Shown here: positions 1-64,000 of the stretch, in pieces
Position numbering within the stretch: the first letter of the stretch is position 1
How the letters are laid out: every line of letters starts with the position of its first letter
Source of the DNA: Omnitrophica WOR_2 bacterium RIFCSPHIGHO2_02_FULL_50_17
Lineage (GTDB): Bacteria; Omnitrophota; Gorgyraeia; Zapsychrales; Zapsychraceae
Assembly (NCBI GenBank): GCA_001805645.1
Contig: MHGQ01000049.1
Span: 66,216 to 130,215, forward strand
Direction of reading: 5' to 3'
DNA: 64,000 bases
Translations under genes and position numbers: made by a program
The notes under the pieces: model-generated
What the model saw: the letters and a program-made list of their open reading frames with translations, nothing else
Told to the model about the DNA's origin: nothing
Databases searched by the model: none

Positions 1-679
1 CGCGAAATACCATGTCATACATGAGCCTTAATTCCTTTTTCTTGTTGGGGATATTCTGAATCTGGTGTTTGGCAACTTCCGAGGCTGTCCTTGAAAAACC
101 CGTAAAATACAACAAGAGGTGATCCTGCAGACGGCGCAGCCTCTCCTCGGGGATCGTCACCATTCTTACCTGAAGATGGTTCTTCCCGCCGAACTCAATC
201 AGATTAAATCCGCCGTAAGCCGCCAGGGTCTGGTCTTGACAGCCCACATTATCGAGGCACTTTTCCTGCTCGACAAAAATGGCCTCCCTGGCCAGCCGCT
301 CCTTGGTGGGCATAACCCCTTTGAGCGCATAGAGGGCGTTTAAGAGCCCCACCGTAAACGAGGAGCTTGAGCCAAGACCTGTCCTGGCGGGGAGATCCCC
401 GTCATGATGGATTTCCACCCCCTGCCTGATCCTCAAAAACTTCAAGACCTCCCGCACCGCCGGATGGTCAATCTCGCTTACCTTTTTGACATGCTCCATC
501 TTGGAATAAATAATCCTGGATTTGTGGTCAAAAAAGGGCGGCAGATACCGGCAGCTGATATAGCAATATTTGTTAATAGTCGTGGCTAGAACCGCCCCCT
601 GATGCCCTTCAAACCATCCGGGATAATCGGTCCCCCCGCCGAAGAAAGAAACACGAAAAGGTGTGCGGCTTATAATCAT
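1..679 (-). CDS. GHMP-family sugar kinase (heptose-7-phosphate kinase / fucokinase-like), partial; the 3' end lies beyond the window start
   Basis: I translated the minus strand from the ATG at 679-677: MIISRTPFRVSFFGGGTDYPGWFEGHQGAVLATTINKYCY...PARTGLGSSSSFTVGLLNALY. This carries the GHMP kinase ATP-binding motif P-x-G-x-G-L-G-S-S. There is no stop within the window, so the ORF track does not list it. Its ATG overlaps the stop of the upstream radical SAM gene (ATGA). Confidence 0.7.
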   Translation of the reverse strand, partial: MIISRTPFRVSFFGGGTDYPGWFEGHQGAVLATTINKYCYISCRYLPPFFDHKSRIIYSKMEHVKKVSEIDHPAVREVLKFLRIRQGVEIHHDGDLPARTGLGSSSSFTVGLLNALYALKGVMPTKERLAREAIFVEQEKCLDNVGCQDQTLAAYGGFNLIEFGGKNHLQVRMVTIPEERLRRLQDHLLLYFTGFSRTASEVAKHQIQNIPNKKKELRLMYDMVFR

Positions 680-2187
680 AAGACAGAGGCCTCCTCCAAA
701 ATTTTACGCTTGAGTTGAATTTGGGTAGACCTCAATGTTTCATCAACAGCTGTCTGCCCGAATTTTTGTTTCAATAAATTCAAAAATTGCGGATGCGTAT
801 GATACGTCATCCACGCCTTATCCCGGAAGGCCAAGACCTGATCGGCGGTTAAGTACCTCGTCGGCAAAGGCTGCGTATAATAGGAATGCTGAGAATATCC
901 GGCATAACAATCCGGAAGCCTCCAGCCCTTTTTCTTCGCCTCGCCGTAAAGGGGGCTCCCCGGATAGGCCATGGCTGAATAAAAATTGACCTCCTCGGTA
1001 TTCAATTCCAGAGCCAGATCGAGAGTCATCTGCATCGTTGCCATCGTATCCTCGGGAAGGCCGAAGATATAATTGGCAATCACACAAATATCATGGTCCC
1101 GAATCTTTTTAACGACAGCCCTGATATCCACGTCTTCAAAACGCCCCTTCGTGACGTCTTGGCGCACCTTGGTATTTCCGCTCTCAATGCCTAAAGCAAG
1201 CCACTTGACGCCCGCCCTTTTAAGCGTCTCAAGAAAATGCTCCTTGACTGTATCCACGCGGGAATAGCACCAGATGTTAAAATTAAACCCTCGCTCAATA
1301 ATCAATTCACACAACCGCATAAAATGATTCGTATTTAAGACAAACAACTCGTCGGCAATCTTAATGTTTTTGATTCCCTTCTTGGCAAACCCATCGAACT
1401 CTTCGATAATAAAATCAGGATCCCAATAACGAAATATAGCGCTGCCGTCGGCGTATTCGTTTTCCTGACGGTTAATAATGTTGATCATACAGAAAGAGCA
1501 CCGCATCGGACACCCCAAACTGGTATAAAGCGCGGCAAAGGGCTGCCTCTGGCAATTATTGGGATACGAATGCCACAAAGAGGTCCGGTACCTCTCTAAG
1601 GGAAGTTTATCCCACGCCACCCCGGGCAGTTCCTGCGGTAAATCCCACCTAGACACGATGGGAGACGGCTTGTTTAAAATAATCTCCCCGTCCTGACGAT
1701 ACCCCAAACCGTCCACCTGCTCAAGCTTGTCCTCTAAATTGGTTCTTAAGAGGTTGGAGATGGTGTAAACCCCCTCGTTCTGGCAAACCATATCCACGCA
1801 AGGGTGTTTCTCCAAAACTTCCCGCGGCAGGGCCGCCACATGCCCACCGACGAATAATGTCTTCCCTTGAGGCCATACCTCTTTGAGGGTCCCTGCTAAC
1901 GCAACCGCCCCATCCATATTCTGGGAGCTCGCCGACGGCTGCTGGCCGTAGACCACAAAACACGCCGCCCTCGGATTTAATTCTTGTATCCTGTAAGCCG
2001 CCTCTTGGTCGCTGAGACGCAAAGCCGCGCAATCCAGGATTTCCGCGCTGAAACCTTTATGCAGGCAGTGGGAGGCCAGCATTCCGGCCCATATCGGCGG
2101 CTCAACGGCAGAAAAATCTTTACTGAGATCCTGATAATTCTTCTTTGCGGAATCAGAATGGATAAAAAGAATGTCTAATTGGCTCAT
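676..2187 (-). CDS. B12 (cobalamin)-binding radical SAM protein
   Basis: The N-terminal cobalamin-binding-like domain reads ILFIHSD...PPIWAGMLASHC. The radical SAM cysteine triad CPMRCSFC fits CxxxCxxC. Length is 503 aa. Confidence 0.8.
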   Translation of the reverse strand: MSQLDILFIHSDSAKKNYQDLSKDFSAVEPPIWAGMLASHCLHKGFSAEILDCAALRLSDQEAAYRIQELNPRAACFVVYGQQPSASSQNMDGAVALAGTLKEVWPQGKTLFVGGHVAALPREVLEKHPCVDMVCQNEGVYTISNLLRTNLEDKLEQVDGLGYRQDGEIILNKPSPIVSRWDLPQELPGVAWDKLPLERYRTSLWHSYPNNCQRQPFAALYTSLGCPMRCSFCMINIINRQENEYADGSAIFRYWDPDFIIEEFDGFAKKGIKNIKIADELFVLNTNHFMRLCELIIERGFNFNIWCYSRVDTVKEHFLETLKRAGVKWLALGIESGNTKVRQDVTKGRFEDVDIRAVVKKIRDHDICVIANYIFGLPEDTMATMQMTLDLALELNTEEVNFYSAMAYPGSPLYGEAKKKGWRLPDCYAGYSQHSYYTQPLPTRYLTADQVLAFRDKAWMTYHTHPQFLNLLKQKFGQTAVDETLRSTQIQLKRKILEEASVL

Positions 2188-2191
2188 GGCA

Positions 2192-3148
2192 TCAAACGTT
2201 CGTCAAGTGACTGGACATGGATCGGTTCGCGTTAATAACGGTAAACCCTTTAATTAATTCCTGGATACCCGCGGAAAGAGATACTTGCGGATGGAACCCC
2301 GTCTTTTCGATTTTTTCATTGCTGACAATATAATCCCTCTTATCGGGGTCTTTCCCCGTTTTGGATTCCGTAAATTTAAAATCGGGGACGTGTTTTTTGA
2401 TCGCCTCGCACAGTTCCAGTTTGCTCAAATTGGCGTCGCTTAGGCCGACATTGTACGCCTGATCCTTAACCTTGTCGAAATTCTTGAGCATATGCAAAAA
2501 GGCGTGCGCGACATCCCGGACATGGATAAAGTTACGCTTAAAATGGGGCTCAAAGAGTTCGACGTAACCTTCCTTCACGGCCCGGAAGGTAAAGTCATTC
2601 ACCAGAAGATCGAGGCGCATCCGCGGGGATATGCCAAAGGCCGTGGCGAGGCGCAGCGTCACGCCGTTTCCAGCGCTCAAGACTGCTTCTTCAGTATGGA
2701 CTTTCAACCGGCCATATAAAGAAATCGGTCTCAAAGGCGTTTCCTCCGTGCAGAATTTTCCCTTTTCCCCTACACCGTAACCGCTGTTCGTCGTCGGGTA
2801 AATGATCATCTGGCTTTTGCTGCGCAGTTTTAAGATCAGTTTCAACGCGTCCAAAATGATTTCCTGCGCCTCTTGCGGCTTCTTGTCACACAAAGGCGCC
2901 CCGGTCAAACACGCCAATGGGAAAATGGCGTCAGATTTCCTGATGAGTTCACCCATCAATTTTTCATCGCGCGCGTCGCCACGGATGATGGTCAGCCCCG
3001 GATAATGACAGCAATCCAAAAGCGAGGTCTGGCCGTACATAAAATTATCCACGACTGTGACCTGATGCCCCGCCGCCAAAAGCTGCGGGACCATAACCGA
3101 ACCGAGATATCCTGCCCCGCCTGTGACTAATATATTCATAGCACACAC
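2192..3148 (-). CDS. NAD-dependent epimerase/dehydratase (extended SDR) family protein
   Basis: Rossmann motif NILVTGGAGYLGS and catalytic YGRLK (YxxxK). The likely true start is MNILV, a few codons inside the track ORF. Confidence 0.75.
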   Translation of the reverse strand: MCAMNILVTGGAGYLGSVMVPQLLAAGHQVTVVDNFMYGQTSLLDCCHYPGLTIIRGDARDEKLMGELIRKSDAIFPLACLTGAPLCDKKPQEAQEIILDALKLILKLRSKSQMIIYPTTNSGYGVGEKGKFCTEETPLRPISLYGRLKVHTEEAVLSAGNGVTLRLATAFGISPRMRLDLLVNDFTFRAVKEGYVELFEPHFKRNFIHVRDVAHAFLHMLKNFDKVKDQAYNVGLSDANLSKLELCEAIKKHVPDFKFTESKTGKDPDKRDYIVSNEKIEKTGFHPQVSLSAGIQELIKGFTVINANRSMSSHLTNV

Positions 3149-3153
3149 TCCCT

Positions 3154-4143
3154 CTAATCCTTTATCCCTTTGATCCTTTCCTCCTCTAATCCTTTATCTC
3201 TATTTTTATGCCACTCATACGTCCTGCGGATCCCCTCTTCCAGGGATACCTTCGACTGCCACCCCAACTGCCTGATATCGCTGTTGTCCAACAGTTTCTG
3301 CAGAGTCCCGTCGGGCTTGGACTCATCAAAGACAACCTCTCCCTGGAAACCTGAGACCCGTTGAATCATCTGCGCTAACTCTTGAATAGTTAAATCGCTC
3401 CCGTAACCCATATGAATCACCTTCTCTCCCTCGTAGCGATCCATCAAAAGATGGCACCCTTGCGCAAAGTCATCCGTATAGAGAAATTCCCGTCTGGGCC
3501 GGCCCGTGCCCCAGACGACAACCTGCTTTTGATTATTCTTAACCGCCTCGCAAAATTTATAGATTAAAGCGCCCATCACATGCGCCGTTTCCAAGCAAAC
3601 ATCGCTTCCAGGGCCGAAAAGGGTCGGAGGAATAGCGACAATGGCATTAAGCCCGTATTGCCTGCGGTAGGCCTGGCAGAGTTTAATGCCGGCGATCTTG
3701 GCAACGGCATACGGTTCGCTTGTTTTTTCCAGGTCCCCTGTCAGCAGGTATTCCTCTCGAATAGGCTGAGGACAGTTTTTGGGATAAACACAGGAACTCG
3801 CCAAAAAGAGCAGCTTTTTCACGCCAAATTTATGCGCCGCATAGATAACATTGTTCTGGCTCTCCAGATTATGATAAATAAACTCCCCCGCCTGCCTTTG
3901 ATTGGCCTCAATGCCGCCGGAGCGCGTCGAGGCCAGAAACACATATTCCGGCCGGTATTTAGAGAAACATTCGTAAACGGACGGCTGTATCGTTGTGTTG
4001 AGGGCTATCGCCGACGAAGAAACAACATTTTTGAAACCATAGGATTGAAAATGCCCCGTTAACGTCTGCTCGAGGATGTCGTTATGTCCGACAATGAGAA
4101 TTTTCGCATTTTTATCCATAACGTAAATCGCGTAGGGGCGCAT
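3154..4143 (-). CDS. fcl: GDP-L-fucose synthase-like (Fcl/WcaG family) 3,5-epimerase/4-reductase
   Basis: KILIVGHNDIL..., LLFLASSCVYPK and AIPPTLFGP are typical Fcl motifs. The probable start is MDKNAKIL. Confidence 0.7.
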   Translation of the reverse strand: MRPYAIYVMDKNAKILIVGHNDILEQTLTGHFQSYGFKNVVSSSAIALNTTIQPSVYECFSKYRPEYVFLASTRSGGIEANQRQAGEFIYHNLESQNNVIYAAHKFGVKKLLFLASSCVYPKNCPQPIREEYLLTGDLEKTSEPYAVAKIAGIKLCQAYRRQYGLNAIVAIPPTLFGPGSDVCLETAHVMGALIYKFCEAVKNNQKQVVVWGTGRPRREFLYTDDFAQGCHLLMDRYEGEKVIHMGYGSDLTIQELAQMIQRVSGFQGEVVFDESKPDGTLQKLLDNSDIRQLGWQSKVSLEEGIRRTYEWHKNRDKGLEEERIKGIKD

Positions 4144-4160
4144 TGCTCCGACATTCGCTC

Positions 4161-4206
4161 TGCTCAGTCGGAGTCCCGACCGACGAAGTCGGAGTGTCGG
4201 GACAAT
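4161..4206. repeat. REP-like cluster of overlapping inverted repeats built on GTCGGAGTCCCGAC / GTCGGGAC
   Basis: Arms gtcccgac (4173-4180) and gtcgggac (4196-4203), plus gtcgg/ccgac pairs. It lies in the 74-bp gap between the transketolase-C stop and the fcl start. The same motif in reverse orientation recurs at 21881-21902. Confidence 0.5.
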
Positions 4207-4217
4207 ACGCCCCTACA

Positions 4218-4754
4218 TTATTTTTCGTTATACAAATTCCCATGTTCAATCAGAAGGGTGGCCCTGGCCTCTTCGCGTTCCAGGGCATGTTTGTACGCCG
4301 GGAAGATTTCATCCGGCTCATTGAGTTCAACGACCTCAATCCAGGAAAACATGCGCCGGAAAGCCTCGGCGTAATTGCCTACGTGCTGATGCCCGGGATG
4401 GACAGGCGCATCCGGCCCTGAGGCCGCGCGGATAATGACCTTAGGCAGAACTCGGTTGGAACTGATGGCCGGCATTTTATCCAGCATATTCACCATATCC
4501 GCCGTTGCCAATAAAAGAAAATTCTGCCGAGGGTACACAGATATGGGGATATATCCCGCCAGGGCCAGGCCTAAGGTAAACTGCATCTGAAAGCTTTCGT
4601 TGACAGGCATCTCAACTCTTTTATCGGGGGAGACGTCCTGAAGGGTGGAATACATAAATGTCCCAGGCCCTGCTACGGTCTGGCCGATAAAAATCGTTTT
4701 AGGGTGCTGGGCAACCCATTCCATCGTTCGTTTAATTTCGTCAAAGTATCGCAT
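4218..4754 (-). CDS. Transketolase-like C-terminal subunit (split ThDP enzyme)
   Basis: 178 aa with pyrimidine-binding / C-terminal-half transketolase-like sequence (FIGQTVAGPG..., LLLATADMV). It is adjacent to the N-terminal-subunit gene, as in sugar-cluster split transketolases. Confidence 0.6.
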   Translation of the reverse strand: MRYFDEIKRTMEWVAQHPKTIFIGQTVAGPGTFMYSTLQDVSPDKRVEMPVNESFQMQFTLGLALAGYIPISVYPRQNFLLLATADMVNMLDKMPAISSNRVLPKVIIRAASGPDAPVHPGHQHVGNYAEAFRRMFSWIEVVELNEPDEIFPAYKHALEREEARATLLIEHGNLYNEK

Positions 4755-4775
4755 CGTTTAAGACCATGGTCCCCA

Positions 4776-5408
4776 TCAAAATTTAATTTTCCACCCCAGC
4801 CCCGAGTGAGGATAATTGTTCTTATACCGGAAATAAATAATCTTCTTCTCATATTTTGTCCCGAGAAACCACGGTTCCGGGGAGCCCCAGACCTTCCGCG
4901 TCTCGGTCATCACGCTCAATCCGTTATCGCAGACCACAAACACGACCGGCAGGTCGAAAGAAACGGCGTATTTGACCGCCTCGTGAAAAATTCCGGTCTC
5001 AGAAGACATATCTCCGCAGAAGATATAAACCCGGCCCCTTTGGTTCTGCCTTTGGAGCGCCCAGGCCACACCCACGGCGGTCCCCATGAGACTCCCGACG
5101 ATGCCGGTGCAGAAAATCTTGTATTCCGGAAAACATAAGGAGATACTCTTTCCATCCAAGATAGCCTGCTTGACCTCTTCCCGGGGCACACCCTTGAGAA
5201 GCGCCAGCTCGTGGGAATCCCAATGCCCAAAGACATAATCTTCAGAGGCGATACTGTTGTCTTTGAAGATTTGGATCAGTTGCTCCTCCCTGCCGGAGCG
5301 CAAGTGCACCGGAGCTTTGATGACTCCCGTCGCATAAATCTCAGCGATTTCCTTCTCAAAATCGCAGAGATCTTCTTTAGTTATCTCGCGATATTTTGTT
5401 TGAACCAT
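4776..5408 (-). CDS. Transketolase-like N-terminal (ThDP-binding) subunit
   Basis: HLRSGREEQ..., GHWDSHE... and the GDMSSETG ThDP-binding GDG-like motif. Confidence 0.65.
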
Positions 5409-6334
5409 CGGATCGTTTCCTGAAGGCCATCCTCTAATTTAACCTGCGGGGACCATTTCAAATATTTCTTGGCAAAGGTGATATCGGGCCTGCGCTGCTT
5501 CGGGTCATCCACCGGTAGCGGCTTAAAAATAATCTTGCTCTTTGCATGGGAGACATCCATAACCAGCCTGGCGAATTCCAGAATCGTGAATTCATCCGGG
5601 TTGCCTATATTAACCGGCATCGTGACATTCGACCTCAAAAGACGAATAATTCCCTCGATAAGATCGGAGTAATAACAAAACGACCTGGTCTGCGCACCGC
5701 GGCCATAGACCGTCAGGGGCTTATTGTGAATAGCCTGATAGATAAAATTCGGCACGACCCGGCCGTCCTGGATGCGCATCCGCGGGCCATAGGTGTTAAA
5801 GATGCGCACAATCCGCGTATCAATTTTATGATAGCGGTGATACGCCATGGTGATGGCCTCAGCAAACCGTTTGGCCTCATCATAAACACCCCGCGGCCCA
5901 ATGGGATTCACGTGCCCCCAATAGGATTCCTTCTGGGGATGCTCTTCGGGGTCCCCGTAGACCTCAGAGGTCGAGGCCAACAGATACCTCGCCTTCTTCA
6001 GCTTGGCCAGACCGAGCGTAATGTGACTCCCCAGCGCCCCCACTTTAAGGGTAGGGATAGGATAATTCAGATAATCCACAGGGCTTGCCGGAGAGGCAAA
6101 ATGAAGGACATAATGCACATGCCCTCCCAGACGAAATTCTTTGGAGATATCGTGCTTAATAAACTCAAAATTTTTATCCTTCCAGAGATGCCGGACATTA
6201 TCCAAGTTTCCTGTAATGAGGTTATCCACGCAAAAGACCTTTAAGCCATCCTGGATAAACCGGTCACAGAGGTGGCTTCCCAAAAAGCCGGCCCCGCCGG
6301 TGATGACAATTCTTTTCTTCTTATCGGACAACAC
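5381..6334 (-). CDS. uxs: UDP-glucuronate decarboxylase (UDP-xylose synthase)
   Basis: [15 protein letters not shown] and [13 protein letters not shown]...DGRVVPNFI...[14 protein letters not shown] are UXS signatures. Confidence 0.8.
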
Positions 6335-6350
6335 CCTCTCCTTCTATGCG

Positions 6351-7652
6351 TTAGAACTTAACAACCTTGTTGCTCCTTACGCCTGCGTAGACATTGCGGA
6401 TATCATAAATCAGACGACCATGCTTTAATATGTCTTTATAATCAACCCGAGTATGGTCTGTGGCAATAATGATGCAATCGTAACGGGACAATAGAGTCTC
6501 CGACAGCTTAATAGAGCTCAAGCGAATTCCCCCGATATCCAAATAAGGGATAATGGGGTCATAATACTCCACCCGGGCGCCCTTGCCTTGCAGGATTTCA
6601 ATCAGTTTAAGCGGAGGCGATTTGCGCAGGTCCTTGACGTCTTTTTTATAGGTAACCCCTACGATTAACAGCCTTGCCCCTGAAAGGCGTTTTTTCTTTT
6701 TCCCCAGAATACCGGCCAGACAATCCGCAACGTAACGAGGCATATTGGAATTGATATCCGCTGAGAGTTTAATAAATTTCGAGCTAAAGCCGTGATGCTT
6801 CGCCTTCCAATAAAGATAGAGCGGATCATCCGGAATACAGTGCCCCCCCACCCCAAGACCGGGATAAAACGGCATAAAACCAAACGGCTTGGTCTTGGCG
6901 GCCTCGATGATTTCCCAGACGTCAATCCCTAATTTGTGGCACATCATGGCCACCTCATTAACCCAGCCGATGTTGATGATCCGAAACGTGTTCTCGAGAA
7001 GTTTCGTCATCTCCGCGGCCCTGGCCGAAGAAACCAGATGCACCTGCCGGATAATCTTCTGATACAATAATTGGGTCAACTCCCCGCTTGCCGCCGAAAG
7101 TCCACCGACAATCTTAGGAATTCGCGTCACGTCATACTTGGGATTGCCGGGGTCAATCCGTTCCGGAGAAAAGGCCAGAAAGAAATCCTTCTCGGCCTTA
7201 AGACCGCTTTTCTCCAACTCGGGCTTGATCAGCTCTTCGGTCGTGCCGGGATAAGTGGTGCTTTCCAAGACAATCAGCATATTTTTCTTTAAAAATCGGC
7301 GGATCGTCCTGACGGCACTGACGATATAGGTAATATCGGGCGTATACTTGCGCTTAAGAGGCGTTGGGACACAAATGATAATAACATCCGCCGTTTTTAA
7401 CACCTCAAATTCCGTCTCCGCCCGTAAACGGCCGTTGCCAACCACCTCGGCCAGTTCTTTACTTGGGATATCCAGGATATAGCTGACCTTCTTATTGACA
7501 TTGGCGACACGGTCGGTATCTTTGTCGAGGCCGAAGACCTGAAATCCCTTCTTGGCAAAATTGACCGCCAAAGGAAGCCCCACATACCCCAATCCGATAA
7601 CGGCAATTCTGGCCTTGCCGGCCGCAATCTTTCTATTAAGGAAATTTGTCAT
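6351..7652 (-). CDS. Nucleotide-sugar dehydrogenase (UDP-ManNAc / UDP-GlcNAc 6-dehydrogenase WecC/TviB family)
   Basis: N-terminal IAVIGLGYVGLPLAVNFA Rossmann fold and UDP-glucose/GDP-mannose dehydrogenase family architecture. Length is 433 aa. Confidence 0.75.
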   Translation of the reverse strand: MTNFLNRKIAAGKARIAVIGLGYVGLPLAVNFAKKGFQVFGLDKDTDRVANVNKKVSYILDIPSKELAEVVGNGRLRAETEFEVLKTADVIIICVPTPLKRKYTPDITYIVSAVRTIRRFLKKNMLIVLESTTYPGTTEELIKPELEKSGLKAEKDFFLAFSPERIDPGNPKYDVTRIPKIVGGLSAASGELTQLLYQKIIRQVHLVSSARAAEMTKLLENTFRIINIGWVNEVAMMCHKLGIDVWEIIEAAKTKPFGFMPFYPGLGVGGHCIPDDPLYLYWKAKHHGFSSKFIKLSADINSNMPRYVADCLAGILGKKKKRLSGARLLIVGVTYKKDVKDLRKSPPLKLIEILQGKGARVEYYDPIIPYLDIGGIRLSSIKLSETLLSRYDCIIIATDHTRVDYKDILKHGRLIYDIRNVYAGVRSNKVVKF

Positions 7653-7676
7653 TTCTCAATCCTCGATTCTCAATTT

Positions 7677-9005
7677 TTACTTTCGGATGTTGCCGCGCCC
7701 TATCCCATAATACTCGAACCCAAGCTCTTCGAGGCTGCGGTCATGATAAACGTTGCGGCCGTCAAAAAGGATTGGGTGCCGCATCAAACGCTTTATCTTC
7801 TTAAAATCCAATTTCTTAAATTCCTCCCATTCGGTCAAGACCAAAAGACAGTCGCATCCCTTAGCCAAGAGATACGGATTGGGACAATAGGTCACTTTCT
7901 TTAATATCTTTCTGGCATAGGGGACGGCCTGGGGGTCATAGGCCTTGATTCTGGCCCCTTCATGTTGAAGGGCATGGATAATATCAACGGCGGGGGCATT
8001 GCGCATATCGTCGGTGTTGGGTTTAAAGGCCAATCCCAAAACCCCCAGCGTCTTATCCTTCACAATCCACAATTTATCTTCAATAAGACGGACAAAAAGA
8101 TTCTTCTGCTCTTCATTAACCTGCCGCACCTCTTTCAGGAGATTAAAATGATAACCGCTCTTTTCACTGAGACGGATAAACGCATCCACATCTTTCGGGA
8201 AACAGCTCCCCCCGTAGCCGATGCCCGCATCGAGAAACCGGCGTCCGATGCGCTTGTCTAGGCCCATGCCGTCGGCGACTTTTAAAACATCGGCCCCCAC
8301 ATGATCGCAAATCTGGGCGATGGCGTTAATAAAAGAAATCTTGGCCGCCAGGAATGAATTGGAGGCGTGTTTAATCAATTCGGCGGAATGGATGTCTGTT
8401 ACCACTATATGGGGCTTAAGAGGTTCGTATATCTCCCGCAGGAGATTCTCGGCCTTCTTGGACTCTACCCCGATAACGACACGGTCCGGGTGCATAAAAT
8501 CATCAACCGCCGATCCCTCCCGCAGAAATTCCGGATTGGAGGCCACGTCAAAATCGAGCGTCACTTCACTCCCTCTCTTAAATCTCCCCGGCAGATTCAT
8601 GGTGATCGTGCGTTTAATACGCTGCCCAGTCTCCGCCGGCACCGTGGACTTTTCAACAATCAACTTGTAAGAATCCATGGCCAGCGCAATCTGGCGAGAG
8701 ACATTTTCTACATATGTCAAATCAGCCTCCCCGTTTTTCTTGGAAGGCGTCCCGACGGCGATAAAAATGACTGTTGACTTTTTTGTTGCCTCCTGGATGG
8801 AAGCGGAAAACGCCAGGTATCTGGTTTTAAGATACTTCTTGAGTAAATCCTCCAAATCAGGTTCATAAAAAGGCACTTTCCCCTGCTTTAATTTCTTGAT
8901 CTTTTCTCGGTTGTTGTCCACACAGATAACCCTGTGTCCCAAGTGCGCCAGGCACACCCCTGTCACCAGCCCCACATACCCCGATCCGATAACAGCGATA
9001 TTCAC
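7677..9005 (-). CDS. ugd: UDP-glucose 6-dehydrogenase
   Basis: MNIAVIGSGYVGLVTGVCLAHLGH, GGSCFPKD catalytic-Cys motif, 442 aa. Confidence 0.85.
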   Translation of the reverse strand: MNIAVIGSGYVGLVTGVCLAHLGHRVICVDNNREKIKKLKQGKVPFYEPDLEDLLKKYLKTRYLAFSASIQEATKKSTVIFIAVGTPSKKNGEADLTYVENVSRQIALAMDSYKLIVEKSTVPAETGQRIKRTITMNLPGRFKRGSEVTLDFDVASNPEFLREGSAVDDFMHPDRVVIGVESKKAENLLREIYEPLKPHIVVTDIHSAELIKHASNSFLAAKISFINAIAQICDHVGADVLKVADGMGLDKRIGRRFLDAGIGYGGSCFPKDVDAFIRLSEKSGYHFNLLKEVRQVNEEQKNLFVRLIEDKLWIVKDKTLGVLGLAFKPNTDDMRNAPAVDIIHALQHEGARIKAYDPQAVPYARKILKKVTYCPNPYLLAKGCDCLLVLTEWEEFKKLDFKKIKRLMRHPILFDGRNVYHDRSLEELGFEYYGIGRGNIRK

Positions 9006-9007
9006 GT

Positions 9008-11164
9008 TTAATTCCCTTCTGAGCTTTGAGAACCAGCCTTGCGTTTATTAAAACTTGTCCCAAAATCCAACATCATGTCGGGGAAGGCCTTCAGCGTAAA
9101 GACAATCCAGATCTCACTGCCCTCTCTTCTCGTTTCATTGAAATTGATATCCATGGTCCAATCATGCAGATCGCGCGTTACGGTGTATTGCTGCTCTTTA
9201 TGAATACCATTCTTTAAATCAAAACGGTTATACATTTTTACAGCCCATTTAGGATTGAACTTCCATGCCCAGTCCGTCGTGATTTGATCGTCCACCTCCC
9301 GGTTCCATCTCTTGCCGATATTGGCAGACCACTTCTTGCCGCCGTTAATAAAGAGATCGAAATTGGCAGTAGTCAGATAGTCTTTTCGCGTATCATAGAT
9401 TGAATCAAAATAGAACGTGACCCAGTCCTTCGGACGGAAATCAATATCTGTCGTGATCTGATCAAAACCGCCGGTGGTGGGGTGCTCTTTAAGCCGGAAA
9501 TCGGTGCCGATGACGGCGCGCAGCAATTCCACCACATTGCCTTCTCTTTTTGTCTGCAGTTTATTCTCGAAGGAAAAATTGATGGTATGGCTTAAATCTT
9601 TACTGTCAATGCCGTCAAAGGAATCTAATTGATCCGAGGGAAGGGTGGGGCCGTGATCGTAGGTGTAGGAAACCGCCGGGGTAATAATATGCCTGAGGCG
9701 GTGGACATCCAAGCCCCATTTCTCGACTTCCATATCAAAGACCCTGTAAAACTTCGTGCTGAGACTCGCCCCCGTGCGGAATATCCCGCGGATGGAATTG
9801 TATTCATCCGGATCCTTGGTTTTGCTGTAATAGGTATGCTCCCCGCCGACAAAAGGCCTCATCTCGATGAATCCGATTTTCAACGGATAGGACAGCTCAT
9901 TATCCGCATCCAGCCGCATGGTCTCGAAACGAACCTCGCTGGGAGAGGCGTCCTTTTTCGTCAAATTGGAATAGGTCGTGACATTCTTAAAATACAATCC
10001 CGTCTCGCCTATCGGCTGGCTCGAGAGGTCATAGCGCACCTCCGGCAGGCGCTCCACCGCCGACTCAAAGCGGTTCACACGGGCGTCGGTACGGAAATTA
10101 AACGTCCCCGCCGGCAAGACATGCGTCAAAAGGAAAAAGGTGTCCGGCGATGAGTCTTTGTCAAATTCCCGGTTAAAGTAATCCTTCAGAAGCGTTGAAT
10201 CGCTTAATTTATAATACTGCCAAATAGCGTTTGTCTTCTCGTCGATATCCCATTTGTGGCGCCATTCCACCTTAAACCGTTCCCGTTCAATCGTAGGGCT
10301 GGGACGTTCCTGATAGAAATGCTTGGAGGTAATACTGCGCTCGTTCATATAATAAGTCTTAATGACGCCTTCTCCCGCGGCAGGTGTCTGGTAGCGCGTA
10401 TCCCAGCCCCAGGCGATATCCTTCTTTTCCCTGGCATCCAAATGAAAAGTGCCTTTCACCTGCTCATTGAATTGATACCGCCACGCGCTCAGCAAAAACA
10501 TCCCCCACTGCTTGTCATAACCGGGCGTTAAAGTCACAATCGGCCTTTTACCGGTCAAATCCTGGGTAAAACGCGGGATATAAAGAACGGGCACTTTGCC
10601 TATTTTCATGCGGACATGGCGGGCAATCAATTTATCATTCGGATAAACATCCATCTTGCGGGAGACCAGACGGAAATGAGGACGGTCATGGTCGCATGTG
10701 GTCAGATAGCCGTTTTGCATAATGATATGGTTTTCGGAAACCTTAGAGACCTTTTCGCCCTCTCCATAATAAGGATTGGCAACAATCCCGGCCGGCTCAA
10801 AATCGCCGTTCATCGTCTCGAAATTAAAGGCCATCTTCTCGCCGTTTATTTCATCCACGCCTTTTTTCAGATGGACGTTGCCTTCGGCATAAGCCGTGCT
10901 GGTCCCGCGGGAGAATTCGACCCGGTCACAGGTCAAAATTACGTCCTTATAAAGGATAACCACATTGCCGCTGGCCGTGATTTTATTGCCGTCCACCGAA
11001 TATTCGACGACATCGCCGTTTAATTCGACAGAAGCACCCGGTGCGGATTTTGCCTCATCCGTCCCCTCATCCGCAAAGCCGACAAGGCACGCGCCCCCCA
11101 CCAGCGCCAGTATCAAGAGCGAAAAAAAGGCGGCTTTAACCATAGCCCATTTAGCGTCTAACAA
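9008..11164 (-). CDS. lptD: LPS-assembly outer membrane protein LptD (OstA family)
   Basis: Signal peptide, an OstA-like N-terminal domain (GNVVILYKDVILTCDRVEF...GNVHL) and a large beta-barrel region. Length is 718 aa. Confidence 0.75.
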   Translation of the reverse strand: MLDAKWAMVKAAFFSLLILALVGGACLVGFADEGTDEAKSAPGASVELNGDVVEYSVDGNKITASGNVVILYKDVILTCDRVEFSRGTSTAYAEGNVHLKKGVDEINGEKMAFNFETMNGDFEPAGIVANPYYGEGEKVSKVSENHIIMQNGYLTTCDHDRPHFRLVSRKMDVYPNDKLIARHVRMKIGKVPVLYIPRFTQDLTGKRPIVTLTPGYDKQWGMFLLSAWRYQFNEQVKGTFHLDAREKKDIAWGWDTRYQTPAAGEGVIKTYYMNERSITSKHFYQERPSPTIERERFKVEWRHKWDIDEKTNAIWQYYKLSDSTLLKDYFNREFDKDSSPDTFFLLTHVLPAGTFNFRTDARVNRFESAVERLPEVRYDLSSQPIGETGLYFKNVTTYSNLTKKDASPSEVRFETMRLDADNELSYPLKIGFIEMRPFVGGEHTYYSKTKDPDEYNSIRGIFRTGASLSTKFYRVFDMEVEKWGLDVHRLRHIITPAVSYTYDHGPTLPSDQLDSFDGIDSKDLSHTINFSFENKLQTKREGNVVELLRAVIGTDFRLKEHPTTGGFDQITTDIDFRPKDWVTFYFDSIYDTRKDYLTTANFDLFINGGKKWSANIGKRWNREVDDQITTDWAWKFNPKWAVKMYNRFDLKNGIHKEQQYTVTRDLHDWTMDINFNETRREGSEIWIVFTLKAFPDMMLDFGTSFNKRKAGSQSSEGN

Positions 11165-12083
11165 TTGATTCCCTCACCAAAACGTAGGCCCCGATAATCC
11201 CCGCCTCATCCCACAGCCGGGCGCGCACGATTCTGACCATATTCTTCTGAACCTTCATCGCCCGCTGCCGGATGACCTTATGAATTGTCTCTTTCATAAA
11301 ACGGTAATTGGAGGACACCCCTCCACCGATAATGACAAGCCGGGGGTTAAGAAGATTAATGATGCCCACGAGAGCATTTCCGATATGCGCGGCAGTCTCC
11401 TGCCAAAAGCGGATAGCACTGCTATTCCCCTGTCTGGCCAGATGAAAAATGTCTTCGAGGCGGATATTCTTATTCCTGAAAATTTTGACCGCCCTGGCCA
11501 GAAGATAATGGTTGCCGACGTAACGCTCAAAACACCCCAAACCGCCGCAGTTGCAGACGGGCCCTTTTTCGTTAAGAGGGATATGCCCTATTTCCCCTGC
11601 CGCAGAACCCTCGCCGCGGTAAAGCGCGTTATTCAAGACAAGCCCGCCGCCCACCCCGGTGCCCAACGTCATACAGATAAGATTCTTATATTCCTTTCCC
11701 GCTCCAAACTTCCATTCACCCAAGGTAATAAGATTGACATCGTTATCGATAAAGACAGGGACATGCAGCCTTTTTTGAAGGATGGTTTTAAGCGGAACGT
11801 TTTGCCATCCGCGGATATTGGGCATAAAAATAACAACGCCGCGTTGAAAATCCACAAGCCCCGGCAGGCCTATTCCTACGCCAAGAATATCCTTTCGGGC
11901 TATTTTATTCTCTTGCGCTAATTTCTGGATAGCGTGAACCAGGCCGTCTATTAGCTTCGCCCTGCTATGGTTATAACCCTTTGTCGATAAATTGGTTTTG
12001 GCCAAGATTCGGCCAGAGGGGCCGACCAGTCCAAGCTTAATATTCGTTCCTCCGACATCAACCCCAATAATATATTTTGCCAT
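11151..12083 (-). CDS. ROK-family sugar kinase (glucokinase-like)
   Basis: IGVDVGGTNIKLGLV and the CNCGGLGCFE zinc motif of ROK kinases. Confidence 0.8.
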   Translation of the reverse strand: MAKYIIGVDVGGTNIKLGLVGPSGRILAKTNLSTKGYNHSRAKLIDGLVHAIQKLAQENKIARKDILGVGIGLPGLVDFQRGVVIFMPNIRGWQNVPLKTILQKRLHVPVFIDNDVNLITLGEWKFGAGKEYKNLICMTLGTGVGGGLVLNNALYRGEGSAAGEIGHIPLNEKGPVCNCGGLGCFERYVGNHYLLARAVKIFRNKNIRLEDIFHLARQGNSSAIRFWQETAAHIGNALVGIINLLNPRLVIIGGGVSSNYRFMKETIHKVIRQRAMKVQKNMVRIVRARLWDEAGIIGAYVLVRESIVRR

Positions 12084-12213
12084 AATTGGTAAAAAGGAAA
12101 ATAGAATATTTAATAATATTTTAATAGTAAGGAAGGTATTTTACACGATTATATCCAATGATTCAAGCCGAATTGAGAAAAATCCGTATGAAATCCCAAG
12201 CCTTAAAGATATC

Positions 12214-13233
12214 CTACCCGCGATAGACGCCAAAGGCGCAGACCCGGTTTCTCCCCTCCTTTTTAGCCCTGTAAAGTGCCCAGTCGGACTTATCAATCAA
12301 TTCCTCCATATGCAGCCCATCCTCTGGATATGTCGAAACGCCGATACTAAGCGTAACCTTGACCTGTGTATCATAGGCCTTGACCAATGCGCCTTCAGCC
12401 GCCTGACGGATACGCTCCGCAACGAAACGCGCCCCTTCCCTGTCCGTATCGGGTAGGATCACGCAGAATTCCTCACCACCATAACGGCCGGCCACATCTA
12501 TCTCGCGGATATTCTCTCTAATAAGACGCCCCACTTCCCTCAAAATCTGGTCCCCTGTCAGATGACCGTATGTATCGTTAAAATCCTTGAAAAAATCCGC
12601 GTCGATCATAAGAAACGACAAAGGGCTGCCGCGCATCTTGGAGCGCCGGATCTCCTCCTGGAGGCGCCCCAGCGCATAACGCCGCGTGTAGATCTCGGTC
12701 AGACTGTCGGTAATCGCGATGCGTTCTATCTCCTGATATAATTTGACCCGCCGAAAGGCCAGGGCGAACTGGTTTCCCAAGATCATAAACTTCTCCCTGT
12801 TTGCCTCGGCGAGCCCTTTGATGACCAGGTAACCCGTCTTTTTCTTCTCGCCCTGAAGGACAAATACGAAATAGTCTTCGGACTTCTTGTAATCTTTGAT
12901 CTCATGAGAAAGGGGATGAACCAACAAACACTCCTCAAATGTCCCATGACGGCTCAATGTATTCTTAAAAATCTCGAAGGCCTCCTGTTCGCTGAGGCTC
13001 TTGGTGATATCCTTCGTAAGCTCATATAAAGTAAAAATCTCAAGCGTTTCGTTCTCCAGGCGCATCTTCTCCAAAAACAGCGATTCCTTCTTATTAGCTA
13101 ACTTTTGCGAATGGACGCTTTCCTCAAACACCTTTTCCTGCGCCCTCAACTCCTGCTCCACGGATACCTTGCGGGCACAATACATAACAAGCCCCGCATA
13201 AGCCATAACGATAATGGAAGATATCACTATCAT
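12214..13233 (-). CDS. Membrane-anchored diguanylate cyclase (GGDEF)
   Basis: N-terminal TM helix, coiled-coil sensor region, and GGDEF domain with RYGGEEF. Confidence 0.85.
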   Translation of the reverse strand: MIVISSIIVMAYAGLVMYCARKVSVEQELRAQEKVFEESVHSQKLANKKESLFLEKMRLENETLEIFTLYELTKDITKSLSEQEAFEIFKNTLSRHGTFEECLLVHPLSHEIKDYKKSEDYFVFVLQGEKKKTGYLVIKGLAEANREKFMILGNQFALAFRRVKLYQEIERIAITDSLTEIYTRRYALGRLQEEIRRSKMRGSPLSFLMIDADFFKDFNDTYGHLTGDQILREVGRLIRENIREIDVAGRYGGEEFCVILPDTDREGARFVAERIRQAAEGALVKAYDTQVKVTLSIGVSTYPEDGLHMEELIDKSDWALYRAKKEGRNRVCAFGVYRG

Positions 13234-13246
13234 GGGTTACCCATCC

Positions 13247-14542
13247 TTAAGCCGCGCACACCCGGTTGCGTCCCTCAGCCTTGGCGCCATAAAGGGCCAG
13301 ATCCGCTTGATGAATCAGCTCTTTGGGGTTGGCGGCATCTTCCGGACAAGAGGCCACCCCAATAGAGACGGTAATCCGCGTTCTTTCCCGCCGCAAAATA
13401 ATAGTCTGCTCGGCGATTTTTTTTCTTATCTGCTCGGCTAATTCCCGTGCTTCCTGTTTGGAAGAGTCCGGAAGAAGAACCGAGAATTCCTCGCCCCCAT
13501 AACGGCAGATCAGACTGCCGGGCTGAGGGAAAAAATCCGCCAGGAGCATCCCGACGGTGCGCAGGACAATATCCCCGGCGGTATGCCCGAATTTATCGTT
13601 ATACTGTTTAAAATTATCCAAATCCAGCATTAAAAAGGAAAGCCGGCCTCCTTGCCGCAGCTGACGGCTGATCTCCTCCGGCATGCGCTCCAAAAGGTGT
13701 CGTCTCAGATATAAGCCGGTCAGGCTGTCTTTGATGGCGAGCTGCTCCAGGCGTTCGTACAACTGGGCGTTTTCGATGGCGACCGCGCCCAAATCGCCGA
13801 TGGTCGTCAGAAACCGCAGATCCTCCGTCGTCAAATCACCCTCCCGGGGGCTGTCAACACGCAAAATCCCCAAGGCCTTATGCCCGACCACCAAGGGGGC
13901 GCCTATCAGAGAACGGACAGGCCTGAATTCCTCCGTCGGCATCTTATCCGTGTCAAAACGATAATCGCTTTTTGTATCTTCAATCAGCAAAGGCTGCATG
14001 CTCTTGACTACCCACTGATCAAAGAGATCCCCTTTTTTGGATTTGAGATTGACCCGCATCTCTCCCTTATGAGAGGCGGAAATCCCCAAATCCCCTGTCT
14101 TGGAATGAAAAAGATAAAGGATGACCGTCCTTTCGTGATCGCCGAAAAGTCTGTTGACTTCCTCGGAAAGCGTTTTGGACGTCTCTTCCAAAGACAGGCA
14201 CACCCCAATCCTCTCGGTCAGCCCCTTCAGGCGGGCATAATTGACGATTTTTTTCTCGAATGATGCGATCGCCTTTTTTTCTATTTGGACCTCGGCTTCA
14301 ATAAGATTGCGCCGTTCTTCCAAGTTCTGAATCTGCAGGTTAATCTCGGACTGTTTGACATTCAGGCGCGCACGCAGAAAAAATAAATCAAGGAGGATGA
14401 TTAATAGTCCCAGGGAAAGAAAAACAAAAAAGGCGGGATTCACAAAAACGGCATAGACAAAAAAGCCGGTGAGAAAAACAAACAGGACAGCGGCGAGAAG
14501 AAAATCAGAACTATATGATTGTTTTTTCGGTTTCTCGGTCAA
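13247..14542 (-). CDS. Diguanylate cyclase with two TM helices and a GAF-like sensor (GGDEF)
   Basis: Two N-terminal TM segments, a coiled coil, a GAF-like domain, and a GGDEF domain with RYGGEEF. Confidence 0.85.
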   Translation of the reverse strand: MTEKPKKQSYSSDFLLAAVLFVFLTGFFVYAVFVNPAFFVFLSLGLLIILLDLFFLRARLNVKQSEINLQIQNLEERRNLIEAEVQIEKKAIASFEKKIVNYARLKGLTERIGVCLSLEETSKTLSEEVNRLFGDHERTVILYLFHSKTGDLGISASHKGEMRVNLKSKKGDLFDQWVVKSMQPLLIEDTKSDYRFDTDKMPTEEFRPVRSLIGAPLVVGHKALGILRVDSPREGDLTTEDLRFLTTIGDLGAVAIENAQLYERLEQLAIKDSLTGLYLRRHLLERMPEEISRQLRQGGRLSFLMLDLDNFKQYNDKFGHTAGDIVLRTVGMLLADFFPQPGSLICRYGGEEFSVLLPDSSKQEARELAEQIRKKIAEQTIILRRERTRITVSIGVASCPEDAANPKELIHQADLALYGAKAEGRNRVCAA

Positions 14543-15614
14543 AGAAGTGCACCTTGCTCATATCGAACACGAGATCCATATCCCGATTGACTTCCGGTCT
14601 GTTATGAGCTCCAACGCGTGCAATGAATGTGTGTCTACCCGAATTTAGATACAAGTAGACCTCCGAACCGAGCGGTTCAACGACCTCACAGGCGGCACGG
14701 ATGGTATTGTCCGCAGAGGCCTCCGAGACGAATAATTTGTCATAAATATCTTCCGCACGGATACCGAAAATGATTTCCTTGCCCTCATAAGGCCCCATGA
14801 CCTTATACATATCTTCGACAAGTTTTACCTGAAGCTTCCCTTCCTCGAAATAGTATTTTCGCTCTTTTTTGATAATACGCCCCTGCATCAAGTTGATGGG
14901 CGGCGAACCTATGAAACTGGCGACAAACTTATTAGCGGGCTTGTCATAAATCGTTATCGGATCCGCACACTGCTGCACCTTGCCGTCTTTCATCACCGCA
15001 ATGCGGTCCCCCAGCGTCATGGCCTCTGTCTGGTCGTGCGTGACATAAACAAACGTCGTCTGGAGTCTTAACCGTAACTTGTGGATCTCGGTGCGCATCT
15101 GGACGCGCAATTTGGCATCCAGATTGCTTAAAGGTTCATCGAACAAAAAAGCCTGGGGCTTGCGGACAATCGCCCGGCCCAGGGCCACACGCTGACGCTC
15201 CCCGCCCGAAAGCTGCCGGGGCCGTCTCTCCAGCAAGGGCTTGATGCCTAAAATTTCGGTCGCCTCCTGCACCCGGCGGACAATCTCATGCTTGGGGTAT
15301 CTGCGCAGCCTCAACCCAAAAGACATATTTTCAAAAACCGTCATGTGGGGATAAAGGGCGTAGTTCTGAAAGACCATCGCGATGTCCCTGTCTTTGGCAG
15401 GGACATCATTGACCAGGCGGTCCGCGATCCAGATTTTCCCATCCGTAATCTCTTCCAGTCCGGCAATCATGCGCAATGTCGTCGACTTCCCGCATCCGGA
15501 AGGCCCCACCAGCACCATGAATTCCTTGTTTTCGATACCTAAATTGACATCGTCGACGGCTTTGACGCCGCCTTTATAAACCTTTGTCACATTCCTGACG
15601 CTGATTTGAGCCAT
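14511..15614 (-). CDS. ABC transporter ATP-binding protein, MalK/UgpC/MsiK type (sugar import)
   Basis: Walker A GPSGCGKST, the LSGGERQRVALGRA signature, and a C-terminal TOBE-like regulatory domain. There is no cognate permease nearby. Confidence 0.85.
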   Translation of the reverse strand: MAQISVRNVTKVYKGGVKAVDDVNLGIENKEFMVLVGPSGCGKSTTLRMIAGLEEITDGKIWIADRLVNDVPAKDRDIAMVFQNYALYPHMTVFENMSFGLRLRRYPKHEIVRRVQEATEILGIKPLLERRPRQLSGGERQRVALGRAIVRKPQAFLFDEPLSNLDAKLRVQMRTEIHKLRLRLQTTFVYVTHDQTEAMTLGDRIAVMKDGKVQQCADPITIYDKPANKFVASFIGSPPINLMQGRIIKKERKYYFEEGKLQVKLVEDMYKVMGPYEGKEIIFGIRAEDIYDKLFVSEASADNTIRAACEVVEPLGSEVYLYLNSGRHTFIARVGAHNRPEVNRDMDLVFDMSKVHFFDRETEKTII

Positions 15615-15664
15615 TTTGAAATAGTGAATAGTTTACGGGGAATGGTTAATGGTTTTCATTCTAT

Positions 15665-15700
15665 AGAAGAACACCCCCAAATGCAACGAATTTGTTGGGG
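15665..15700 (-). terminator. Possible rho-independent terminator downstream of accD
   Basis: Imperfect hairpin cccccaaat...atttgttgggg, followed on the minus RNA by U-rich UGUUCUUCUAU. Confidence 0.3.
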
Positions 15701-15724
15701 CTGGCCGTGGCTGTCACGCCTTTT

Positions 15725-16570
15725 TTATTCCCTCCGCGTATATTCCAGGATTTGGCCGATGACATCGCGGCTTTGTTTGCGCTCGACAATCATATCAATG
15801 AGGCCGTGAGCCAGGAGGAATTCAGATCGCTGAAACCCTTCCGGGAGCTTCTGGCGGATCGTCTGTTCAATCACCCGCGGCCCTGTAAATCCGATCAGTG
15901 CCTTGGGTTCTGCAAGGATCACATCACCGATGCCGGCAAAAGAGGCCATAATGCCGGCCATGGTCGGGTTTGTCAAAAAAGATATGTAAAGGAGCCCTGC
16001 CTGATGATGCCGTGACAGGGCGGCACAGGTCTTGGCCATCTGCATGAGGGAATAGGCGCCCTCGTACATCCTGGCACCGCCCCCTGACCCCGAAATAATA
16101 ATCGCAGGCAAACGGTTTTGTGTGGCCGACTCCACAAGCCGCGTAATCTTCTCCCCCACCACGGCCCCCATAGACCCCATGATAAACCGGGAATCTGTCA
16201 CAGCCACAGCTATGGGTTTGCCTTTCAGCTTTGCCGTTCCCGTAATAACCGCATCCTTCAATCCTGTGGCCTGCTGATCAGCCTCGAGCTTTTCCTTGTA
16301 TGTCTTGGGCCCCTTAAATTCCAGAGGGTCAAGGGACGACAGGCGGGCATCGGTCTCTTCAAATGTCCCTTCATCCGCAAAACAATCGATTCTCTGACGG
16401 GCGGAGATAGAAAAATGATAACCGCATTTGGGGCAGACATAGAGATTATTCCCCAGCTCTTTTCGGTATGTCGGCGCTTCGCACTCGGGGCACTTTGTCC
16501 ATAGCCCGACGGGGATATCTTTCTTCTTAACCGTCACGAGGGTGTAATTTTTTCGTCCGAATAAAGCCAT
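15725..16570 (-). CDS. accD: Acetyl-CoA carboxylase carboxyltransferase beta subunit
   Basis: N-terminal zinc ribbon CPECEAPTYRKEL...CPKCGYHF and the carboxyltransferase domain. Confidence 0.9.
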   Translation of the reverse strand: MALFGRKNYTLVTVKKKDIPVGLWTKCPECEAPTYRKELGNNLYVCPKCGYHFSISARQRIDCFADEGTFEETDARLSSLDPLEFKGPKTYKEKLEADQQATGLKDAVITGTAKLKGKPIAVAVTDSRFIMGSMGAVVGEKITRLVESATQNRLPAIIISGSGGGARMYEGAYSLMQMAKTCAALSRHHQAGLLYISFLTNPTMAGIMASFAGIGDVILAEPKALIGFTGPRVIEQTIRQKLPEGFQRSEFLLAHGLIDMIVERKQSRDVIGQILEYTRRE

Positions 16571-16611
16571 AATCTAGGGTGCAGGGTTCAGGGTATAGGG
16601 GTTACCCTGTA

Positions 16612-17880
16612 TTATTCCATCTTATAAACCGTCAGGCCGGATAAAACCTTCGGATAGAAATATGTTGTCTTGGGCGGCATTTTCTCTCCGTTCAGGGCTA
16701 TGGCTTTCAGTTGAGAGATCTTGACAGGATTCATAATAAAACCCGCATCGGCCTGTGCGGCATCCACTTGACTGAGGACATCCGGGTAGTCTTTGGTATA
16801 AATGATATCCTCCGACTTTATCCCCATCCGGTCAAAAACAAAATACCTTAAGATCGTCGCATCCAAATGCTTATAGTCCCGTGACCCCTCATGGATATAC
16901 TGATCCACAAGCAGTTTATTTTTCAGCCGCAGGAGTTTCACCCCCTCTCTGGTATAAAGGCCGAAGGCGTGCTCGTTTTGCCCAGCCCGCGCCAAGGGGA
17001 CCAACAATTCGTCGCGGTGGCGTATTCTGTCGATGCGGAAAAATTCCTCAAGCAGACTAAAGTTTAGAGGGAAATGTTTGACGATCCGGTGCATCGGGAA
17101 AATCTGCAGATCCTTCGAATCGATATTCGTAAAGTAGGTCATAACATAATTAAACGGCTCTTCGCCGGTGGGCTTCTGCGTCATCTGCGCCAGCCGGCTA
17201 CGGCGCAGTTCCTGGGCCACCCTGTAACGATGATGCCCGTCCGCGATAAAAAGGTGCTGGTCTACCATAGATTCGTTGATCTCGTTAATCAAATCCATTT
17301 CGTCCAGGCGCCACAATTTATGTCCCGCCCCGTTATTATCTACGATATCCGCCGCTGGTTTCTGCGCCAAAATTTTTTTATTGAAAATCTTCTCAATCTT
17401 CTTTTGCCGATCGGAATAGCAGACGAAAATACAGCTTAAGTTCGCATTCAGGCTGCTCCAAAGCGTGAGCCGGTCCTCAACCGCATAGTCATGGGTATTC
17501 TCATGGGGCTTAACCCTGGAATCCGCCCCATCCTGCAATCCCATGAGGGAGATAAACCCCAGACGGCTGTATTTCTGCCCCTGGGATTTATACTCCTGCT
17601 TGCAGAAATAAATGGCCTCTTTCCCATCTTGGACCAGAATGCCGCTGTTCAGCCAATCCTGGTATATCTTTTTCGCCCGCGTATATTTATTGTTTGTCTT
17701 ATCATCCCCTGGCCTCTCTTTCCCGAGGAGGATATGTATAAAATTATACGGGCTAAGCTCATGCAGATGATCCTGCTCCTCTGGAGAAATCACATCGTAA
17801 GGCGGGCACACGACCTGCCTAAAATCCTTAATCTTTTCTGGATTGTAATGGACAGCCCTAAACGGCTTAATGCTCAGCAT
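16612..17880 (-). CDS. DUF1015 domain protein
   Basis: N-terminal MLSIKPFRAVHYNPEK...VVCPPYDVIS resembles the DUF1015 signature as I recall it. Length is 422 aa. Confidence 0.6.
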   Translation of the reverse strand: MLSIKPFRAVHYNPEKIKDFRQVVCPPYDVISPEEQDHLHELSPYNFIHILLGKERPGDDKTNNKYTRAKKIYQDWLNSGILVQDGKEAIYFCKQEYKSQGQKYSRLGFISLMGLQDGADSRVKPHENTHDYAVEDRLTLWSSLNANLSCIFVCYSDRQKKIEKIFNKKILAQKPAADIVDNNGAGHKLWRLDEMDLINEINESMVDQHLFIADGHHRYRVAQELRRSRLAQMTQKPTGEEPFNYVMTYFTNIDSKDLQIFPMHRIVKHFPLNFSLLEEFFRIDRIRHRDELLVPLARAGQNEHAFGLYTREGVKLLRLKNKLLVDQYIHEGSRDYKHLDATILRYFVFDRMGIKSEDIIYTKDYPDVLSQVDAAQADAGFIMNPVKISQLKAIALNGEKMPPKTTYFYPKVLSGLTVYKME

Positions 17881-17886
17881 GAACTT

Positions 17887-18354
17887 TCACCTTGAGAGCG
17901 TGTTTTGTGTCTTTTTCATCAGAAAAAAGTAGATATATGCCCCTACCCATCCGCCCAGCGTATCAGCCAAAACATCCCATGGGCTTACGTTTCTTCCCGG
18001 CACAAAGGATTGATGGTATTCATCACTTATCCCATAGAGGAGGGCGCAGAATGCCACCGCCATTGAAACCCCTCTCTCCGAAAAAACCCGTCCGGCTTTG
18101 AGCGGCGGGGAGCCTTGGCCAGTCCCGAATCCGCTTAAAAAAGCCCTTGTTAACAAAAAGCCAAAAGGAGAATATATCAAAAGATGCAAAATTTTGTCGA
18201 AGTAATCATCCCCCAAAGGGGTTTGGACATCGGGAATCGAAGAAACAAGGAAGATAATACCAGAATAAAGGATGACGGGAAACCAAAATTTAATAAATTT
18301 TGGCCCCTTCTCCCCTCTTCCGGCCATTAAGAGGCGCACTTGCACTCCGCGCAA
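17887..18354 (-). CDS. VanZ-like family membrane protein
   Basis: Multi-TM protein with the GISDEYHQSFVPGR motif characteristic of VanZ. The probable start is the internal MAGRGE. Confidence 0.65.
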   Translation of the reverse strand: MRGVQVRLLMAGRGEKGPKFIKFWFPVILYSGIIFLVSSIPDVQTPLGDDYFDKILHLLIYSPFGFLLTRAFLSGFGTGQGSPPLKAGRVFSERGVSMAVAFCALLYGISDEYHQSFVPGRNVSPWDVLADTLGGWVGAYIYFFLMKKTQNTLSR

Positions 18355-18608
18355 CAGCCTTTGGATTCAGGCAGACTTCCCTTGGGGGATGCCGCAACCG
18401 GGGCGTCTTTTTCAGACGGCTGCTTTCTCTTATAATCGGTCTCATAAAATCCGCTTCCTTTAAAAATAATCCCGCCACCGGCGCCTATCAGACGATGGAG
18501 CTTGAACTTCCCGCACCGGGGGCACTTCCTCAGCTTGCCCTCTGTCATGGATTGAAAGGTCTCAAAGGCATGGCCGCAGGCGGAACACTCGTATTGGTAT
18601 GTCGGCAT
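18327..18608 (-). CDS. FmdB-family zinc-ribbon protein
   Basis: MPTYQYECSACGHAFE...CPRCG is the FmdB CxxC...CxxC pattern. There is an extra C-terminal Cys cluster, GCCAECKC. Confidence 0.7.
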   Translation of the reverse strand: MPTYQYECSACGHAFETFQSMTEGKLRKCPRCGKFKLHRLIGAGGGIIFKGSGFYETDYKRKQPSEKDAPVAASPKGSLPESKGCCAECKCAS

Positions 18609-18622
18609 AATTTGTCTCCTTT

Positions 18623-19765
18623 TTACTTAAACACTTTTTTTATTTTCTCGGCAATCGAACTGGCCTGGGGGTCGACCTTCTCCCCGCTAATCTGAGCAAA
18701 TTTCTCCAATAACTGCCTCTGTTCGGCAGTCAATCTTTCAGGCACCTCCAGCATCACCTTTACATACTGATCACCCGGTACCCCCCCACGCAAACCAGGC
18801 ATGCCCTTGCCCTTCAGGCGAAAGACCTTGCCACTTGGCGTACCTGCCGGGATTTTCATTTTAACGGTATCGTTGAGAGTGGGGACGGACACCTCCGCGC
18901 CCAAGGCCGCCTTGACAAAACTTACCGACAGCTGCATATAGATATCATCCTCATTGCGCTCAAAGAGAGAATGGGACAGAACCCGGATGTACAAATAGAG
19001 ATCCCCGGCGCCGCCGCCGCCAATTTCTCCCTCTCCGGCGATCCTTAGGCGTGTGTTATTGTCCACACCCGGCGGGATAGTCACGTCAATCTTTCGCGTC
19101 ACACGCACGACCCCTTTACCGTGACATTGGGGGCAAAACTCCGTAATAATCTGTCCTGCCCCGCCGCAGGCTGAACATGTTTGCTGCATCCTGAAAAATC
19201 CGCTGGACATCACCACCTGACCGCGGCCGCCGCAAGTGCTGCAGGTCTTAGGTTTCGTTCCTGGCTTGGCCCCCGACCCCTCACACGACGCGCAGTGCTC
19301 ATGACGGGGGATTTTTATCTTTTTGGCAACTCCCGCGAAGGCCTCTTCTAAAGTCACCTCAACCTCATACTGGATATCATGGCCCCGCCGTGGCCGCCGG
19401 CTCCGGCGGCTGGCCCCTCCAAAAATATCAAACCCTGCATCGCCGAAGAACTGGCCGAAGATATCCCCCAATCCTAAATCCTCAAAGATGCCGCTGAAGT
19501 CGGCCCCTCGGAAGATATCCTCTGTCGTATACTGCTGATCGATGCCGGCATGACCGTATTGATCATACATGGACCGCTTCTTGGCGTCGGACAAAACGCC
19601 GTAGGCCTCGGAAATTTCCTTAAATCTCTGTTCCGCCTCGGCCTTTTCCTCTGGGGGGACGCGGTCCGGATGGAACTTCAACGCCAGGGAACGATACGCC
19701 TTCTTGATTTGCTGCGGCGCGGCATCCTTGGGGACGCCCAGTATTTCGTAATAATCTTTCTTCAT
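18623..19765 (-). CDS. dnaJ: Molecular chaperone DnaJ
   Basis: J-domain with HPD (YYEILGV...FHPDR), a G/F region, and four CxxCxGxG zinc-finger repeats. Confidence 0.95.
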   Translation of the reverse strand: MKKDYYEILGVPKDAAPQQIKKAYRSLALKFHPDRVPPEEKAEAEQRFKEISEAYGVLSDAKKRSMYDQYGHAGIDQQYTTEDIFRGADFSGIFEDLGLGDIFGQFFGDAGFDIFGGASRRSRRPRRGHDIQYEVEVTLEEAFAGVAKKIKIPRHEHCASCEGSGAKPGTKPKTCSTCGGRGQVVMSSGFFRMQQTCSACGGAGQIITEFCPQCHGKGVVRVTRKIDVTIPPGVDNNTRLRIAGEGEIGGGGAGDLYLYIRVLSHSLFERNEDDIYMQLSVSFVKAALGAEVSVPTLNDTVKMKIPAGTPSGKVFRLKGKGMPGLRGGVPGDQYVKVMLEVPERLTAEQRQLLEKFAQISGEKVDPQASSIAEKIKKVFK

Positions 19766-19791
19766 GGATTCTGCCGGAGATTAAGACGCAA

Positions 19792-19823
19792 AGAGGCAAG
19801 CGACTTATTTGTCTCTTGCCTCT
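19792..19823 (-). other. Intercistronic hairpin between dnaK and dnaJ
   Basis: agaggcaag (19792-19800) pairs with cttgcctct (19815-19823) around a 14-nt loop. Confidence 0.4.
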
Positions 19824-19887
19824 CTTTTAAAAATAACGGTTTTTACAAAATTCCCCGCTCTGCTTTCTGTTTTTTATCTTTTATTTC

Positions 19888-21828
19888 TTATTTTTTATCT
19901 TTATTGTCGTCTTCCGCTTCGAAATCGGCGTCGATAATATCTTCATTAGAGGCACCCTGGGGACCCTCCTGCTGGGCATGATGTCCATGTGTCTTGTGCT
20001 GCCCCCCCTCAGGACCGCCCCCGCCTTTTGCTCCGGCTGTCTGCTGCGCCGCTGTGGCCTTGTAAACCTCTTCGGCCAATTTATGACTTGCCTTCTGAAG
20101 CGAGTCCATGGCCCCTTTGATCTTTCCCTCATCGCCGGATTTAATCGCTTCTTTCAGATTATTCAGCTCTCTTTCGATATTGGACTTGTCGTCAGCCGAG
20201 ATCTTATCTCCGTAATCGCGGATGGATTTCTCGGTCGCATAAACAATCACATTGGCCTGATTGACCAATTCGACCTTCTCTTTACGCTTCTTATCCTGAT
20301 CGGCATATTGCTCGGCCTCTTTGACCATCTTCTGGATCTCTGCATCCGAGAGCTTGGTCGGGGCGGTAATACGAATCGACTGTTCTTTCCCTGTCCCCTT
20401 GTCCTTTGCTGCAACATGAACGATGCCGTCCGTATCGATATTGAAGGTAACCTCGATTTGCGGGATACCGCGCGGGGCCGGCGGAATCCCCACCAGGTCA
20501 AAACGCCCCAGCTCGACGTTATCATCTGCCATGGGGCGCTCCCCCTGAAGGACGCGGATAGTCACCGCGGGCTGATTATCATCGGCCGTCGAGAAGACCT
20601 GACTCTTGCGCGTAGGAATGGTTGTGTTGCGCTCAATGAGTTTTGTAAAGACGCCCCCCAAGGTCTCGATCCCCAGAGTCAACGGTGTCACGTCCAAAAG
20701 AAGGACTTCTTTGGCCTCTCCCCGGATAATCCCGCTCTGAATGGCCGCCCCCAGGGCCACACATTCCATAGGGTCTATCCCGCCTTCAATTTTACGGCCA
20801 ATCTCTTTCTCGACAAAGGCCTGAACACAAGGCATACGCGTGGGGCCGCCCACGAGAATGACGCGGTCAACCTTGACATCTTCGCCCATCTTAGCCGAGG
20901 CGTCTTTAACGGCCTGACGAATGGGGCCGTGGCAACGGTCAATAAGAGGAGACACCAGGCTTTCCAGCTTGGCGCGATTGATAGTAAGGGTCAGATGTTT
21001 GGGGCCGTTGGAGTCCGCCGTAATAAACGGAAGATTGATATCTGTCGAGACAGTGCTGGAAAGCTCCACCTTCGCCTTCTCCGCGGCCTCGCGCAGGCGC
21101 TGAAAGGCCATTTTATCTTTCTTGAGATCAATCCCCGCGTCCTTCTTAAACTCCTCACAAATGTGATTGATCAAAATGTTATCCATATCCGTTCCGCCGA
21201 GCTCATTGTCTCCGCTGGTGGATATGACCTCAAAGGTGGCGGCCTTGTGTCCCTCATCCCATCCCATCTCAAGGATCGTCACATCGAGGGTCCCGCCGCC
21301 AAAATCAAAAACCATGATCTTCTGTTCCTTGCCGGCCTTGTCCAGTCCATACGCCAGACACGCCGCGGTCGGCTCATTGATGATCCGAAGCACCTTCAAG
21401 CCCGCAATCTCGCCGGCATCTTTGGTGGCCTGCCTTTGATTGTCATTAAAATAAGCGGGGACTGTGATCACGGCTTCTTCGACGGGTTCGCCAAGATATT
21501 TCTCGGCATCCGCCTTGATCTTCTGAAGGATGAAGGAGCTGATCTGCTGCGGGGTGAATTCCTTGCCGCCGACATGATATTTGTGGTCCGTCCCCATCTT
21601 CCTCTTGGCGGCATAGATCGTTCCTTCGGAATTCATCGGTGCCTGACGGCGGGCCGGCTCTCCCACCAATCGTTGCCCGTCTTTGGTGAATGCCACAAAA
21701 GAAGGGAATGCCTTGCCAGAGGAAACCCCAGCCCCTTCCGCCGAAGGGATAATCGTCGGACGCCCCCCCTCCATGACCGCCGCCGCGGAATTGGATGTTC
21801 CCAAATCAATGCCTATTGCTTTTGCCAT
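19888..21828 (-). CDS. dnaK: Molecular chaperone DnaK (Hsp70)
   Basis: [18 protein letters not shown] and other Hsp70 signatures. 646 aa with an acidic C-terminus. Confidence 0.95.
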
Positions 21829-21923
21829 TTTGTCCTCCTTGCTTCATGTCATAGGTCACTCCCGACGCGCCATCTTTGATGTCGGTCGGGACTCCGACCG
21901 AGGCTTGAGCCGAGCGTCGGAGA

Positions 21924-21955
21924 AGGTCACCAGGACACATGTGTCTTGGTGACCT
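21924..21955. repeat. 32-bp near-perfect palindrome directly abutting the grpE stop codon
   Basis: aggtcaccaggacacatgtgtcttggtgacct has one mismatch against its reverse complement. Confidence 0.6.
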
Positions 21956-22549
21956 CTAATTCTTTTTTTTCTCTTTATTCGTAGCTACTTTCACCTTACT
22001 CGTCCGAATCACCCGGTCGCCTAAGGTGTATCCCCTTTGAAACTCCTCGAGAATGGTTCCTTCTTCAACCCCCTCGGATTCTTCCTGCAGAAGAATCTCA
22101 TGACAATGCGGATCAAACATCTGCCCCTTGACCTCGATCGGCCTGACGCTGTTTTTCTTGAGCATCTCATGAATCTGCGCCATGATCATTTCAACGCCTT
22201 TGAGGAAAGCCGCGTAATCCTCGTGTTTGGCCTGGGCGGCTTCCACCGACCGTTCCAGATTATCCAGGATATTGAGAAACTCCGCAATCAGCCCTTCATT
22301 GGCGTATTTGACGAATTCCTGTTTGTCGCGTTCCATGCGCTTACGCGCATTTTCAAACTCGGCGTACAAACGAACATATTTATCCTTGTATTGAGCGGCT
22401 TCTTCGATCAATTTCTTATGCTCGGACTCCGTGAGCGTGATCGTCCTGCCCTCTGAGGATTTTCCCGCCGCTTCTGCCGCCTTTTCGTCCGCCAGCGTTT
22501 CCTTGCCGGTGATCTTGGCGGCACCCTCTGTTTTATTCTTGTTTTCCAT
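21956..22549 (-). CDS. grpE: Nucleotide exchange factor GrpE
   Basis: Coiled-coil N-terminus and a GrpE C-terminal domain (FDPHCHEIL...). Operon context with dnaK. Confidence 0.9.
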   Translation of the reverse strand: MENKNKTEGAAKITGKETLADEKAAEAAGKSSEGRTITLTESEHKKLIEEAAQYKDKYVRLYAEFENARKRMERDKQEFVKYANEGLIAEFLNILDNLERSVEAAQAKHEDYAAFLKGVEMIMAQIHEMLKKNSVRPIEVKGQMFDPHCHEILLQEESEGVEEGTILEEFQRGYTLGDRVIRTSKVKVATNKEKKKN

Positions 22550-22641
22550 TGAGATAAAAAGACAAACCCGCGGCGACGCTGCCCCGGGACGATCCTAAAA
22601 CGCCTCTCTATGCCCTGCTAGGAGGCACTATCTATCCCCTA

Positions 22642-23379
22642 TCACAAGATATCTTCCATCAAACCGGAAAAATAATCGACGACGGAAACCACCTTCTTGT
22701 AATCCATGCGTGTCGGCCCCAAAACCGCTATCCGGCCGCTCACGCCCTGTCTGGACCTGTAACGGGAGACCACCAAAGAGCACGTATCTATATCCGCACA
22801 CTCCATCTCATCACCGATAAAAATTTCGATCCGCTGGACCAGCTCTTTATTAATAATCTCCAAGAGCCGTTCTTTCTCATCCAGGGCGGCCAGAATAGCC
22901 CTTATCTTATCGGTGTCCTGATATTCCGGATACCCCACGATAAAACTTGTCCCCTGGCAGAAAACCTTATTGTCCAAGCCATCAACAGAAACGAAGGTTG
23001 TATAATGGGTCATCTGAGATAAAACGCGTGAGGTCTTCTCAAGAAGGACATCCAGCTCGGCGTACTCACGTTCATACTCGGCCCGGATACGATTTTTTTC
23101 CTCTTCAAGAAGATGGATTTCATCCATGAGATAGTCCACGTAATAGCGGTATCCATTCTGCGTCGGCACACGCCCGGAGGATGTATGCGGATGAGTGAGA
23201 TATCCCTCCTCTTCCAATTCGGCCAGGACATGACGGATCGTTGCCGGACTTAAGTCAAGACCGTATTCTTTGGCGATAAATGCGGAACTCACCGGTGATA
23301 CGGTTCGGATGTATTGGTCCACCGTAATGGTAAGAATCTTCTCTTTTCTCTCTTTAAGATCTGTTTTTCGCGGTGTCAT
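22642..23379 (-). CDS. hrcA: Heat-inducible transcription repressor HrcA (short variant, 245 aa)
   Basis: N-terminal wHTH (ILTITVDQYIRTVSPVSSAFIAKEY...LSPATIRHVLAELEEEGYL) and a CIRCE immediately upstream. Confidence 0.85.
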   Translation of the reverse strand: MTPRKTDLKERKEKILTITVDQYIRTVSPVSSAFIAKEYGLDLSPATIRHVLAELEEEGYLTHPHTSSGRVPTQNGYRYYVDYLMDEIHLLEEEKNRIRAEYEREYAELDVLLEKTSRVLSQMTHYTTFVSVDGLDNKVFCQGTSFIVGYPEYQDTDKIRAILAALDEKERLLEIINKELVQRIEIFIGDEMECADIDTCSLVVSRYRSRQGVSGRIAVLGPTRMDYKKVVSVVDYFSGLMEDIL

Positions 23380-23411
23380 AATGATAACCCTATTCGAGCA
23401 ATCAGGTCAGA

Positions 23412-23438
23412 TTAGCACTCTCTATAATAGAATGCTAA
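23412..23438. promoter_or_regulatory. CIRCE operator (HrcA binding site)
   Basis: TTAGCACTC-N9-GAATGCTAA has one mismatch to the consensus TTAGCACTC-N9-GAGTGCTAA. It lies just downstream of the hrcA promoter. Confidence 0.85.
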
Positions 23439-23444
23439 GGCGTC

Positions 23445-23472
23445 ATTGTAACAAAAACATCATTGTTGTCAA
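23445..23472 (-). promoter_or_regulatory. Probable sigma-70 promoter of the hrcA-grpE-dnaK-dnaJ operon
   Basis: On the minus strand, -35 TTGACA (23472-23467), a 16-nt spacer, and -10 TACAAT (23450-23445). CIRCE begins 6 nt downstream. Confidence 0.6.
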
Positions 23473-23531
23473 TAAAAAATTTCATTTCTAAATTCATTTC
23501 CACAAAACAAAACCTCATTACCCCCAAGATG

Positions 23532-24227
23532 TTAGGACCGCTCATCCTGCAGCAGCTTCACAATCCTTAAAAATTTTTCCAAATAATTTTCCATAGAAGA
23601 TATATGACGCATGAGGGCAGCCCGACTGGGGTTCTTCTGCATGGAAGAATAAAACTCCAATATAACCTCACCATCGACAATCCGAAGGGGCATAGAGGGA
23701 CAACCGCGGGCATCGATGTTCTTCAGTTGTGAAAAAATAGAGACGACCTTATCATTCTCCAAAAGGGTGTTGGCACGCTGGACATCGTTCGTATGGATAT
23801 TAAGACCTTTGAGCTTAGGAGGCACATGGACACGCGTCTCCTGGGGCGTCGGCTCATCAGGGATTTTAGAGGCGATGATGACGTCTGAGCGAACAAAAGT
23901 CGTTGATCGCGGCTCTTCCGTAAAACTCAACGTAAAATGGCCAGCTGTTTTGGTCTTTAAATAGGCCTTATAGACCCCCTCCTGTCGGAAGAGGGGGCGA
24001 GCAAACCCCCGGTCAGACACATCCTCATACATAAAGGATTGTCCTTCAAATATGAAACGAATGCCATAAGCATCCGGCTCTCCCTCAATAGCCCGAAGGT
24101 CCCCCTCTACAAATTTTGCCAAAGAGCGCAAAAATTGTTCCCGCGTTTGTTTCTTAGGGGAAGAACTCCCGCTTAATAAAATAATCCCGGCCAATAAGAC
24201 AATAACAACAAGGATAATCCAAATCAT
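23532..24227 (-). CDS. Hypothetical membrane-anchored protein
   Basis: N-terminal TM (IWIILVVIVLLAGIILL). No recognisable motifs. Length is 231 aa. Confidence 0.45.
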   Translation of the reverse strand: MIWIILVVIVLLAGIILLSGSSSPKKQTREQFLRSLAKFVEGDLRAIEGEPDAYGIRFIFEGQSFMYEDVSDRGFARPLFRQEGVYKAYLKTKTAGHFTLSFTEEPRSTTFVRSDVIIASKIPDEPTPQETRVHVPPKLKGLNIHTNDVQRANTLLENDKVVSIFSQLKNIDARGCPSMPLRIVDGEVILEFYSSMQKNPSRAALMRHISSMENYLEKFLRIVKLLQDERS

Positions 24228-24231
24228 TTTA

Positions 24232-25518
24232 TTACGTTATGGTGTTACGAATATCGTATTTGTAGAATTTTCCAGCAATCCGTGTCGGCACCATCGCGCG
24301 GATATGGATGGTCTTAGCGTAATATTTAATCGAATACACCTCACCCTCCTCATGGGCAAGGCTGACCAAATCCATACGGTTTATCGGCACCTCGACCTCA
24401 ACCTCCGTGACCAGACACGAGAGCATCCGGCTCATCTCGTCCAAAAGAAGAGAGATATTTTCCCCCGTCTTTGCCGAAATACAGACCCCATGCTCCTGGT
24501 TATCCTTAAATTGTTTAAGCCAATGCCTGTCTTCCAATTTATCGATTTTATTGAAAACCAGGATCGTCGGCTTGTCGTAGGCCTGCAGATCCTTGAGGAC
24601 ATCCACCACCGACTCCTGAAGCTGACGAAAACGGGGATGACTGACATCAACCACATGCAGCAATAAATCAGCCTCCTTGACCTCTTCGAGGGTGGCCTTA
24701 AACGCCTCAATCAGGCGGTGGGGCAGTTCATGCATAAATCCCACGGTGTCAGAGAGAATAATCCTTTGATGATTCGGCAGAGTCAACTGCCGGGAGAGCG
24801 AATCCAGGGTCGTAAATAAACCGTCGTAGACGGGCTGATCGGCCTGAGTAAGGGCATTCAACAGCGTTGATTTCCCCACGTTGGTATATCCGACGAGAGA
24901 AACGGCCGGGACTCCTTTGTCTCTGCGGTGTTTGCGTTTGAGGGCACGGCTGGCCGCCACCTCATCGAGATCCCGCCGCAGATTAACGATGCGCTGGTCG
25001 ATACGGCGCCGGTCTATCTCCAGCTTTGTTTCCCCCGGGCCTGAGGTTCCGATGCCGCCGCCAAGCTGGGATAATTGAATCCCTTTCCCCACCAGACGCG
25101 GCATCAGATACTCCAACTGGGCTAATTCCACCTGCATTTTCCCCTCTTGGCTGGTGGCATGCTTGGCAAAAATATCAAGAATAATCTGCGTGCGATCAAT
25201 TGTCTTGGCTTTGATGGTCTCCTCCAGATTCCTCTGCTGGCTTCCCTTCAGATCTTGGCTAAAAATGACCGTATCAACCCCCTTCGCCCCAACGACTTGC
25301 GCGATATCTCTGACCCGCCCTTCCCCGATAAGATACCCGGCAGTAGGCTTGTCCACATGACAAATAATACGCTCAACCACCTCGCCGCCGCAGCCGGCGA
25401 TAAGCTCCTCCATTTCCTCAAGGACATCCTGGGCGCTCCAGCGCTCACGCTCCTTTTTAAAATCAACAATAACCAGGAGGACTTTCTCTTTTTCTCTTTT
25501 ATTCTCGTAAGACATCAT
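24232..25518 (-). CDS. hflX: GTPase HflX
   Basis: HflX N-terminal domain plus a G domain with VGYTNVGKSTLLNALT and DTVGF. Confidence 0.9.
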   Translation of the reverse strand: MMSYENKREKEKVLLVIVDFKKERERWSAQDVLEEMEELIAGCGGEVVERIICHVDKPTAGYLIGEGRVRDIAQVVGAKGVDTVIFSQDLKGSQQRNLEETIKAKTIDRTQIILDIFAKHATSQEGKMQVELAQLEYLMPRLVGKGIQLSQLGGGIGTSGPGETKLEIDRRRIDQRIVNLRRDLDEVAASRALKRKHRRDKGVPAVSLVGYTNVGKSTLLNALTQADQPVYDGLFTTLDSLSRQLTLPNHQRIILSDTVGFMHELPHRLIEAFKATLEEVKEADLLLHVVDVSHPRFRQLQESVVDVLKDLQAYDKPTILVFNKIDKLEDRHWLKQFKDNQEHGVCISAKTGENISLLLDEMSRMLSCLVTEVEVEVPINRMDLVSLAHEEGEVYSIKYYAKTIHIRAMVPTRIAGKFYKYDIRNTIT

Positions 25519-26446
25519 CCCTCCCGATAACGGCTATGATTCTCTCCGCCACACCTGCCACCGTATCATTCTTCTCAATCATAATCCATTGCAATCTCTT
25601 TTCTCTGCGAAACCACGTAAGCTGGCGTTTGGCAAACCGGCGGGTATTCAGCTTAATCAAATGCCTTGCCTGATTTTCATCATATTCCCCGTTTAAATAA
25701 CCCCGAATTTCCCGAATGCCGATAATCCGTTCAGCCGTCAGGCTGAGCGTTAAATGTCCCAGGCCGTTAATCTCCTGCACAATCCCGTCACAAAACATCT
25801 TATCCACCCGCTCATTGATTCTTTCATGCAATCTTTGCCTCTCCATGCTCAAGGCCACGATCTTTATATCATATTTCCCCCAAATCCCCTCACGGTTTTT
25901 CTGGAGACTGGAAATAGGCTGGCGGCGCAAAATCCACACCTCCAAGGCACGGATGACGCGCCTTAGATCCCGGGGATGGATTTTATCCGCGGTCTTAGGA
26001 TCCGCCTTTTTGAGCCTATCATAAAGGTAATGAGGACCGTGCATCTGCGCCTCGGCTTTAAGCCCCTCCCGCAAAAGGCTGTTTTTAGGACCGTCCGGAA
26101 AAATCCCGTCTAGAAGAATCTGCATATAAAGACCGCTTCCTCCGACAACAATAGGGATATGACGGCGGGCATGGACCGCCTGAATGGCCTCCATGGCCAA
26201 AGCGGCAAACCGCGCCGCATCAAATTCATCCCGCACAGAGACAATATTAATCAGATGATGAGGGACAGCGCGCAGCATTTCATCCGATGGTTTATTCGTG
26301 GCAATATTGATTTCTTTGTAAACCTGCATGGAGTCGCAGGAGACGATTTCCCCTTGCATGCGCTGGGCTAAAAGGCAGGCCGTCTCGGATTTACCGACCG
26401 CTGTCGGCCCGACGATAAAGATAATTTTCTGAGAATTTACACCCAT
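25499..26446 (-). CDS. miaA: tRNA dimethylallyltransferase
   Basis: IVGPTAVGKSETA P-loop and IPTP family sequence. Confidence 0.9.
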   Translation of the reverse strand: MGVNSQKIIFIVGPTAVGKSETACLLAQRMQGEIVSCDSMQVYKEINIATNKPSDEMLRAVPHHLINIVSVRDEFDAARFAALAMEAIQAVHARRHIPIVVGGSGLYMQILLDGIFPDGPKNSLLREGLKAEAQMHGPHYLYDRLKKADPKTADKIHPRDLRRVIRALEVWILRRQPISSLQKNREGIWGKYDIKIVALSMERQRLHERINERVDKMFCDGIVQEINGLGHLTLSLTAERIIGIREIRGYLNGEYDENQARHLIKLNTRRFAKRQLTWFRREKRLQWIMIEKNDTVAGVAERIIAVIGRDDVLRE

Positions 26447-26453
26447 TATGAAA

Positions 26454-27227
26454 CTACGGGTAAATCTGGGTAGGATACCCTAATTGGGCTAACTTAATCT
26501 TCAGTTTTTGCGCCTCTTTCAAAATGGCCAGCTGACCAACCCGCACACGATAGAACCTGCGATCGCGGGAATCCATGGTTTCCACAATATAAGCGTACTC
26601 TCCTTTTCGTTTTAACTCGGCCGCCAAGGCCTCTGCCTTCTCGCGCTCCGAGAAAGAGCCCACCTGCACAGCAAAGTATTGTTTCTCTTCGAGCAGTTGT
26701 CTGGCTGTAAAAACCTCCAAACTGTTAGGGAAAGTGCGGATAATTTTCTCCAGACAATCGCGGGCATCTTCCCATTGGGCAAGTTTTAAATTAACCCTCG
26801 CTAGTTTTAAATACACTAAGCTCATCGCTTCCGGCCGCGGAGTCTGCCGTAGAAACTCTTGGGCCACGCCATAAGCCTCCTTATATTTTTCCTCCAGATA
26901 ATAGGTATCAAGCAATCCCAGAGACACCTTATCCCGCAACTGCGGGTCAATCCCGTTTTTTCCCGCCCCTTGGAATGAGGCCCGGGCTTCCTTGTAGTTC
27001 CCTAATTTCAATTGGCTTAATCCCAAATAATAGCGGACTTTCTGCGCAACGGCCTTCTGAGGCTTATGGGAAAGTCCCTGTTGGGCGAATTCTTGGGCTT
27101 GGGCATAATCCTCTTTGAGGATCGCCGTTTCAATGTCGGCTAACGCCGCCCAGGCCGCATTCCCGTGAAAGAAAAAAATACAAACGCCTACTGCAGGAAA
27201 AATCAAACTTAGTCCGCGTCTGTGCAT
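26454..27227 (-). CDS. Periplasmic TPR-repeat protein with C-terminal SPOR domain
   Basis: Signal peptide, TPR-like repeats, and a C-terminal SPOR-like domain (FAVQVGSFSEREKAEALAAELKRKGEYAYIVE...FYRVRVGQL). Confidence 0.7.
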   Translation of the reverse strand: MHRRGLSLIFPAVGVCIFFFHGNAAWAALADIETAILKEDYAQAQEFAQQGLSHKPQKAVAQKVRYYLGLSQLKLGNYKEARASFQGAGKNGIDPQLRDKVSLGLLDTYYLEEKYKEAYGVAQEFLRQTPRPEAMSLVYLKLARVNLKLAQWEDARDCLEKIIRTFPNSLEVFTARQLLEEKQYFAVQVGSFSEREKAEALAAELKRKGEYAYIVETMDSRDRRFYRVRVGQLAILKEAQKLKIKLAQLGYPTQIYP

Positions 27228-27244
27228 AGGAGTTATCTTAACAA

Positions 27245-27274
27245 AAATTACAGCTTTTTCTAGTGCATTGTCAA
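27245..27274 (-). promoter_or_regulatory. Candidate sigma-70 promoter for the TPR-SPOR gene
   Basis: On the minus strand, -35 TTGACA (27274-27269), an 18-nt spacer, and -10 TAATTT (27250-27245). Confidence 0.35.
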
Positions 27275-27298
27275 AAAAGTGGCAGGCCTAGGGATGGC

Positions 27299-27380
27299 GT
27301 CATTGCGAGGCCGTTAGGCCGAAGCAATCTCATCCGTCGACGTTGGGATTGCTTCGCTCCCGTTGGTCGCTCGCAATGGC
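27299..27380. other. Nested long inverted repeat (two stems separated by internal loops)
   Basis: Outer stem cattgcgag (27301-09) with ctcgcaatg (27370-78). Inner stem gaagcaatc (27321-29) with gattgcttc (27347-55), around a 17-nt loop containing cgtcgacg. The internal bubble segments ccgttagg and ccgttggt are direct repeats. Confidence 0.5.
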
Positions 27381-27433
27381 ACATTGCTTATTGCGTTTGT
27401 ATTAGATCAAAACTTTCTCTGACGCAATGAAAT

Positions 27434-27470
27434 AGCAAGGCCTTAATCCAGAAAGGACTAAGGCCTTGCT
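27434..27470 (-). terminator. Hairpin just downstream of the repeat-protein gene; likely a terminator
   Basis: Perfect 12-bp arms agcaaggcctta and taaggccttgct around a 13-nt loop. On the minus RNA it is followed by AUUUCAUU. Confidence 0.5.
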
Positions 27471-27490
27471 ACGTCATCCCCGCAATAATG

Positions 27491-29065
27491 TCATCTTCTT
27501 CTTTTCATGGCTCCTGAGGCAGACCCACCCTTTTGCGGATTTCTCTTAGCGGCGCCATAAGCTTTCTTTGCAGCTCCAGGATGCCTCTCGGCGGCCCGAT
27601 AAACTTTCTTCGCCGCACCAGGATGTTCCTGGGCCGCGCGATAAGCCTTTTTGGCAGCGGCGGGATGATTCTCCGCCGCTCGGTAGGCTTTCTTTGCCGC
27701 TCCAGGATGCCTCTCGGCGGCCCGGTAAACTTTCTTCGCCGCATCAGGATGTTTCTGGGCATCCTTATAGAGTTGTTTTGCCGCACCAGGATGTTCCTGG
27801 GCCGCACGGTAAACCTTTCTGGCAGCATCGGGATGCTGGGCGGCATCTTTGAGCACCTTAGGGGGTAGAGCCGGCTGAATGCGGTCACGGACATCTTCTC
27901 TGCGATCGCGCACATCCTCCTGGCGATCAATAACATTTTCCCGTCGATCCCGAACATCTTCTCTGCGATCACGCACATCCTCACGCCGGTCACGAACATC
28001 TTCTCTTTGATCCCAAACGTCCTCCCTCGCGTCACGGATATCTTCGAGTTTATCCTTACGGCCGCCTTCATGCTGACTGTCCCAGACATCTTCCCGTGCG
28101 TCCAGAATATCTTCACGGCGGTCGCGGACATCTTCGCGTTTGTCCCACACATCCTCCCGATGGTCGCGGACGTCTTCGCGCCGGTCATGGACATCTTCCC
28201 GCCGGTCGCGATAATCTTCCCTGCGGTCACGCACATCCTCAACACGATCCTTAAAATGCGGGCCAGTCCCTGGGCCTCCAACAGGCCCCGGCGGATTCAC
28301 TCCAGGATGCTCCTCTAAAAACTTGCGATGTTTGTACGCCTCTTGCGCCACCTCCGGATGCTGATTAAGCCACTCCCGTTTTTCATAAAGTTTTTTCGCC
28401 ACATCAGGATGGTTCTCCAAAAACTCCCGATTTTTGAAAACCTCTTTAGCGACACCAGGATGTTGACCCAGCCACTCGCGATTTCCGTAAACTTCTTGAG
28501 CCACGCCGGGATGCTCCTTAAGCCATTGACGGTTGGCGATTAGCTTTTGGGCAATGCCGGGATGTTCCTCAAGCCATTTGTGGTCTTTATAAAGATACGG
28601 AAGCTCTCCCTTATGTTCAATAAGCTTCTGCTTCTCAGCCTGTTTGTAGGCCTTGGCCTCGTCCAAATCCAGGGCGCCGTCGCCGTCGGCATCAAACATG
28701 ACAGCCCTGTCCCAGCGCTCATCCCCAAAGGCCTGGGCCTCTCGCTGTGTGCGGTTATTCGTCCAATCCTCTTCTGTTAAAAGCCCGTCATCGCCGGCCA
28801 GTGTGTCAAATTTACTCCTGTCATAATAGTCATCATACTTCTCTATGATCCCTTCCCCGGTTGCGCCGGCGTGTCTTTCCTTGAATTCCTCCAGCCTTTC
28901 CTGCCTGGTTTCGATAACCTGCGCCGCGCCGGGATGCTTCTCCTCAAATGCCTCGATGCGTTCGGTACGCTTTTCGATGGCGGTGGAGATTCCGCCGCCT
29001 TCCTGCGCCCCCGCGACCGGCACCATCCAGATGCCGAACGCTAAAACAAGGAATAATCTCTTCAT
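27491..29065 (-). CDS. Secreted tandem-repeat protein (EF-hand, WLxxHPGVA 17-mers, REDVRDR heptads, HPGAAKKAYRAAE 13-mers)
   Basis: The true start is probably MKRLFLVLAFGIWMVPVAGA, a signal peptide, preceded by the RBS GGAGGG. The track ORF begins 23 codons earlier. It carries a canonical EF-hand loop (DADGDGALDLDE), about 6 repeats of 17 aa, about 20 repeats of 7 aa, and about 8 repeats of 13 aa. The repeats are also visible at DNA level. Confidence 0.7.
   Translation of the reverse strand: MKRLFLVLAFGIWMVPVAGAQEGGGISTAIEKRTERIEAFEEKHPGAAQVIETRQERLEEFKERHAGATGEGIIEKYDDYYDRSKFDTLAGDDGLLTEEDWTNNRTQREAQAFGDERWDRAVMFDADGDGALDLDEAKAYKQAEKQKLIEHKGELPYLYKDHKWLEEHPGIAQKLIANRQWLKEHPGVAQEVYGNREWLGQHPGVAKEVFKNREFLENHPDVAKKLYEKREWLNQHPEVAQEAYKHRKFLEEHPGVNPPGPVGGPGTGPHFKDRVEDVRDRREDYRDRREDVHDRREDVRDHREDVWDKREDVRDRREDILDAREDVWDSQHEGGRKDKLEDIRDAREDVWDQREDVRDRREDVRDRREDVRDRRENVIDRQEDVRDRREDVRDRIQPALPPKVLKDAAQHPDAARKVYRAAQEHPGAAKQLYKDAQKHPDAAKKVYRAAERHPGAAKKAYRAAENHPAAAKKAYRAAQEHPGAAKKVYRAAERHPGAAKKAYGAAKRNPQKGGSASGAMKRRR
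27540..27850. repeat. Intragenic tandem DNA repeat, about 39-bp period (encodes the HPGAAKKAYRAAE 13-mers)
   Basis: Periodic recurrence of ccaggatg...cggcggcccgataaactttcttcgccgc. Confidence 0.7.
27873..28255. repeat. Intragenic tandem DNA repeat, 21-bp period (encodes the EDVRDRR heptads)
   Basis: Recurrent gcggtcacggacatcttctct-like units. Confidence 0.7.
28300..28610. repeat. Intragenic tandem DNA repeat, 51-bp period (encodes the WLxxHPGVAxEVYxNRE 17-mers)
   Basis: CCAGGATG / CCGGGATG recurs every 51 nt. Confidence 0.7.
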
Positions 29066-29163
29066 GGTTTTACCCTCCCTTTCCAATCTTGCCGCATGTT
29101 TTGTACGCTTGGTCATATCTATCCCATTAAACACAGTGTTTGTCCAAAAGTTTCGCAGAAATT

Positions 29164-29937
29164 TTACCGACTGCCTCGTTTGCGGTAAATTGGCCCCGGG
29201 CCGGGGCCGCCCGATTTCTGACGCACGTCAGAAATCTCCCCGCCACCCGCCGAAGGCGAGGCTCGCCCTTGACGGCCCGCCGCGGGACGCGGCCTGTTTT
29301 CTTCCAAAGGACGCCGCGCCTGTACAGGAGGCTCTTTAAGAAACCGGCCTCCCCGACGTTCATTTGTTCTTTGCCTAAACTCTTCCCTTAATTCCTGCTT
29401 TCGTTCCGGCGCAAGATTCTGCCATTTTTCCCTTCGTTCCCTTAGCTGCTGTCTTTGTTCAGGGGGCAATCCCCTGAAACGCTTATACCGCTCCCGGATC
29501 AACTGCTTTTTCTCAGGCGGAAGCTGCTGCCATCTTTTATACTTTTCAACAATCTCCTGACGCCTGTTCGGCGGCAAATTCCTAATCCTTCCCCAATTCT
29601 GACGTACTTTCTTTTTTAATTCGGGAGGCAGCTGTTGATACCGCTGAAATCTCTGCTTGATTTCAGCTTTCTGGGCCGGGTCCAGATTTCTCCATCGCTC
29701 TAATCGCTTCCTTAACTTCTGTTTCTGTTCAGGGGGTAGTTGTTGCCACCGGCGGCGGGCCTGCGGAGAAACTTCTCCGCCCTCACCAACACCTTCCTGA
29801 ACGGCTTTTTGTTGTTGTGACGGCATGGGTGTTGTCTGCGCTTGGTCTTGCGCCGTATAAGCGATGCCGCAAGCCAACACAGCAATCAGAACAAAAGAAA
29901 ATATATACAATCGGCGTCGTTTATTGTTCATTTCCAC
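29164..29937 (-). CDS. DUF3106-like periplasmic repeat protein (W-x2-L-P-P-E-x-K/R repeats)
   Basis: Signal anchor, then about 8 repeats such as RWQQLPPEQKQKLRKRLERWRNLDPAQK. From memory this matches the DUF3106 pattern. The tail is Arg/Gly-rich. Confidence 0.6.
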   Translation of the reverse strand: MEMNNKRRRLYIFSFVLIAVLACGIAYTAQDQAQTTPMPSQQQKAVQEGVGEGGEVSPQARRRWQQLPPEQKQKLRKRLERWRNLDPAQKAEIKQRFQRYQQLPPELKKKVRQNWGRIRNLPPNRRQEIVEKYKRWQQLPPEKKQLIRERYKRFRGLPPEQRQQLRERREKWQNLAPERKQELREEFRQRTNERRGGRFLKEPPVQARRPLEENRPRPAAGRQGRASPSAGGGEISDVRQKSGGPGPGPIYRKRGSR

Positions 29938-30151
29938 TCACCTCCCATTCATCTAAGACCTCATAGTCATCCAAAAAAACCGCATTTTCCTCCAAGAACT
30001 CCAGACTCTCTAGAAATTCCAGATTCGTGATAACCTCCGCGTCCTCTTCGGAAATTCCCTCCGCTTCTTGAGCGGAGTCAGTAACCACGTCCGCCGCAAG
30101 GGGCGCTGTCCATATCAAGACCAAAATACCGGCCATGAACAACGTTCTCAT
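29921..30151 (-). CDS. Small secreted acidic protein (76 aa)
   Basis: A signal peptide (MRTLFMAGILVLIWTAPLAA) followed by the acidic LEFLESLEFLEE...DDYEVLDEWEV. The motifs echo the C-terminal tail of the upstream anti-sigma factor. Confidence 0.5.
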   Translation of the reverse strand: MRTLFMAGILVLIWTAPLAADVVTDSAQEAEGISEEDAEVITNLEFLESLEFLEENAVFLDDYEVLDEWEVSGNEQ

Positions 30152-30729
30152 ATGAGCTCCAAACTATCCGCGTTCTCGATCACTTCCAGATCCTCAAAAA
30201 AATCTATGTCCTGAATAATGTCAAAATTTTCGGCCAGCTCGATGTCTTCGGCCGCCCCCAGAGAAGGATGGTCGAAGACCATCTCCAGTTCCTCCTGGTT
30301 CAAGTTGGCGGCCAGATCCTGCGCCTCCCGCATCTGCCAGTAATTGCGCAAAGAAAAAATCCCGGTAAAAACCAGGACGCAAACCGCGGCGAAGACAGGC
30401 GCTAAGCGTTTCCTGCGCAAGCCCTCAAGTGATTCCTGGATCCCCCGCGCGACCCTTTCCCTCCATGGCCGCTGAAGGGAAACCCTAGTCCAAAAGCGGG
30501 AGACATAGCCGGGGGACGGCTCAATGTTTTGCCACTCTCCCAGCATCTTCCACGAGCGTTCCAGGGCATGGAGTTCCTTCTGGCAGGCCGCGCAGGACGC
30601 CAGATGCTCTTTAACGGCCATGGTCTCTTGCGGGTCCGATTCACCGTCTAAATAAACAGGGATGAGTTTTTTTATCTCAACACAGCGCATTTTTGTCCCT
30701 CCCACATTTATAACACATCGCCTATTCAA
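30148..30729 (-). CDS. Anti-sigma factor, zf-HC2 type, single TM with an acidic periplasmic tail
   Basis: The HLASCAACQ motif (H-x3-C-x2-C), the TM segment LAPVFAAVCVLVFTGIFSL, and a C-terminal acidic region. The probable start is the internal MRCVEIKK. Confidence 0.7.
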   Translation of the reverse strand: MNRRCVINVGGTKMRCVEIKKLIPVYLDGESDPQETMAVKEHLASCAACQKELHALERSWKMLGEWQNIEPSPGYVSRFWTRVSLQRPWRERVARGIQESLEGLRRKRLAPVFAAVCVLVFTGIFSLRNYWQMREAQDLAANLNQEELEMVFDHPSLGAAEDIELAENFDIIQDIDFFEDLEVIENADSLELI

Positions 30730-31336
30730 AAGTTTCGGCGGGCGTTAATTTATTTTTAAGGTTCTCTTTGGCCCGGCTCAGAAGCGATTTGACCGCCTTA
30801 ACCGATAGGCGCATGGTCTGAGCAATCTCCTCATAGGAAAACTGTTCGTACCGGCGCAAAATCACGGCCATACGCTGGTTCTGCGGCAAAGAGTCAATGG
30901 CCTCCCGCACCGCCGCCGCGGCCTCCTCGCGCAATATCTGTTCATCCGCCCGCGGGGCCGCTGTATCCTCTATTTGTCTCTCCATCGGGCCGTCATCGGA
31001 TACAAAAGGATCATCGAGGGAAACAGCTATTTTTTTATGATGCCTCAGCTCATTAAGGCTGATATTCTTTGCGATGGTATAAATCCATGTCTGAAACTTG
31101 GATTTTGGCCGATACCGCGACGCCGCATGGTAGACCTTCAGAAAAACCTCCTGGGTTAAATCCTCAGCGATTTCCCGGCGGCCGACAAACCGAAAGATAA
31201 AATTGAAAAGACGGGGATAATATTTGTGCATGAGGGTCTCAAAGGAACGATTATTGCCCCCTTGCACCTCAAGCATTAAACGGACATCAGGGTCATCCAG
31301 GAAGGGATTGGGTTTATCCACAAAGAGCATGATCAA
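30722..31336 (-). CDS. ECF (sigma-24 / RpoE-type) RNA polymerase sigma factor
   Basis: Sigma-70 region 2 (LTQEVFLKVY...) and a region 4 HTH (FSYEEIAQTMRLSVKAVKSLLSRA). Confidence 0.85.
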   Translation of the reverse strand: MIMLFVDKPNPFLDDPDVRLMLEVQGGNNRSFETLMHKYYPRLFNFIFRFVGRREIAEDLTQEVFLKVYHAASRYRPKSKFQTWIYTIAKNISLNELRHHKKIAVSLDDPFVSDDGPMERQIEDTAAPRADEQILREEAAAAVREAIDSLPQNQRMAVILRRYEQFSYEEIAQTMRLSVKAVKSLLSRAKENLKNKLTPAETFE

Positions 31337-32480
31337 GATCGTTAATCAAATCCTGCACACCTTCGATACCGGCCGAGATGCGGATTGTCTCCGGGGTAAT
31401 ACCGGAGGTCTTTAAAGCCGCCTTCCCCATGGAGGCATGGCTCATCGAATAAGGGTGTTCGACGAGAGATTCCACCCCGCCTAACGATTCGGCCAAAGAA
31501 AAATATTTTAACTTGCGGAAGAACGCATCCAGCGGGACGTTCTGCGTATCCAGCTCAAACGATACTATCCCGCCGAAACCTGTCATCTGCTTTTTAATGA
31601 GGGCGTACTGAGGATGACTCTGGAGTCCTGGATAATAGACCTTCTTGACAGATTTATGTTTCTCTAAGAATTGGGCAATTGTCCTGGCATTGGCCTGATG
31701 GGCTTCCATGCGCTGAGCCAGGGTCTTCACCCCGCGTAAAACCAGCCAGGCATCAAAGGGGGCCTGCGAGACGCCGAGGGCGTTAATGAGAAAGCGCCCT
31801 TTTCTCTCCAGCTCCTTGTTCCCGTAAACAAGGGCGCCGCCCACGACATCGCTGTGACCGTTCAGATATTTGGTCGTTGAATGCATCACCATGTCCGCTC
31901 CGAATTCAAAGGGCTTTTGAAAATACGGCGAGAGAAACGTGTTATCAACAACCGTCAAAATATCTTTCTTGCGGGCAAGAGCAATAACCGCCTCCAAATC
32001 CACAATGTTTAAAAGCGGGTTGGAGGGCGTCTCAATCCAGACCATCTTTGTTTTTTTCGTCAAGGCCTTGCGAAGTGTGTTCGGATCGCGCATATGGACA
32101 AAATGGAAATCAATTCCCCAAGAGGAAAAAACCTGGTCAAAGAGCCGGTAGGTCCCGCCGTAGATATCATCACCGGTAATCACATGATCCCCCGGCTTTA
32201 AAAAAAACAGGGCGGTCGTTATAGCCGCCATGCCGGTGGCCGTGGCCGAGGCCCCCACACCGCCTTCTAAAGAGGCGATGTTTTCCTCAAGGGCTGTCCG
32301 GGTCGGATTGCCGCTTCGGGTATAATCATAGCCCTTATTCTTTCTCAAGGCATCGAAATAAAACGTAGATGTGGGATAAATCGGGGTTGTAACGGAATTG
32401 TAACTGGCATCTTTGTAGACACCCGTGTGAACGGCTCTTGTGCGGATATCTTTTTTATCCCGCTGTAGAGGCATATTCAT
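31314..32480 (-). CDS. Cys/Met-metabolism PLP-dependent enzyme (cystathionine gamma-synthase / beta-lyase family)
   Basis: PIYPTSTF, the TRSGNPTR motif, and the STTKYLNGHSD PLP-lysine motif. Confidence 0.85.
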   Translation of the reverse strand: MNMPLQRDKKDIRTRAVHTGVYKDASYNSVTTPIYPTSTFYFDALRKNKGYDYTRSGNPTRTALEENIASLEGGVGASATATGMAAITTALFFLKPGDHVITGDDIYGGTYRLFDQVFSSWGIDFHFVHMRDPNTLRKALTKKTKMVWIETPSNPLLNIVDLEAVIALARKKDILTVVDNTFLSPYFQKPFEFGADMVMHSTTKYLNGHSDVVGGALVYGNKELERKGRFLINALGVSQAPFDAWLVLRGVKTLAQRMEAHQANARTIAQFLEKHKSVKKVYYPGLQSHPQYALIKKQMTGFGGIVSFELDTQNVPLDAFFRKLKYFSLAESLGGVESLVEHPYSMSHASMGKAALKTSGITPETIRISAGIEGVQDLINDLDHALCG

Positions 32481-32854
32481 CCTATCAACTGCTCAACCTT
32501 GGCCTTCAGCACATTATTATCAAACGGCTTCTGCAGCGTATCCTCAACGCCCATTCTTTTGATCTCCCCTTGATTCGCCGCATTGATAACGGCCGAAACA
32601 ACCAGGATCTTAACTCCCTTATTGTCTGGGTCATTACGAATAGCTGTGCACAATTTATAGCCGTCCACCCGCGGCATCCGTAAGTCCAAGATCACCAAAT
32701 CGGGTTTGCCTTCCATGAAATATTGCACGGCCTCAAGACCGTCGTAGGCCACCTTAAGATCGTATTTATTCTCTAGGCTCAACGTCCGCTTGATCGCCTT
32801 GGCCATGGCCTCGTCATCATCAACAATTAAAATCTTCTTTTGATCCCCACCCAT
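32477..32854 (-). CDS. Single-domain response regulator (REC)
   Basis: KILIVDDDEAM...DLVILDLRMP...ILVVSA. Length is 125 aa. Confidence 0.8.
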   Translation of the reverse strand: MGGDQKKILIVDDDEAMAKAIKRTLSLENKYDLKVAYDGLEAVQYFMEGKPDLVILDLRMPRVDGYKLCTAIRNDPDNKGVKILVVSAVINAANQGEIKRMGVEDTLQKPFDNNVLKAKVEQLIG

Positions 32855-32886
32855 TTCAGTATCCCCCCAAATGTTCTCAGCCGGTT

Positions 32887-33894
32887 TTAGTTCACCTGCA
32901 GCACCATCCGGTAACGGGCCTTCCCCTGCCGAACTTTCTCGACAGCCGTGTTGACCTCCTTTAAAGGAAGCACCTCTGTTTGGGCCCGGATATTATGGCG
33001 GGCAACAAAGGCAAGCATATCCCTGATTAAGGACGGGCTTCCGATCACGCTGGCGATCACCCCCTTCTGCCCCGAGATGATAGCGCCGGCAGGGACTTCC
33101 AGCGGCTCAGGGACAGCCCCGACGACAATGAGCCGGCCGTTGGGTCTGAGCATACTCAGATACATCGCCCAGTCCAGATTGACATTTACGGTCGTCAAGA
33201 GAAAATCAAAACGGCGTTTCAACTTTTCCAGCCACGATTTATCTGTACTGCTTACGAAATAATCCGCTCCCAACTGCTTGGCCTCTTGGACCTTATCCGG
33301 CGTATGCGAAAAAGCCGTGACCTCACATCCCATGCCATGGGCGAATTGAAGGGCAAAATGCCCCAGGCCCCCTATCCCGATGACCCCGACCTTATCGGCT
33401 GCCTTGACAAGCCGGCGCAACGGCGAATAGACGGTTATCCCGCCGCAAAGAAGCGGGGCCGCCGTTTGAGAATCTATCTCCTCCGGAATCGGAAAAGCGA
33501 AGCGGCTGTCGACCATCACCTTCTCGGCAAATCCGCCGTAGTGCCCGACGGCCGTCGCCACATCATCGGCGCACAAGTTCTCTTCGCCTCTTAAACACCA
33601 CTCACAACGCATACAGCTTCCCGCCTGCCAGCCCACCCCGGCACGCTGTCCGATCTTTAAATCTTTAACATCCTGGCCGATGCGCTCAACTGTCCCGACG
33701 ATCTCATGCCCCGGCACAAGGGGATATTGACTGATCTGCCAGTCATTATCAATAAGATGAATATCGCTGTGGCAAATTCCGCAGTGGGAAATCTTAATAA
33801 CAGCCTCCATCGGCCCTAACTGCTTAGGCTCCTCATAGCGAAATTCCCTTAATTTCTCCCCGGCCTTATAGACGGCATAACAGCGGATACCCAT
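32887..33894 (-). CDS. Zinc-dependent alcohol dehydrogenase (CAD/YahK-like)
   Basis: GICHSD Zn ligands, the structural-Zn Cys cluster CMRCEWCLRGEENLC, and the GIGGLGH Rossmann motif. Confidence 0.85.
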   Translation of the reverse strand: MGIRCYAVYKAGEKLREFRYEEPKQLGPMEAVIKISHCGICHSDIHLIDNDWQISQYPLVPGHEIVGTVERIGQDVKDLKIGQRAGVGWQAGSCMRCEWCLRGEENLCADDVATAVGHYGGFAEKVMVDSRFAFPIPEEIDSQTAAPLLCGGITVYSPLRRLVKAADKVGVIGIGGLGHFALQFAHGMGCEVTAFSHTPDKVQEAKQLGADYFVSSTDKSWLEKLKRRFDFLLTTVNVNLDWAMYLSMLRPNGRLIVVGAVPEPLEVPAGAIISGQKGVIASVIGSPSLIRDMLAFVARHNIRAQTEVLPLKEVNTAVEKVRQGKARYRMVLQVN

Positions 33895-33909
33895 AAAAAT
33901 AGCCCCTCG

Positions 33910-34977
33910 CTAAAACCACTTCTTTCTTTTGAAATAAATAAGCATAAAGACGCTGAGGGCGGCCATAAAAGACAAAAGCGCAAAATAGCCGTACCGCCAC
34001 TTCAATTCCGGCATATACTCGAAGTTCATGCCGTAAATACCCGCTAGAAAGGTGAGGGGAATAAAAAAAGCGGAAAACATCGTCAACACCTTCATCACCT
34101 CATTCATGCGGTTGCTGACGCTGGAGAGATACACATCATGCATGGCCGAAAGAGACTCCCGGAAGGCGTCAATGGTGTCATTGATCTGGATCGTATGGCC
34201 GTAAACGTCGCGCAGATATATCTGGGTGGTTTTCGTCACTAAACGCGGCTCATCCCTCAGGAGGCTGTTAATCACATCCCTTAATGGCCACATCTGCCTA
34301 TGCAGGAAGATCATATTCTTTTTCAGTCTGTGAATCTCAACCGGCATCTCCCGGCGGATGCCGCTCATCAATTCCGCCTCCAGCGAATCAATGCGATCCC
34401 CCAGCCTCTCCAGGATAACAAAGTAATAATCGGCAATCTCATCTATCAGGGAATAAGCCAGGTAATCGGCGCCCTCTTTACGGATGCGTCCCTTGGCGCT
34501 GCGAAGGCGCTCGCGCACGCCGTCAAAGACATCGCCGGGCCGTTCCTGTTCCTGAAAAGAAATAACAAAATTCTCCCCCCACAGTAAACTCACCTGCTCC
34601 GAAAAAATATCGCTGCCGTCCCCGTTAAAATAAATCATCCGCAGCACCAGAAAGACATGGTCTCCGTGATCCTCCGCCTTGGGCCGCTGATGGGTATCGA
34701 TGATATCCTCCAAAACCAAGGGATGTATGCCTAAATGGGTGTCAATTTTCTGGATGACGTCCTCATCGCATCCGTCAATGTTAATCCATGTCACGCCCTC
34801 TTTGCCGCGTAAGGGGAAGCACTCCTCAATTGTCTGCGCCTCTTTTTCCTGGAAGGAGTCGGCCGTCCAATCCATGACACTGATCTTGACGACCTTAGAT
34901 TTTCGCTCCAGGGTCGGCGTTAACACCTTACGGGGAAACCCCGCTTTCTTTATCTGTCTATACAGTTTCGGCGTCAT
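33910..34977 (-). CDS. corA: Magnesium/cobalt transporter CorA
   Basis: C-terminal TM helices with the YGMNFEYMPEL (GMN) motif. Confidence 0.85.
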   Translation of the reverse strand: MTPKLYRQIKKAGFPRKVLTPTLERKSKVVKISVMDWTADSFQEKEAQTIEECFPLRGKEGVTWINIDGCDEDVIQKIDTHLGIHPLVLEDIIDTHQRPKAEDHGDHVFLVLRMIYFNGDGSDIFSEQVSLLWGENFVISFQEQERPGDVFDGVRERLRSAKGRIRKEGADYLAYSLIDEIADYYFVILERLGDRIDSLEAELMSGIRREMPVEIHRLKKNMIFLHRQMWPLRDVINSLLRDEPRLVTKTTQIYLRDVYGHTIQINDTIDAFRESLSAMHDVYLSSVSNRMNEVMKVLTMFSAFFIPLTFLAGIYGMNFEYMPELKWRYGYFALLSFMAALSVFMLIYFKRKKWF

Positions 34978-34982
34978 CTATT

Positions 34983-35516
34983 CTACTCATTGGGGAAGAT
35001 ACCCTCGCTGACGGATCGCACGTCTTCAATGGTATAAAACGCCTTTGGATTGAACCGCTTGATGATATTTAAGACCTTCATCAAATCCGAACGCTTGATA
35101 ATGGTAAAAATCATATGCACCTTGCCCGTGCTGCCCTGAGCCTCCATGCTTGTGACGCCGTAGCCTTCCGCTTTCAGATAATTGATCAATTCCGCAACCT
35201 CTTTCTTTGTGATGACACGGATGACCTGTGTCCCGATAGCCAGCCTGTCCTCAATCAGCATCCCCACGAAAGTCCCGATGCTGAAACCGCCGGCGTAGGC
35301 GACATAACAAACGACATTGGTAAGATTCAATGATATCTGACGGATGGCCAAGAGCCAGATAAGCACCTCAAAAAATCCGATGAGGGAGGCGATATAGCGC
35401 TTGCCCTTGGAAAGAAGGATAATCCTGACCGTACTCATGGAGACATCGCATGCTCTCGCCAGGAATATCAAAAAAGGCAGGATCCCCCATTTGAAAAGGG
35501 GGGCATCGATTAACAT
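34983..35516 (-). CDS. UPF0316 / DUF2179 family membrane protein
   Basis: Three N-terminal TM segments and a C-terminal DUF2179-like domain (my recollection of that family). Confidence 0.55.
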   Translation of the reverse strand: MLIDAPLFKWGILPFLIFLARACDVSMSTVRIILLSKGKRYIASLIGFFEVLIWLLAIRQISLNLTNVVCYVAYAGGFSIGTFVGMLIEDRLAIGTQVIRVITKKEVAELINYLKAEGYGVTSMEAQGSTGKVHMIFTIIKRSDLMKVLNIIKRFNPKAFYTIEDVRSVSEGIFPNE

Positions 35517-35598
35517 AAAGATCTCCTCTTAACCGTCCTGGGAGGCAGCCGATTGACCGGCCAGCAACACCACATCTGCTGCGTTGTCCAGCGCAATA

Positions 35599-35889
35599 TT
35601 ACGACACAGAAGCCTTTTCCTGAGAAGAAGCGAGATTTCCCCTCATTAATACGGCCCGAGGGGAAGTGGAGTCCTTGGAAGAGACGGAAGACGCTTCTTT
35701 GTTATACACAATTCTCCCCTCGGCGATTTCTTCCAAGGCAATCGTTGTCACCTTATCGGAAGACGGCTTCCGCATTAAAGAAGGCCTTCCCTCGGAAAGT
35801 TCCAAGGCCCGCCTGGCGGCCATACGGGTAAGCCTATAAACACTGCCGCCCGCCTTCGGCAATAATTCCTCGATAAAAAAATGTTTCAT
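35599..35889 (-). CDS. rpoZ: DNA-directed RNA polymerase subunit omega
   Basis: YRLTRMAARRALEL and TTIALEEIAEGRI resemble the RpoZ motifs (RYxLvxxAAxRARQL; ALxEIxxG). Length is 96 aa. Confidence 0.65.
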   Translation of the reverse strand: MKHFFIEELLPKAGGSVYRLTRMAARRALELSEGRPSLMRKPSSDKVTTIALEEIAEGRIVYNKEASSVSSKDSTSPRAVLMRGNLASSQEKASVS

Positions 35890-36377
35890 GGAATTTTATT
35901 CTCCAGTAATTGCTGTTGTGTCTCCCCTGCTTCGAGATCCAATCCTTCCTCCTCATCCCACTCATACGTATCCATCTTGGCAACGGTCACGGCCTTTTTC
36001 TGGCCGTTCTCTTCCTTGTAGAAAACCTCCACCTCCTCGTCCGCCGCAATCTCATCCAGGGACTTAAAATTCTCAAAGACAGTCTCAGCGCTAATCATAT
36101 AAATCACTTCGCGTTCGATTTCTTCTTCCCCCTCGTAATCGGCTTCGCTTAAAGTGATCTGATCAACCGCCGCCTTCACCGCCTTCCCAAAAGTATAATG
36201 GATCTCCTCTTCTCCAAAACTCATTGCCGGAGAAAAAGAAAAACTCATTAAGACAATCCCGCAAATGGGAAAGACAAGACTCCCTTTTATTTCTTTTGAA
36301 ATCTTCTTGCCCCATGATGCTATTTCCATTTCATGCCCCTCCTTCTCATTGACCGTTTTTCCTATCAAGCGAGACAA
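35886..36377 (-). CDS. Hypothetical secreted, highly acidic protein
   Basis: An internal start MEIASW... gives a signal-like hydrophobic segment (LVFPICGIVLMSFSFSPAMSF). The remainder is rich in Glu and Asp. Confidence 0.4.
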   Translation of the reverse strand: MSRLIGKTVNEKEGHEMEIASWGKKISKEIKGSLVFPICGIVLMSFSFSPAMSFGEEEIHYTFGKAVKAAVDQITLSEADYEGEEEIEREVIYMISAETVFENFKSLDEIAADEEVEVFYKEENGQKKAVTVAKMDTYEWDEEEGLDLEAGETQQQLLENKIP

Positions 36378-36379
36378 CG

Positions 36380-36946
36380 TTATTTCCCCTCATCCAAAAT
36401 CTTCCGGATTTTTTCATGCAAAGGCACCGGGCCAGAGGATGTTTTCTTGCCCCTCAGATCACCCTTATAGACATCCGCCGCCTTGTATTTCGTCTTATCC
36501 GTGCGATCTGTTTCCCGCACAGAGGTGTCCGCACCAGCGGCCTCCACCGGCTTCACTTCGTTTAAAACCCTTTGAACTGTTTCTAATACCTTTTCTTTAT
36601 TAAACGGTTTTGTAATAAAACAGGAGACCCCCGTTATGGCAACCAATTCTTTCATCTCCTCGCGGGAGGTTATAACAATAATAAAAATATTTGTGAAAGA
36701 AGCATCGTTCTTAATCTCTTGAATCAACTGAAACCCGTCCATCTCGGGCATCATCATGTCGGTAATCACCAAATCCGGGTTATGCTGCTTAATCATGGCA
36801 AGGGCCTCAACGCCGTTCGTGGCGGCTATAATATTCGTAAAGCCGCCCTGGCTGAGCGTCTCGGATAAAATCAACCGAACGATTTTGTCATCGTCCACAA
36901 TCAAAATTTTCGGATTCTTCTCCATAACAAAAATCCCCAAGAACAA
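36380..36946 (-). CDS. Response regulator (REC domain) with a Lys-rich C-terminal extension and no known output domain
   Basis: KILIVDDDKIV...DLVITDMMMPEMDG...IIVITS. The probable start is MEKNPKIL. Confidence 0.75.
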   Translation of the reverse strand: MFLGIFVMEKNPKILIVDDDKIVRLILSETLSQGGFTNIIAATNGVEALAMIKQHNPDLVITDMMMPEMDGFQLIQEIKNDASFTNIFIIVITSREEMKELVAITGVSCFITKPFNKEKVLETVQRVLNEVKPVEAAGADTSVRETDRTDKTKYKAADVYKGDLRGKKTSSGPVPLHEKIRKILDEGK

Positions 36947-36954
36947 ACCATTTT

Positions 36955-38424
36955 TTATTCTAAACCGACCCGTATCCTATAAGCAACCTTAACCTCCTCG
37001 TCTTTTAAAACAGGCACATCGAAACGGATCGTCCAGGCATCGAGTTTTTGAAAGGCGTGGCTTCGCTCAACAACCTGCCAATTCCCATACAGCGGCTCGA
37101 TAATACCGACGACGATGTCCTCTTCTTTGTGATTGCGCAGCGTCACCTCCCAGGCGGTCTCATAAAGCTGGGTCGTCAATTGTTTGAAATCGGTCTGACG
37201 GCGCTCCGCCACCACATCAAAGGCCTCGCCGACCTTGACCTTGACCTCTTCGTCTTTGGGGGTATGCTCGATCCGGTCTTCCCCCGCAAACTGCAGACTC
37301 TTTTGAGAATCTTCCTTGTAAAGACGCAGCACCCCGGCCGGAAGCGGCATGCCCAGATGGTTTTCTTCTGAATTCTTAAACTTCACATACACCGAGACCG
37401 GCTGCTTGGGATTTTGAGGACGGTAATACTGCGTAAAGAAGCTTTGGACGCCATAAACAAGGAGTTCTTTTTCGGCCTTGATGCCCGCGGCCTCCAGCAA
37501 ACTGATCTGCTTGGTCTGTTTATCCTTGATCGTGGTCTTTCTCTGCAAATCATAGATGTGATATTCAAAGAATCCTTCTTCGGCAAACTGAGGAGCCTTG
37601 GCCTCGGCCATCATTGCCATTCCAAGCTTATAATTCATCCGGCCCATCGGCGCCTGGACTCTTTGCACCTCGCCGGCGACCAGTTTCAGCTTCGCATTTT
37701 CATAAGCGGCCCCGCTTTTATTATCGATCGTCACCCAGCCGGATAAATCACCGCCCGTGTCCTCTTGATTCAAGACAAAAACATAATCCGCGGCCCACGA
37801 GATGTTATTCGTTAAATAGGAGACCTCAATCTCGTGGGGCTCGTCAGCCTCATTGGCATACAGCCACATCAAGGTAGGCTTGGCAATCAGGTTCTCAGGC
37901 AGTTCCGGCAAGACTTTATAGCCTGGATGCCCCAAATAAATCTCGTTATCAATCTTAAAAACCGGATTATTGTCATTATTGCTGATAAGCGCCGCCTCGA
38001 CAATCTCTTTGCGATCCTGAAACTGGTTCCAGTCAATCAGCTTAATTTTCCTGCCCACATATTTATCTAAGAGCTTACCGTAGTTCATGAGATCGTATTC
38101 ATAGTTCTGTTCCATGACCTGAAATGCTTCAGGGTTACTCAAGGACTTCACATGGACTGTCACCGGCATAATATAGGAAGCCACATCCATAAACCTTAGT
38201 TCTCCCTCGCCGGAAGGAAGGGCGATACGCCGCGTATCTTTGATAAGACCAAGGTTATTGTTATAAACGGTAACATCGATCTTTGTTTGATCCTTCTGGG
38301 TGCTCTTAACCGCATCCTGCGCAGATACACTTGTCCCCGAAAAGAGTGCCATCCCTAAAACGATAATACCGATACGCATAAAATCCCCTTTCTCCTTCAT
38401 GCAGATATGGTTCCGGTTATGCAT
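36955..38424 (-). CDS. DUF4139-like (MuiA-type) secreted protein
   Basis: A signal peptide (internal start MRIGIIVLGMALF) and a long beta-rich sequence. The family assignment is from memory only. Confidence 0.45.
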   Translation of the reverse strand: MHNRNHICMKEKGDFMRIGIIVLGMALFSGTSVSAQDAVKSTQKDQTKIDVTVYNNNLGLIKDTRRIALPSGEGELRFMDVASYIMPVTVHVKSLSNPEAFQVMEQNYEYDLMNYGKLLDKYVGRKIKLIDWNQFQDRKEIVEAALISNNDNNPVFKIDNEIYLGHPGYKVLPELPENLIAKPTLMWLYANEADEPHEIEVSYLTNNISWAADYVFVLNQEDTGGDLSGWVTIDNKSGAAYENAKLKLVAGEVQRVQAPMGRMNYKLGMAMMAEAKAPQFAEEGFFEYHIYDLQRKTTIKDKQTKQISLLEAAGIKAEKELLVYGVQSFFTQYYRPQNPKQPVSVYVKFKNSEENHLGMPLPAGVLRLYKEDSQKSLQFAGEDRIEHTPKDEEVKVKVGEAFDVVAERRQTDFKQLTTQLYETAWEVTLRNHKEEDIVVGIIEPLYGNWQVVERSHAFQKLDAWTIRFDVPVLKDEEVKVAYRIRVGLE

Positions 38425-39083
38425 AAATGCCGGTCACTGACGGCTCTAACCGAAAGACCACCCAGTTTAGCCTTCTTAAGTTGGTCATGTATCTCTCTGA
38501 CCTCAAAAGCGGCTAAAAAAGAATTATAAAAATCTTGGTTAAATACATCCGAATCGCTCGTCGAGTATTTTGCCACCAATGCCCTGGCTTCCTGAGTTGT
38601 CTTCGGGCGCATTAAATCCATCACAAAAATACGGCTCCCTTTCTGAGAGTACTGTTTGATTGTCTGCCAAAATGCCGCAGGACGGCGCATATGATGCAGG
38701 ACACTGTTACTAATAATGATATCATATTCGTCTGTAGGAAGAGATAATTGGGGCAAGATGCCTTTGAAAAGCTGGATGCGATCAGAAACCTCGCTGGAGG
38801 CTACATTTTTTTTCCCATAAGACAACATGGCCTCTGACCCATCCACGCCATGAACGATACACCGAAGGAATGTCCGCGCAAACCGGACAGCGATATTTCC
38901 CGGGCCGCACCCTAAATCGAGGACATAACCGCAAATATCCTGGCCGAAACTTTCCTGAAACTGCCGCATAAAAAAATCGCGTGCTTTTTCAAAATCACCC
39001 TCGACATAGGCCTTGACCTGCCTTATATCCGCCATGAGTTCGAGTTCGTGCCTGCGTCGCATTATAAGGCGACATTGTAACAT
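38397..39083 (-). CDS. Class I SAM-dependent methyltransferase
   Basis: VLDLGCGPGNIAVRFA (motif I) and IISNSVLHH (motif II region). Confidence 0.8.
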   Translation of the reverse strand: MLQCRLIMRRRHELELMADIRQVKAYVEGDFEKARDFFMRQFQESFGQDICGYVLDLGCGPGNIAVRFARTFLRCIVHGVDGSEAMLSYGKKNVASSEVSDRIQLFKGILPQLSLPTDEYDIIISNSVLHHMRRPAAFWQTIKQYSQKGSRIFVMDLMRPKTTQEARALVAKYSTSDSDVFNQDFYNSFLAAFEVREIHDQLKKAKLGGLSVRAVSDRHLCITGTISA

Positions 39084-39149
39084 AATTTAAAGAAAAGCGG
39101 AAAGGAAATATCTTCGGCCGATGGGAAGGCAAATGACAGCGGCCAAGGT

Positions 39150-40757
39150 TCATGGCGGGAAAGGGATAACGTTCTTGAAATTCCCGATATCGCTTTTCAA
39201 ATAACAATAAGCGCTGGGGTCATTGCCTGTCTTCAAAAAATGGCAGTCCCTGCCGCCGTCCATGGCCTTATTCTCGGCAAGAGTATAAGTTTTCGTTTCC
39301 TCTCCTTCGCTGAGCTTCACGATAAGGGCGTTGTTCGCCGGCACCTCATCCGTAAAGGCCAGCGACAAATTCATATTCTTAAATTTCTGAATGATATCTT
39401 CCACCTTGCCTTTTTCCATGTCTTCGCCGCCAGAGGTTTTCCAAACTGATTCTTCTTTCTTCTCTTGCTCTGTCTCGGCTCCCGGGGTCTCCCCGATCCC
39501 CGTCGACACCTTCACAGCCCTCACGGCGCTGAACTTCTTTTTCGCCACCACATCCTGAATCTCGACCTTAACAATCCCCTCGTCTTTTATCTCCAGAGGA
39601 TTGGCAATCAGAATATCCCCGCTATTTTTTATAAAATTATCAAATGTCGAAACAGGAACCAGGAAACAATGGTCATCGGCCATCTTCACGTAATAATTAT
39701 ACCCCTCTTTGTCTTTGTTGCTCCGGACAAGCGTAAGGGGCCCTCCCTCTGCGAGTTTTAATTCAACTTTCCAGAAAGAATCCCCCAAGGCATCGTGAGT
39801 ATCGGCGGCGACCACCTTGGAGACGCGTATGTTCTGCAGATTTTGAAGCTGATTTTTTATCTTGGCAGCGCTTAAACCGAAAGTATACGGAATATGAGAC
39901 TCCCATTTTGTCTTGTCATCGGCGGTCTTGAGCTCCAAATCTAACCATGTTTTCTCAACACCCTGGCGGATCTCTGAAATTTTAAAGACAACCGCATCCT
40001 TTGGCTCAAAACGGACGACCTGTTTATCAAACCATTTATCCGTGTTGAAATTCTCCGCCTTGGGCTCTCCCCACAAGCCGAATTCCGCCAAGAGATCCTC
40101 CTCCACCACGTAGACCTCATTTTTGTCTCTGGGACGGATAAAATTCCCCGACGAGCCGGAGCGCTTGGACCCGACGACAAGATGGGCGACGGCGACCCCA
40201 TCCCTGCTAAGAACGATATGCACACCCGCCTCATCGGCAATACCGTAATCTGCCAGCAGACCCGCCTCATTGGAGCGCAACTCCCCTTCAAGGCCGTTTA
40301 ATTTGTTAAGAAACGCCGTCAAGGCATTTTCATCGGCATAGACGCCGTAAAGGCTTTTCACCTTCCATCGGCCTTCCTCTTTAATAAGATGGACTTTTGT
40401 TTCTGTGGTGCCTGCCTGTCCGGCAGGCAGGCCGAAGCGAAAAACCGCCTCACTGAGATTCTCCAAATTCAAAGAAGAGGTAATAATATCGGCCATTTCC
40501 TCTGTTGTCGGCACGGTCGGCTCCATACCTTTTTTGACAAAGACAATGCCCACAAGGACAATAAAAACGGCCAAAAGGATGATCAAGTTTTTGAATTTCA
40601 TTTCTACTGCCCTCTCAGAATAATTATTTTTTACAGTTTTGCGGCAGGTAATAACTTTAAGTACTGTTCTTTCTCTTTGCGGCGCCATATCGCGCGGATG
40701 CTTCCCACCACAATAAGGACGCAAGGCACCGCCAATATCGTCATAAAGCGGTACCAT
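39150..40757 (-). CDS. DUF4340-like periplasmic protein associated with the GldG-type ABC system
   Basis: An internal start MKFKNLIILLAVFIVLVGIV gives an N-terminal anchor. It sits directly downstream of the ABC-2/GldG gene. Confidence 0.5.
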   Translation of the reverse strand: MVPLYDDIGGALRPYCGGKHPRDMAPQRERTVLKVITCRKTVKNNYSERAVEMKFKNLIILLAVFIVLVGIVFVKKGMEPTVPTTEEMADIITSSLNLENLSEAVFRFGLPAGQAGTTETKVHLIKEEGRWKVKSLYGVYADENALTAFLNKLNGLEGELRSNEAGLLADYGIADEAGVHIVLSRDGVAVAHLVVGSKRSGSSGNFIRPRDKNEVYVVEEDLLAEFGLWGEPKAENFNTDKWFDKQVVRFEPKDAVVFKISEIRQGVEKTWLDLELKTADDKTKWESHIPYTFGLSAAKIKNQLQNLQNIRVSKVVAADTHDALGDSFWKVELKLAEGGPLTLVRSNKDKEGYNYYVKMADDHCFLVPVSTFDNFIKNSGDILIANPLEIKDEGIVKVEIQDVVAKKKFSAVRAVKVSTGIGETPGAETEQEKKEESVWKTSGGEDMEKGKVEDIIQKFKNMNLSLAFTDEVPANNALIVKLSEGEETKTYTLAENKAMDGGRDCHFLKTGNDPSAYCYLKSDIGNFKNVIPFPP

Positions 40758-43162
40758 AATTTCTGGACCTTGCCCAAAGGCTGTATCCTTCGCTCAACCT
40801 CCTGATGGCTTCGAATATTGATGAGTTCACCGCCGAGCGTCAGGGCATCCACGGCATTCGTGAAAAAATTCAACATGCCGCCGTTTTTGATAATGTCTTC
40901 CTGAAACATCTGAGAGCATCCCGCCACCAAGAGCTTGCCGGGCCTCGGCGTAAGCGTTGGGGTTTTCTCTGTCTCTTGTTCCACGGACGAATCAACCGTC
41001 TCTGCCCCTTCCTTGGGCCAGGCCGGCATATCCTGCCCCTGAAAGGCATCCGGGAACTGCCCTTCCAATAAAACAGCCAGAGGATACGAACCGTAAGTGC
41101 CATCCGAAGGCTGTTTCACATCATTGGGAGATAAAGGCCCGCCCTTAAAGGGAAGAGACCAGCTTTTTTTACTCGAATTAAACAATATTGTCTTTCTCAG
41201 TTTTAGGTCCTCAAGCTTTTTATTGTCCAGATCAAGTGCGGATCCCCATAAATAGAGAATAGAGGCTAACCGTCCCGTGAGAGAGACATCCTGATTCATA
41301 TTCTCCTGGGTGACTAAAATCTGCATAGGGGCTTTGACAGGCACAGACACCTCAAACGGCCCAAAGGACATGGCCCCCGAGATGGAGATCGTATCGCTCT
41401 GTTCGTCCATAAGCATCTTGTCGCTTAAGGTAACCCCCAAGGGGCGGAGCACGTCGTTGACATTCATATCCTTCTGTTCCGCCGCAATTTCAATTCCCAT
41501 GCGTCCGGACTGCCCGTAACGGTAGCCATATTGCTGAGCGGCGATGATAACATTGCCGCCCTCATGAAGGAAACGGCTGATTTCATACCGCTGGCGGTCA
41601 TTAAGCCTCTCGGGATCCACGACAATAAGCGTATCCACCCCCGCAGGCAGAGGGCTTTCCTTGGTTAGACGGATCCGATACAGCTCATAATCTTCATATT
41701 TCAAGGCCGCATCCAGGATCTTGTATTTGTCATCCACATACTGATCTGGAGCCGTCTGCCCCAATTGGGCCAGAAGCGCCCGCATCTGTGGATCCACGAC
41801 CCTCTGCGTAAAAGGAGCCACCAAGGCCACCTTCGGCGTCTTCTCCAGCGTCATACGATAAATCTTGGAAATCAATTCATATTCAAAATTATTAAGATTT
41901 TGCGGGGTAATGCCGGGGAGGATTTCCTCCTTTTTCTCCTTATAAGCAATGGCGATGGCCGCATAAACCAATTTAATATCCATCTGGTCCTGTTCGATGC
42001 TGCGCACCTGAAAAGGACGGATACCCTTCTGCTGCAACTTGTTCTCCAAGGATTCCTCTTGTCCCTCCTCTTGGGGCTCCTGGGCAACCGCCTCCATGTG
42101 ATAGACATTGTAACGCAGTTTCCCGCCGGAAAAAACTTTAAGCTCATCCAGACGGTCATGGATATCCCGCTCCAGGGATTTCAAAGCGGTCGGCATCTTC
42201 TCCGACGGAGAAATATACAATTTAACCGTAACAGGCGCTTTAAGGGATTTTAAAATCTTTTTCGTCGTTTCTGTCACCGTATACAGTTTCCCTTCCGTAA
42301 GGTCGTAGCGCCCCAGAGGGATATCCGCGAACAAAAAGTTTAAGACCATGCTCAATCCCATACAGACGGCCACGGCCCCCGCAAAGACAATCTTGGCCTT
42401 GGGACGAAGCCGGTCTTCAATCGAAAATATATTCAACACCAGAAACACGCCCGTCATAACAATAAAGTAAAGGCCGTCACGGTTGTCAATCACACCGCGC
42501 TGAAAGCTCTCAAAGTGCCGGGTCATGCCGAAATTCTCTTTCAGGAAAGTCCCCACCCCCGGAAGCCAGCCGTCCATGACGCCCGCCATGAAATCAATCC
42601 CCGCCAGAAAGAAGAAGAAACAGACAATCATGGCCACAATGAAAGAGACAATCTGATCTTTACAAAGGCCGGAGATGAAAATACCGACGCTTAAGAAAAA
42701 CGCCCCCATCAGGACACTGCCGATATACCCTCCGATAATAGGCCCGATGTCGGGGTTGCCCGCCATGGCCAGCATTGCCGGTATCAACAATGTCCCGGCT
42801 AAGGCGATAAGATAAAAAAGAAAACCGGCGCCGAATTTTCCTAGGACCAGCTGATAGGTCTCCATAGGAAAGGTGAGGAGCATTTCAAAAGTGTTTCCCC
42901 TTTTCTCCTCAGCCCACAGCCGCATGGTAATCGCAGGCACAAAGACGCACAGGATAATCGGCATAAAGTAGAAAAACGAGCGCATATCCGCACTGCCGAT
43001 TAAAAAAAACTGAGACATAAAAAGACCTGCGTTGAGAATCACAAAAACCATGATAAAGATGTAGGCAATGGGGGAGTTAAAGTATGAAGACATCTCCCGG
43101 GAAAAAATAGAGCGGCAATGAGCGATATTTTTCATGTCATCTCCCTCCCGGCACGGATTCAA
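40631..43162 (-). CDS. ABC-2 family permease fused to a GldG-like (gliding-motility-associated ABC auxiliary) domain
   Basis: N-terminal ~260 aa with 6 TM helices (ABC-2), then a ~550-aa soluble GldG-like domain, then a C-terminal TM (FMTILAVPCVLIVVGSI). Length is 843 aa. Confidence 0.65.
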   Translation of the reverse strand: MNPCREGDDMKNIAHCRSIFSREMSSYFNSPIAYIFIMVFVILNAGLFMSQFFLIGSADMRSFFYFMPIILCVFVPAITMRLWAEEKRGNTFEMLLTFPMETYQLVLGKFGAGFLFYLIALAGTLLIPAMLAMAGNPDIGPIIGGYIGSVLMGAFFLSVGIFISGLCKDQIVSFIVAMIVCFFFFLAGIDFMAGVMDGWLPGVGTFLKENFGMTRHFESFQRGVIDNRDGLYFIVMTGVFLVLNIFSIEDRLRPKAKIVFAGAVAVCMGLSMVLNFLFADIPLGRYDLTEGKLYTVTETTKKILKSLKAPVTVKLYISPSEKMPTALKSLERDIHDRLDELKVFSGGKLRYNVYHMEAVAQEPQEEGQEESLENKLQQKGIRPFQVRSIEQDQMDIKLVYAAIAIAYKEKKEEILPGITPQNLNNFEYELISKIYRMTLEKTPKVALVAPFTQRVVDPQMRALLAQLGQTAPDQYVDDKYKILDAALKYEDYELYRIRLTKESPLPAGVDTLIVVDPERLNDRQRYEISRFLHEGGNVIIAAQQYGYRYGQSGRMGIEIAAEQKDMNVNDVLRPLGVTLSDKMLMDEQSDTISISGAMSFGPFEVSVPVKAPMQILVTQENMNQDVSLTGRLASILYLWGSALDLDNKKLEDLKLRKTILFNSSKKSWSLPFKGGPLSPNDVKQPSDGTYGSYPLAVLLEGQFPDAFQGQDMPAWPKEGAETVDSSVEQETEKTPTLTPRPGKLLVAGCSQMFQEDIIKNGGMLNFFTNAVDALTLGGELINIRSHQEVERRIQPLGKVQKLWYRFMTILAVPCVLIVVGSIRAIWRRKEKEQYLKLLPAAKL

Positions 43163-44105
43163 CTTTTTTGCGTTTGCTCAACAAGGAAATGAATAAATCC
43201 TCCAAATTGAAACGCCTTTCGGCCAAGGTGCGCACGGGCCATTTTTTTTCTTTATTCAAATTGTCCATCTCCTGAACGATCAAGGGATCCTCGAAGGCGC
43301 TCATGACATCAAATGTGACAAAGCCATCCTTCGATTCGCTGACAAAAGATATGTCTTTGGCGTGCAAAAGGCCTTTGAGAGCCTTCTCAACCGTTTCCTT
43401 AGGTTCTTTTACCGTCAAGGTGTGACAGCGATACCTCATCGCCTCCCGGGCCAATTCCTCTTTGGTCCCCTGCGAGACAATCCTGCCCTCATTAATAATG
43501 ACGATTCTGTCCGCCAGGACTTCCACCTCCTGCAGAATGTGCGTTGAAAAGATAATCGTTTTTTCTTTGGCCAGTTCCTTGACCAGCCGGCGGATGCCGA
43601 TAATCTGCAAAGGGTCAAGACCGCTGGTGGGCTCATCCAGGATAAGAATCTTGGGATCATGAATAAGAGACTGCGCAAGCCCGACGCGCTGGCGGAATCC
43701 CTTCGAGAGCTCATGAATGCCGTGTTTCCAAACGCCTGTAATGCCGCAGGCATCAACCAGCCAATCGAAACGTTTTTGAAGAGCCGATCCCCTTATGCCG
43801 CGGGCGTTGCCGACAAAAGCAAGATATTCATCCACGCGCATATCCATATAAAGAGGCACCGTCTCCGGCATGTAACCTACCAATTCACGCACCCTCAAGG
43901 GCTGTTCCAGGATATCATAACCGCCTAAAACGGCCGTGCCGCGAGTGGGATAAATAAAGGTAGTGAGAATCCGCATCAGGGTGGATTTACCAGCCCCGTT
44001 GGGACCCAAAAGACCTAGAATCTCTCCCTCCTTCACACAGAAAGAGACATCCTCCAAGGCCACGGTAGAGCCGTAATGCATATAAACGTTCTTAATGGTA
44101 ATCAT
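43137..44105 (-). CDS. ABC transporter ATP-binding protein (ABC-2 / GldA-like)
   Basis: Walker A GPNGAGKST, the LSKGFRQRVGLAQSL signature, and Walker B ILILDEPTSGLD. Confidence 0.9.
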   Translation of the reverse strand: MITIKNVYMHYGSTVALEDVSFCVKEGEILGLLGPNGAGKSTLMRILTTFIYPTRGTAVLGGYDILEQPLRVRELVGYMPETVPLYMDMRVDEYLAFVGNARGIRGSALQKRFDWLVDACGITGVWKHGIHELSKGFRQRVGLAQSLIHDPKILILDEPTSGLDPLQIIGIRRLVKELAKEKTIIFSTHILQEVEVLADRIVIINEGRIVSQGTKEELAREAMRYRCHTLTVKEPKETVEKALKGLLHAKDISFVSESKDGFVTFDVMSAFEDPLIVQEMDNLNKEKKWPVRTLAERRFNLEDLFISLLSKRKKVESVPGGR

Positions 44106-44264
44106 AGCCCCTCCTGATTACTGGTCATCAGCATTGATGCTGCCATATTATCATAAAATTTTTTGATGATTCAAGAAAAAATTTAAAAATCAGCATCGGG
44201 CAGCCAAAGAATCCTGTCCTTCCCGGCTGTCCTTAGGACCGTTGGCTCATTTTAAAAAGTATTC

Positions 44265-44294
44265 TTGTCAATTTCCATGGAGCGCAGGTATAAT
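44265..44294 (+). promoter_or_regulatory. Probable sigma-70 promoter for the NSS transporter gene
   Basis: -35 TTGTCA (44265-70), an 18-nt spacer, and -10 TATAAT (44289-94). An RBS GAGGGA precedes the ATG. Confidence 0.55.
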
Positions 44295-44328
44295 ATAAAA
44301 AAATTGAAATCCACAGGACGAGGGATCT

Positions 44329-45924
44329 ATGAATTATCCCAAAGGGGATGGGGTTATGGAGAAAACACATTCTCATCGGCAAAGATGGTCGTCCCGCCTC
44401 GGGATTATCATGGCGGTGGCCGGTTCTGCCGTCGGGCTTGGAAATTTTTTAAGATTCCCGGCCAAGGTGGCGGCCAACGGCGGCGGGGCATTCATGATTC
44501 CCTATTTTATCTCTCTTCTGCTCCTGGGGATTCCCCTTATGTGGATCGAATGGACCCTGGGACGCTACGGCGGCGGCTTTGGCCACGGGACAGCGCCGGG
44601 AATTTTTCACAGCATATGGCAGAAGAACCGTTTCATCAAATACTTCGGCGTCATCGGCATCTTTGGACCTCTGGTCATTTTCATTTACTACACCTACATC
44701 GAATCCTGGACTCTCGCGTACAGTTTTTTTGCGCTCGCCGGAAAATACAGCGGCTTAAGCGCCCAGGCCGATATGAAAAATTTTTTAAGCGGCTACCAAG
44801 GGCTTGAACAAAACCAACATTTTAGCAGTCTAGGCCCTGCGTATATATTCTTTCTCATAACATTCCTTCTCAATGCTATTATTATTTACAAAGGTATCAA
44901 AGGAGGGATCGAACGTTTTTGTAAATGGGCCATGCCGGCCTTATTTTTCTGCGCCCTTATCCTTTTCGTGCGGGTCCTCACCTTAGGTGCCCCTGATCCG
45001 GCCAAACCCGACTGGAACATCATCAATGGCCTCGGCTTTGTCTGGAATCCCGATTGGACAGCGCTCAAATCCGCCCGCGTCTGGCTGGAGGCCGCCGGCC
45101 AGATTTTCTTTACCCTAAGCGTTGGGATCGGCGTCATCCTCACTTATGCCAGCTATCTCTCTAAAGGTGATGACATTGTGCTTTCCGGAACGACCGCAAC
45201 CAGCGTCAATGAATTTGCCGAGGTTATCTTAGGGGGAAGCGTCATCCTGCCGGCCGCATTTGTCTTTTTCGGTCCTGTGGACATTCAAAACATTGCCCAA
45301 TCTGGTCTTTTTAACTTAGGATTTGTCACTATGCCGCTTGTCCTGAAGCAAATGCCTTTATCCAGTCTCATGGGATTCGCCTGGTTTTTCCTGCTTTTTC
45401 TGGCAGGCATCACCTCATCCGTTTCCCTCGCGCAGCCGGCGGTTGCTTTTCTCGAGGATGAATTCAACATCAAACGCGGCCGGGCGGTTCTCATCTTTGG
45501 GGCAGTCGCTTTTATCTTATGCCATCCGGCCATATTTTTCCTCAAAAACGGCGTCGTGGATGAGCTTGATTTCTGGGGAGGAACGCTCTGCCTGGTTGTC
45601 TTCGCCACCGTCGAGGTAATCCTTTTCTCCTGGGTGTTCGGCATGGAGAATGCCTGGAGTGAGGTCCATCACGGCGCGGACATGGAAGTCCCTAAAATTT
45701 ACAAATTCATCATCAAATACATCACGCCCCTTTTTCTTATCACGATTCTGGGCGCCTGGCTCTACCAGGACTGGCTTAAAGTAATTTTTATGGAAGGCGT
45801 CCCTCCCGAAAACAGGATATACATCCTGGCAACACGCTTAACACTTCTTATCATGTTCATCGTTTTAGCGGTACTCGTCAGGCACGCCTGGAGGCGTAAA
45901 TACAGAGAAGAGGTGAGGCCATGA
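44329..45924 (+). CDS. Sodium-dependent transporter, NSS (neurotransmitter:sodium symporter) family
   Basis: The AVGLGNFLRFP motif and about 12 TM helices. The alternative start MEKTHSH lies 9 codons in. Confidence 0.9.
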   Translation: MNYPKGDGVMEKTHSHRQRWSSRLGIIMAVAGSAVGLGNFLRFPAKVAANGGGAFMIPYFISLLLLGIPLMWIEWTLGRYGGGFGHGTAPGIFHSIWQKNRFIKYFGVIGIFGPLVIFIYYTYIESWTLAYSFFALAGKYSGLSAQADMKNFLSGYQGLEQNQHFSSLGPAYIFFLITFLLNAIIIYKGIKGGIERFCKWAMPALFFCALILFVRVLTLGAPDPAKPDWNIINGLGFVWNPDWTALKSARVWLEAAGQIFFTLSVGIGVILTYASYLSKGDDIVLSGTTATSVNEFAEVILGGSVILPAAFVFFGPVDIQNIAQSGLFNLGFVTMPLVLKQMPLSSLMGFAWFFLLFLAGITSSVSLAQPAVAFLEDEFNIKRGRAVLIFGAVAFILCHPAIFFLKNGVVDELDFWGGTLCLVVFATVEVILFSWVFGMENAWSEVHHGADMEVPKIYKFIIKYITPLFLITILGAWLYQDWLKVIFMEGVPPENRIYILATRLTLLIMFIVLAVLVRHAWRRKYREEVRP

Positions 45925-46022
45925 CACTCGGGGGGTGGATATTTCTTGTCATTTCGTGGGGATTTATTATAGGGATGACTGTTTTCTGCTTCATCCGCGT
46001 TTTTTCTAAAAAAACAGTTTAG
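45921..46022 (+). CDS. Small hydrophobic ORF (33 aa) overlapping the NSS stop codon; candidate MetS-like NSS small subunit
   Basis: ATGA overlap at 45921-45924. Translation is MTLGGWIFLVISWGFIIGMTVFCFIRVFSKKTV, a single TM with a basic C-terminus. It is below the size cutoff of the ORF track. Confidence 0.45.
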   Translation: MTLGGWIFLVISWGFIIGMTVFCFIRVFSKKTV

Positions 46023-46081
46023 ACTTCCAGCGAAAAAGCAGAATCAAGGGAAAAACAAACAACCGGCAAAGGCGCTCTCTG

Positions 46082-46498
46082 CTAATGGCGTTCTAATTCG
46101 GTCCTGATAATCATCATTATTTCCAAATTATTATTGGAAATAATTACGCTGCGGTTAATCTCAGCGCTTTCATCAACGCTCCCATAGACAAGAGCCAAAT
46201 CCACACCAGCCTCGGCAATCTTGTCGGTGACCCGCTGAAGGGCCCCCGGCTGGTTATCAATAGAAAGCAGGATGACTTCTTCCTCCTGGATATCATACCC
46301 TTTGGCCTCCAGGAGTCTTTTGGCCTCATTATTATCGTCGGTCACAAACATAACGGCAACATTATTCTCGATAGAATAAGCGCACAGGGCAACCAAATTG
46401 ATATTGGCCTGGGAAATCACGCGCGTTATCTTGGCCAGCATGCCGATTTCATTGTCACCGCGCACCATCAATTGTCTAGCGAGCTCTGCCTTGACCAT
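46082..46498 (-). CDS. ACT domain-containing protein (tandem ACT)
   Basis: Two ~65-aa ACT-like repeats (GMLAKITRVIS...; PGALQRVTDKIA...). Confidence 0.65.
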   Translation of the reverse strand: MVKAELARQLMVRGDNEIGMLAKITRVISQANINLVALCAYSIENNVAVMFVTDDNNEAKRLLEAKGYDIQEEEVILLSIDNQPGALQRVTDKIAEAGVDLALVYGSVDESAEINRSVIISNNNLEIMMIIRTELERH

Positions 46499-46731
46499 AT
46501 CTTCTCCCTTTCCTGCTTACATGAAAACCTTTAGGATAATATTCTACAATAAATATAACACCAAATCGAAATGAAATCTAATGCCTTATTTCATAAGTTT
46601 ATTTCATAAGTTCTTGAAGCATTTTCAGAGGTAGGCACTAGAGATCGCGTTTTTTTGAACGTCCCGCCTTGGCGGGACAATTTGTAAAACGCAATACTAA
46701 AAAATTTGCCCCCGCCTCCTTTTTACGCTCC

Positions 46732-47664
46732 TCAATCAAAGCCCTTCTCCACCAAATATTCTTCAATAATCTCTTTATGATCAAAGGCATACTCCAGCTC
46801 CAACAAATCCTCATAACGGACGATTCTTAAATCCCCGGCATCATCGCCGGCTCTCGGCTCTCCCTCCCCCTCCGCAACAAAAACCGTAGAGACGGTATGA
46901 AAACGGGGATCGCGGTCCGGATGAGAATAAGTATGAAACTGCCTTAAGTCAACAAGCTCCAAATTTGTTTCTTCTTTAGCCTCACGGATAGCCGCCTCTT
47001 CCAGGCTCTCCCCGTAATCAACAAATCCGCCGGGCAGGGCCAGCCCATAAGGCGGACTCGAGCGCTCGATGAGGACAATGCCGCCCTGGCATTCAATAAT
47101 AATATCCACCGTCACGTAAGGGCCCGATTGCTCCGCCATATGCCGGACATAACCGCGGATAGTCTTGTCCGATATATCAAAAGTCTCTTCGTCGTATAAA
47201 CAAAAAATAATCTTGCGTAATGTTGCCTGAGGATTCCTGCTCTCCTTCATAATCTCTTGAACCGCGATCTTAGCCGCTCCCTCCATTGGGAGCCCTCCCT
47301 CATCACCGCCTAAGGGCGCAAGGCCTAAAGAATTTAGTTTAAGTTCATTGGCGCACTTAAGGGCGCTGGCGACGGCCTTTCGGACATCCCCCTCGCCGCA
47401 AAAAACGTCATTCCTCCTCGCAGCGGCATGGATAACATATTGAGCCGGCAGACCGCCGGCCTTCGTCCAGACCGCCTCACCCGGCGGGATAGGCCCCTTG
47501 CTGACGGCCTCCTCTTCGATCTCGGCCCCGCCTTCTTTTTTAATAAATTCCGCCACGCCTTTATCCATCCTGAGCGTAGAAGAGGCGGTATACACAATTG
47601 CCTCTACCTTAAGCCGCGTGATGTCAGCTTTGACTACCTCAATCTCGATATCCCTGATTTTCAT
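46732..47664 (-). CDS. Macro domain (ADP-ribose binding / processing) fused to a NUDIX hydrolase
   Basis: N-terminal macro domain (KADITRLKVEAIVYTAS...IHAAAR). C-terminal NUDIX box GGFVDYGESLEEAAIREAKEETN. Confidence 0.75.
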   Translation of the reverse strand: MKIRDIEIEVVKADITRLKVEAIVYTASSTLRMDKGVAEFIKKEGGAEIEEEAVSKGPIPPGEAVWTKAGGLPAQYVIHAAARRNDVFCGEGDVRKAVASALKCANELKLNSLGLAPLGGDEGGLPMEGAAKIAVQEIMKESRNPQATLRKIIFCLYDEETFDISDKTIRGYVRHMAEQSGPYVTVDIIIECQGGIVLIERSSPPYGLALPGGFVDYGESLEEAAIREAKEETNLELVDLRQFHTYSHPDRDPRFHTVSTVFVAEGEGEPRAGDDAGDLRIVRYEDLLELEYAFDHKEIIEEYLVEKGFD

Positions 47665-47686
47665 ATCTCAAACTTTCTATAATATC

Positions 47687-49126
47687 TCACAAGGCCGAAT
47701 TCTTCTGCGCTATATTCTTTGCCAATTCCAGCGCCTCGGCCTTTGCCTGAATGCTTCCCAAGGCTTGTTTCTCCGCCACTTCTTTCAAAATTTTGCCAAA
47801 AAGAGGAGACGGCTTTAGGCGCAGCTTCTTAATCAAATCATGCCCGTTGATAAGGCGCACAAAGGGCTTCTCTTCCTTCTTGTCAAAATACCGACGGATT
47901 AACCCCAGACAAATTTCTTCATGATGCCGCTGGTCTTCCTCTGTCGTCAACGGCCCGCGCGTGGCGCGCTGGTCCGCCAGAGACAAAAGCAAAATACCAA
48001 CGGCCTCTCCTTTGGCATCACGAAAATAACGGTAAATCGCCCTCTCGCTTGGCTTCTTAAAATTCGATAAATACCCTGGCCGCAGATGCCATAAAACCAT
48101 ATCCTCGAGGGCATGCCTTTCCCGTGTCGAGAGTTTCAACATCTTCGCAATGGGACTGACAATATCTCTTCCCACCCGTTCGTGGGCATGAAAGACAAAC
48201 CGTGCTCCTACCTTACGGCGGGGATCGGGGTTTCCAATATCATGCAACAAGGCGGCCAGTTTCAACAAAGCCTGCCGCCGGCGATCCCCGCCGAAAAACT
48301 CTCGACAATAATCCATGACATCCTTATCCCGCCGCAATTCTTTGAAAACTTTCTCAAGTTGAACAACTGTCTCAAGAGAATGCGGCCAGACATCCAAATG
48401 ATGGTATGTCCCCTGCCGGCAGCGATACATAACCTTGATCTGAGGGATAACCTTCTCCAGCAAACCGGCTTTATCCATAGCCTTGAAAGTATCCGCCGCC
48501 CGCTCTGTGGCTAAAATCTTGAACAATTCATCGCGAATCCTCTCATAAGAGACGCCCGGCAAAAGATCCTTATCCTTCTTAATCTGAGCAAGGGTCCTGC
48601 GTTCAATCTTAAAGCCCAGCGCCGCCCTGAGGGTAAAGGCGCGCATCATCCGTAAAGGATCCTCCCGAAAAACCTTTACCGACACCTGCCGGATACATTT
48701 TCCCTTTATATCTTTCAAGGCGCCTTTACGATCGATTAAGGCCTGCGGAATCTCCGTCACTGGATAAATACGCGACAAATCGACGGCCAGCGTATTGATG
48801 GTGAAATCCCGGTGGGCGAGGTCTCCGGGGAACGTCGGGGCGCGAAAATCCGCAAAGTCGAATGTCATCACCTGCCCTTTATGTTTCTTAACGACACGGC
48901 CGCAGCCCCTTTCTGAATCCAGAAGCACAAAGGCGCCCTTGATGTGGCGGGCCAAAAGACGCGCCAGCCTCAAGGCATCCTTCTCCACGGCAAAATCAAA
49001 ATCCAATTTAGGGTTCCCCAAAAAATAATCCCGCAGAAAACCGCCAACCAAATAGAGGGGAGTTTTCTTATGTTTTGCTATCTGCTGGATAATTTTTATG
49101 TAGGGGTAATCCTTCAGGAAGGGCAT
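47687..49126 (-). CDS. cca: CCA tRNA nucleotidyltransferase / poly(A) polymerase family protein with HD domain
   Basis: LYLVGGFLRD...DFDFAV nucleotidyltransferase head and an HD motif (LLHDIGN). Confidence 0.8.
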   Translation of the reverse strand: MPFLKDYPYIKIIQQIAKHKKTPLYLVGGFLRDYFLGNPKLDFDFAVEKDALRLARLLARHIKGAFVLLDSERGCGRVVKKHKGQVMTFDFADFRAPTFPGDLAHRDFTINTLAVDLSRIYPVTEIPQALIDRKGALKDIKGKCIRQVSVKVFREDPLRMMRAFTLRAALGFKIERRTLAQIKKDKDLLPGVSYERIRDELFKILATERAADTFKAMDKAGLLEKVIPQIKVMYRCRQGTYHHLDVWPHSLETVVQLEKVFKELRRDKDVMDYCREFFGGDRRRQALLKLAALLHDIGNPDPRRKVGARFVFHAHERVGRDIVSPIAKMLKLSTRERHALEDMVLWHLRPGYLSNFKKPSERAIYRYFRDAKGEAVGILLLSLADQRATRGPLTTEEDQRHHEEICLGLIRRYFDKKEEKPFVRLINGHDLIKKLRLKPSPLFGKILKEVAEKQALGSIQAKAEALELAKNIAQKNSAL

Positions 49127-49146
49127 AACAAGAAACCGTGAACCAT

Positions 49147-49554
49147 TTATTCTATTTTCGTAATCGCCGCTTTTTTCAAGACATCTTCTTCCACGAAGAT
49201 TGCGGCACTTGTGCGCACCGCCAGGGCAATACCGTCGGAAGGCCGGGCGTCAATGATCCTGATTTCGCCCCCCTTTGTCTTAAACTCTAATTTGGCATGA
49301 AAGGTATTGTTGACCATCTTATCAATAATAAGACGCTCCAGTTTGGCATCCAGCCCCTCAAAGGTGGAAACCAAAAGATCGTGGGTCATCGGCCGGGGCG
49401 GCTCGACCCCGGCAAGCTTCATCTTGATGCTGGAGGCCTCTAGGAAGCCAATCACAATGGGAAGCTGGCGGTCACCGTTTTTCTCCTTCAGGACGATAAT
49501 CTGATCCTGCCTTTTCTCGTCAATAATAATTTTGCTTAACTCGACTTGCACCAT
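49147..49554 (-). CDS. Bifunctional nuclease family protein (BFN / DUF151)
   Basis: LPIVIGFLEA...THDLL...IIDARPSDGIALAVR are BFN motifs. Confidence 0.7.
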   Translation of the reverse strand: MVQVELSKIIIDEKRQDQIIVLKEKNGDRQLPIVIGFLEASSIKMKLAGVEPPRPMTHDLLVSTFEGLDAKLERLIIDKMVNNTFHAKLEFKTKGGEIRIIDARPSDGIALAVRTSAAIFVEEDVLKKAAITKIE

Positions 49555-49563
49555 TCTCTTTCC

Positions 49564-50034
49564 TCACAATCCGCTGTTTTTTTCTTTATTCAGCATCAAT
49601 TGCAATTCACTCATAAATTGATTTACGTCGCGAAACTGACGGTAAACCGAGGCAAAACGGACATACGCCACCTCATCTAAGCCGGCCAGTTTTTCCATCA
49701 CTAATTCCCCAATCTCCCGGGAGCCGACCTCACGGTCATATTTGCGCTGAATCGCGCGTTCGATTGCATTGGTAATCTCCTCCAGCTTATCAATGCCAAC
49801 AGGCCGCTTCTCGCAGGCCTTCATCAAGCCGGAAATAATTTTTTTGCGGTCAAACGACTGGCGGCGGCCGTCGCGTTTAACAACCATCAGCGCAACATGT
49901 TCGACGTATTCATAGGTCGTAAAACGCTTCCCACATTCCAGGCATTCCCGGCGCCGGCGGATAGATGTCCCGTCGCCATTAAGCCGCGAATCAACAACCT
50001 TTGTCTCCTGATAATGACAGAAAGGACATTTCAT
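49564..50034 (-). CDS. nrdR: Transcriptional repressor NrdR
   Basis: MKCPFCHYQETKVVDSR...CLECGKRFTTYE zinc ribbon and an ATP-cone. The start is trimmed to MKCPFC; the track ORF extends 28 codons upstream. Confidence 0.9.
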   Translation of the reverse strand: MKCPFCHYQETKVVDSRLNGDGTSIRRRRECLECGKRFTTYEYVEHVALMVVKRDGRRQSFDRKKIISGLMKACEKRPVGIDKLEEITNAIERAIQRKYDREVGSREIGELVMEKLAGLDEVAYVRFASVYRQFRDVNQFMSELQLMLNKEKNSGL

Positions 50035-50164
50035 TTTAAACGTTTTACGATTGCGGTTACGTAGCGCGAATCGCCGGCCGTCTTTTGGGTAACGTATAAA
50101 TTTAACGCGGCCAATCAACGCTCAACAATTCCAGCTGCGCAGCCTATGAACGGTCAACTATTGA

Positions 50165-51442
50165 TCAATTGCATAAATCTTTATATATCGGAAACTCCTG
50201 CGTCAGCCGCTCCACCGCTTCTCTGACCCTGCTTAATTCCTGCGTATTGTCTTTATGGGTCATGGCCTGGTCCATTAAATCGGCAATTTTTTCCATCTCT
50301 TTTTCCTTCATCCCGCGGGTTGTAATAACCGGCGTCCCTATGCGGATCCCGCTTGTCACAACCGGAGGCTGAGGATCGAAGGGAATAAGATTTTTATTCA
50401 CGGTAATCCTGACTTTATCTAAGACCTCCGCCGCCTCTTTGCCTGTAATATTCTTAGAACGCAGGTCAACCATAAAAAGGTGGTTATCTGTCCCGCCGGC
50501 GACAATCCTGTAGCCTAAAGCGGCCATTTCTGCGGCAAACGCCCTGGAATTTTTTACAATCTGGCGCTGATAGTCTTTGAATTCGTCCGCAAGCGCCTCT
50601 TGAAAGGCCACGGCCTTGGCGGCAATAACATGCATCAGCGGCCCTCCCTGGGTTCCGGGAAAAACAGCCGAATTGATTTTCTTGGCAAACTCCTGACGGC
50701 AGAGAATCATGCCTCCTCTGGGGCCGCGCAGGGTCTTATGCGTCGTCGTTGTCACAAACTCGGCGTAAGGAACAGGATTGGGATGAAAACCGGCCGCCAC
50801 CAACCCTGCAATATGGGCCATGTCCACAAACAAATAGGCCCCTACCTTGTCGCATATCTCCCGAAATTTTTTAAAATCAATCGTCCGGGAATAGGCCGAG
50901 GCGCCGGCCACAATCATCTTAGGCTTATGCTGTTGAGCCAAGGCCTCAATCTCATCAAAATCCAGCATCTCGGTTTTCTTATTCACCTTATAGGAAACAA
51001 AATGATAAGAACGCCCAGAGAAATTAATTTTCAATCCGTGGCTTAAGTGTCCGCCGCAAGCCAAATCCATCGCCAAGACCGTATCGCCATACTCAAGGGC
51101 GGCCAGATAGACCGCCATATTCGCCTGAGAGCCGGAATGCGGCTGGACATTCACGTGTTCGGCGCCAAACAGCTTTCTGGCACGCTCAATGGCCAGCTGT
51201 TCTGCCATATCTACAAATTCACAGCCGCCGTACCAGCGCGCGGAGGGATACCCTTCGGCGTATTTATTGGTCATAAGGCATCCTTGCGCCTCCAAAACGG
51301 CCTCGGAAACCATATTCTCGGAGGCAATCAATTCAAGATTGTCCCTCTGCCGATTAAGTTCATGAATGATCGCCTGATAAATCTCTGGATCCGTCTCCTT
51401 CAAATGCTGCATGGCCATCCTCTTTCCCATGGTTGGATTCAT
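50165..51442 (-). CDS. glyA: Serine hydroxymethyltransferase
   Basis: [25 protein letters not shown] and the [13 protein letters not shown]-Lys motif. Confidence 0.95.
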
Positions 51443-51455
51443 TTTGAATCGTCTT

Positions 51456-51487
51456 TCGTACTTCGTACATCGATGTACGAAGTACGA
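51456..51487. promoter_or_regulatory. 32-bp perfect palindrome (candidate operator) between rpiB and glyA
   Basis: tcgtacttcgtacatc|gatgtacgaagtacga has 16-nt arms that are exact reverse complements. It sits 14 nt upstream of the glyA start. Confidence 0.5.
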
Positions 51488-51497
51488 TGTACAAATT

Positions 51498-51971
51498 TTA
51501 CTTTAAATTTCTTTTTTCAATCCTCCGAATCTGCTCAAACCGCCGCCGGTGGCGTCCACCTTCGAATTCGGCAGAGAACCACGCCTCCAGAATTTTTGGT
51601 ACGTCCTTTTCCTTGACGAATTTGGCGCTCAAAACAAGGATATTCGCGTTGTTGTGCCGGCGCGACAACGCCGCAGCTTCGGGATTATAACACAACGCCG
51701 CATAAGCGCCACGCACTTTATTCGCCGCAATAGCCTGTCCGATGCCTGACATACACACCAGGACCCCACGGCCGTTCTTGGTCTTGGCCACTACCTGAGC
51801 AACCTTGTAGGCCACATGCGGATAATCGCAAGCTTGGGTCTCCTCAAACGTGCCCATATCTTCGACGGCATATCCCCGTCGGCCCAGCAGCTTAACAATT
51901 TTACTTTTGAGCGAAAATCCTCTATGATCCGCTCCGACATAAATCTTTAACATTGTATCTCTTTCCCCCAT
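51498..51971 (-). CDS. rpiB: Ribose-5-phosphate isomerase B (RpiB/LacA/LacB family)
   Basis: [13 protein letters not shown]...[16 protein letters not shown]. Confidence 0.85.
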
Positions 51972-51974
51972 TGT

Positions 51975-53039
51975 TTAAACAAGCTCAACAATCTTATGCA
52001 TCGCCTCTTTAACAATGGCGTAACATTCCTTATACGCATAATGCGGCTGGCCGATCGGATCCGGCACGTCCAAATCTATCTGAGAGCCGGCCGGCGCATT
52101 GACGAATTCCCTCAAAAGATACACCCTTTTTTCAACCTCCGGCACGCGCTCTAAGACCTGCTGGCGGTGATTACGCGTCATCACGATAATGAGATCGGAT
52201 TTCTTAAGAAGAATCGTATGGATGGCCTGGGACAAATGCTGAGAGGCGTCAATCCCCTCCTCCTTGAGAATAGAGATAGTCTCGGCGCTGGCTGTCGTCT
52301 GGAGAAAAACCCCTGTCCCGGCAGAAAGCACCTCAATATTATCCCTGCCCCCTGCCATGCTCTTTAAAAGATACTCAGCCATCACCGAGCGGCAGCTATT
52401 ACCCGTGCACACGAAAAGTATCGTTTTTCTTTTTACCACCCGATCAATGTCTTCTTGCTTGACAACTCCTTCTCTTAAGATCGTCGGATTCCCCTTGGAA
52501 AAGTCAACGACGGAAGAGCTGATGCCGATCTTGGCCGTCCCGCCGTCAATGGCCGCCTCCACCAATCCATCCAGATCCCTTAAGGCCTCCTGACACGTCG
52601 TAGGCGGGTCATTGCCCTCGAAATTGGCCGACGGGGCGGCAATAGTGCACTGGGATTCCTGCACCAATTTAAGAGCGATAGGATGATCCGGCATGCGCAC
52701 GCCGATTGTCTTATCCGGTTCTTTGGCCGGCACAACAACCGTCAAAGGCCCCGGCCAGTACGCGTCAATCAACTTGTAGAGGGCCGGATCCGTCATCAAG
52801 GTATAATTCGATATCAACCCCGCTTGGGAAATGAGGATGGAAAAGGGCTTTTCCTCGGCCCGCCTCTTGACCTCCCGCAGGCGTTTCATGGCCCTTTCGC
52901 TGGAAAGATCCGCGGCAATGCCGTAGACCGTTTCCGTAGGGAAGACGACCAATCCGCCCTTGCGAATGATGCCCGCGCAATAAGCTATTTTCTTATAATC
53001 GGGAAACTGGGGATGGACTTCGATGACTTCTGTTTTCAA
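51975..53039 (-). CDS. Fusion of L-threonylcarbamoyladenylate synthase (Sua5/YrdC/TsaC) with a low-molecular-weight protein phosphatase (LMW-PTP / ArsC-like)
   Basis: N-terminal YrdC-like domain (VVFPTETVYGIAAD). C-terminal LMW-PTP P-loop ILFVCTGNSCRSVMAE and a DP motif. Confidence 0.8.
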   Translation of the reverse strand: MKTEVIEVHPQFPDYKKIAYCAGIIRKGGLVVFPTETVYGIAADLSSERAMKRLREVKRRAEEKPFSILISQAGLISNYTLMTDPALYKLIDAYWPGPLTVVVPAKEPDKTIGVRMPDHPIALKLVQESQCTIAAPSANFEGNDPPTTCQEALRDLDGLVEAAIDGGTAKIGISSSVVDFSKGNPTILREGVVKQEDIDRVVKRKTILFVCTGNSCRSVMAEYLLKSMAGGRDNIEVLSAGTGVFLQTTASAETISILKEEGIDASQHLSQAIHTILLKKSDLIIVMTRNHRQQVLERVPEVEKRVYLLREFVNAPAGSQIDLDVPDPIGQPHYAYKECYAIVKEAMHKIVELV

Positions 53040-53521
53040 TTAAGGTCAATTTCCAGTATTTTTCTTCTCTGTTCCTCTTTAAATCCTTCCAGCTTCTTCT
53101 CAATCGTCTTATCTTGCGTGGCAAGAATCCTTAAGACAAACAAGGCGGCATTCTTGGCCCCAGCCTTGCCGATGGCCATAGCGGCCACCGGCACCCCCGG
53201 CGGCATCTGCACCGTGGAGAGAAGCGCATCCAGGCCGCTTAAAGGAGCGGCATCAATGGGGACGCCAATGACGGGCAAATCCGTATGAGCGGCAACCACC
53301 CCGGCCAGGGCCGCCGAGACTCCTGCCCCGCAGATCACCGCTTTGGCACCCCTCGATTTTAACTGTTCGGCATAAGCGGCCGTTTCTTTGGGAGTGCGGT
53401 GAGCCGATAAAACCTTCATCTCGAAGGAAACCCCGAACTCCTTGAAAACACCTGCCGCCTCCTCCATCACGGAAAGGTCTGATTTGCTTCCCATCATAAC
53501 AGCCACTTGAATATCGCGCAT
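53036..53521 (-). CDS. purE: N5-carboxyaminoimidazole ribonucleotide mutase
   Basis: VAVMMGSKSDL...AHRTP...GAGVSAALAGVVAAHT. Confidence 0.9.
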   Translation of the reverse strand: MRDIQVAVMMGSKSDLSVMEEAAGVFKEFGVSFEMKVLSAHRTPKETAAYAEQLKSRGAKAVICGAGVSAALAGVVAAHTDLPVIGVPIDAAPLSGLDALLSTVQMPPGVPVAAMAIGKAGAKNAALFVLRILATQDKTIEKKLEGFKEEQRRKILEIDLN

Positions 53522-53559
53522 ATCAAATTCCTCATTAAAGAAAGTTTAAGGACATTCTT

Positions 53560-54864
53560 TCACCTTCTGGCGGCATGAGAGACAGGATGGATGTGCTTCA
53601 AGGCCTTCGCCCCTATATCCCGCCGAAAAAAACACCTGTCAAATTTAATTGTTTCCACGGCATGATAGGCCCGTTCCATAGCCTTTTCAATATTGTCCCC
53701 TAAACTGGTGACGCCCAGCACACGCCCGCCGGCGGTCATGATCTTATCACCCGTCTTTTTTGTACCGGCATGAAAAATCATTGTATTCTTATCATGGATT
53801 TTATTCAAACCGGTAATCTCTTTGCCCGTTTCATGTTTCCCCGGATAGCCTCCTGAGCTCATCACCACACACACACAGCTGCGTTTATCCCATTCCATCT
53901 TGACTTTATCCAGGCGGCCCTCGCAGCTGGCCAGCATCACCTCCACCAAGTCGTTTCTCATCCTGGGCAAAATAGCCTGGGATTCGGGGTCCCCCAACCG
54001 CACGTTAAATTCCAGCACAAACGGCCCCTCATCGGTAATCATCAAACCGGCATACAAGACCCCCTTGAAAGGAATCCCCTCCTTATACATCCCGCGGATG
54101 GCCGGATCAATAATCTGTATCCCTATCTTTCTGAAAAGCTCTTCGGTAATAACCGGCGCCGGTGAATACGCCCCCATGCCGCCGGTATTAGGGCCCAAGT
54201 CATCGTCAAAAATTCTTTTATGATCCTGCGAAGAATCCAGGATAATATAATTCTTCCCGTCGCAAATAGCCAGGATGGAGGCCTCCTCGCCGACAAGGCA
54301 TTCTTCAATCACCACCCGTGCGCCGGCTTCTTTAAAAATCTTTTGATCCATGATCTGCTTAACGGCCTCTTTGGCCTCCTTAAGGTCATTGCAGATCATC
54401 ACACCCTTACCGGCGGCCAATCCGTCGGCCTTGACCACAACCGGAAACGGCGCTATGGCCAGAAAATCGCGGGCATCTTCCGCACGGTCGAAAATCTTAA
54501 AAGAGGCCGTGGGGATATTGTACGTCTGCATAAACTCTTTGGCAAAAACTTTGCTGGCCTCCAGCTGAGCCGCCTGCCTCTTGGGGCCAAAAATTTTAAG
54601 GCCTTCTTCTTCAAAGGCATCCACCATACCGGCAACCAAAGGACCCTCGGGCCCGACGACCGTAAGACCGATATGCTTATCCTTGGCAAAACGGACAAGT
54701 CCCTCGATATCATCCGCCTGGATATCCACGCACTGCGCCACCTCGGCAATGCCGTCGTTTCCCGGCGCGCAATACAACTCTTTAACCAAAGGACTTTGCC
54801 GGATCTTCCATGCCAAAACATGTTCCCGCCCGCCGGAACCAACAATCAACACTTTCATAATCAA
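53560..54864 (-). CDS. purD: Phosphoribosylamine-glycine ligase
   Basis: MKVLIVGSGGREHVLAWK and an ATP-grasp domain. Confidence 0.9.
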   Translation of the reverse strand: MIMKVLIVGSGGREHVLAWKIRQSPLVKELYCAPGNDGIAEVAQCVDIQADDIEGLVRFAKDKHIGLTVVGPEGPLVAGMVDAFEEEGLKIFGPKRQAAQLEASKVFAKEFMQTYNIPTASFKIFDRAEDARDFLAIAPFPVVVKADGLAAGKGVMICNDLKEAKEAVKQIMDQKIFKEAGARVVIEECLVGEEASILAICDGKNYIILDSSQDHKRIFDDDLGPNTGGMGAYSPAPVITEELFRKIGIQIIDPAIRGMYKEGIPFKGVLYAGLMITDEGPFVLEFNVRLGDPESQAILPRMRNDLVEVMLASCEGRLDKVKMEWDKRSCVCVVMSSGGYPGKHETGKEITGLNKIHDKNTMIFHAGTKKTGDKIMTAGGRVLGVTSLGDNIEKAMERAYHAVETIKFDRCFFRRDIGAKALKHIHPVSHAARR

Positions 54865-55895
54865 CTCTCCTTGCCACGGCCTCTTTCAAGAGGCTGAAAA
54901 ATAATCTTCCGCTCGGCATCATGGACTATGTCGCCGATAAGATAATGTCTTATCTTCTTCCCCTGGAGATAAATTTGCGCCGCCCTCACATCATGAGGAC
55001 CAAAGACCATGGCCAGCCCAATCCCCATATTAAAAGCGCGGTACATTTCTCGAGCACTTATTCTACCTTTTTTCTGCAGAATTTGAAATATTTTATGCAC
55101 CGGCCAGCTTCCCTTATGTACAACACAACATTTCCCATCCGGCAGGATCCTCGTTAATTTATCATAAAATGCCCCGCCCGTGATATGCGCGATGCCTTTG
55201 ACTCGAAATCCCTTTGTCAGCGACAAAACTTCTTCGGCATAAATCCGCGTTGGAGTTAACAGCTCTTGGGCAAGTCTTTTCTGTTCGCCTAACGAGAGCA
55301 CCTTTCTCACCAGAGAAAAACCGTTGGAATGCAGACCGCTGGAAGGCAGCCCTATAATTTTATCCCCTGCCCTGATGGCCGATCCGTCAATAATTTTGTC
55401 CTTCTCAACGACACCGACGGCAAAACCGGCCAAGTCATATTCGCCCGGCTTATACATCCCAGGCATCTCAGCCGTCTCTCCGCCGATGAGACTGCATCCG
55501 GACAACCGGCATCCTTGAGCGATACCCTTGACAACCGCCCCTAAAACCTTTGCCTCCAATTTGCCGCAGGCAATATAATCTAAAAAAAAGAGTGGTTTTG
55601 CCCCCGTGCAAAGGATATCGTTGACATTCATGGCCACCAAATCAATGCCGACGGTGTCATGCCTGCCGACATGCTGGGCAATCAATAATTTCGTTCCCAC
55701 CCCGTCGGTTGAAGAAACCAAAACAGGCTCTTTATATTTCCCTTTAGCTAAGGCAAAGAGGGCGCCAAAGGAACCTTTCCGCGAAAGAACCGAAGGGGTA
55801 AAGGTGCCTGTGACATCTCCTCCGATGCCCTTCACAAAACGATTGGCCTTGTCAACATCAACTCCACTTGACTTATAAGTGATTCCCGGGTTCAT
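54861..55895 (-). CDS. purM: Phosphoribosylformylglycinamidine cyclo-ligase (AIR synthase)
   Basis: YKSSGVDVD...VSSTDGVGTK...DLVAMNVND. Confidence 0.9.
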   Translation of the reverse strand: MNPGITYKSSGVDVDKANRFVKGIGGDVTGTFTPSVLSRKGSFGALFALAKGKYKEPVLVSSTDGVGTKLLIAQHVGRHDTVGIDLVAMNVNDILCTGAKPLFFLDYIACGKLEAKVLGAVVKGIAQGCRLSGCSLIGGETAEMPGMYKPGEYDLAGFAVGVVEKDKIIDGSAIRAGDKIIGLPSSGLHSNGFSLVRKVLSLGEQKRLAQELLTPTRIYAEEVLSLTKGFRVKGIAHITGGAFYDKLTRILPDGKCCVVHKGSWPVHKIFQILQKKGRISAREMYRAFNMGIGLAMVFGPHDVRAAQIYLQGKKIRHYLIGDIVHDAERKIIFQPLERGRGKES

Positions 55896-55911
55896 TGCCT
55901 TAAGGATACGA

Positions 55912-56724
55912 TTATAACAAATTCTTCTCTACATAATTTACGCCGTTATTAAAAATTCTCGCCCCTTGACCGTGCCGGCCGCCTCCAGGCAGCCGCGTCC
56001 AAAACGGATGCTGTCTAAAAAGAAAATGCCTCTCGGGGTGCGGCATAAGACCCAGGAGGCGTCCCGTCGTATCCGTGATGCCGGCGATATCATCCGCCGA
56101 ACCATTGGGATTTTCAGGATAAACCCCTCTTTCTCCACCCCTTGTGCAATATCGAAAAGCGACCTGGCCGTTTTGCTTTAACCGCTCTAAGACTGCCTCA
56201 TTGCCCGGCACAAACTTGCCCTCAGCGTGGGCCACCGGATAATAAACAATATCTTCCAGCCCCTCGGTCCAGATACTCTTACCCCCGGCCTTCAAATGGA
56301 CCCAGCGCGCCTCAAACTTTCCGGAATCATTGGAGACCAACGTGGCCGTCTGACCTAAATTGTCCTTTTGACTTTCTTCTTCCGTTAAAGGTCCCGGCAA
56401 TAAACCGGCTTTCACCAAAACTTGAAACCCGTTGCATATCCCGATAATCAATTTACCGTCGGTAATGAACTGCTGGAGATGATCTCCCAGACGCAGACGT
56501 AATTCATTCGCCAAAAGGCGTCCGGACTCAATATCATCGCCATAGGTAAATCCGCCGGGGACAGCCAAAATATGATAATCCCTCAGATGCGCCTTGCCCT
56601 GAAACAGCTGGTTGATATGCACCGATTCAACTTGCGCGCCGCAGGAATGGAAGGCAAAGGCGGTTTCGGCATCACAGTTTGTCCCTGCGGTGCGCAAAAC
56701 GATAACCTTTACCTCCTTGGCCAT
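55912..56724 (-). CDS. purQ: Phosphoribosylformylglycinamidine synthase, glutamine amidotransferase subunit
   Basis: VIVLRTAGTNCDAETAFAF, GICNGFQ (catalytic Cys) and a class I GATase fold. Confidence 0.8.
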   Translation of the reverse strand: MAKEVKVIVLRTAGTNCDAETAFAFHSCGAQVESVHINQLFQGKAHLRDYHILAVPGGFTYGDDIESGRLLANELRLRLGDHLQQFITDGKLIIGICNGFQVLVKAGLLPGPLTEEESQKDNLGQTATLVSNDSGKFEARWVHLKAGGKSIWTEGLEDIVYYPVAHAEGKFVPGNEAVLERLKQNGQVAFRYCTRGGERGVYPENPNGSADDIAGITDTTGRLLGLMPHPERHFLFRQHPFWTRLPGGGRHGQGARIFNNGVNYVEKNLL

Positions 56725-56821
56725 AAATCCTCCAAATGCCGGAATGAACTTTTCCCAGACAAATCTTCAATAGAGGACTTCATTGCGGCATCACAGTTTG
56801 TCCCTGCGGTGCGCAAAACGA
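56667..56821. repeat. 37-bp direct repeat: the purQ 5' coding segment is duplicated 118 bp upstream
   Basis: cggcatcacagtttgtccctgcggtgcgcaaaacgat at 56667-56703 and again at 56785-56821. The upstream copy lies in a 47-codon minus-strand uORF (MKGTAKVIVLRTAGTNCDAAMKSS...) that runs into the purQ start. Confidence 0.7.
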
Positions 56822-56839
56822 TGACTTTCGCTGTCCCTT

Positions 56840-57550
56840 TCATGTTTTCTTCTTCGTATTATAAAAATCCCGGATAAATTTGACGGCTTCTTCGGGCGTA
56901 TCAACGATCTTGAAAAGATTCATATCCTCCGGATCAATGTTCTTGGCTTTCAGAACGGTTTTCTTGAGCCACTCAATCAATCCATGCCAATAATCTTTCC
57001 CGAAAAGGACAACAGGGAATTTCTCCATGCGCCGCGTCTGAATGAGGGTAATGCTTTCAAAGAACTCATCCAGCGTGCCGTATCCGCCGGGAAAGATAAT
57101 AAAGGCACTGGCATATTTGACGAACATGACCTTGCGAGAAAAAAAGTAATGGAAGCCCATCAATTTTTTAACATAACGATTGGGCTTTTGTTCGAAGGGC
57201 AGGTCAATGTTAAGCCCTATGGACATTCCCTTGGCGCGCATGGTCCCCTTGTTTCCCGCCTCCATAATCCCCGGTCCGGCGCCGGTAATCACCGCATACC
57301 CTTCTTTGACTAAAAGCTGCGCCGTCCGTTCAGCCAGTTTGTACCACACTTGCGTCCTCTTGGTCCTCGCCGAGCCGAAGATGCTGACCGCCGGCCCGAC
57401 TTCGGAAAGCTCATGGAATCCGTCGACGAATTCCGCCATGATGCGGAAAACCCGCCAGGGATCCTCCGACCTCAAATCCTCAACAACCTTTTTTTTCTTG
57501 GTTATGTTCATCGCTGCTCCTTGCATTACCACCTCAACGGTTTTTGCCAT
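56840..57550 (-). CDS. LOG-family protein (TIGR00730; cytokinin riboside 5'-monophosphate phosphoribohydrolase-like)
   Basis: SIFGSAR...AVITGAGPGIMEAGNKG...FPGGYGTLDEFFE are LOG motifs. Confidence 0.8.
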   Translation of the reverse strand: MAKTVEVVMQGAAMNITKKKKVVEDLRSEDPWRVFRIMAEFVDGFHELSEVGPAVSIFGSARTKRTQVWYKLAERTAQLLVKEGYAVITGAGPGIMEAGNKGTMRAKGMSIGLNIDLPFEQKPNRYVKKLMGFHYFFSRKVMFVKYASAFIIFPGGYGTLDEFFESITLIQTRRMEKFPVVLFGKDYWHGLIEWLKKTVLKAKNIDPEDMNLFKIVDTPEEAVKFIRDFYNTKKKT

Positions 57551-60500
57551 GCCTGCTTAAGATAATCCACAGAAATCCTAACGCATACTTCTTGGTCAAG
57601 GCCATAGATCATACACTCCGGTGTGTCTTGCACCTGCCCGATCAGGGCGAAAGGCACTCCCCGCAAGGAACGCTCAAAAAATTTCTGATGCCGCGGCTCC
57701 ACCTCCGCAATAAACCGCGAATTGGATTCTGAAAAAAGAACGATATCGCTGCGCTTCTTTTCCCCCTGATAAACCGCGTCTTTAAGACGCACCGTGACAC
57801 CGAGTCCTCCGCTAAAAGCCATCTCGGAGACGGCAACGCCCATGCCGCCTTCTGAGCAGTCGTGCATCGAGCGGATCAAGCCTTTCCTGACGGCCCCCGC
57901 CAAAGAAAGGAAAATCTCGCTGCCGCGCTTGGTGTTAACCTTAGGCACCGAATGCCCCAAGAGGCCAAAGGTGTCCCAATAAATCGATCCGCCCAGCTCC
58001 TCATGCGTTTCTCCGATGCAATAAACAAGATTACCCGCTTCTTTAAAATCCATTGTAACCGTTTTCGTCACATCCTCAATAATGCCAATCGCCGAAATAA
58101 GAAGCGTCCCTGGAATAGCGATGGATTTCTTTTCCCGACGTTCCAGCTTCGCTGGAAGTCGGGATCCCGACCCCTGCCCCAAGGGCAGGGCGTCGGGACA
58201 TTGCGCATACTCATTGTAAAGACTGTCTTTCCCGGAAATAAAAGGAACCTGATAGCCGACAGCCGTCTTATAACACCCTTGCGCCGCGCGCACCAAGCCG
58301 CCTAAGCGGGCGGGTTTATCCGGACTGCCCCAGCAGAAATTATCCAAAATAGCAATCCTTTCGATACTGCCGCCCACCGCGATAATCTGACGAACAGCCT
58401 CGTCAATACACGAAGCGGCCATCCAGTAAGGGTCAATCATGCCGTAACGGACATTGATGCCGTTGGCAACGGCTATCCCCTTTGTGGATCCCAGCCGCGG
58501 GGTAATCACAGAGGCATCCGATGGGCCGTCGCAGTGCACCCCCACCAAAGGCTTAATGACACTTAGCCCCTGCACCTCGTGATCGTATTGACGGATAACC
58601 CATTCCTTAGAGCAGACATTATAATGGGAAAGAACCTCCAGTAATTTCTCATTCAAATCCACGGACGGCGGAATCCTCACCCTGGGAATTTTTGGCAGAT
58701 GCCAATAAGCCTCCTTGGTCACCTGCGGAAGTCCCCCATGCAGGAATCCCATATCCAAATCGCAGACCTGCTCCCCCTGAAAGAATAATTTCAGCTGTCC
58801 TTCTCCTGTAAATTCTCCGATGACCGCCGCCTCCACATTCTCTCCCGCAAAGATATCAAGAAGCGCCTGCCTGTTCTTCGGCGGCACAGCCAAGACCATC
58901 CGCTCCTGAGACTCAGAGATCCAAATCTCATCGTAACGCAGTCCCCGATACTTCAACGGCACTTTTTCCAGATCCACGCGCGCCCCCCGATCCTTCCCCA
59001 TCTCGCCTACAGCGCTCGACAAGCCGCCGGCGCCGCAATCGGTGATAGCTGTATAAAGATTTTTATCCCGCGCCTGCAGAAGGGCATCCAGCATTTTCTT
59101 TTCCTGAATCGGATCGCCTATCTGCACCGCGCCCGAAGAGACAACCTCGGATTCCTCCGTCAACTCGCCGGAGGAGAAGGTCGCCCCGTGAATGCCGTCG
59201 CGTCCCGTGCGCCCGCCGACAACCACAACCAGATCGCCTTTCCTCACCTTTTTCTTAACCCTATCCTTAGGGATGATCCCGACATTACCGCAATACACCA
59301 AGGGATTTCCGACAAACCCTTTGTCAAAGACAATGGCGCCGTTCACCGTCGGGATTCCCATCTTGTTGCCATAATCCCGAACACCTCCTACCACTCCCTT
59401 CATAATCCGCTTAGGATGCAGTGTCCCGGCGGGCAGCTGTTCAAATGTCATATCCGGCGGCGCAAAACAAAACACGTCCGTACTGCAAATGGGTTTTGCC
59501 CCTAGACCGGTGCCTAATATATCGCGAATCACGCCGCCCACGCCTGTATTCGCTCCGCCGAAGGGTTCCAAGGCCGAGGGATGATTATGGGTCTCGACCT
59601 TAAAACACACATGGGTGTCCTCATCGAACTTAATCACGCCGGCATTATCGTGAAAAACAGATACGCACCAGGGTTTATCAACCTCGCGGGTTGCCTTGAC
59701 AATCGTGGACTTTAAAAGATTGCGGATGACCCGTGTCCTGGTTTTGCCGTTTTCCAGGCAACGGTAACGGATATTCCCGCGGAATGTCTTATGGTAACAA
59801 TGCTCGCTCCAGGTCTGGGCAATCGTCTCCAGCTCGCAATCGGTGGGATTTCGTTTTAACTTTTTAAAATATTTTCGAATGGCCTTCATCTCATCGTGAT
59901 TCAAAAAAAGCTGGCCTTCACGGCTTATCTGCATAAGTTTTTTATCCGAGGCTTGAATTAAATCGATATGCGTCAAAAGGAAACCGCCCTCTTTGAAGGG
60001 AACGCTGAGCGTCTTAGGCGCCGGCGCCCGCCGAACGACATGCTGAATCAGCTTGTTGGAGAGAATTTTATTGACGATCACATCCAATTGTTCAACAGAA
60101 ACCATGCCGTAGAGACGATATTGGCGGGCGGTGCGGACGGCCTGAATCTGGTTAATCCCCAGATCTCGAATTCCTTTGATGACCGATGCCTCGACGGGGT
60201 CTGTCACACCTGGATTATAAGCAATTTCGACGATGTGACAGCCGGACTCCCCTTCCTCGCATGAGGGCGGCAAGGCGCCTTGAGGGGAATAATCATATTC
60301 CTGCGTAATGGGGTCCGCCAACAGTTCGCGGCAGATTTTCTGGATATCCCCTTCAACGAGATCACCTTCCAGATGATAAACAAGGGCGACTTGGACTTTG
60401 GCAATCCCCGCCAACCCCAAATCTACAATATCTTTTTGAATGCCTTCCCCTAAGGCATCAAACACACCCTGCCTTTGTCTGATTTCAACGCGCCAAATCA

Positions 60501-60552
60501 TGTTTAATGAATGACGAATGGATACGGGTTGTGTGAGGAGTTGTAAATTCAA
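57526..60552 (-). CDS. purL: Phosphoribosylformylglycinamidine synthase: tandem PurS-PurS fused to PurL (FGAM synthase II)
   Basis: 1008 aa. Two ~80-aa PurS-like modules (IWRVEIRQRQGVFDALGE...; HIVEIAYNPGVTDPVEASV...), then a PurL AIR-synthase-related duplication (FKVETHNHPS...). Confidence 0.85.
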   Translation of the reverse strand: MNLQLLTQPVSIRHSLNMIWRVEIRQRQGVFDALGEGIQKDIVDLGLAGIAKVQVALVYHLEGDLVEGDIQKICRELLADPITQEYDYSPQGALPPSCEEGESGCHIVEIAYNPGVTDPVEASVIKGIRDLGINQIQAVRTARQYRLYGMVSVEQLDVIVNKILSNKLIQHVVRRAPAPKTLSVPFKEGGFLLTHIDLIQASDKKLMQISREGQLFLNHDEMKAIRKYFKKLKRNPTDCELETIAQTWSEHCYHKTFRGNIRYRCLENGKTRTRVIRNLLKSTIVKATREVDKPWCVSVFHDNAGVIKFDEDTHVCFKVETHNHPSALEPFGGANTGVGGVIRDILGTGLGAKPICSTDVFCFAPPDMTFEQLPAGTLHPKRIMKGVVGGVRDYGNKMGIPTVNGAIVFDKGFVGNPLVYCGNVGIIPKDRVKKKVRKGDLVVVVGGRTGRDGIHGATFSSGELTEESEVVSSGAVQIGDPIQEKKMLDALLQARDKNLYTAITDCGAGGLSSAVGEMGKDRGARVDLEKVPLKYRGLRYDEIWISESQERMVLAVPPKNRQALLDIFAGENVEAAVIGEFTGEGQLKLFFQGEQVCDLDMGFLHGGLPQVTKEAYWHLPKIPRVRIPPSVDLNEKLLEVLSHYNVCSKEWVIRQYDHEVQGLSVIKPLVGVHCDGPSDASVITPRLGSTKGIAVANGINVRYGMIDPYWMAASCIDEAVRQIIAVGGSIERIAILDNFCWGSPDKPARLGGLVRAAQGCYKTAVGYQVPFISGKDSLYNEYAQCPDALPLGQGSGSRLPAKLERREKKSIAIPGTLLISAIGIIEDVTKTVTMDFKEAGNLVYCIGETHEELGGSIYWDTFGLLGHSVPKVNTKRGSEIFLSLAGAVRKGLIRSMHDCSEGGMGVAVSEMAFSGGLGVTVRLKDAVYQGEKKRSDIVLFSESNSRFIAEVEPRHQKFFERSLRGVPFALIGQVQDTPECMIYGLDQEVCVRISVDYLKQAWQKPLRW

Positions 60553-60555
60553 AGG

Positions 60556-61263
60556 TTATCGGCTGACTCTGCTTAATACTTCCCGGTAGGCTTCCTCAAT
60601 CTCCCCCAAATCATGCCGAAAGCGGTCTTTATCAAGCTTCTTGCCCGTACCGATCTCCCACAGACGGCAAGTGTCGGGCGAAATCTCATCGGCGAGGATA
60701 ATCTTATCCTTGTATCTGCCAAATTCCAATTTAAAATCTACCAGTTCCAGTTTCAGCTTTGCAAAAAATTCCTTCAATAAATCATTGATTTTAAACGTAA
60801 ACCCTTTCATGGTCTCAATTTCCTGATCGGTTGCCAGATGAAGGGCACGGATGTGATATTCGTTGATCAACGGATCGCCGAGGGAATCGCACTTATAACA
60901 GAACTCCAACACCGGCGAGAGAAGCGCCATTCCCTCCTTGAGGCCTAAAAGCCGGCACAGAGAGCCGGCCGCCTTGTTGCGCACGACCATCTCAATGGGA
61001 ACGATCTCCACTTTTTTAACAAGCATATCGCGGTCATTGAGACGCCGCTCAAAATGGGTGGGGATCCCCTGGGCGGAGAGAAACTCGAAAATCTTCGAAG
61101 AGATCTGATTATTCATAATGCCCTTATCAACAATTGTTCCTTTCTTCGCCGCATTAAAGGCGGTGGCATCATCCTTGAAATACTGGATAAGCAAATCGGG
61201 GTTATCCGTCGTATAAATGATCTTCGCCTTGCCCTCGTAAACCTTATGCCCCCTTTGAACCAT
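60556..61263 (-). CDS. purC: Phosphoribosylaminoimidazole-succinocarboxamide synthase
   Basis: The start is trimmed to MVQRGHKVYEGKAKIIYTT, the PurC N-terminal signature. The track ORF extends 64 codons upstream into purB. Confidence 0.9.
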   Translation of the reverse strand: MVQRGHKVYEGKAKIIYTTDNPDLLIQYFKDDATAFNAAKKGTIVDKGIMNNQISSKIFEFLSAQGIPTHFERRLNDRDMLVKKVEIVPIEMVVRNKAAGSLCRLLGLKEGMALLSPVLEFCYKCDSLGDPLINEYHIRALHLATDQEIETMKGFTFKINDLLKEFFAKLKLELVDFKLEFGRYKDKIILADEISPDTCRLWEIGTGKKLDKDRFRHDLGEIEEAYREVLSRVSR

Positions 61264-61264
61264 T

Positions 61265-62557
61265 TCACAGTCCCACTTTCTTAAAGATTTTGTCGGTATG
61301 CCGCATATAATAGCGGATATCAAAACAACCGTCGATCTCGCTGGGTTTAAGATACTTGCGCACCTTTCTGTCCCTATACAGGATATCCCTGAAATCCGAA
61401 GTCTCCTGCCAGACCTGCATGGCGCAGCGCTGAATAAGTTCATAGGCCGCCTCACGGGTTAAGCCCTTCTTCATCAATTCCAAAAGCACCCTCTGCGAGT
61501 AAATAAGCCCTTTGGTTTTGCTAAGGCTGGCGATCATGTTTTTCGGATAGACCAGCAAGCCGTCGATAATCGGGATCAGTTTATAAAACATGTAATTCAA
61601 GGCGATCGTGCAATCCGGCAGGATAATGCGCTCTACGGAGGAATGGCTGATATCCCGCTCATGCCAGAGACTGATATTCTCAAAAGCGGCCTGGGCATTG
61701 GCGCGTAATATACGCGAAAGCCCCGAGATGCGCTCGCACGTGACGGGGTTACGCTTATGAGGCATGGCCGATGAGCCGATCTGCCCCTTGAAGAAAGGCT
61801 CCTCCACCTCCATAACTTCTGTCTTCTGCAAAAGCCGAATTTCCGTAGCAATCTTATTGAGGGAGGAACCTATCAAGGCAATGGTTGTAACAAATTGACA
61901 GTGATGATCCCTCTGGATAATCTGGGTAGCGATATTGACCGGCTTTAAATTCAACTTTTCGCAGACATACTCTTCCACATAAGGGTCAATATTGGCATAG
62001 GTTCCGACAGCGCCGGATAATTTCCCGAACCGCATCATCTCCTTGGCCTGTTCCATCCGCTCATAATTGCGTCCCATCTCATCATACCAAACGGCCAATT
62101 TTAAGCCGAACGAGGTCGGCTCCGCATGGACGCCGTGGGTGCGGGCGATACAGGGTGTGTCCTTGTATTTTCTGGCCTTTTGTTTAAGGATAAGCAAAAA
62201 TTTTCTTATATCCGCCAAAAGGATGTCACTGGCCTCAACACACTGAACAGAAAGCGCCGTATCCAGCAAATCCGAGGAAGTAAGCCCCATGTGCAGATAA
62301 CGGGCCTCCGGCCCTAAATATTTCCCAACATTGTTGATAAAGGCGACCACATCATGCTTAGTCTTCTCCTCCAGCCTCTTGACCTCGTCGATATCAAATT
62401 TGGCGCTCTTCTTGATCTTTTCCAAAGCTTTCTTGGGAATAATCCCCAGCTTGCACATCGCCTCACAGGTCAGGACCTCAATTTGAAGCATAATCTCCAT
62501 CTTGTGCTTTTCCGACCAGATATTGCCCATCTTGGATAAAGTGTAACGGTCAATCAT
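61265..62557 (-). CDS. purB: Adenylosuccinate lyase
   Basis: MIDRYTL..., the GSSAMPHKRNP fumarase/ASL signature, and the RBS GAGGAGAG 7 nt upstream of the ATG at 62557. The track ORF begins at an upstream TTG. Confidence 0.9.
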   Translation of the reverse strand: MIDRYTLSKMGNIWSEKHKMEIMLQIEVLTCEAMCKLGIIPKKALEKIKKSAKFDIDEVKRLEEKTKHDVVAFINNVGKYLGPEARYLHMGLTSSDLLDTALSVQCVEASDILLADIRKFLLILKQKARKYKDTPCIARTHGVHAEPTSFGLKLAVWYDEMGRNYERMEQAKEMMRFGKLSGAVGTYANIDPYVEEYVCEKLNLKPVNIATQIIQRDHHCQFVTTIALIGSSLNKIATEIRLLQKTEVMEVEEPFFKGQIGSSAMPHKRNPVTCERISGLSRILRANAQAAFENISLWHERDISHSSVERIILPDCTIALNYMFYKLIPIIDGLLVYPKNMIASLSKTKGLIYSQRVLLELMKKGLTREAAYELIQRCAMQVWQETSDFRDILYRDRKVRKYLKPSEIDGCFDIRYYMRHTDKIFKKVGL

Positions 62558-62635
62558 ACGAATTGTCTCTCCTCTTTCGGGGGGGGTTAGAATCCTCTCT
62601 TCATGTCCCAACGGCTTTCATCCATGAGAGGTTGT

Positions 62636-62664
62636 AATATACCAAAGAATCGCCTAAAGGTCAA
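62636..62664 (-). promoter_or_regulatory. Probable sigma-70 promoter of the pur operon
   Basis: On the minus strand, -35 TTGACC (62664-62659), a 17-nt spacer, and -10 TATATT (62641-62636). A ~70-nt leader with a hairpin follows (cctctcatgg...catgaagagagg). Confidence 0.5.
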
Positions 62665-62822
62665 ACAAAAAGAAGAAAAGGACCCTTCACGAACGGCACA
62701 AAGATTATATAACATGTCTAATAGCAACGGGTTGTATCCCTATTCTATTTATTTGCCGTTTCGATAAAAGACAGGCCAAGACGCTTTAAGAAGACAAAAA
62801 GGGGCAAGCGGCGAAAAATATC

Positions 62823-63404
62823 CTACGGAGCGGCTTTCTGTTGAAAATATTCGACACTCACCTGAAGCGCCTCTTTCATGATCTGGGGAGTTGCCTCGAC
62901 GAGCTTCTTGCCGGGCGCACTGCGGTAAAAATCAATCATCGCCTTTAATTCCTCTTGCGTATAATATTTATCATAAATCGGGATGAGCTGTTTGATAATC
63001 TCATCGATGTCAAACAACGCCTCAAAATCTGGCCTTCGCTCCAAAGGGGCCTGGGCAATAATCTGTTCGATATTGGTCTGCATATTCTGCCGCGTCCCAT
63101 TCACCTCCATCAGCGTAATAATCAAATTTACCTTCTCCGGAGATACATCCTCAAATTGGGACGGGTCAATATGCACGGCATCCAGCTCATAGTCATAAGA
63201 CTCCTCATCCTTCTCGATGCGGAGAATCTGATCATTGTAGTAGCGCCGGGGCATCTTCCCCTCCATGACAATCACGTAATAAGATCCTTCGTTGACGATT
63301 TTGCCCTTGACTATTCTCCCATCCTTCAAATAGATAGTCTCGGCGAAGCCAAGAGCCGCTATCCCCGAAAAAAATATGGCCATAAGACCTATTTTAACGT
63401 TCAT
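62823..63404 (-). CDS. DUF2059 domain periplasmic protein
   Basis: A signal peptide, then C-terminal ELKAMIDFYRSAPGKKLVEATPQIMKEA, which resembles DUF2059 as I recall it. Confidence 0.5.
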   Translation of the reverse strand: MNVKIGLMAIFFSGIAALGFAETIYLKDGRIVKGKIVNEGSYYVIVMEGKMPRRYYNDQILRIEKDEESYDYELDAVHIDPSQFEDVSPEKVNLIITLMEVNGTRQNMQTNIEQIIAQAPLERRPDFEALFDIDEIIKQLIPIYDKYYTQEELKAMIDFYRSAPGKKLVEATPQIMKEALQVSVEYFQQKAAP

Positions 63405-63798
63405 AATCCCCTCTTCCTGGCAATAGATGCCTTATTCTACTGAATCCCTGTACGCCTTAGGCGGACGGGCTATATGAGCAGAATGAAACTTCGATTGTTT
63501 CGGATCCTTTAAACATATTTTTCGATTTCCCCAACATTCAACCCCCCCGACAAGCTCTTCCACCAAAAGCATGTCAGGAAAGAGCGCCGTCGCCCCGCGA
63601 ACGTTAGTGAGCAGGTGTCCAAAAACGCCTGGCCTGGCACGTTGATTTTTCGCCATGCCTGTCCCCGCCCGAGTGACTGGCACCTGTTCTGTTCCTGATG
63701 TTCCTGAAATCCCTTATTGTCCTAACGGCTCTCGGCGGCATTTTTCTCTAAAAAATCGGATTGCCTCAACGGCATGCTACCCCTGCACGGGTTCTCAC

Positions 63799-64000
63799 TT
63801 AATCATTTGCATTTTTGATCAATTCGTTGTACTTCTTTTTATCCTTTTCTTTGAGCCCTTCCAAAATGTTATTTACCTCTGCAAAATCAGGATGCCCTGC
63901 TGTTGGCCTATTTAACGTAACAAATTCAAATCCATCTTTTCCCTTAGAAAAGCTAATAAGTCCGATATTCGCAGATATAGCAATTCCCTCTATACGATCG
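63799..64000 (-). CDS. Hypothetical protein, C-terminal 66 codons only; low GC (about 37%)
   Basis: On the minus strand, an open frame from the window end to the TAA at 63801-63799: ...FVTLNRPTAGHPDFAEVNNILEGLKEKDKKKYNELIKNAND*. Its composition differs from the rest of the window. Confidence 0.35.
   Translation of the reverse strand, partial: DRIEGIAISANIGLISFSKGKDGFEFVTLNRPTAGHPDFAEVNNILEGLKEKDKKKYNELIKNAND

Follow-up and report, generated by a model that had tools for sequence, protein, structure and literature searches.

Which sugar does this locus make, and do its nine adjacent sugar genes serve a single pathway? In the window (the whole 64-kb stretch of DNA analysed here), the nine consecutive minus-strand genes described by an earlier sequence-only reading are all present (9/9), with strong family matches, and lptD comes next:

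1/2-679, minus strand: GHMP kinase, partial (cut off by the window start); Pfam GHMP_kinases_N 8e-14; best NCBIfam model HddA
676-2187, minus strand: radical SAM protein with B12-binding domain, 503 aa; Radical_SAM 2e-16, B12-binding 2e-10, CPMRCSFC motif
2192-3148, minus strand: short-chain dehydrogenase/reductase (SDR), predicted Cj1427 type; match to PDB 6vo6
3154-4143, minus strand: Fcl-like protein; NCBIfam GDPFucSynFcl 1.6e-107, 359 bits (cutoff 500)
4218-4754, minus strand: ThDP enzyme, PYR subunit, 178 aa; Pfam Transket_pyr 24 bits, slightly below the gathering cutoff
4776-5408, minus strand: ThDP enzyme, PP subunit, 210 aa; Pfam E1_dh 3e-12, 46.6 bits
5381-6334, minus strand: UXS-like SDR (UDP-glucuronate decarboxylase); Pfam GDP_Man_Dehyd and Epimerase, ASTSEVYG motif
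6351-7652, minus strand: nucleotide-sugar 6-dehydrogenase, WecC/TviB type; NCBIfam NDP-sugDHase 444 bits
7677-9005, minus strand: Ugd, UDP-glucose 6-dehydrogenase; NCBIfam TuaD 2.7e-163, 544 bits; 3/3 UDPG_MGDP_dh domains
9008-11164, minus strand: lptD, outer-membrane LPS assembly; Pfam LptD 6.9e-11, NCBIfam LptD

Gene modules and recurrence of the cassette

The nine genes are arranged in an operon-like fashion, with gaps or overlaps of at most 28 nt and a single exception of 74 nt; the radical SAM stop and the kinase start share an ATGA, and lptD heads the same gene string. They comprise two modules, a UDP-sugar module (Ugd, the WecC/TviB-like dehydrogenase and UXS) and a sugar cassette. Synteny between the former and the cassette is confined to Omnitrophota, where the order LptD-Ugd-DH-UXS-cassette is kept; the cassettes of all other phyla lack these three genes. 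The sequence-only reading had treated the nine genes as one cluster; their contiguity is real, but a single pathway is not borne out. The dehydrogenase at 6351-7652 scores below the cutoffs of the UDP-ManNAc dehydrogenase and TviB NCBIfam models. The enzymes of the UDP-sugar module would provide further UDP-sugars to the glycan that the cassette serves, and stand outside the cassette proper.

The cassette extends for ~9 kb past position 1 of the window, with genes for an HddC-like nucleotidyltransferase, a DegT-family protein, GT4 and GT2 glycosyltransferases and ManC, and GT9 is found in the corresponding region of sister genomes. Glycan-assembly genes had been anticipated there. The gene for the key ColD-like 3-dehydratase also sits outside the window.

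We found no description of this cassette in the literature. It is common to at least eight phyla and recurs in Verrucomicrobiota, Planctomycetota, Nitrospira, SAR11, Methylopumilus, Azospirillum, Solidesulfovibrio and others, in a gene order that is shuffled between phyla, which argues that function, and not inherited synteny, keeps the genes linked. Using the radical SAM gene as the anchor and considering only loci flanked on each side by 6 kb or more, we found the kinase, nucleotidyltransferase, SDR, His-type DegT and mini-ThDP genes in 18/18 Omnitrophota-type loci, and in other phyla the kinase, SDR and His-type DegT genes in 16/17 loci each and a two-subunit ThDP enzyme in 17/17. Conversely, metagenome loci anchored on the mini-ThDP beta subunit (7 kb or more on each side, n=21) harbour the SDR and a DegT-family gene in all cases, the kinase in 20 and the radical SAM gene in 19. 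Co-occurrence is therefore near-complete in both directions. The sequence-only reading had allowed for the radical SAM and ThDP genes grouping with non-sugar pathways; in orthologous contexts across phyla, both are always found among sugar-nucleotide genes. NUDIX, RmlC-like and ManC genes are also present at the cassettes of several lineages.

We consider it somewhat probable that the cassette as a whole makes GDP-heptose and tailors it to a surface sugar that is 3-deoxygenated and carbon-branched, most probably part of LPS, which the neighbouring GT4, GT2 and GT9 enzymes would install. The core of the earlier idea, a nucleotide-sugar route to an unusual deoxy or branched, LPS-linked sugar, is retained. 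The conversion would draw on a miniature thiamine enzyme together with a radical SAM enzyme.

Proposed route from heptose phosphate to a 3-deoxy-4-keto intermediate

The window holds the N-terminal 226 of the 332 residues of the kinase, and full-length proteins were recovered at loci L001 and L004. Its nearest PDB relatives are the heptokinases 4usk, 3k85 and 4n3o, and with HddA as the best NCBIfam model its sequence assigns it to the heptose-7-phosphate 1-kinase (HddA/WcbL) type. The sequence-only reading had hesitated between a sugar-1-kinase and a heptose kinase, and these matches favour the latter. The nucleotidyltransferase is closest to PDB entries 6jq8 and 5xhw, described as '6-deoxy-D-mannoheptose pathway' proteins, and to HddC among the NCBIfam models. 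Together, the two enzymes would convert a heptose phosphate to GDP-heptose. Because the kinase, the nucleotidyltransferase and the Fcl-like protein all score far below their NCBIfam equivalog cutoffs (149 versus 600, 154 versus 300 and 359 versus 500, respectively), substrate identity is read from best hits and context, which point to GDP-D-glycero-D-manno-heptose as the most likely substrate of the cassette. Neither gmhA nor gmhB was found within the 64-kb window; a GmhA-like SIS gene lies within or adjoins the cassette in five other lineages.

The SDR, for which the ATG at 3139 is likely the true start (yielding 315 aa), matches PDB 6vo6 with ~60% identity across 309 residues (2.9e-116, 391 bits). 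We take this entry, in part from its deposited molecule name, to be Campylobacter jejuni Cj1427, a GDP-heptose C4-dehydrogenase. The active site harbours a PTTNSGYG stretch devoid of the dehydratase acid pair, and its YxxxK motif reads YGRLK. The earlier label of generic epimerase/dehydratase is thus replaced: the SDR is most likely a Cj1427-type NAD-dependent GDP-heptose C4-dehydrogenase, which would oxidize C4 and recycle its bound NAD with alpha-ketoglutarate. Consistent with such alpha-ketoglutarate/2-hydroxyglutarate cycling, lhgO adjoins the cassette of S. magneticus.

The DegT protein is nearest to GDP-perosamine synthase and ColD, with a His aligned with the catalytic Lys186 that is kept in all cassettes examined. 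It is most likely a ColD-type 3-dehydratase, and would remove the C3 hydroxyl to yield GDP-3-deoxy-4-keto-heptose. In vitro, the C. jejuni homologues carry out both of these steps: Cj1427 and the HS:5 C3-dehydratase together generate GDP-3-deoxy-4-keto-heptose (PMC10680097).

The assignment of the next protein to the GDP-fucose synthase family is upheld, but not its designation as an Fcl-like reductase. Alignment with E. coli GMER shows that its NADPH glycine motif is degenerate, GHRGMVG being replaced by GHNDILE. Essentially all Omnitrophota orthologues have lost the motif (L049 has another degenerate form), whereas those of other phyla retain its canonical form. In the Omnitrophota proteins the GxxGxxG is gone, yet the epimerase acid/base residues (Ser/Cys, Tyr/Lys and His) are kept, suggesting that reductase activity has probably been lost and that this GMER-derived protein is probably a C5 (C3/C5) epimerase, which would be its only role in the pathway.

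Proposed radical SAM and ThDP steps

The radical SAM protein belongs by sequence to an uncharacterised family (713 clusters at 50% identity, E<=1e-30) with an N-terminal B12-binding-type domain and a nearly invariant C226xxxC230xxC233 motif. It would perform one further step on the heptose skeleton. That step is separable from the ThDP step, as radical SAM genes without a nearby ThDP pair are found in M. moscoviense and A. lipoferum, the latter with a minimal Fcl-rSAM-kinase-NUDIX set, and the ThDP pair occurs without the radical SAM gene at L121 and L144. Our preferred guess, a tentative one, is a cobalamin-dependent C-methylation at an unactivated position, for instance C6 or C7. GenK, a class B cobalamin-dependent enzyme, methylates an unactivated sugar carbon. 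Searches gave no family-level sequence match to class B C-methyltransferases; fold matches to their structures (TokK, TsrM and CysS) have E values of ~1e-20. The nearest named NCBIfam families are not methylases but HpnJ (150 bits, cutoff 577.6) and BchE (122 bits, cutoff 481).

The closest solved structure is AprD4, both in sequence (6fd2, 60 bits) and in fold (AlphaFold2 model with a pLDDT of 94; Foldseek E 1e-24, TM 0.72/0.79). AprD4 is a diol dehydratase that is not known to use cobalamin, and it has a sugar substrate itself. We regard as rather unlikely, but worth weighing, that the cassette protein is likewise a cobalamin-independent radical 1,2-diol dehydratase that deoxygenates the heptose, for instance converting the exocyclic C6-C7 glycol to a keto-deoxy or aldehyde product, with the other steps unchanged. 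The Fcl-like gene frequently adjoins the radical SAM gene, the A. lipoferum set recalls the AprD4/AprD3 dehydratase-reductase pair, and both loci devoid of the radical SAM gene also lack the Fcl-like gene. However, identity to AprD4 is only 18-19%, the score with the NCBIfam AprD4 model is 84 (cutoff 500), several Omnitrophota cassettes (L012, L016, L041 and L046) carry the radical SAM gene without the Fcl-like gene, and the loss of the NADPH motif leaves no reductase partner for such an enzyme in Omnitrophota.

A radical cyclase appears improbable. It would abstract a hydrogen from C7 and join that carbon to the carbonyl carbon of an acetyl branch installed by the ThDP enzyme, giving a caryose-type carbocyclic C9 sugar (4,8-cyclo-3,9-dideoxy-nonose). 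The biosynthesis of caryose was stated to be unknown in a 2022 review (PMC9092360). The skeleton fits: it combines heptose C1-C7 with a C2 unit, is 3-deoxy, ends in a methyl group and bears tertiary alcohols at C4 and C8. A C5 epimerisation is needed for the D-ido pattern and could be provided by the Fcl-like protein, HpnJ and BchE form or contract rings, and Omnitrophota lack a ketoreductase for the acetyl branch. Nevertheless, the idea was reached by retro-biosynthetic reasoning, and in M. moscoviense and A. lipoferum the radical SAM gene is kept with no ThDP pair nearby. Two protein searches bearing on Burkholderia (Trinickia) caryophylli as a possible carrier of the cassette returned only environmental and alphaproteobacterial relatives.

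Regarding the ThDP pair, the best PDB matches of the PYR subunit are E1-beta chains, and those of the PP subunit are E1-alpha chains and one split-transketolase N subunit. The C-terminal domain that E1-beta and transketolase possess is missing from the PYR (beta) subunit. The cofactor-activating Glu53 of the PYR subunit is present in at least 95% of 51 orthologues, and the ThDP/Mg motif G132-(D/E)-M...D161-N162 of the PP subunit is kept in 50. By these sequence features, the pair is a miniature E1-type heterodimer (210 + 178 aa). The sequence-only reading was correct about a two-subunit ThDP enzyme but called it a split transketolase, which we rejected for this genome since the Pfam Transketolase_N signature has no match in the window's subunits, the closest relatives are 2-oxoacid dehydrogenase E1 alpha/beta and the beta C-terminal domain is missing. 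In other lineages the slot is filled by the mini pair or by non-orthologous enzymes, namely classical full-length E1 alpha/beta pairs (L064, L080, L094, L096 and L097) or genuine split transketolases (Methylobacter, a spirochaete and other loci), which points to a generic role as C2 donor.

The pair would most likely transfer a two-carbon unit from a putative donor to a putative keto-sugar acceptor, in keeping with the core of the earlier proposal; the enzymes predicted to form a 3-deoxy-4-keto sugar co-occur with it. We propose that it would add a two-carbon acyl group, probably from pyruvate, at the C4 ketone to create a tertiary alcohol branch, following the same logic by which yersiniose and aldgarose are made. 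Branching at C4 would explain why a C4 reductase is dispensable.

That the pair does not branch the sugar, and instead decarboxylates a 2-oxo acid for a substituent or cleaves a ketol, leaving an unbranched 3-deoxy-heptose derivative, is decidedly unlikely. The acceptor is putative, the subunits are very divergent, with Transket_pyr below the Pfam cutoff, and the cassettes of M. moscoviense and A. lipoferum lack the pair. However, it co-occurs with both enzymes that would make the 3-deoxy-4-keto acceptor in 21/21 loci, Omnitrophota have no functional C4 reductase, and YerE-type (PMC9306805) and E1-type (PMC12247030) enzymes are documented to branch this kind of acceptor. Finally, a single nine-gene pathway in which a split transketolase moves glycolaldehyde onto a UDP- or GDP-keto-sugar derived from Ugd and UXS is highly improbable: the genes are contiguous and co-oriented and genuine split transketolases do fill the ThDP slot elsewhere, but the UDP-sugar module accompanies the cassette in Omnitrophota only, the window's ThDP subunits are nearer E1 alpha/beta, and the nearest relatives of the tailoring enzymes are GDP-sugar enzymes.

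Comparison with known systems

The cassette radical SAM protein resembles AprD4, which with AprD3 performs the C3' deoxygenation of apramycin, in the presumed type of substrate, a sugar, and in its N-terminal B12-like domain, but it has no equivalog-level match to it and no intact reductase partner in Omnitrophota. Class B radical SAM C-methyltransferases (GenK and GenD1, and the TokK, TsrM and CysS structures) share its architecture of a B12-binding domain and a radical SAM core, the cassette protein being shorter. HpnJ, responsible for ring contraction of the hopanoid cyclitol ether, and BchE are its top-scoring named families, but the scores are far below cutoffs and no hopanoid or chlorophyll genes are found in the cassette context.

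The ThDP pair is likened to the alpha-KADH2 enzymes of the aldgamycin, kosinostatin, kibdelomycin (KbDH-alpha/beta), avilamycin and paulomycin pathways, two-subunit E1-type ThDP enzymes that add C2 branches from pyruvate to keto-sugars in actinomycete products (PMC12247030). Relative to normal E1 proteins, the window's alpha subunit is about two-thirds and its beta subunit about half the usual size. The setting also differs: a primary cell-envelope glycan of Gram-negative and uncultured phyla as opposed to actinomycete secondary metabolites.

The pathways of yersiniose, erwiniose and caryophyllose follow the same logic, as YerE, acting with the reductase YerF on CDP-3,6-dideoxy-4-keto-glucose, adds a ThDP-bound acyl carbanion to C4 of a 3-deoxy-4-keto sugar to give a tertiary alcohol (PMC9306805). 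YerE-type enzymes are single-chain members of the decarboxylase superfamily, unlike the two-subunit cassette enzyme of the E1/transketolase superfamily. The yersiniose route uses CDP, a 6-deoxyhexose and E1/E3-type C3 deoxygenation, and the cassette probably GDP, a heptose and a ColD-type enzyme; the radical SAM step is an addition of the cassette.

The C. jejuni capsular GDP-heptose pathways (HddA/HddC, Cj1427, the HS:5 PLP C3-dehydratase, and the Cj1430/Cj1428 epimerase and reductase) share the same starting logic and homologous enzymes: kinase and guanylyltransferase of the same types, the SDR, a His-type DegT 3-dehydratase and an Fcl-family protein, to which SAR11 cassettes add an RmlC-like epimerase, as in C. 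jejuni. A difference is that the NADPH motif is lost from the Fcl-like protein of Omnitrophota. GDP-3-deoxy-4-keto-D-glycero-heptose, obtained only in an engineered in vitro mixture in PMC10680097, would be a natural branch point in the proposed cassette, which contains both a ThDP and a radical SAM enzyme, whereas the C. jejuni pathways described there contain neither.

Composition and extension of the locus

The first nine genes of the window are co-oriented on the minus strand, exactly as listed in an earlier sequence-only reading, and they are followed by lptD and then a ROK-family gene:

1..679 (-), GHMP kinase, partial
676..2187 (-), B12-binding radical SAM enzyme (hereafter rSAM)
2192..3148 (-), Cj1427-like SDR
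3154..4143 (-), Fcl-like protein
4218..4754 (-), ThDP beta (PYR) subunit
4776..5408 (-), ThDP alpha (PP) subunit
5381..6334 (-), UXS-like protein
6351..7652 (-), WecC/TviB-type dehydrogenase
7677..9005 (-), Ugd
9008..11164, lptD

These nine genes are packed in an operon-like manner, with a widest gap of 74 nt and an ATGA common to the rSAM stop and the kinase start. Judged by profile matches, including those of Ugd to the TuaD model (2.7e-163), of the Fcl-like protein to the GDP-fucose synthase model (1.6e-107) and of rSAM to Radical_SAM (2e-16) and B12-binding (1.8e-10), the predicted family memberships are far beyond chance. Housekeeping genes (for GGDEF proteins, accD, dnaJ, dnaK and grpE) are found beyond the ROK gene, which places the locus in the core chromosome. 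A groundwater metagenome contig is 99.97% identical to the window, and the nearest rSAM homologues, at 74-85% identity, are annotated as Candidatus Omnitrophota/Omnitrophica. A promoter and terminator scan yielded only consensus-level matches, mostly intragenic. Of note, a 633-aa ORF at 19978-21879 (+) covers almost all of dnaK at 19888-21828 (-) and is probably a non-coding antisense ORF.

The continuation of the locus past window position 1 was read from contigs with an identical rSAM protein, including the homologous locus L004 on an NCBI MAG contig. In order, it comprises:

remainder of the GHMP kinase (332 aa in full)
851-aa polytopic membrane protein and 264-aa DUF3108-like protein (L004 3985-7355, between the kinase and nucleotidyltransferase genes)
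HddC-like nucleotidyltransferase
DegT-family protein
GT4 and GT2-like glycosyltransferases
ManC

In sister Omnitrophota genomes the gene order is the same except that the two-gene insert is missing, and genes for GT9 heptosyltransferases come next. The sequence-only reading had proposed a sugar pathway, to be abandoned if no glycan-assembly genes lay upstream; the GT4, GT2-like and ManC genes past position 1 and the GT9 genes of the sister genomes uphold it in this respect. The 851-aa membrane protein had no relatives in iterative searches of about 95 other loci and no Pfam or NCBIfam match, and the DUF3108-like protein was absent from the about 95 other loci searched. Found only in this strain's lineage, the membrane protein was ruled out as a part of the cassette and regarded as a strain-specific insert; it might conceivably be a GT-C-like transferase. 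From rSAM onward, the L004 contig and the window share 99.9% identity, compared with only 88% inside the SDR gene (L004 484-1138 versus window 2485-3139). The contig also terminates inside the Fcl-like gene, and a strain mosaic or a chimeric assembly is therefore suspected.

Distribution of the cassette across phyla

In order to collect the rSAM family, we scanned one genome per species using a 10-sequence alignment as the query, as a 39-sequence alignment was too diverse. This yielded 590 relatives, the best 80 of which include members from Omnitrophota, Verrucomicrobiota, Planctomycetota, Nitrospira, Pelagibacteraceae, Methylopumilus and other Betaproteobacteria, as well as Methylobacter, a spirochaete, a Bdellovibrionales genome and Anaerolineae. 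We mapped the window proteins onto all loci and counted those with 6 kb or more of sequence on each side.

Table. Cassette genes at rSAM loci with at least 6 kb on both flanks
Gene; Omnitrophota-type loci (n=18); loci of other phyla (n=17)
Kinase; 18; 16
NTP-transferase; 18; 12
Cj1427-like SDR; 18; 16
His-type DegT; 18; 16
Two-subunit ThDP enzyme; 18 (mini pair, as in the window); 17 (any type)

Reciprocally, starting from the beta subunit of the mini ThDP pair in metagenomes (at least 7 kb on both flanks), the SDR and DegT-family genes were each found at 21 of 21 loci, the kinase gene at 20 and the rSAM gene at 19. Since the order of the genes varies from phylum to phylum, their association reflects function and not inherited synteny. 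The genes for Ugd, the WecC-like dehydrogenase and UXS lie beside the cassette only in Omnitrophota and constitute a separate UDP-sugar module.

A search of plasmids returned Azospirillum and Solidesulfovibrio. The cultured Solidesulfovibrio magneticus RS-1 harbours the full cassette on plasmid pDMC1, with genes for a PMT-like GT-C protein and lhgO beside it. Further cultured carriers are Azospirillum halopraeferens, Magnetospirillum moscoviense and A. lipoferum 4B, and cassette genes are also present in a MAG of Ferrovibrio, which is not cultured. At two homologous loci, L093 (A. lipoferum 4B plasmid p6, 2586-9748) and L077 (11463-14030), the rSAM and kinase genes adjoin a gene set like that for O-methyl-phosphoramidate biosynthesis in C. 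jejuni, coding for a PEP-utilising enzyme, a gamma-glutamyl hydrolase, a phosphocholine-cytidylyltransferase-family protein, an APS-kinase-like protein and a methyltransferase. In a verrucomicrobial locus, a gene for a PEP-utilising enzyme also follows that of rSAM.

Predicted steps from heptose activation to branching

The closest characterised relatives of the kinase and of the small nucleotidyltransferase are heptose-specific. The best PDB matches of the former are the heptokinases 4usk, 3k85 and 4n3o, and those of the latter are 6jq8 and 5xhw, described as '6-deoxy-D-mannoheptose pathway' proteins. Their best NCBIfam matches, HddA (149 bits for a cutoff of 600) and HddC (154 bits for a cutoff of 300), fall below the equivalog thresholds, and the two proteins are thus predicted to be relatives of HddA and HddC rather than certified equivalogs. 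No SIS (GmhA-like) gene was found in the 64-kb window; in five lineages (loci L059, L072, L080, L082 and L096), a GmhA-like SIS gene lies within the cassette or next to it. NUDIX, RmlC-like and ManC genes are also present at cassette loci, and together with SIS genes they are characteristic of the chemistry of GDP-heptose and other GDP-sugars.

The SDR matches PDB entry 6vo6 (2.9e-116, approximately 60% identity over 309 residues), which we take to be the NAD-dependent GDP-D-glycero-D-manno-heptose C4-dehydrogenase Cj1427 of C. jejuni; the deposited molecule name agrees with the Cj1427 gene annotation. Its PTTNSGYG motif aligns with PNTNSGYG of 6vo6, the YxxxK motif is present as YGRLK, and the acid pair of 4,6-dehydratases is lacking. 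Cj1427-type dehydrogenases make 2-hydroxyglutarate from alpha-ketoglutarate. In the S. magneticus plasmid (L094, 25453 onward), lhgO, which codes for L-2-hydroxyglutarate oxidase, lies downstream of the cassette with three genes between. This location would fit 2-hydroxyglutarate recycling, an indirect hint of ping-pong NAD recycling.

The DegT protein is closest to GDP-perosamine synthase and ColD, with a His residue at the position of the Schiff-base Lys (FSLYAAHIVTT, aligned with FSFFGNKIITT of GDP-perosamine synthase). This substitution was found in every cassette DegT protein checked, by alignment in 26 genome-scan loci and by motif search in three alphaproteobacterial loci; second, non-cassette DegT copies retain the Lys residue. 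Such a replacement is a signature of PMP-dependent 3-dehydratases, to which the protein is predicted to belong. The [2Fe-2S] Cys motif of the E1 subtype is missing, the protein having only four scattered Cys residues, and the cassette contains no gene for an E3-like reductase; we therefore consider it ColD-like, not E1-like.

The ThDP pair consists of a 210-aa subunit that matches E1_dh (46.6 bits for a cutoff of 22) and harbours a G(D/E)M-x26-DN motif, and of a 178-aa subunit that consists of a PYR domain alone and retains the activating Glu residue (Glu53). The ThDP/Mg motif and Glu53 are conserved in approximately 50 orthologues, as expected for a two-subunit E1-type enzyme, and the best solved relatives of the two subunits are E1 alpha and beta chains. 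Both are shorter than full-length chains (alpha of ~320 aa, beta of ~330-350 aa with Transketolase_C). Transket_pyr scores 24.1 on the beta subunit for a cutoff of 27, and the C-terminal domain of E1-beta/transketolase is absent, as no match to Transketolase_C was found in the window ThDP proteins. The pair thus appears from its domains to be a minimal variant of the E1-type (alpha-KADH2) enzymes. The split transketolase initially proposed had to be given up, since neither Transketolase_N nor Transketolase_C matches any window protein; the corresponding domain composition was found only in a non-orthologous pair at locus L082. Across cassettes, this slot is occupied by four non-orthologous types:

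type 1, mini pair
type 2, classical E1 alpha/beta (~320-333 aa and ~350 aa)
type 3, intermediate pair (~285 and 310 aa)
type 4, true split transketolases (Transketolase_N; Transket_pyr and Transketolase_C)

This diversity fits a generic role, namely the delivery of a two-carbon carbanion. In some Omnitrophota (loci L008, 4300-6825, and L012, 5118-7707), genes for carbamoyltransferase, SxtJ-like and DUF5989 proteins are inserted directly before the ThDP pair, which suggests O-carbamoylation of the glycan. At locus L010 (7329-8001), the ThDP beta and Fcl-like genes are separated by an inserted nucleotidyltransferase/HepT-like toxin-antitoxin pair.

The Fcl-like protein retains the GMER residues Ser107/Cys109, Tyr136/Lys140 and His179, its SSCVYP, YAVAK and AHV motifs aligning with those of the E. 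coli enzyme, but the GxxGxxG NADPH motif, GHRGMVG in GMER, is replaced with GHNDILE. In essentially all Omnitrophota orthologues (window 3154-4143 and loci L008-L065), GHxGxxG has become GH(N/D)D(I/V)xE while the catalytic Cys, His, Tyr and Lys residues are kept; an outlier, L049, has a different degenerate motif. Orthologues from other phyla harbour the canonical motif. The loss of this motif and an NCBIfam GDP-fucose synthase score of 359 bits, below the cutoff of 500, led us not to file the protein as a fucose synthase or a reductase. The Omnitrophota protein is probably a former reductase that functions as an epimerase only.

There are precedents for a pathway combining these activities. 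The function of Cj1427 and its use of alpha-ketoglutarate are documented, and with the HS:5 C3-dehydratase this C. jejuni enzyme converts GDP-heptose to GDP-3-deoxy-4-keto-heptose, detected at m/z 616.08 (PMC10680097). ThDP enzymes of the YerE type attach acyl branches onto 3-deoxy-4-keto nucleotide sugars destined for LPS (PMC9306805), and E1-type 'alpha-KADH2' enzymes perform the same branching in aldgamycin, kibdelomycin and related antibiotics (PMC12247030). By analogy, the cassette would make GDP-3-deoxy-4-keto-heptose, which would be epimerised and then receive a C2 branch at C4. With such a branch no C4 reductase would be needed, in agreement with the degenerate NADPH site that the Fcl-like protein has in Omnitrophota.

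The radical SAM step and the nature of the final sugar

rSAM has the class B architecture, with a CxxxCxxC motif (CPMRCSFC) and a B12-binding domain (PF02310, 41 bits for a cutoff of 32). The family comprises 713 clusters at 50% identity (E<=1e-30), and marine, soil and groundwater data contain variants in the thousands. Among curated families, no equivalog-level match was found; the NCBIfam scores are 150 bits for HpnJ (cutoff 578), 122 for BchE and 84 for AprD4. Some family members (P0123, P0126 and P0136) harbour inteins (Hint/Intein_splicing) at around residue 227/228, within the CxxxCxxC motif, and a second site near residue 340 contains an intein with a LAGLIDADG endonuclease. No cobalamin or other riboswitches were found around the cassettes. 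An argument against cobalamin dependence, namely that SAR11 does not use B12, was considered and dropped, because SAR11 is described in the literature as auxotrophic for B12 and as having btuB (PMC9296465).

Natural variants show that the rSAM step is separable. Two metagenome contigs (L121 and L144) carry the cassette without the rSAM and Fcl-like genes, and several Omnitrophota have rSAM without the Fcl-like gene. M. moscoviense (L095) and A. lipoferum have rSAM with no ThDP pair nearby, the pair of the former missing within the sequence available. For a tailoring step of this kind, which stands alone and has no obligate partner, C-methylation, for which GenK is a precedent, fits best, and we tentatively favour it as the reaction catalysed. 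A dehydration like that of AprD4 is rather unlikely, even though AprD4 is the nearest fold to the AF2 model of rSAM (pLDDT 94; TM 0.72/0.79), followed by TsrM, MgmA, TokK, CysS and OxsB; AprD4 is not known to use cobalamin.

More improbable still is a C-C cyclisation to a caryose-like carbocycle. It is attractive because caryose is formally a heptose plus C2, 3-deoxy, with tertiary alcohols at C4 and C8, and a 2022 review states that its biosynthesis is unknown (PMC9092360). The cassette might then be the missing route to caryose-type carbocyclic higher sugars, a C4 acetyl group installed by the ThDP enzyme on the 3-deoxy-4-keto-heptose being closed onto C7 by rSAM to give a cyclopentane-fused C9 sugar, a proposal that we consider a long shot. 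If it were true, such carbocyclic sugars would be a common envelope component in Omnitrophota, Verrucomicrobiota, Nitrospira, SAR11 and others. Protein searches with one rSAM protein from Burkholderiaceae and one from Azospirillum returned environmental and alphaproteobacterial relatives only. Lastly, an erwiniose-type 8-deoxy-octose formed by C7-methylation of heptose was rejected, since YerE-like enzymes, which act on a 3,6-dideoxyhexose with long keto acids as donors, account for erwiniose and caryophyllose (PMC9306805).

If the favoured reading is correct, one cassette makes a heptose-derived, 3-deoxy, C-branched sugar, possibly methylated or cyclised. At least eight phyla carry the cassette, among them groups that are abundant in the environment (for example SAR11, Methylopumilus, Nitrospira, Verrucomicrobiota and Omnitrophota), and a full-text literature search found no description of it. 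The cultured carriers and the natural 'knockout' variants without rSAM or without the ThDP pair make the proposal directly testable, with the L121, L144 and L095 variants as ready-made comparisons for sugar analysis. The ThDP pair, at ~390 aa for both subunits, would be the smallest E1-type carboligase described so far, of interest for tertiary-alcohol biocatalysis, and rSAM would define a new and large family of radical SAM enzymes with nucleotide sugars as substrates. Each of the chemical ideas has a precedent; what is new is their combination, the minimal ThDP enzyme, the rSAM family and the breadth of distribution. Under the favoured reading, ThDP-dependent sugar branching would no longer be confined to enterobacterial O-antigens and actinomycete antibiotics but would also reach the primary envelope glycans of uncultured bacteria.

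What the first reader, a model, noticed from the sequence alone, without database searches (positions are those of the whole stretch)
27491..31336. Five-gene ECF sigma module ending in two secreted repeat proteins; candidate uncharacterised envelope-signalling system
The five genes are co-directional with overlaps or tiny gaps: an ECF sigma (30722-31336), a zf-HC2 anti-sigma with a periplasmic acidic tail (30148-30729), a 76-aa secreted acidic protein (29921-30151), a DUF3106-like protein made of W-x2-L-P-P-E-x-K/R repeats (29164-29937), and a 525-aa secreted protein built entirely of three different tandem repeat types plus a canonical EF-hand loop (27491-29065). From memory, ECF sigma / anti-sigma / DUF3106 triads occur elsewhere, and no function is known for them. 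The small acidic paralog and the giant repeat/EF-hand protein extend that triad into something I do not recognise. A hairpin (27434-27470) closes the unit. One hypothesis is a Ca2+ or divalent-cation, or envelope-stress, sensing circuit in which the repeat proteins act as periplasmic ligands, buffers or decoys for the anti-sigma.
Basis: partly seen in the sequence, partly recalled or inferred. Interest (0 to 1): 0.85.

Follow-up and report, generated by a model that had tools for sequence, protein, structure and literature searches.

The report
ECF sigma module with anti-sigma mimic
This is a real, conserved but uncharacterised envelope-signalling gene cluster of an Omnitrophica groundwater bacterium: an alternative sigma factor, its membrane anti-sigma factor, a small secreted copy of the anti-sigma's acidic tail, a very basic helical-repeat protein (DUF3106), and a charged repeat protein that has its own copy of the promoter this sigma most likely uses.

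Summary
The five minus-strand genes exist as described, with small start-codon corrections. Pfam confirms the ECF sigma, the zf-HC2 anti-sigma and DUF3106. The other two proteins match no family.

Comparison with about 20 loci splits the cluster in two.
- **Conserved four-gene core:** sigma, an anti-sigma with an acidic tail, a small secreted protein that mimics that tail, and DUF3106. It occurs in Omnitrophota and in Desulfobacterota-type genomes. The acidic tail and DUF3106 also occur together in two distant loci that lack a zf-HC2 match.
- **Facultative fifth gene:** present in 6 of 13 module loci.

A bipartite ECF-type motif, G(A/G)AACTTTT-N10-TGTGTTTAA, occurs exactly twice in the 64-kb window (0.02 expected). 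One copy lies at the sigma/anti-sigma junction and one lies 60 nt upstream of the fifth gene. The same positions hold in orthologous loci. In two or three Desulfobacterota-type loci the motif lies upstream of sigma instead.

I infer negative feedback without sigma autoinduction, with the repeat protein as a regulon output. I also infer that DUF3106 binds the acidic tail and that the small protein competes for it. Calcium sensing remains untested. I rate this a new variant of a known kind, of moderate to high interest.

The parts
30722..31336 (-). ECF sigma factor gene. Public gene calls start at the TTG 31336 (204 aa) or the ATG 31330 (202 aa). Either start overlaps the 3' end of the upstream Cys/Met-metabolism PLP enzyme gene (31314-32480), by 17 or 23 nt.
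   Evidence: Sigma70_r2 at 9e-20, Sigma70_r4_2 at 2e-17, TIGR02937 at 1e-36. It is 52% identical to the L011 ortholog. No cognate motif lies upstream of it anywhere in the window.
30708..30736 (-). P_anti: an ECF-type bipartite promoter motif, GAAACTTTT-N10-TGTGTTATAA. It straddles the sigma stop codon and ends 18 nt before the anti-sigma ATG.
   Evidence: It is one of only two window hits at 3 or fewer mismatches, against 0.02 expected. The same position holds in L095, L097, L102, L098, L011, L015, L099, L096, L108 and L112, 16-20 nt from the ATG in the nine loci measured.
30148..30690 (-). Membrane anti-sigma factor of 180 aa. It has an N-terminal zinc-binding anti-sigma domain (C3, H29, C33, C36), one transmembrane helix, and a 65-aa periplasmic acidic tail (net charge -18) that ends in ...EDIELAENFDIIQDIDFFEDLEVIENADSLELI.
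   Evidence: zf-HC2 at 1.6e-10. C3/H29/C33/C36 are invariant in six orthologs. Tail charge.
29921..30151 (-). Small secreted acidic protein of 76 aa. A signal peptide is followed by a 55-aa mature part (net charge -19) that carries the same EVIxNLE(F/L)LE(S/N)LE motif as the anti-sigma tail, so it is a tail mimic.
   Evidence: No Pfam or NCBIfam match. The ortholog profile aligns to the anti-sigma tail with hhalign probability 93.3%, E = 2.7e-7. A counterpart is present in 14 loci. The word-index search found 16 relatives, all 74-90 aa and unnamed.
29164..29931 (-). DUF3106 protein of 255 aa. It has an N-terminal hydrophobic helix (signal peptide or membrane anchor), a disordered linker, a core of eight 15-residue helices joined by L-P-P turns (net charge +25), and a disordered basic tail.
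29126..29154 (-). P_big: the second copy of the promoter motif, GAAACTTTT-N10-TGTGTTTAAT, which matches the consensus perfectly. It lies 60 nt upstream of the fifth gene's ATG.
   Evidence: Zero mismatches. The same position holds in L095, L011, L015, L108 and L112, and also upstream of a stand-alone repeat-protein gene in L013/L014.
27491..29065 (-). Secreted repeat protein of 524 aa. In order: a signal peptide; an N-terminal region with an EF-hand-like loop (nt 28658-28693); six 17-aa WLxxHPxVA repeats (about nt 28292-28582); a REDVRDR heptad array (nt 27878-28255) predicted as a long antiparallel helical hairpin that turns at HEGG; and seven 14-aa HPGAAKKxYRAA repeats (about nt 27542-27853).
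   Evidence: In the AlphaFold2 model, helices 271-332 and 337-395 have pLDDT 88-94. Homologs share the heptad array and its central WDxxHxGG...DKxED break. 382 clusters at 50% identity match the array. No PDB relative was found.
27434..27470 (-). Terminator-like hairpin that closes the unit.
   Evidence: An 18-bp stem within a structure of -40.4 kcal/mol for the 76-nt stretch folded, z = -7.2, followed by AUUUCAUU. The simple terminator scan did not list it.

Best explanation
This is a membrane-spanning ECF sigma/anti-sigma signalling module, with a periplasmic three-protein regulatory layer and one dedicated output gene.

**Shown**
- Four genes form a core that is conserved across phyla: the sigma factor, a zinc-binding single-pass anti-sigma factor with an acidic (L/I)xx(L/I)E(D/N)-type tail, a small secreted protein carrying the same motif, and the very basic helical-repeat protein DUF3106.
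- One bipartite motif of the GGAAC-N17-GTT class lies at fixed positions: immediately before the anti-sigma gene and before the fifth gene. In two or three Desulfobacterota-type orthologous loci it lies before the sigma gene instead.

**Inferred**
1. The motif is this sigma's own promoter.
2. In Omnitrophota, sigma is made from the upstream housekeeping operon, whose last gene it overlaps. Once free, it induces only its inhibitor, the two periplasmic partners and the REDVRDR repeat protein. That gives negative feedback without positive autoregulation.
3. The basic core of DUF3106 (+25) binds the acidic periplasmic tail of the anti-sigma (-18). I favour a model in which this shields the tail from the protease that starts anti-sigma destruction, as RseB does for RseA and CpxP does for CpxA.
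4. The small acidic protein (-19) competes for DUF3106 and so sets the threshold.
5. The repeat protein, a long charged helical hairpin with optional EF-hand and HP-repeat additions, is an envelope effector rather than a regulator.
For: **Gene identities.**

**Conservation as a unit with different flanks.**
- All five genes: L011, L015, L095, L112.
- L108: four genes, lacking the small acidic protein.
- Four genes without the fifth: L097, L102, L103, L017, L019, L027.
- L098: three genes, lacking both the fifth gene and the small acidic protein.

**Tail mimicry.** The small-protein and anti-sigma profiles align over the tail with hhalign probability 93%, E = 2.7e-7.

**Acidic tail and DUF3106 together.** They co-occur in the module loci. 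They also co-occur in two distant loci, L110 and L111, where the membrane protein has no zf-HC2 match. One database protein carries both the DUF3619 and DUF3106 domains. L016 encodes a related sigma (49% identity) whose anti-sigma lacks an acidic tail, and it also lacks DUF3106.

**Charge complementarity.**

**Promoter motif.**
- Two hits in 64 kb against 0.02 expected.
- Eighteen aligned sites have invariant AAC, TT and G-G-TT positions at fixed spacing.
- Hits in 965 kb of loci are almost confined to module positions.
- The motif ends 16-20 nt before the anti-sigma ATG in the nine loci measured.
- The junction motif is intergenic in most loci, so sigma's coding sequence does not explain its conservation.
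- It lies upstream of sigma in L017 and L019, and by eye in L027.

**Structure models.**
Against: - No transcription data exist. That the motif is this sigma's promoter is inferred from its position and its class.
- No interaction was tested. AlphaFold2 was run on single chains only.
- Own-locus pairs of small protein and tail are no more similar than cross-locus pairs (60.2 against 59.0). There is therefore no co-variation signal.
- The small protein is missing from L098 and L108, so it is dispensable.
- DUF3106 is not CpxP- or Spy-like by fold, and nothing resembles RseB. The shielding direction is therefore a guess. DUF3106 could equally activate, or could be only an output.
- Three repeat-protein genes elsewhere (L012, L107, L109) lack the motif.
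- The junction motif is weaker in the window (3 mismatches), in L102 and L112 (4) and in L108 (5).
Confidence: 0.6

Rival explanations
1. This is an ordinary ECF sigma/anti-sigma pair. The three downstream genes are only regulon outputs, such as envelope proteins or chaperones induced by stress, and have no regulatory role. The acidic tail and the small protein resemble each other only because both are acidic and amphipathic.
For: No interaction evidence exists. There is no locus-specific co-variation. The small protein is absent from L098 and L108. The low-complexity acidic composition inflates similarity scores.
Against: The shared motif is positional, EVIxN(L/I)(E/D)LLE(N/D)(L/F)E, and profile-profile alignment supports it. 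Acidic tail and DUF3106 co-occur even where the anti-sigma's cytoplasmic domain belongs to another family. L016, whose anti-sigma has no acidic tail, also has no DUF3106. A DUF3619+DUF3106 fusion protein exists.
Confidence: 0.2
2. This is a divalent-cation (Ca2+) sensing circuit. The acidic tail, the small acidic protein and the EF-hand repeat protein bind or buffer Ca2+/Mg2+, and cation occupancy controls anti-sigma stability.
For: The loop DADGDGALDLDE fits the EF-hand core pattern. Homologs P0004, P0025 and P0031 carry precomputed EF-hand Pfam hits, and L011 has two canonical loops. Periplasmic segments with 29-40% Asp+Glu could bind cations.
Against: The window's EF-hand match is below the Pfam cutoff (E = 0.07), and that part of the model is low confidence. 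The EF-hand region is missing from the fifth-gene proteins of L015, L108 and L112. The whole fifth gene is missing from 7 of 13 modules. Ca2+ binding therefore cannot be the conserved sensing principle.
Confidence: 0.1
3. The fifth gene is an unrelated neighbour. The shared motif is a binding site for another regulator, or a chance similarity, and not this sigma's promoter.
For: The fifth gene is facultative. Related repeat-protein genes sit in unrelated contexts, next to RND efflux genes or alone. Three of these lack the motif.
Against: The motif lies upstream of the fifth gene in all six module loci that have one, despite different flanks. It also lies upstream of a stand-alone repeat-protein gene in L013/L014. 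It has the fixed spacing and -35/-10 form of ECF promoters, and in L017 and L019 it occupies the classical autoregulatory position upstream of sigma. Chance expectation in the window is 0.02.
Confidence: 0.08

Closest known systems
RpoE-RseA-RseB (E. coli) and AlgU-MucA-MucB (Pseudomonas) envelope-stress systems
   Same: An ECF sigma is held by a single-pass anti-sigma factor. The anti-sigma's periplasmic part would be bound by a co-encoded periplasmic protein that modulates its destruction. The genes lie in one co-directional cluster. (This is my own knowledge of those systems. The parallel in mechanism is inferred.)
   Different: - DUF3106 has no sequence or fold similarity to RseB or MucB.
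- The anti-sigma here has a zinc-binding zf-HC2 domain and only a 65-aa acidic tail.
- There is an extra secreted mimic of the tail.
- The cognate promoter lies between the sigma and anti-sigma genes, not upstream of sigma.
CpxP/CpxA feedback inhibition (LTXXQ family: CpxP, Spy, ZraP)
   Same: A small, basic, helical periplasmic protein is induced by the pathway it inhibits. It would bind an acidic periplasmic sensor segment and could be titrated away. The DUF3106 repeats (W-x2-L-P-P-E-Q-K/R) look like LTXXQ motifs on the surface. In L016, which has a related sigma and the same promoter motif, the protein in the equivalent position gives a weak LTXXQ match (E = 0.004).
   Different: - There is no significant LTXXQ or Metal_resist match (E = 0.07).
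- The predicted fold is an eight-helix zigzag repeat, not the CpxP/Spy cradle.
- The partner is an anti-sigma factor, not a histidine kinase.
Zinc-binding anti-sigma (ZAS) pairs whose promoters are of the GGAA(C/T)-N17/18-GTT class, such as SigR-RsrA, SigH-RshA and SigE-RseA of actinobacteria
   Same: The anti-sigma has a C-x25-H-x3-C-x2-C motif with RsrA-like spacing (weak TIGR03988 match at 2e-6). The promoter has an AAC -35 element and a GTT -10 element 17 nt apart. The comparison with those promoters is from my own knowledge.
   Different: - This anti-sigma is membrane-anchored with a periplasmic tail, whereas RsrA and RshA are soluble redox sensors.
- There are extra periplasmic partners.
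- Sigma is not preceded by its own promoter in the Omnitrophota loci.
PhyR-NepR-EcfG partner switching (mimicry in ECF regulation)
   Same: A protein segment that mimics one partner (there the sigma, here the anti-sigma tail) competes for a common binding protein.
   Different: That switch is cytoplasmic, driven by phosphorylation, and mimics the sigma. Here the mimic is a secreted peptide-like protein that copies the anti-sigma's periplasmic tail, and competition between the two is only inferred.
Proteobacterial sigma / DUF3619 / DUF3106 gene triads (uncharacterised)
   Same: DUF3106 follows an ECF-like sigma gene and a small membrane protein with an acidic LxDLE-type C-terminal tail (L110, L111). 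There is a weak DUF3619 match and a DUF3619+DUF3106 fusion protein.
   Different: - The membrane protein there lacks the zf-HC2 domain.
- No tail mimic was recognised in L110, and the extra 108-aa protein in L111 was not shown to be one.
- There is no repeat-protein gene.
- No function is published. Searches for DUF3106, PF11304 and DUF3619 found nothing relevant.

Membership tests
ECF (group 4) sigma-70 factors | Only regions sigma-2 and sigma-4 are present, and the protein is about 200 aa long. | tested here: met
   Sigma70_r2 at 9e-20 and Sigma70_r4_2 at 2e-17. The region 3 match is only E = 0.03. TIGR02937 scores 125.7 bits against a cutoff of 42.9.
ECF (group 4) sigma-70 factors | Co-encoded cognate anti-sigma factor. 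| tested here: met
   A zf-HC2 protein is encoded immediately downstream in the window and in all orthologous loci.
ECF (group 4) sigma-70 factors | Autoregulation from a cognate promoter upstream of the sigma gene. This is usual for the family but not obligatory. | tested here: not met
   No motif with 4 or fewer mismatches lies upstream of sigma in the window or in the Omnitrophota loci. It lies at the sigma/anti-sigma junction instead. It does lie upstream of sigma in L017 and L019.
Class I (zinc-binding, ZAS) anti-sigma factors, Pfam zf-HC2 | N-terminal anti-sigma domain with an H-x3-C-x2-C motif. | tested here: met
   PF13490 at 1.6e-10, 41.3 bits against a cutoff of 22.2. C3, H29, C33 and C36 are invariant in six orthologs.
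Class I (zinc-binding, ZAS) anti-sigma factors, Pfam zf-HC2 | Physical binding and inhibition of the cognate sigma. | not testable with these tools
   This needs co-expression or a binding assay.
DUF3106 (PF11304) | Profile match above the Pfam gathering score. | tested here: met
   99.3 bits against a cutoff of 24.3, E = 2e-28, in two stretches.
EF-hand calcium-binding proteins | Profile match above the gathering score, and a paired helix-loop-helix. | tested here: not met
   EF-hand_1 scores 13.1 bits against a cutoff of 25.4. One loop fits the 12-residue core pattern. The preceding loop is degenerate. The model is low confidence in this region.
LTXXQ / CpxP-Spy-ZraP periplasmic proteins | Profile match to PF07813 or PF13801, and the cradle-shaped helical hairpin fold. 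| tested here: not met
RseB/MucB anti-sigma-binding proteins | Sequence or fold similarity to RseB/MucB. | tested here: not met

The most novel reading that the evidence does not exclude
DUF3106 proteins would be the dedicated periplasmic receptors for a widespread class of ECF anti-sigma factors that end in an acidic LxxLE(D/N) tail. In one branch (Omnitrophota and Desulfobacterota) a secreted copy of that tail acts as a competitive decoy. This would be a periplasmic, mimicry-based partner-switch with no described precedent in ECF signalling. In Omnitrophota it would be combined with a rewired circuit in which sigma drives only its inhibitors and a family of charged helical-hairpin envelope proteins.
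Probability: 0.35. Interest if true: 0.8.

Novelty: new variant of a known kind. Interest (0 to 1): 0.6.

Why it matters
ECF sigma factors are among the largest bacterial signalling families, yet most groups have no known input mechanism. This analysis turns an unannotated five-gene string, in which every product is a 'hypothetical protein', into a testable circuit.

- It proposes a function for DUF3106 and, by extension, for the proteobacterial DUF3619/DUF3106 triads: receptor for the anti-sigma tail.
- It identifies a new small protein family that mimics an anti-sigma tail.
- It defines a promoter motif that can be used to predict the regulon in Omnitrophota and Desulfobacterota-type genomes, none of the module-carrying members of which found here is a cultured isolate (all are metagenome-assembled).
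- It shows a natural case in which the cognate promoter has moved from upstream of sigma to between the sigma and anti-sigma genes. That predicts pulse-like or homeostatic behaviour instead of bistable autoinduction.
- It links a few hundred clusters of REDVRDR helical-hairpin proteins to envelope-stress control.

Tried and rejected
- **Literature:** searches for DUF3106, PF11304 and DUF3619 returned nothing relevant. The main text of the ECF re-classification paper does not mention DUF3106, and its supplements are not held.
- **Repeat-protein model against PDB (Foldseek):** the best E-value is 0.66, with only generic TPR-like hits.
- **Co-variation test:** own-locus pairs of small protein and tail are no more similar than cross-locus pairs (60.2 against 59.0). 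There is no evidence of gene conversion or of partner-specific co-evolution.
- **Metagenome scan with the six-sequence DUF3106 alignment:** it failed because no stretch was conserved enough. I replaced it with a three-sequence anti-sigma alignment.
- **Sigma-70 promoter scan of the region:** no more hits than in shuffled sequence.
- **Rfam:** no RNA family in 26400-32000.
- **Lipoprotein idea for DUF3106:** the VLAC near the N-terminus is not conserved in orthologs.
- **Gene-conversion or contingency-locus idea for the repeats:** I saw only one 14-aa unit of difference among near-identical strains.

Full report

Yes. One search lists five co-directional minus-strand ORFs at the stated positions.
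- **Sigma.** Pfam and NCBIfam identify an ECF sigma: Sigma70_r2 at 9e-20, Sigma70_r4_2 at 2e-17, and TIGR02937 at 126 bits.
- **Anti-sigma.** It matches zf-HC2 at 1.6e-10.
- **DUF3106.** It matches PF11304 at 2e-28.
- **The 76-aa protein and the 524-aa protein** match nothing above threshold. The EF-hand_1 match of the large protein is E = 0.07.

Three start codons need comment.
- **Anti-sigma:** the most likely start is the ATG at 30690 (180 aa), not the TTG at 30729. The ortholog alignment, the public gene calls and the promoter position all agree on this.
- **Sigma:** public gene calls use either the TTG at 31336 or the ATG at 31330.
- **DUF3106:** the likely start is the ATG at 29931.

The large protein is not built entirely of repeats. 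Its first ~160 residues are unique and carry DADGDGALDLDE, which fits the 12-residue EF-hand core. After that come six 17-aa WLxxHPxVA units, about 15-17 REDVRDR heptads, and seven 14-aa HPGAAKKxYRAA units. The hairpin at 27434-27470 is strong: the 76-nt stretch that contains it folds at -40.4 kcal/mol, z = -7.2.

The organism is an Omnitrophica WOR_2 groundwater MAG. In the public record, the four proteins whose exact sequences I could look up are called 'hypothetical protein'. Contigs L001-L010 are near-identical strains and say nothing about deeper conservation.

**2. Conservation: a four-gene core plus a facultative fifth gene**

The best distant homolog of the large protein is P0004 (47% identity). 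It sits in L011 in the same five-gene order but between different neighbours: EPSP synthase upstream and mreBCD-PBP2-rodA downstream. Identities to the window proteins there are 52% for sigma, 37% for the anti-sigma and 27% for the small protein.

I then ran three further searches and screened the resulting loci with ORF calling and phmmer:
- a scan of species-representative genomes with the sigma alignment;
- a metagenome scan with the anti-sigma alignment;
- exact-protein look-ups.

The outcome was as follows.
- **All five genes:** window, L095, L112, L011 and L015.
- **L108:** sigma, anti-sigma, DUF3106 and the repeat protein, but no small acidic protein.
- **Four-gene core, no fifth gene:** L097, L102, L103 (here the small protein and DUF3106 are in swapped order), L017 (labelled Thermodesulfobacteriota), L019 (labelled Desulforapulum) and L027 (labelled Deltaproteobacteria).
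- **L098:** no fifth gene and no small acidic protein.

L097, L102 and L098 share the window's downstream synteny (TPR-SPOR gene, miaA, hflX). In them the DUF3106 gene is followed directly by the TPR-SPOR gene. The fifth gene is therefore an insertion or a loss at that spot.

Among the 80 closest sigma relatives in the genome scan, only the closest ones carry DUF3106: L015 (61% sigma identity), L017 (42%), L019 (41%) and L027 (38%). L016 has a related sigma (49% identity), but its anti-sigma has no acidic tail and the locus has no DUF3106.

**3. The small protein mimics the anti-sigma tail**

The anti-sigma consists of a cytoplasmic zinc-binding domain with invariant C3, H29, C33 and C36, one transmembrane helix, and a 65-aa periplasmic tail. 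The tail has a net charge of -18 and the consensus ExIELxxDFEVIxNIDLLEDLExIENLD.

The small protein is a signal peptide followed by about 55 residues with a net charge of -19 and no Lys or Arg. Its consensus is S-x-ED-x-EVI-x-NLELLENLE-x-L.

Profile-profile comparison aligns the mature small protein to the anti-sigma tail over 42 columns, with probability 93.3% and E = 2.7e-7. Own-locus pairs are no more similar than cross-locus pairs. The two therefore share a family motif and are not recent copies. Sixteen relatives of the small protein were found, all 74-90 aa and all unnamed.

**4. DUF3106**

In the AlphaFold2 model, built from 39 sequences, residues 55-194 have pLDDT above 94. The model shows eight 15-residue helices separated by three-residue L-P-P turns. 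Before them come a hydrophobic N-terminal helix and a disordered linker, and after them a disordered basic tail. The core carries a net charge of +25.

I looked up two distant DUF3106 proteins. Both lie downstream of an ECF-like sigma gene and a small single-pass membrane protein. Those membrane proteins have no zf-HC2 match, yet they end in an acidic tail of the same kind:
- L110: ...DADLQMLQDMDMLGAFNE
- L111: LLLEDLELMQSPENLELSEDLEFYDWL, with a weak DUF3619 match.

One database protein carries both DUF3619 and DUF3106 domains. The pairing of an acidic tail with DUF3106 thus survives a change in the anti-sigma's cytoplasmic domain. This is the main argument that the two interact.

**5. A shared ECF-type promoter and its unusual placement**

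The gaps upstream of the fifth gene in the window, L095, L011 and L015 share the motif G(A/G)AACTTTT-N10-TGTGTTTAAT. The same motif lies upstream of the sigma gene in L017 and L019, and by eye in L027 with a one-base deletion.

In the 64-kb window the pattern has exactly two hits at 3 or fewer mismatches, against 0.02 expected:
- 29154-29126, with no mismatch, 60 nt before the fifth gene's ATG;
- 30736-30708, straddling the sigma stop codon, 18 nt before the anti-sigma ATG.

The junction site recurs in L095, L097, L102, L098, L011, L015, L099, L096, L108 and L112. In the nine loci measured it ends 16-20 nt before the ATG. In most of these loci it is fully intergenic, so sigma's coding sequence does not explain its conservation.

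Eighteen aligned sites give invariant A3, A4, C5, T7, T8, G21, G23, T24 and T25 at fixed spacing. This corresponds to an AAC -35 element and a GTT -10 element 17 nt apart. From my own knowledge, that is the layout of SigR/SigH/SigE-type ECF promoters.

Across 965 kb of fetched loci, hits at 3 or fewer mismatches are almost confined to these positions. One further hit lies about 20 nt upstream of a stand-alone repeat-protein gene in L013/L014.

No site lies upstream of sigma in any Omnitrophota locus. In the window and in L112, sigma overlaps the preceding Cys/Met-metabolism PLP enzyme gene. That gene in turn overlaps a response-regulator gene.

ECF sigmas usually autoregulate (PMC7826278). Here the cognate promoter appears to drive only the anti-sigma, the small protein and DUF3106, with a second copy driving the repeat protein. 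I infer negative feedback without positive autoinduction.

**6. The fifth protein**

Homologs share only the heptad array and its conserved central break, WDxxH(D/E)GGxxDKxEDIRD. The model places two ~60-residue helices (271-332 and 337-395, pLDDT 88-94) on either side of a turn at HEGG, forming a long antiparallel hairpin. The 17-aa HP repeats are also confident (pLDDT 86-91). The EF-hand region and the C-terminal repeats are not. No PDB relative was found.

The array alone finds 382 clusters at 50% identity among 1.84 billion representatives. Most are proteins of 100-400 aa.

The other parts of the protein are interchangeable:
- L015 and L108 have only an N-terminal coiled region plus the array.
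- L112 lacks the EF-hand region and the 17-aa repeats.
- L011 has two canonical EF-hand loops.

Repeat number varies even between close relatives. P0001 (83% identity) has about three heptads, and strain L002 has one extra 14-aa unit.

Other repeat-protein genes lie next to RND efflux genes (L012, L107) or stand alone (L109), and these lack the motif. I read the fifth gene as an output (effector) of the sigma in the lineages that have it, not as part of the sensing core.

**7. Mechanism**

Shown:
- the gene identities;
- the conserved core;
- the tail mimicry;
- the charge complementarity;
- the promoter motif and its positions.

Inferred:
- The motif is this sigma's promoter.
- DUF3106 binds the acidic tail.
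- The small protein competes for DUF3106.
- DUF3106 shields the tail from proteolysis, by analogy with RseB and CpxP. This step is a guess at the direction of the effect.
- The repeat protein is an envelope effector.

The Ca2+ hypothesis cannot explain the conserved core, because the EF-hand part is the least conserved element.

**8. Novelty**

The kind of system is known: an ECF sigma with a membrane anti-sigma and periplasmic modulators. The accessory set is not described in any literature I could search. That set comprises DUF3106 as a candidate tail receptor, a secreted tail mimic, the relocated promoter, and REDVRDR hairpin proteins as outputs. I cannot exclude that the ECF Hub resource lists DUF3106 as conserved genomic context for some ECF group, because its supplements were not available. 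I rate this a new variant of a known kind, with interest 0.6.

Noticed in passing
window 27228-27433 (between the terminator hairpin and the TPR-SPOR gene at 26454-27227): A roughly 200-nt non-coding stretch contains an imperfect long palindrome (CATTGCGAGCGACC...GGCCTCGCAATG). Its core occurs only once in the window. No Rfam family matched convincingly; the best was SSRC10 at E = 0.21. It might be a REP- or MITE-like element.
   Followed up: partly
L002 11087-12703 and L001 10221-10895, compared with the window: Near-identical strains differ by one extra 14-aa HPxAAKK unit in the repeat protein (538 against 524 aa). They also differ by a premature stop in the disordered C-terminal tail of DUF3106 (224 against 255 aa).
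   Followed up: partly
L012 599-8053 and L107 1-5146: Stand-alone REDVRDR repeat proteins (P0021, P0013) lie directly after an RND efflux operon and a conserved 96-aa P-II-like protein (PF00543, E = 6e-5). These genes lack the ECF motif. This is a second recurrent context for the repeat-protein family.
   Followed up: partly
L016 321-2700: A related sigma (49% identity, in a MAG labelled Elusimicrobia) has motif sites at 1967 and 2089 (1 and 3 mismatches) and a weaker one at 913 (4 mismatches). Its anti-sigma has no acidic tail. In place of DUF3106 there is a 138-aa protein with a weak LTXXQ (CpxP/Spy family) match, E = 0.004.
   Followed up: partly
P0002, P0013, P0020, P0021, P0026 and L015 6194-7114 (C-termini): Many repeat-protein homologs end in a conserved Gly/Arg-rich motif, GVRDHG(K/R)GxG(R/A)GKGQGG. 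The window protein lacks it and has HPGAAKK repeats instead. Its function is unknown.
   Followed up: no
L103 4306-6177: In this high-GC metagenome locus the gene order is permuted to sigma, anti-sigma, DUF3106, small acidic protein. No promoter motif was found at 4 or fewer mismatches.
   Followed up: no
L015 about 3920-3990 and L102 about 4200-4270: A GC-rich hairpin lies between the upstream PLP enzyme gene and the sigma gene in these relatives, for example GGGCGGCGGCGACGATTCGTCGCCGCCGCCC in L015. In the window the two genes overlap instead. How sigma is transcribed there is unclear.
   Followed up: no
window 31314-33894: The sigma gene is the last in a tightly packed run: a zinc alcohol dehydrogenase gene, a stand-alone receiver-domain response regulator gene, the Cys/Met PLP enzyme gene, and then sigma. 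This run is conserved in L112 and in part in L095, L102, L098 and L015. The response regulator could be a second input to sigma expression.
   Followed up: no

What the first reader, a model, noticed from the sequence alone, without database searches (positions are those of the whole stretch)
27491..29065. Secreted protein made of three DNA-level tandem repeat arrays (51-, 21- and 39-bp periods) plus an EF-hand
The domain order is: signal peptide, an EF-hand loop DADGDGALDLDE, about 6 copies of a 17-aa unit WLxxHPGVAxEVYxNRE, a Pro/Gly linker, about 20 copies of the heptad EDVRDRR (extreme charge alternation), then about 8 copies of a 13-aa unit HPGAAKKAYRAAE. The repeats are near-identical at nucleotide level (arrays at 28300-28610, 27873-28255 and 27540-27850). 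This implies recent expansion and likely length polymorphism by slippage or recombination. The periodicity also generates long spurious ORFs in other frames and on the other strand. Repeated HPG(V/A)A units could be metal-binding or surface-adhesion motifs.
Basis: seen in the sequence. Interest (0 to 1): 0.75.

Follow-up and report, generated by a model that had tools for sequence, protein, structure and literature searches.

The report
Exported helical repeat protein, ECF-controlled
This is a real gene for an exported, all-helical protein built from four old repeat modules, one of them a charged hairpin with two length-matched arms. It is the last gene of a five-gene stress-sigma-factor cassette found in several phyla, its function is untested, and its repeats are neither near-identical nor recent.

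Summary
The gene is real: minus strand, 27491-29065, 524 aa. It has a strong ribosome-binding site, a strong terminator, and dN/dS of about 0.09 against orthologs. The periods are 51, 21 and 42 bp (14 aa, not 13 aa/39 bp). Units are only about 60-70% identical at DNA level, and the longest exact repeat is 26 nt. So these are old, selected repeats, not recent slippage products.

New points:
- The 16 heptads form an 8+8 helical hairpin around a conserved HEGG turn. Arm lengths match across 67 relatives (66% equal against 22% expected).
- The 17-aa units are predicted to form a HEAT/PUF-like alpha-solenoid, and the 14-aa units look like shortened 17-aa units.
- The gene closes a cassette: ECF sigma, zinc-finger anti-sigma, small acidic protein, DUF3106 repeat protein, then the target. 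This cassette recurs in Omnitrophota, Deltaproteobacteria and Myxococcales.
- The target carries the same ECF-type promoter motif as the anti-sigma gene.

Best reading: an ECF-regulon protein of the cell envelope, probably a calcium-responsive scaffold or modulator. The function is inferred only. Metal or haem binding is neither supported nor excluded. The window most likely comes from an Omnitrophota genome.

The parts
29127..29154 (-). ECF-type promoter-like motif GAAACTTTT-N13-GTGTTTAA upstream of the target gene
   Evidence: The block is conserved in five orthologous intergenic regions. The pattern has 2 hits in the 64-kb window against 0.03 expected. It is present upstream of the ortholog in L001, L005, L007, L008 and L009.
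29073..29080 (-). Shine-Dalgarno AGGGAGGG, 7 nt before the ATG at 29065
   Evidence: Read from the sequence and conserved in orthologs. The upstream in-frame ATG/GTG starts are not conserved in frame (single-nt gaps in L007/L008).
27491..29065 (-). Coding sequence of the repeat protein (524 aa plus stop)
   Evidence: ORF list. Orthologs at 79-83% identity. dN/dS is 0.088 against L007 and 0.10 against L001.
29006..29065 (-). Signal peptide, aa 1-20 (MKRLFLVLAFGIWMVPVAGA)
   Evidence: Read from the sequence: a KR n-region, a hydrophobic core and an AGA-Q cleavage-like site. A crude signal test is positive in 134 of 169 relatives. No signal-peptide predictor was available.
28838..28963 (-). Two 21-aa direct repeats (aa 35-55 and 56-76: ERIEAFEEKHPGAAQVIETRQ / ERLEEFKERHAGATGEGIIEK)
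   Evidence: Read from the sequence. One copy (63 nt) is absent in L001.
28658..28798 (-). EF-hand pair region: degenerate first loop (aa 90-100, AGDDGLLTEED) and canonical second loop (aa 125-136, DADGDGALDLDE)
   Evidence: Loop pattern match. Pfam EF-hand is sub-threshold in the target (E 0.07). Homologs carry two canonical loops with significant Pfam and PDB matches.
28298..28576 (-). Array of 17-aa units, W-L-x-x-H-P-x-V-A-K-x-L-Y-x-N-R-x (5 full + 1 partial, aa 164-256); predicted alpha-solenoid
28253..28297 (-). Pro/Gly linker (aa 257-271, NPPGPVGGPGTGPHF)
   Evidence: Read from the sequence. pLDDT is below 50.
28073..28240 (-). Hairpin arm 1: 8 heptads E-D-V-R-D-R-R (aa 276-331)
   Evidence: AF2 helix 271-332 with pLDDT 85-97.
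28046..28072 (-). Hairpin turn HEGGRKDKL (aa 332-340), a conserved H[DE]GG[RK]xD[KR][LI] motif
   Evidence: The turn motif is found in 53 of 67 complete hairpins. AF2 places the break at aa 333-336.
27878..28045 (-). Hairpin arm 2: 8 heptads (aa 341-396)
   Evidence: AF2 helix 337-395 with pLDDT 79-85. The Val/Ile of each heptad mirrors its partner across the turn (residue numbers sum to 670 for all 8 rungs).
27542..27835 (-). Array of seven 14-aa units H-P-G-A-A-K-K-A-Y-R-A-A-E-x (aa 411-508), net charge +17 over aa 397-508
   Evidence: One 12-13-residue helix per unit, pLDDT 50-66. A 126-bp higher-order period is present.
27494..27541 (-). Gly-containing basic C-terminal tail (NPQKGGSASGAMKRRR, +5)
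   Evidence: A basic C-terminus is seen in 128 of 169 relatives.
27432..27472 (-). Intrinsic-terminator-like stem-loop followed by UAUUUCAUU
   Evidence: RNA fold gives -41.2 kcal/mol, z = -8.2, and 0 of 200 shuffles fold as well.
30722..31336 (-). ECF sigma factor gene (cassette gene 1; true start uncertain)
   Evidence: Pfam Sigma70_r2 (9e-20), r4_2 (2e-17) and Sigma70_ECF.
30711..30736 (-). Second copy of the promoter-like motif (GAAACTTTTGAATAGGCGATGTGTTA) at the sigma/anti-sigma junction
   Evidence: Conserved in L001, L002, L007, L008 and L009.
30148..30729 (-). Anti-sigma factor: zf-HC2 N-terminal domain, one hydrophobic segment, and a 65-aa acidic tail (net -18). The likely real start is the ATG near 30690.
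   Evidence: Pfam zf-HC2 1.6e-10, NCBIfam anti-sigma, charge, start seen in the alignment.
29921..30151 (-). Small exported acidic protein (76 aa; mature part net -20)
   Evidence: Conserved position in L001, L007-L009, L002, L005, L011 and L016.
29164..29937 (-). DUF3106 protein made of seven 18-aa units, W-x-x-L-P-P-E-Q-K-x-x-L-R-x-R-F-x-R (mature part net +33)
   Evidence: Pfam DUF3106 2e-28, unit analysis, charge.

Best explanation
The gene encodes an exported, elongated, all-alpha modular protein. It is an output, and possibly also a modulator, of the adjacent ECF sigma / anti-sigma envelope-stress cassette.

Shown by the analyses:
- The gene has its own promoter-like motif, GAAACTTTT-N13-GTGTTTAA. 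The same motif precedes the anti-sigma gene.
- It has a strong ribosome-binding site and a strong terminator.
- The protein runs in this order: signal peptide, a 21-aa duplicated helix, an EF-hand pair with one intact Ca2+ loop, a 5.5-unit alpha-solenoid of 17-aa units, a Pro/Gly hinge, an antiparallel helical hairpin of 8+8 EDVRDRR heptads (about 84 A per arm), a basic array of seven 14-aa helices, and a basic tail.
- In the hairpin, the single Val of each heptad faces its mirror partner and the rest is Asp/Glu-Arg.

Inferred:
- The ECF sigma transcribes the gene.
- The protein is exported to the periplasm.
- Ca2+ occupancy of the EF-hand and the ionic state of the hairpin tune its shape.
- The solenoid and the basic C-terminal part (+22) bind partners. 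The best candidates are the very acidic periplasmic tail of the anti-sigma factor (-18), the small acidic cassette protein (-20), or anionic envelope polymers.

On this reading it would work like the periplasmic accessory proteins of other envelope-stress pathways, and like the Caulobacter periplasmic EF-hand protein CaBP, which forms a loop with the ECF sigma SigV.
For: Real coding gene: dN/dS is 0.04-0.10 in every module that can be measured. The SD and start are conserved. A terminator follows the stop.

Cassette linkage:
- Sigma / anti-sigma / small protein / DUF3106 / target occur in this order in L001, L007, L008, L009, L002 and L005.
- The same genes occur in a different order in a deltaproteobacterial MAG (L011), two Myxococcales MAGs (L016, L017) and L020/L021.

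Promoter: the motif is conserved upstream of the target in 6 loci and at the sigma/anti-sigma junction in 6 loci. There are 2 hits in the window against 0.03 expected.

Hairpin:
- AF2 predicts helices 271-332 and 337-395 with pLDDT 79-97.
- Arm lengths are equal in 44 of 67 hairpins and within one heptad in 88% (r = 0.75). Permutation gives a mean of 22% equal and a maximum of 40% in 20,000 trials.
- The window has 8+8 and its ortholog L007/L019 has 7+7, so both arms changed together.
- The Val rungs mirror each other across the turn.

EF-hand: the target has one canonical loop. Homologs have two loops with significant Pfam and PDB matches.

Charge complementarity within the cassette is shown.

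Precedent: a periplasmic EF-hand protein is coupled to an adjacent ECF sigma in Caulobacter (PMC13171946).
Against: - No experiment or expression data exists for this gene.
- The sigma-dependence of the motif is inferred from position and conservation only, and no matching motif was found cleanly upstream of the sigma gene itself.
- About half of the more distant 17-aa-repeat proteins examined are not next to an ECF sigma (L010, L012, L015, L018, L022-L024).
- Hairpin-only relatives sit after RND efflux operons instead. The modules are therefore not tied to one pathway.
- The EF-hand region has low model confidence (pLDDT 40-54) and is below Pfam's threshold in the target.
- The closest ortholog set includes a version with only 3 heptads and no turn (P0001/L001). 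The hairpin may therefore be dispensable, or that contig may be mis-assembled.
- No binding partner was tested. The anti-sigma tail and the small acidic protein show no alignable similarity to each other.
Confidence: 0.45

Rival explanations
1. It is a periplasmic metal- or haem-binding buffer or carrier. On this reading the one His per 14- or 17-aa unit (15 HP motifs, 22 His in all) ligates metal ions or haem, as the first reader suggested for metals.
For: - The unit motif [W/F/Y]-L-x-x-H-P is the same local motif as Y-L-D-S-H-P in the mycobacterial haemophore Rv0203 (PDB 3MAY).
- In Rv0203, Tyr59 and His63 (motif positions 1 and 5) and His89 (position 1 of a second H-F-E-A-N-P-K-V-A motif) are the haem-binding residues (PMC9846915).
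- Pfam MHB gives weak whole-sequence hits on these arrays: target E 0.016, P0041 8e-6, and the L012 protein 5e-7 with 30.2 bits against a cutoff of 27.4.
- Hairpin-only relatives follow RND efflux operons.
Against: - No single MHB domain passes the threshold. hhalign aligns only 12 columns at 5% probability.
- The Tyr position is W or F in all six units of the target, and Tyr in only 13% of 183 units. His is Asn in 9%.
- The same motif occurs as a plain helix start in RecA's C-terminal domain and in kinesin-light-chain TPRs.
- No HxH, CxxC or Met-rich motifs are present, and no metal or haem transport genes lie in the target loci.
Confidence: 0.12
2. It is a purely structural or protective envelope protein with no signalling role. 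It could be a highly charged helical spacer or a hydrophilin-like protectant, made under ECF-controlled stress to stabilise or space envelope layers.
For: - 71% of the hairpin residues are charged.
- The modelled shape is elongated: two 56-residue helices plus two solenoid arrays.
- Hairpin length varies from 3 to 9 heptads among relatives, like a ruler.
- The basic tail is conserved in 76% of relatives.
- ECF-type promoter.
Against: - The maximum hairpin length of about 84 A, and the absence of any lipid anchor or peptidoglycan-binding domain, give no obvious attachment points.
- The EF-hand and the tight linkage with an anti-sigma factor that has an oppositely charged tail suggest a regulatory contact.
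- This rival is not excluded by any test done here.
Confidence: 0.25
3. It is a contingency-type locus whose near-identical DNA repeats expand and contract by slippage or recombination, giving strain-level length polymorphism.
For: Copy numbers differ between relatives in three of the arrays. One 126-bp block looks younger, with a unit pair at 95% identity. Two related contigs end inside the gene (L008, L009).
Against: - Mean nt identity between units is 52-71%, and codon identity at identical residues is about 48%.
- The longest exact repeat is 26 nt and no 31-mer is repeated.
- All the differences seen are between genomes only 77% identical in DNA.
- Two independent assemblies give a 100% identical 7+7 gene.
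- Arm lengths stay matched, which points to selection on structure rather than free slippage.
Confidence: 0.03
4. It is an assembly artefact or a non-coding periodic sequence.
For: Repeats can break short-read assemblies. L008 and L009 end inside the gene, and L008 has about 3x coverage according to its contig name.
Against: - No repeated 31-mers.
- The frame is intact through all the arrays.
- dN/dS is about 0.09.
- Start, SD and promoter block are conserved.
- Full-length orthologs occur in independent assemblies.
- 443 related proteins are found in a 1.84-billion-protein library.
Confidence: 0.01

Closest known systems
Caulobacter vibrioides CaBP-SigV circuit (periplasmic EF-hand protein next to an ECF sigma; PMC13171946)
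   Same: Both are Sec-exported EF-hand proteins encoded beside an ECF sigma gene. In L011 the target homolog lies directly upstream of the sigma gene, as cabp does with sigV. [quoted passage not shown]
   Different: CaBP is a 133-aa protein made only of three EF-hands. The target keeps one intact loop and adds three repeat modules. The cassette here also has a zf-HC2 anti-sigma, a small acidic protein and a DUF3106 protein. Apart from the EF-hand there is no sequence relationship, and nothing here is tested experimentally.
HEAT / PUF / ARM-type alpha-solenoid repeat proteins
Kinesin-light-chain-type TPRs (DHPDVA helix start) and the RecA C-terminal domain (AWLKDNPETAKEI)
   Same: They share the local helix - His/Asn-Pro - helix motif found in each 17-aa and 14-aa unit.
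   Different: This is only a 9-15-residue motif match. E-values for single copies are 0.2-1.5. There is no 34-aa TPR consensus and no significant Pfam TPR hit (TPR_14 E 0.087).
Mycobacterial haemophore Rv0203 (Pfam MHB, PF16525; PDB 3MAY)
   Same: Both are exported all-alpha proteins. The Y-L-D-S-H-P motif carrying the haem ligands Tyr59 and His63 matches positions 1-6 of the 17-aa unit. Pfam hits are weak.
Charged single alpha-helix (ER/K) domains and antiparallel coiled-coil hairpins
   Different: Here there are two arms of matched length around a conserved Gly-Gly turn, and one conserved Val per heptad facing its mirror partner. That makes it a hairpin, not a single helix. The core is far more polar than in classical coiled coils.
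DUF3106 (PF11304), the neighbouring cassette protein
   Same: Both are exported helical proteins built from about 17-18-aa units that start with Trp and have Pro at position 6. They are co-located and probably co-regulated.
   Different: Profile-profile comparison finds no relationship. The net charge is opposite or different (+33 against -4 overall).

Membership tests
EF-hand (Pfam PF00036/PF13202/PF13499; PROSITE PS00018) | 12-residue loop with D at position 1, D/N/S at 3, D/N/S at 5, G at 6, a hydrophobic residue at 8 and E/D at 12 | tested here: met
   DADGDGALDLDE at aa 125-136 matches the 12-residue part of the pattern.
EF-hand (Pfam PF00036/PF13202/PF13499; PROSITE PS00018) | Full PROSITE pattern including the hydrophobic residue at position 13, and the Pfam gathering score | tested here: not met
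   Position 13 is Ala, so the full pattern gives no match. EF-hand_1 scores 13.1 bits against a cutoff of 25.4. The homolog in L012 passes with 37.2 bits.
EF-hand (Pfam PF00036/PF13202/PF13499; PROSITE PS00018) | Paired EF-hands | tested here: inconclusive
   The first loop is degenerate in the target (AGD-DGLLTEED, one residue shorter). It aligns to a canonical loop in P0004. The model is of low confidence there.
Haemophore MHB (PF16525 / TIGR04529, Rv0203 family) | Pfam/NCBIfam score above the cutoff | tested here: not met
   15.8 bits against 27.4, and 17.1 against 32 in NCBIfam.
Haemophore MHB (PF16525 / TIGR04529, Rv0203 family) | Haem-ligand Tyr (Tyr59) with His at +4 | tested here: not met
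   His is conserved, but the Tyr position is W, W, W, F, W, F in the target. Across 183 units it is Y 13%, W 63% and F 23%.
Haemophore MHB (PF16525 / TIGR04529, Rv0203 family) | Haem binding | not testable with these tools
   Needs hemin titration of recombinant protein.
TPR / Sel1-like repeats | 34-36-aa helix-turn-helix unit matching a Pfam TPR/SLR profile | tested here: not met
   Only TPR_14 at E 0.087, on the 14-aa array. The profile search against the PDB matches only the short DHPDVA motif in KLC TPRs.
HEAT/ARM/PUF alpha-solenoids | Stacked helical-repeat fold | tested here: inconclusive
Charged single alpha-helix (SAH, ER/K motif) | One isolated, monomeric, extended helix with no partner helix | tested here: not met
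   AF2 predicts two helices joined by a turn at aa 333-336. Arm lengths co-vary across 67 relatives.
CpxP / Spy / ZraP periplasmic stress proteins | LTXXQ motifs / Pfam PF07813 or PF13801 | tested here: not met
   No such Pfam hit for the target at E <= 1. Only the DUF3106 neighbour has a faint Metal_resist hit (E 0.072).
ECF sigma regulon member | Promoter with the sigma's own -35/-10 motif, shared with the sigma operon | tested here: met
   The same GAAACTTT-N13-14-(T)GTGTT motif lies upstream of the target and of the anti-sigma gene. It is conserved across loci and occurs only twice in 64 kb. This is sequence evidence only.
ECF sigma regulon member | Sigma-dependent transcription | not testable with these tools
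   Needs a reporter assay, in vitro transcription or transcriptomics.
DUF3106 (PF11304) | Match to the DUF3106 profile or to its 18-aa unit | tested here: not met
   No Pfam hit for the target. hhalign of the two repeat profiles gives 0.1% probability.
Slippage-prone contingency repeats | Long tracts of identical or near-identical tandem units | tested here: not met
   The longest exact repeat is 26 nt and unit identity is 52-71%.

The most novel reading that the evidence does not exclude
The cassette may be a previously undescribed physical-chemistry sensor of the cell envelope. On this reading the polyampholyte hairpin, together with the EF-hand, opens or closes with Ca2+, ionic strength or pH. 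The hairpin has length-matched arms and a core of one Val per heptad flanked by Asp/Glu-Arg pairs. Opening would expose the solenoid and the strongly basic C-terminal array. These would capture or release the strongly acidic periplasmic tail of the zf-HC2 anti-sigma factor, in competition with the small acidic protein and the +33 DUF3106 protein, and so set ECF sigma activity. A related, equally unexcluded twist is that the [aromatic]-L-x-x-H-P units are multi-site haem or metal ligands, as in the Rv0203 haemophore.
Probability: 0.1. Interest if true: 0.75.

Novelty: new variant of a known kind. Interest (0 to 1): 0.45.

Why it matters
ECF sigma factors are the largest group of bacterial signalling sigma factors, and for most groups the signal and the accessory proteins are unknown. 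This work defines a five-gene cassette found in at least three phyla: ECF sigma, zf-HC2 anti-sigma with an acidic tail, a small acidic protein, a DUF3106 repeat protein, and a solenoid/hairpin repeat protein. Its exported members are extreme in charge and built from repeats that no curated family describes.

The heptad hairpin, with co-varying arm lengths of 3-9 heptads, is a natural example of a length-tunable, almost fully charged helical hairpin. That makes it of interest for protein design and as a possible ionic sensor.

For genome annotation, the practical lesson is that these arrays are old, selected protein repeats. They are not unstable DNA repeats, so they should not be flagged as assembly problems or phase-variable loci.

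Tried and rejected
1. Recent DNA-level repeats: rejected by unit-by-unit nt identity, codon usage and k-mer analysis.
2. A 39-bp/13-aa period: rejected. The period is 42 bp/14 aa.
3. Curated families:
   - Pfam and NCBIfam give nothing significant for the target.
   - A PDB sequence search gives only a weak EF-hand hit.
   - Foldseek against the PDB gives no hit below E 0.5.
   - afdb50 was unavailable.
4. Homology between the 17-aa repeat and the neighbour's DUF3106 18-aa repeat: rejected by hhalign.
5. Similarity between the anti-sigma acidic tail and the small acidic protein: BLASTP finds no alignment, so the resemblance is compositional only.
6. Haemophore link:
   - The motif mapping onto Rv0203 was verified.
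   - Profile support is weak.
   - An attempt to collect the MHB family for a proper profile-profile test returned only 3 proteins, a dead end.
7. Strain-level copy-number comparison: the metagenome scan returned one locus, identical to L007, so no population data were obtained.
8. Literature: no paper contains the heptad sequence, and DUF3106 appears only in unrelated papers.
9. Paralogs in the window: none. Rfam and tRNA scans of the window found nothing.
10. A clean copy of the promoter motif upstream of the sigma gene itself was not found. There is only a loose match at 31662 inside the preceding gene.
Full report
**1. What is in the sequence**

The finding sits on a 524-aa ORF on the minus strand, 27491-29065. 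The mechanical ORF extends to a GTG at 29134. Three things point to the ATG at 29065 as the start:
- A strong Shine-Dalgarno (AGGGAGGG) lies 7 nt before it.
- MKRLF/MNRLI is conserved at this point in orthologs.
- Single-base gaps upstream in two orthologs put the upstream ATG out of frame.

A very stable stem-loop followed by a U-rich stretch lies just after the stop codon (-41.2 kcal/mol, z = -8.2).

Against two orthologs, dN/dS is 0.09-0.10 overall and 0.04 in the 17-aa array. The frame is therefore translated and under purifying selection.

**2. Check of the observation**

The protein-level repeats are real and far beyond chance. Lag identity is 52% at 17 aa, 62% at 7 aa and 64-71% at 14/28/42 aa. 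The best lag in shuffled sequence never exceeds 25-35%.

The layout is as follows:

| Residues (aa) | Element |
|---|---|
| 1-20 | Signal-peptide-like N-terminus |
| 35-76 | Two 21-aa direct repeats |
| 90-100 | Degenerate EF loop |
| 125-136 | Canonical EF loop DADGDGALDLDE |
| 164-256 | Five full and one partial 17-aa units |
| 257-271 | Pro/Gly linker |
| 276-331 | Eight heptads (arm 1) |
| 332-340 | Nine-residue turn HEGGRKDKL |
| 341-396 | Eight heptads (arm 2) |
| 411-508 | Seven 14-aa units |
| 509-524 | Basic tail |

Three details of the finding are wrong:
- The C-terminal unit is 14 aa/42 bp, not 13 aa/39 bp.
- There are 16 heptads, not about 20.
- The arrays are not near-identical in DNA.

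On the last point, mean pairwise nucleotide identity is 63% for the 17-aa units and 71% for the 14-aa units. The heptad blocks as cut give about 52-59%. Identical residues share a codon only about 48% of the time. TRF reports 67-81% matches and does not detect the 51-bp array at all.

The longest exact repeat in the gene is 26 nt and no 31-mer is repeated. Short-read assembly is therefore unambiguous, and there is little substrate for slippage. Only one 126-bp (three-unit) block in the 14-aa array looks younger, with one unit pair at 95% identity.

**3. Relatives and length variation**

The family is small. In 1.84 billion representative proteins, only 443 reach E <= 1e-3 and 12 reach 1e-30. 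Hits fall into two groups: those matching the EF + 17-aa part, and those matching the heptad part.

The closest genomes are Candidatus Omnitrophota MAGs.

| Ortholog | Identity to target | Heptads | 14-aa units | 21-aa repeat copies |
|---|---|---|---|---|
| Window | - | 8+8 | 7 | 2 |
| L007 | 79% | 7+7 | 6 | 2 |
| P0001/L001 | 83% | 3, no turn | 6 | 1 |

An independent JGI assembly (L019) is 100% identical to L007 over the gene.

Copy number does differ, but between genomes whose DNA is only 77% identical. No population-level data could be obtained. Two related contigs end inside the gene. One of them has about 3x coverage according to its contig name, so this says little.

**4. The heptads are a length-matched hairpin**

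In the target and in most relatives the heptad run is split by a conserved turn. The turn is either H[DE]GG[RK]xD[KR][LI] (9 aa) or HNPPPGTEAYRRDKL (15 aa).

Among 67 complete hairpins from proteins clustered at 50% identity:
- The two arms have the same number of heptads in 66% of cases and differ by at most one in 88% (r = 0.75).
- Arm lengths range from 3 to 9 heptads.
- Permuting the arm partners gives 22% equal on average, and never more than 40% in 20,000 trials.
- Relatedness between sequences inflates this somewhat.

The 8+8 against 7+7 difference between close orthologs is a direct example of both arms changing together.

AlphaFold2 predicts helices 271-332 and 337-395 with pLDDT 79-97. 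The single hydrophobic residue of each heptad (Val, Ile or Tyr at position 3) mirrors its partner across the turn at all eight rungs. The remaining positions are invariant Glu1 and Asp5, near-invariant Asp2, and mostly Arg at positions 4, 6 and 7.

Each arm is about 84 A long if helical. This is a hairpin with an unusually polar interface, not a single charged helix.

**5. The HP units form a solenoid**

The consensus of 183 units is W-L-x-x-H-P-x-V-A-K-x-L-Y-x-N-R-x. His is at 91% and Asn at 9% at position 5.

AF2 models the array confidently: pLDDT 83-87 in the full-length model, and 78.9 with pTM 0.64 for the array alone. Each unit forms a 6-residue helix, then His, then a 9-residue helix starting at Pro.

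A profile of three units finds only short motif matches in the PDB. These are RecA's C-terminal AWLKDNPETAKEI and the DHPDVA helix starts of kinesin-light-chain TPRs. This suggests that His-Pro is a helix-start motif.

In more distant homologs the 17-aa array grades directly into HPxAAKKAYK-type units at the C-terminus (L010, L012). The 14-aa unit therefore looks like a 17-aa unit that lost the W-L turn. In the target lineage, the hairpin has been inserted between the two arrays.

The modules occur separately elsewhere:

| Module combination | Proteins |
|---|---|
| Hairpin-only | 91 |
| EF + 17-aa | 18 |
| EF + hairpin | 13 |

The four-module combination is seen only in this lineage.

**6. 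Genomic context**

Upstream on the same strand lie four genes:
- an ECF sigma factor (30722-31336);
- a zf-HC2 anti-sigma factor with one hydrophobic segment and a 65-aa tail of net charge -18 (30148-30729);
- a 76-aa exported protein whose mature part has net charge -20 (29921-30151);
- a DUF3106 protein made of seven 18-aa units, net +33 (29164-29937).

The same five genes occur in the same order in L001, L007, L008, L009, L002 and (partly, at a contig end) L005. The flanking genes differ in L002.

They occur in a different order in a deltaproteobacterial MAG (L011, target first). They are spread over 5 kb in two Myxococcales MAGs (L016, L017). They also occur in L020/L021.

About half of the more distant 17-aa-repeat proteins are not next to an ECF sigma. 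Hairpin-only proteins in two contigs follow a MarR-OEP-MFP-RND operon.

**7. Promoter**

The 98-nt spacer before the target contains a block conserved better than the rest of the spacer: GCGAAACTTTT-N13-GTGTTTAA. This has the shape of an ECF promoter, with an AAC-containing -35 element and a spacing of about 17.

A pattern built from it hits the 64-kb window twice, against 0.03 expected. One hit is upstream of the target. The other is at the sigma/anti-sigma junction, where it is also conserved in five other loci, including the distant L002.

It is present upstream of the target's ortholog in L001, L005, L007, L008 and L009. I therefore infer that the anti-sigma operon and the target are driven by the same sigma factor, most simply the one in the cassette. 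This is sequence inference only.

**8. How it most likely works**

Shown:
- The gene is real and has its own conserved promoter-like motif and terminator.
- The protein is a chain of helical modules, including a length-matched hairpin and a solenoid.
- It is genetically linked across phyla to an ECF sigma / anti-sigma / DUF3106 set.
- The exported proteins of the cassette have strongly complementary charges.

Inferred:
- The protein is exported to the periplasm. It has a Sec-type signal and no lipobox.
- It binds Ca2+ at one EF loop.
- It uses the solenoid and the basic C-terminal part (+22) to bind a partner. Candidates are the acidic anti-sigma tail, the small acidic protein, or anionic envelope polymers.
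- It therefore acts as an output and perhaps a modulator of this envelope-stress pathway.

A precedent exists in Caulobacter. The periplasmic EF-hand protein CaBP and the adjacent ECF sigma SigV regulate each other in response to Ca2+ and pH (PMC13171946).

I put 0.45 on this package. The anatomy and the cassette and promoter linkage are well supported by the sequence analyses above. Confidence in the specific regulatory role is low.

**9. Rivals**

Metal or haem binding is the main alternative.
- For it: the unit motif equals the Y-L-D-S-H-P segment of the haemophore Rv0203. That segment carries the haem-binding residues Tyr59 and His63, and His89 starts a second, similar motif.
- For it: Pfam MHB gives weak hits.
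- Against it: Tyr is not conserved, no single domain passes the threshold, hhalign support is negligible, and the predicted fold is a solenoid.

A purely structural or protective role cannot be excluded. Slippage-driven polymorphism and assembly artefact are rejected by the data in sections 2 and 3.

**10. Comparison with known families, and novelty**

The target fails the membership tests for MHB, TPR, SAH, CpxP/Spy and DUF3106. It meets the EF-hand loop test only partly. No curated family or paper describes the 17-aa unit, the 14-aa unit or the EDVRDRR hairpin.

The kind of system is familiar: exported helical accessory proteins in an ECF sigma cassette. The modules and their combination are new, so I rate it a new variant of a known kind, with moderate interest. 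The most interesting open possibility is that the charged hairpin and EF-hand form an ionic sensor feeding the anti-sigma factor.

Noticed in passing
window 29164-29937 (-): The DUF3106 neighbour is itself a clean tandem-repeat protein. It has seven 18-aa units, W-x-x-L-P-P-E-Q-K-x-x-L-R-x-R-F-x-R, and its mature part has net charge +33 (pI 11.5). The periodic structure of DUF3106 does not seem to be described in the papers searched.
   Followed up: partly
window 29921-30151 (-) and 30148-30345 (-): The small exported protein (mature net -20) and the periplasmic tail of the anti-sigma factor (net -18) are both very acidic and have similar D/E-hydrophobic patterns (e.g. NLEFLESLEFLEE and DIDFFEDLEVIEN). 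BLASTP finds no alignment, so the resemblance is compositional. The small protein could be a decoy for the tail.
   Followed up: partly
window 30711-30736 (-): A second copy of the ECF-like promoter motif lies inside the last codons of the sigma gene, just before the anti-sigma gene, and is conserved in five other loci. This would place the feedback promoter in front of the anti-sigma gene rather than the sigma gene. No clean copy was found upstream of the sigma gene, which overlaps the preceding Cys/Met PLP-enzyme gene.
   Followed up: partly
L003 5546-7146 and L004 5641-7053: Hairpin-only relatives (P0013, P0021) sit directly after a MarR - outer-membrane factor - membrane-fusion - RND pump operon plus a 96-aa P-II-like protein (Pfam P-II E 1.7e-4). 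This is a second conserved envelope context for the heptad hairpin module.
   Followed up: partly
L001 5012-6274 (P0001): The 83%-identical ortholog has only three heptads and no turn, so the hairpin is essentially deleted. The contig has no Ns in the gene. Whether this is a natural variant or a collapsed assembly could not be decided.
   Followed up: partly
window 18623-27227 (-): The genes downstream of the cassette are a SPOR/TPR protein, miaA, hflX, an hrcA-like gene and dnaK. The SPOR/TPR-miaA-hflX order is conserved in L005 and SPOR/TPR-miaA in L007, which helps identify positional orthologs.
   Followed up: no
window 1-64000: GC skew is negative in every 1-kb bin. Nearly all the ORFs inspected between 18 and 40 kb are on the minus strand. 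No tRNA or Rfam family was detected anywhere in the window.
   Followed up: no
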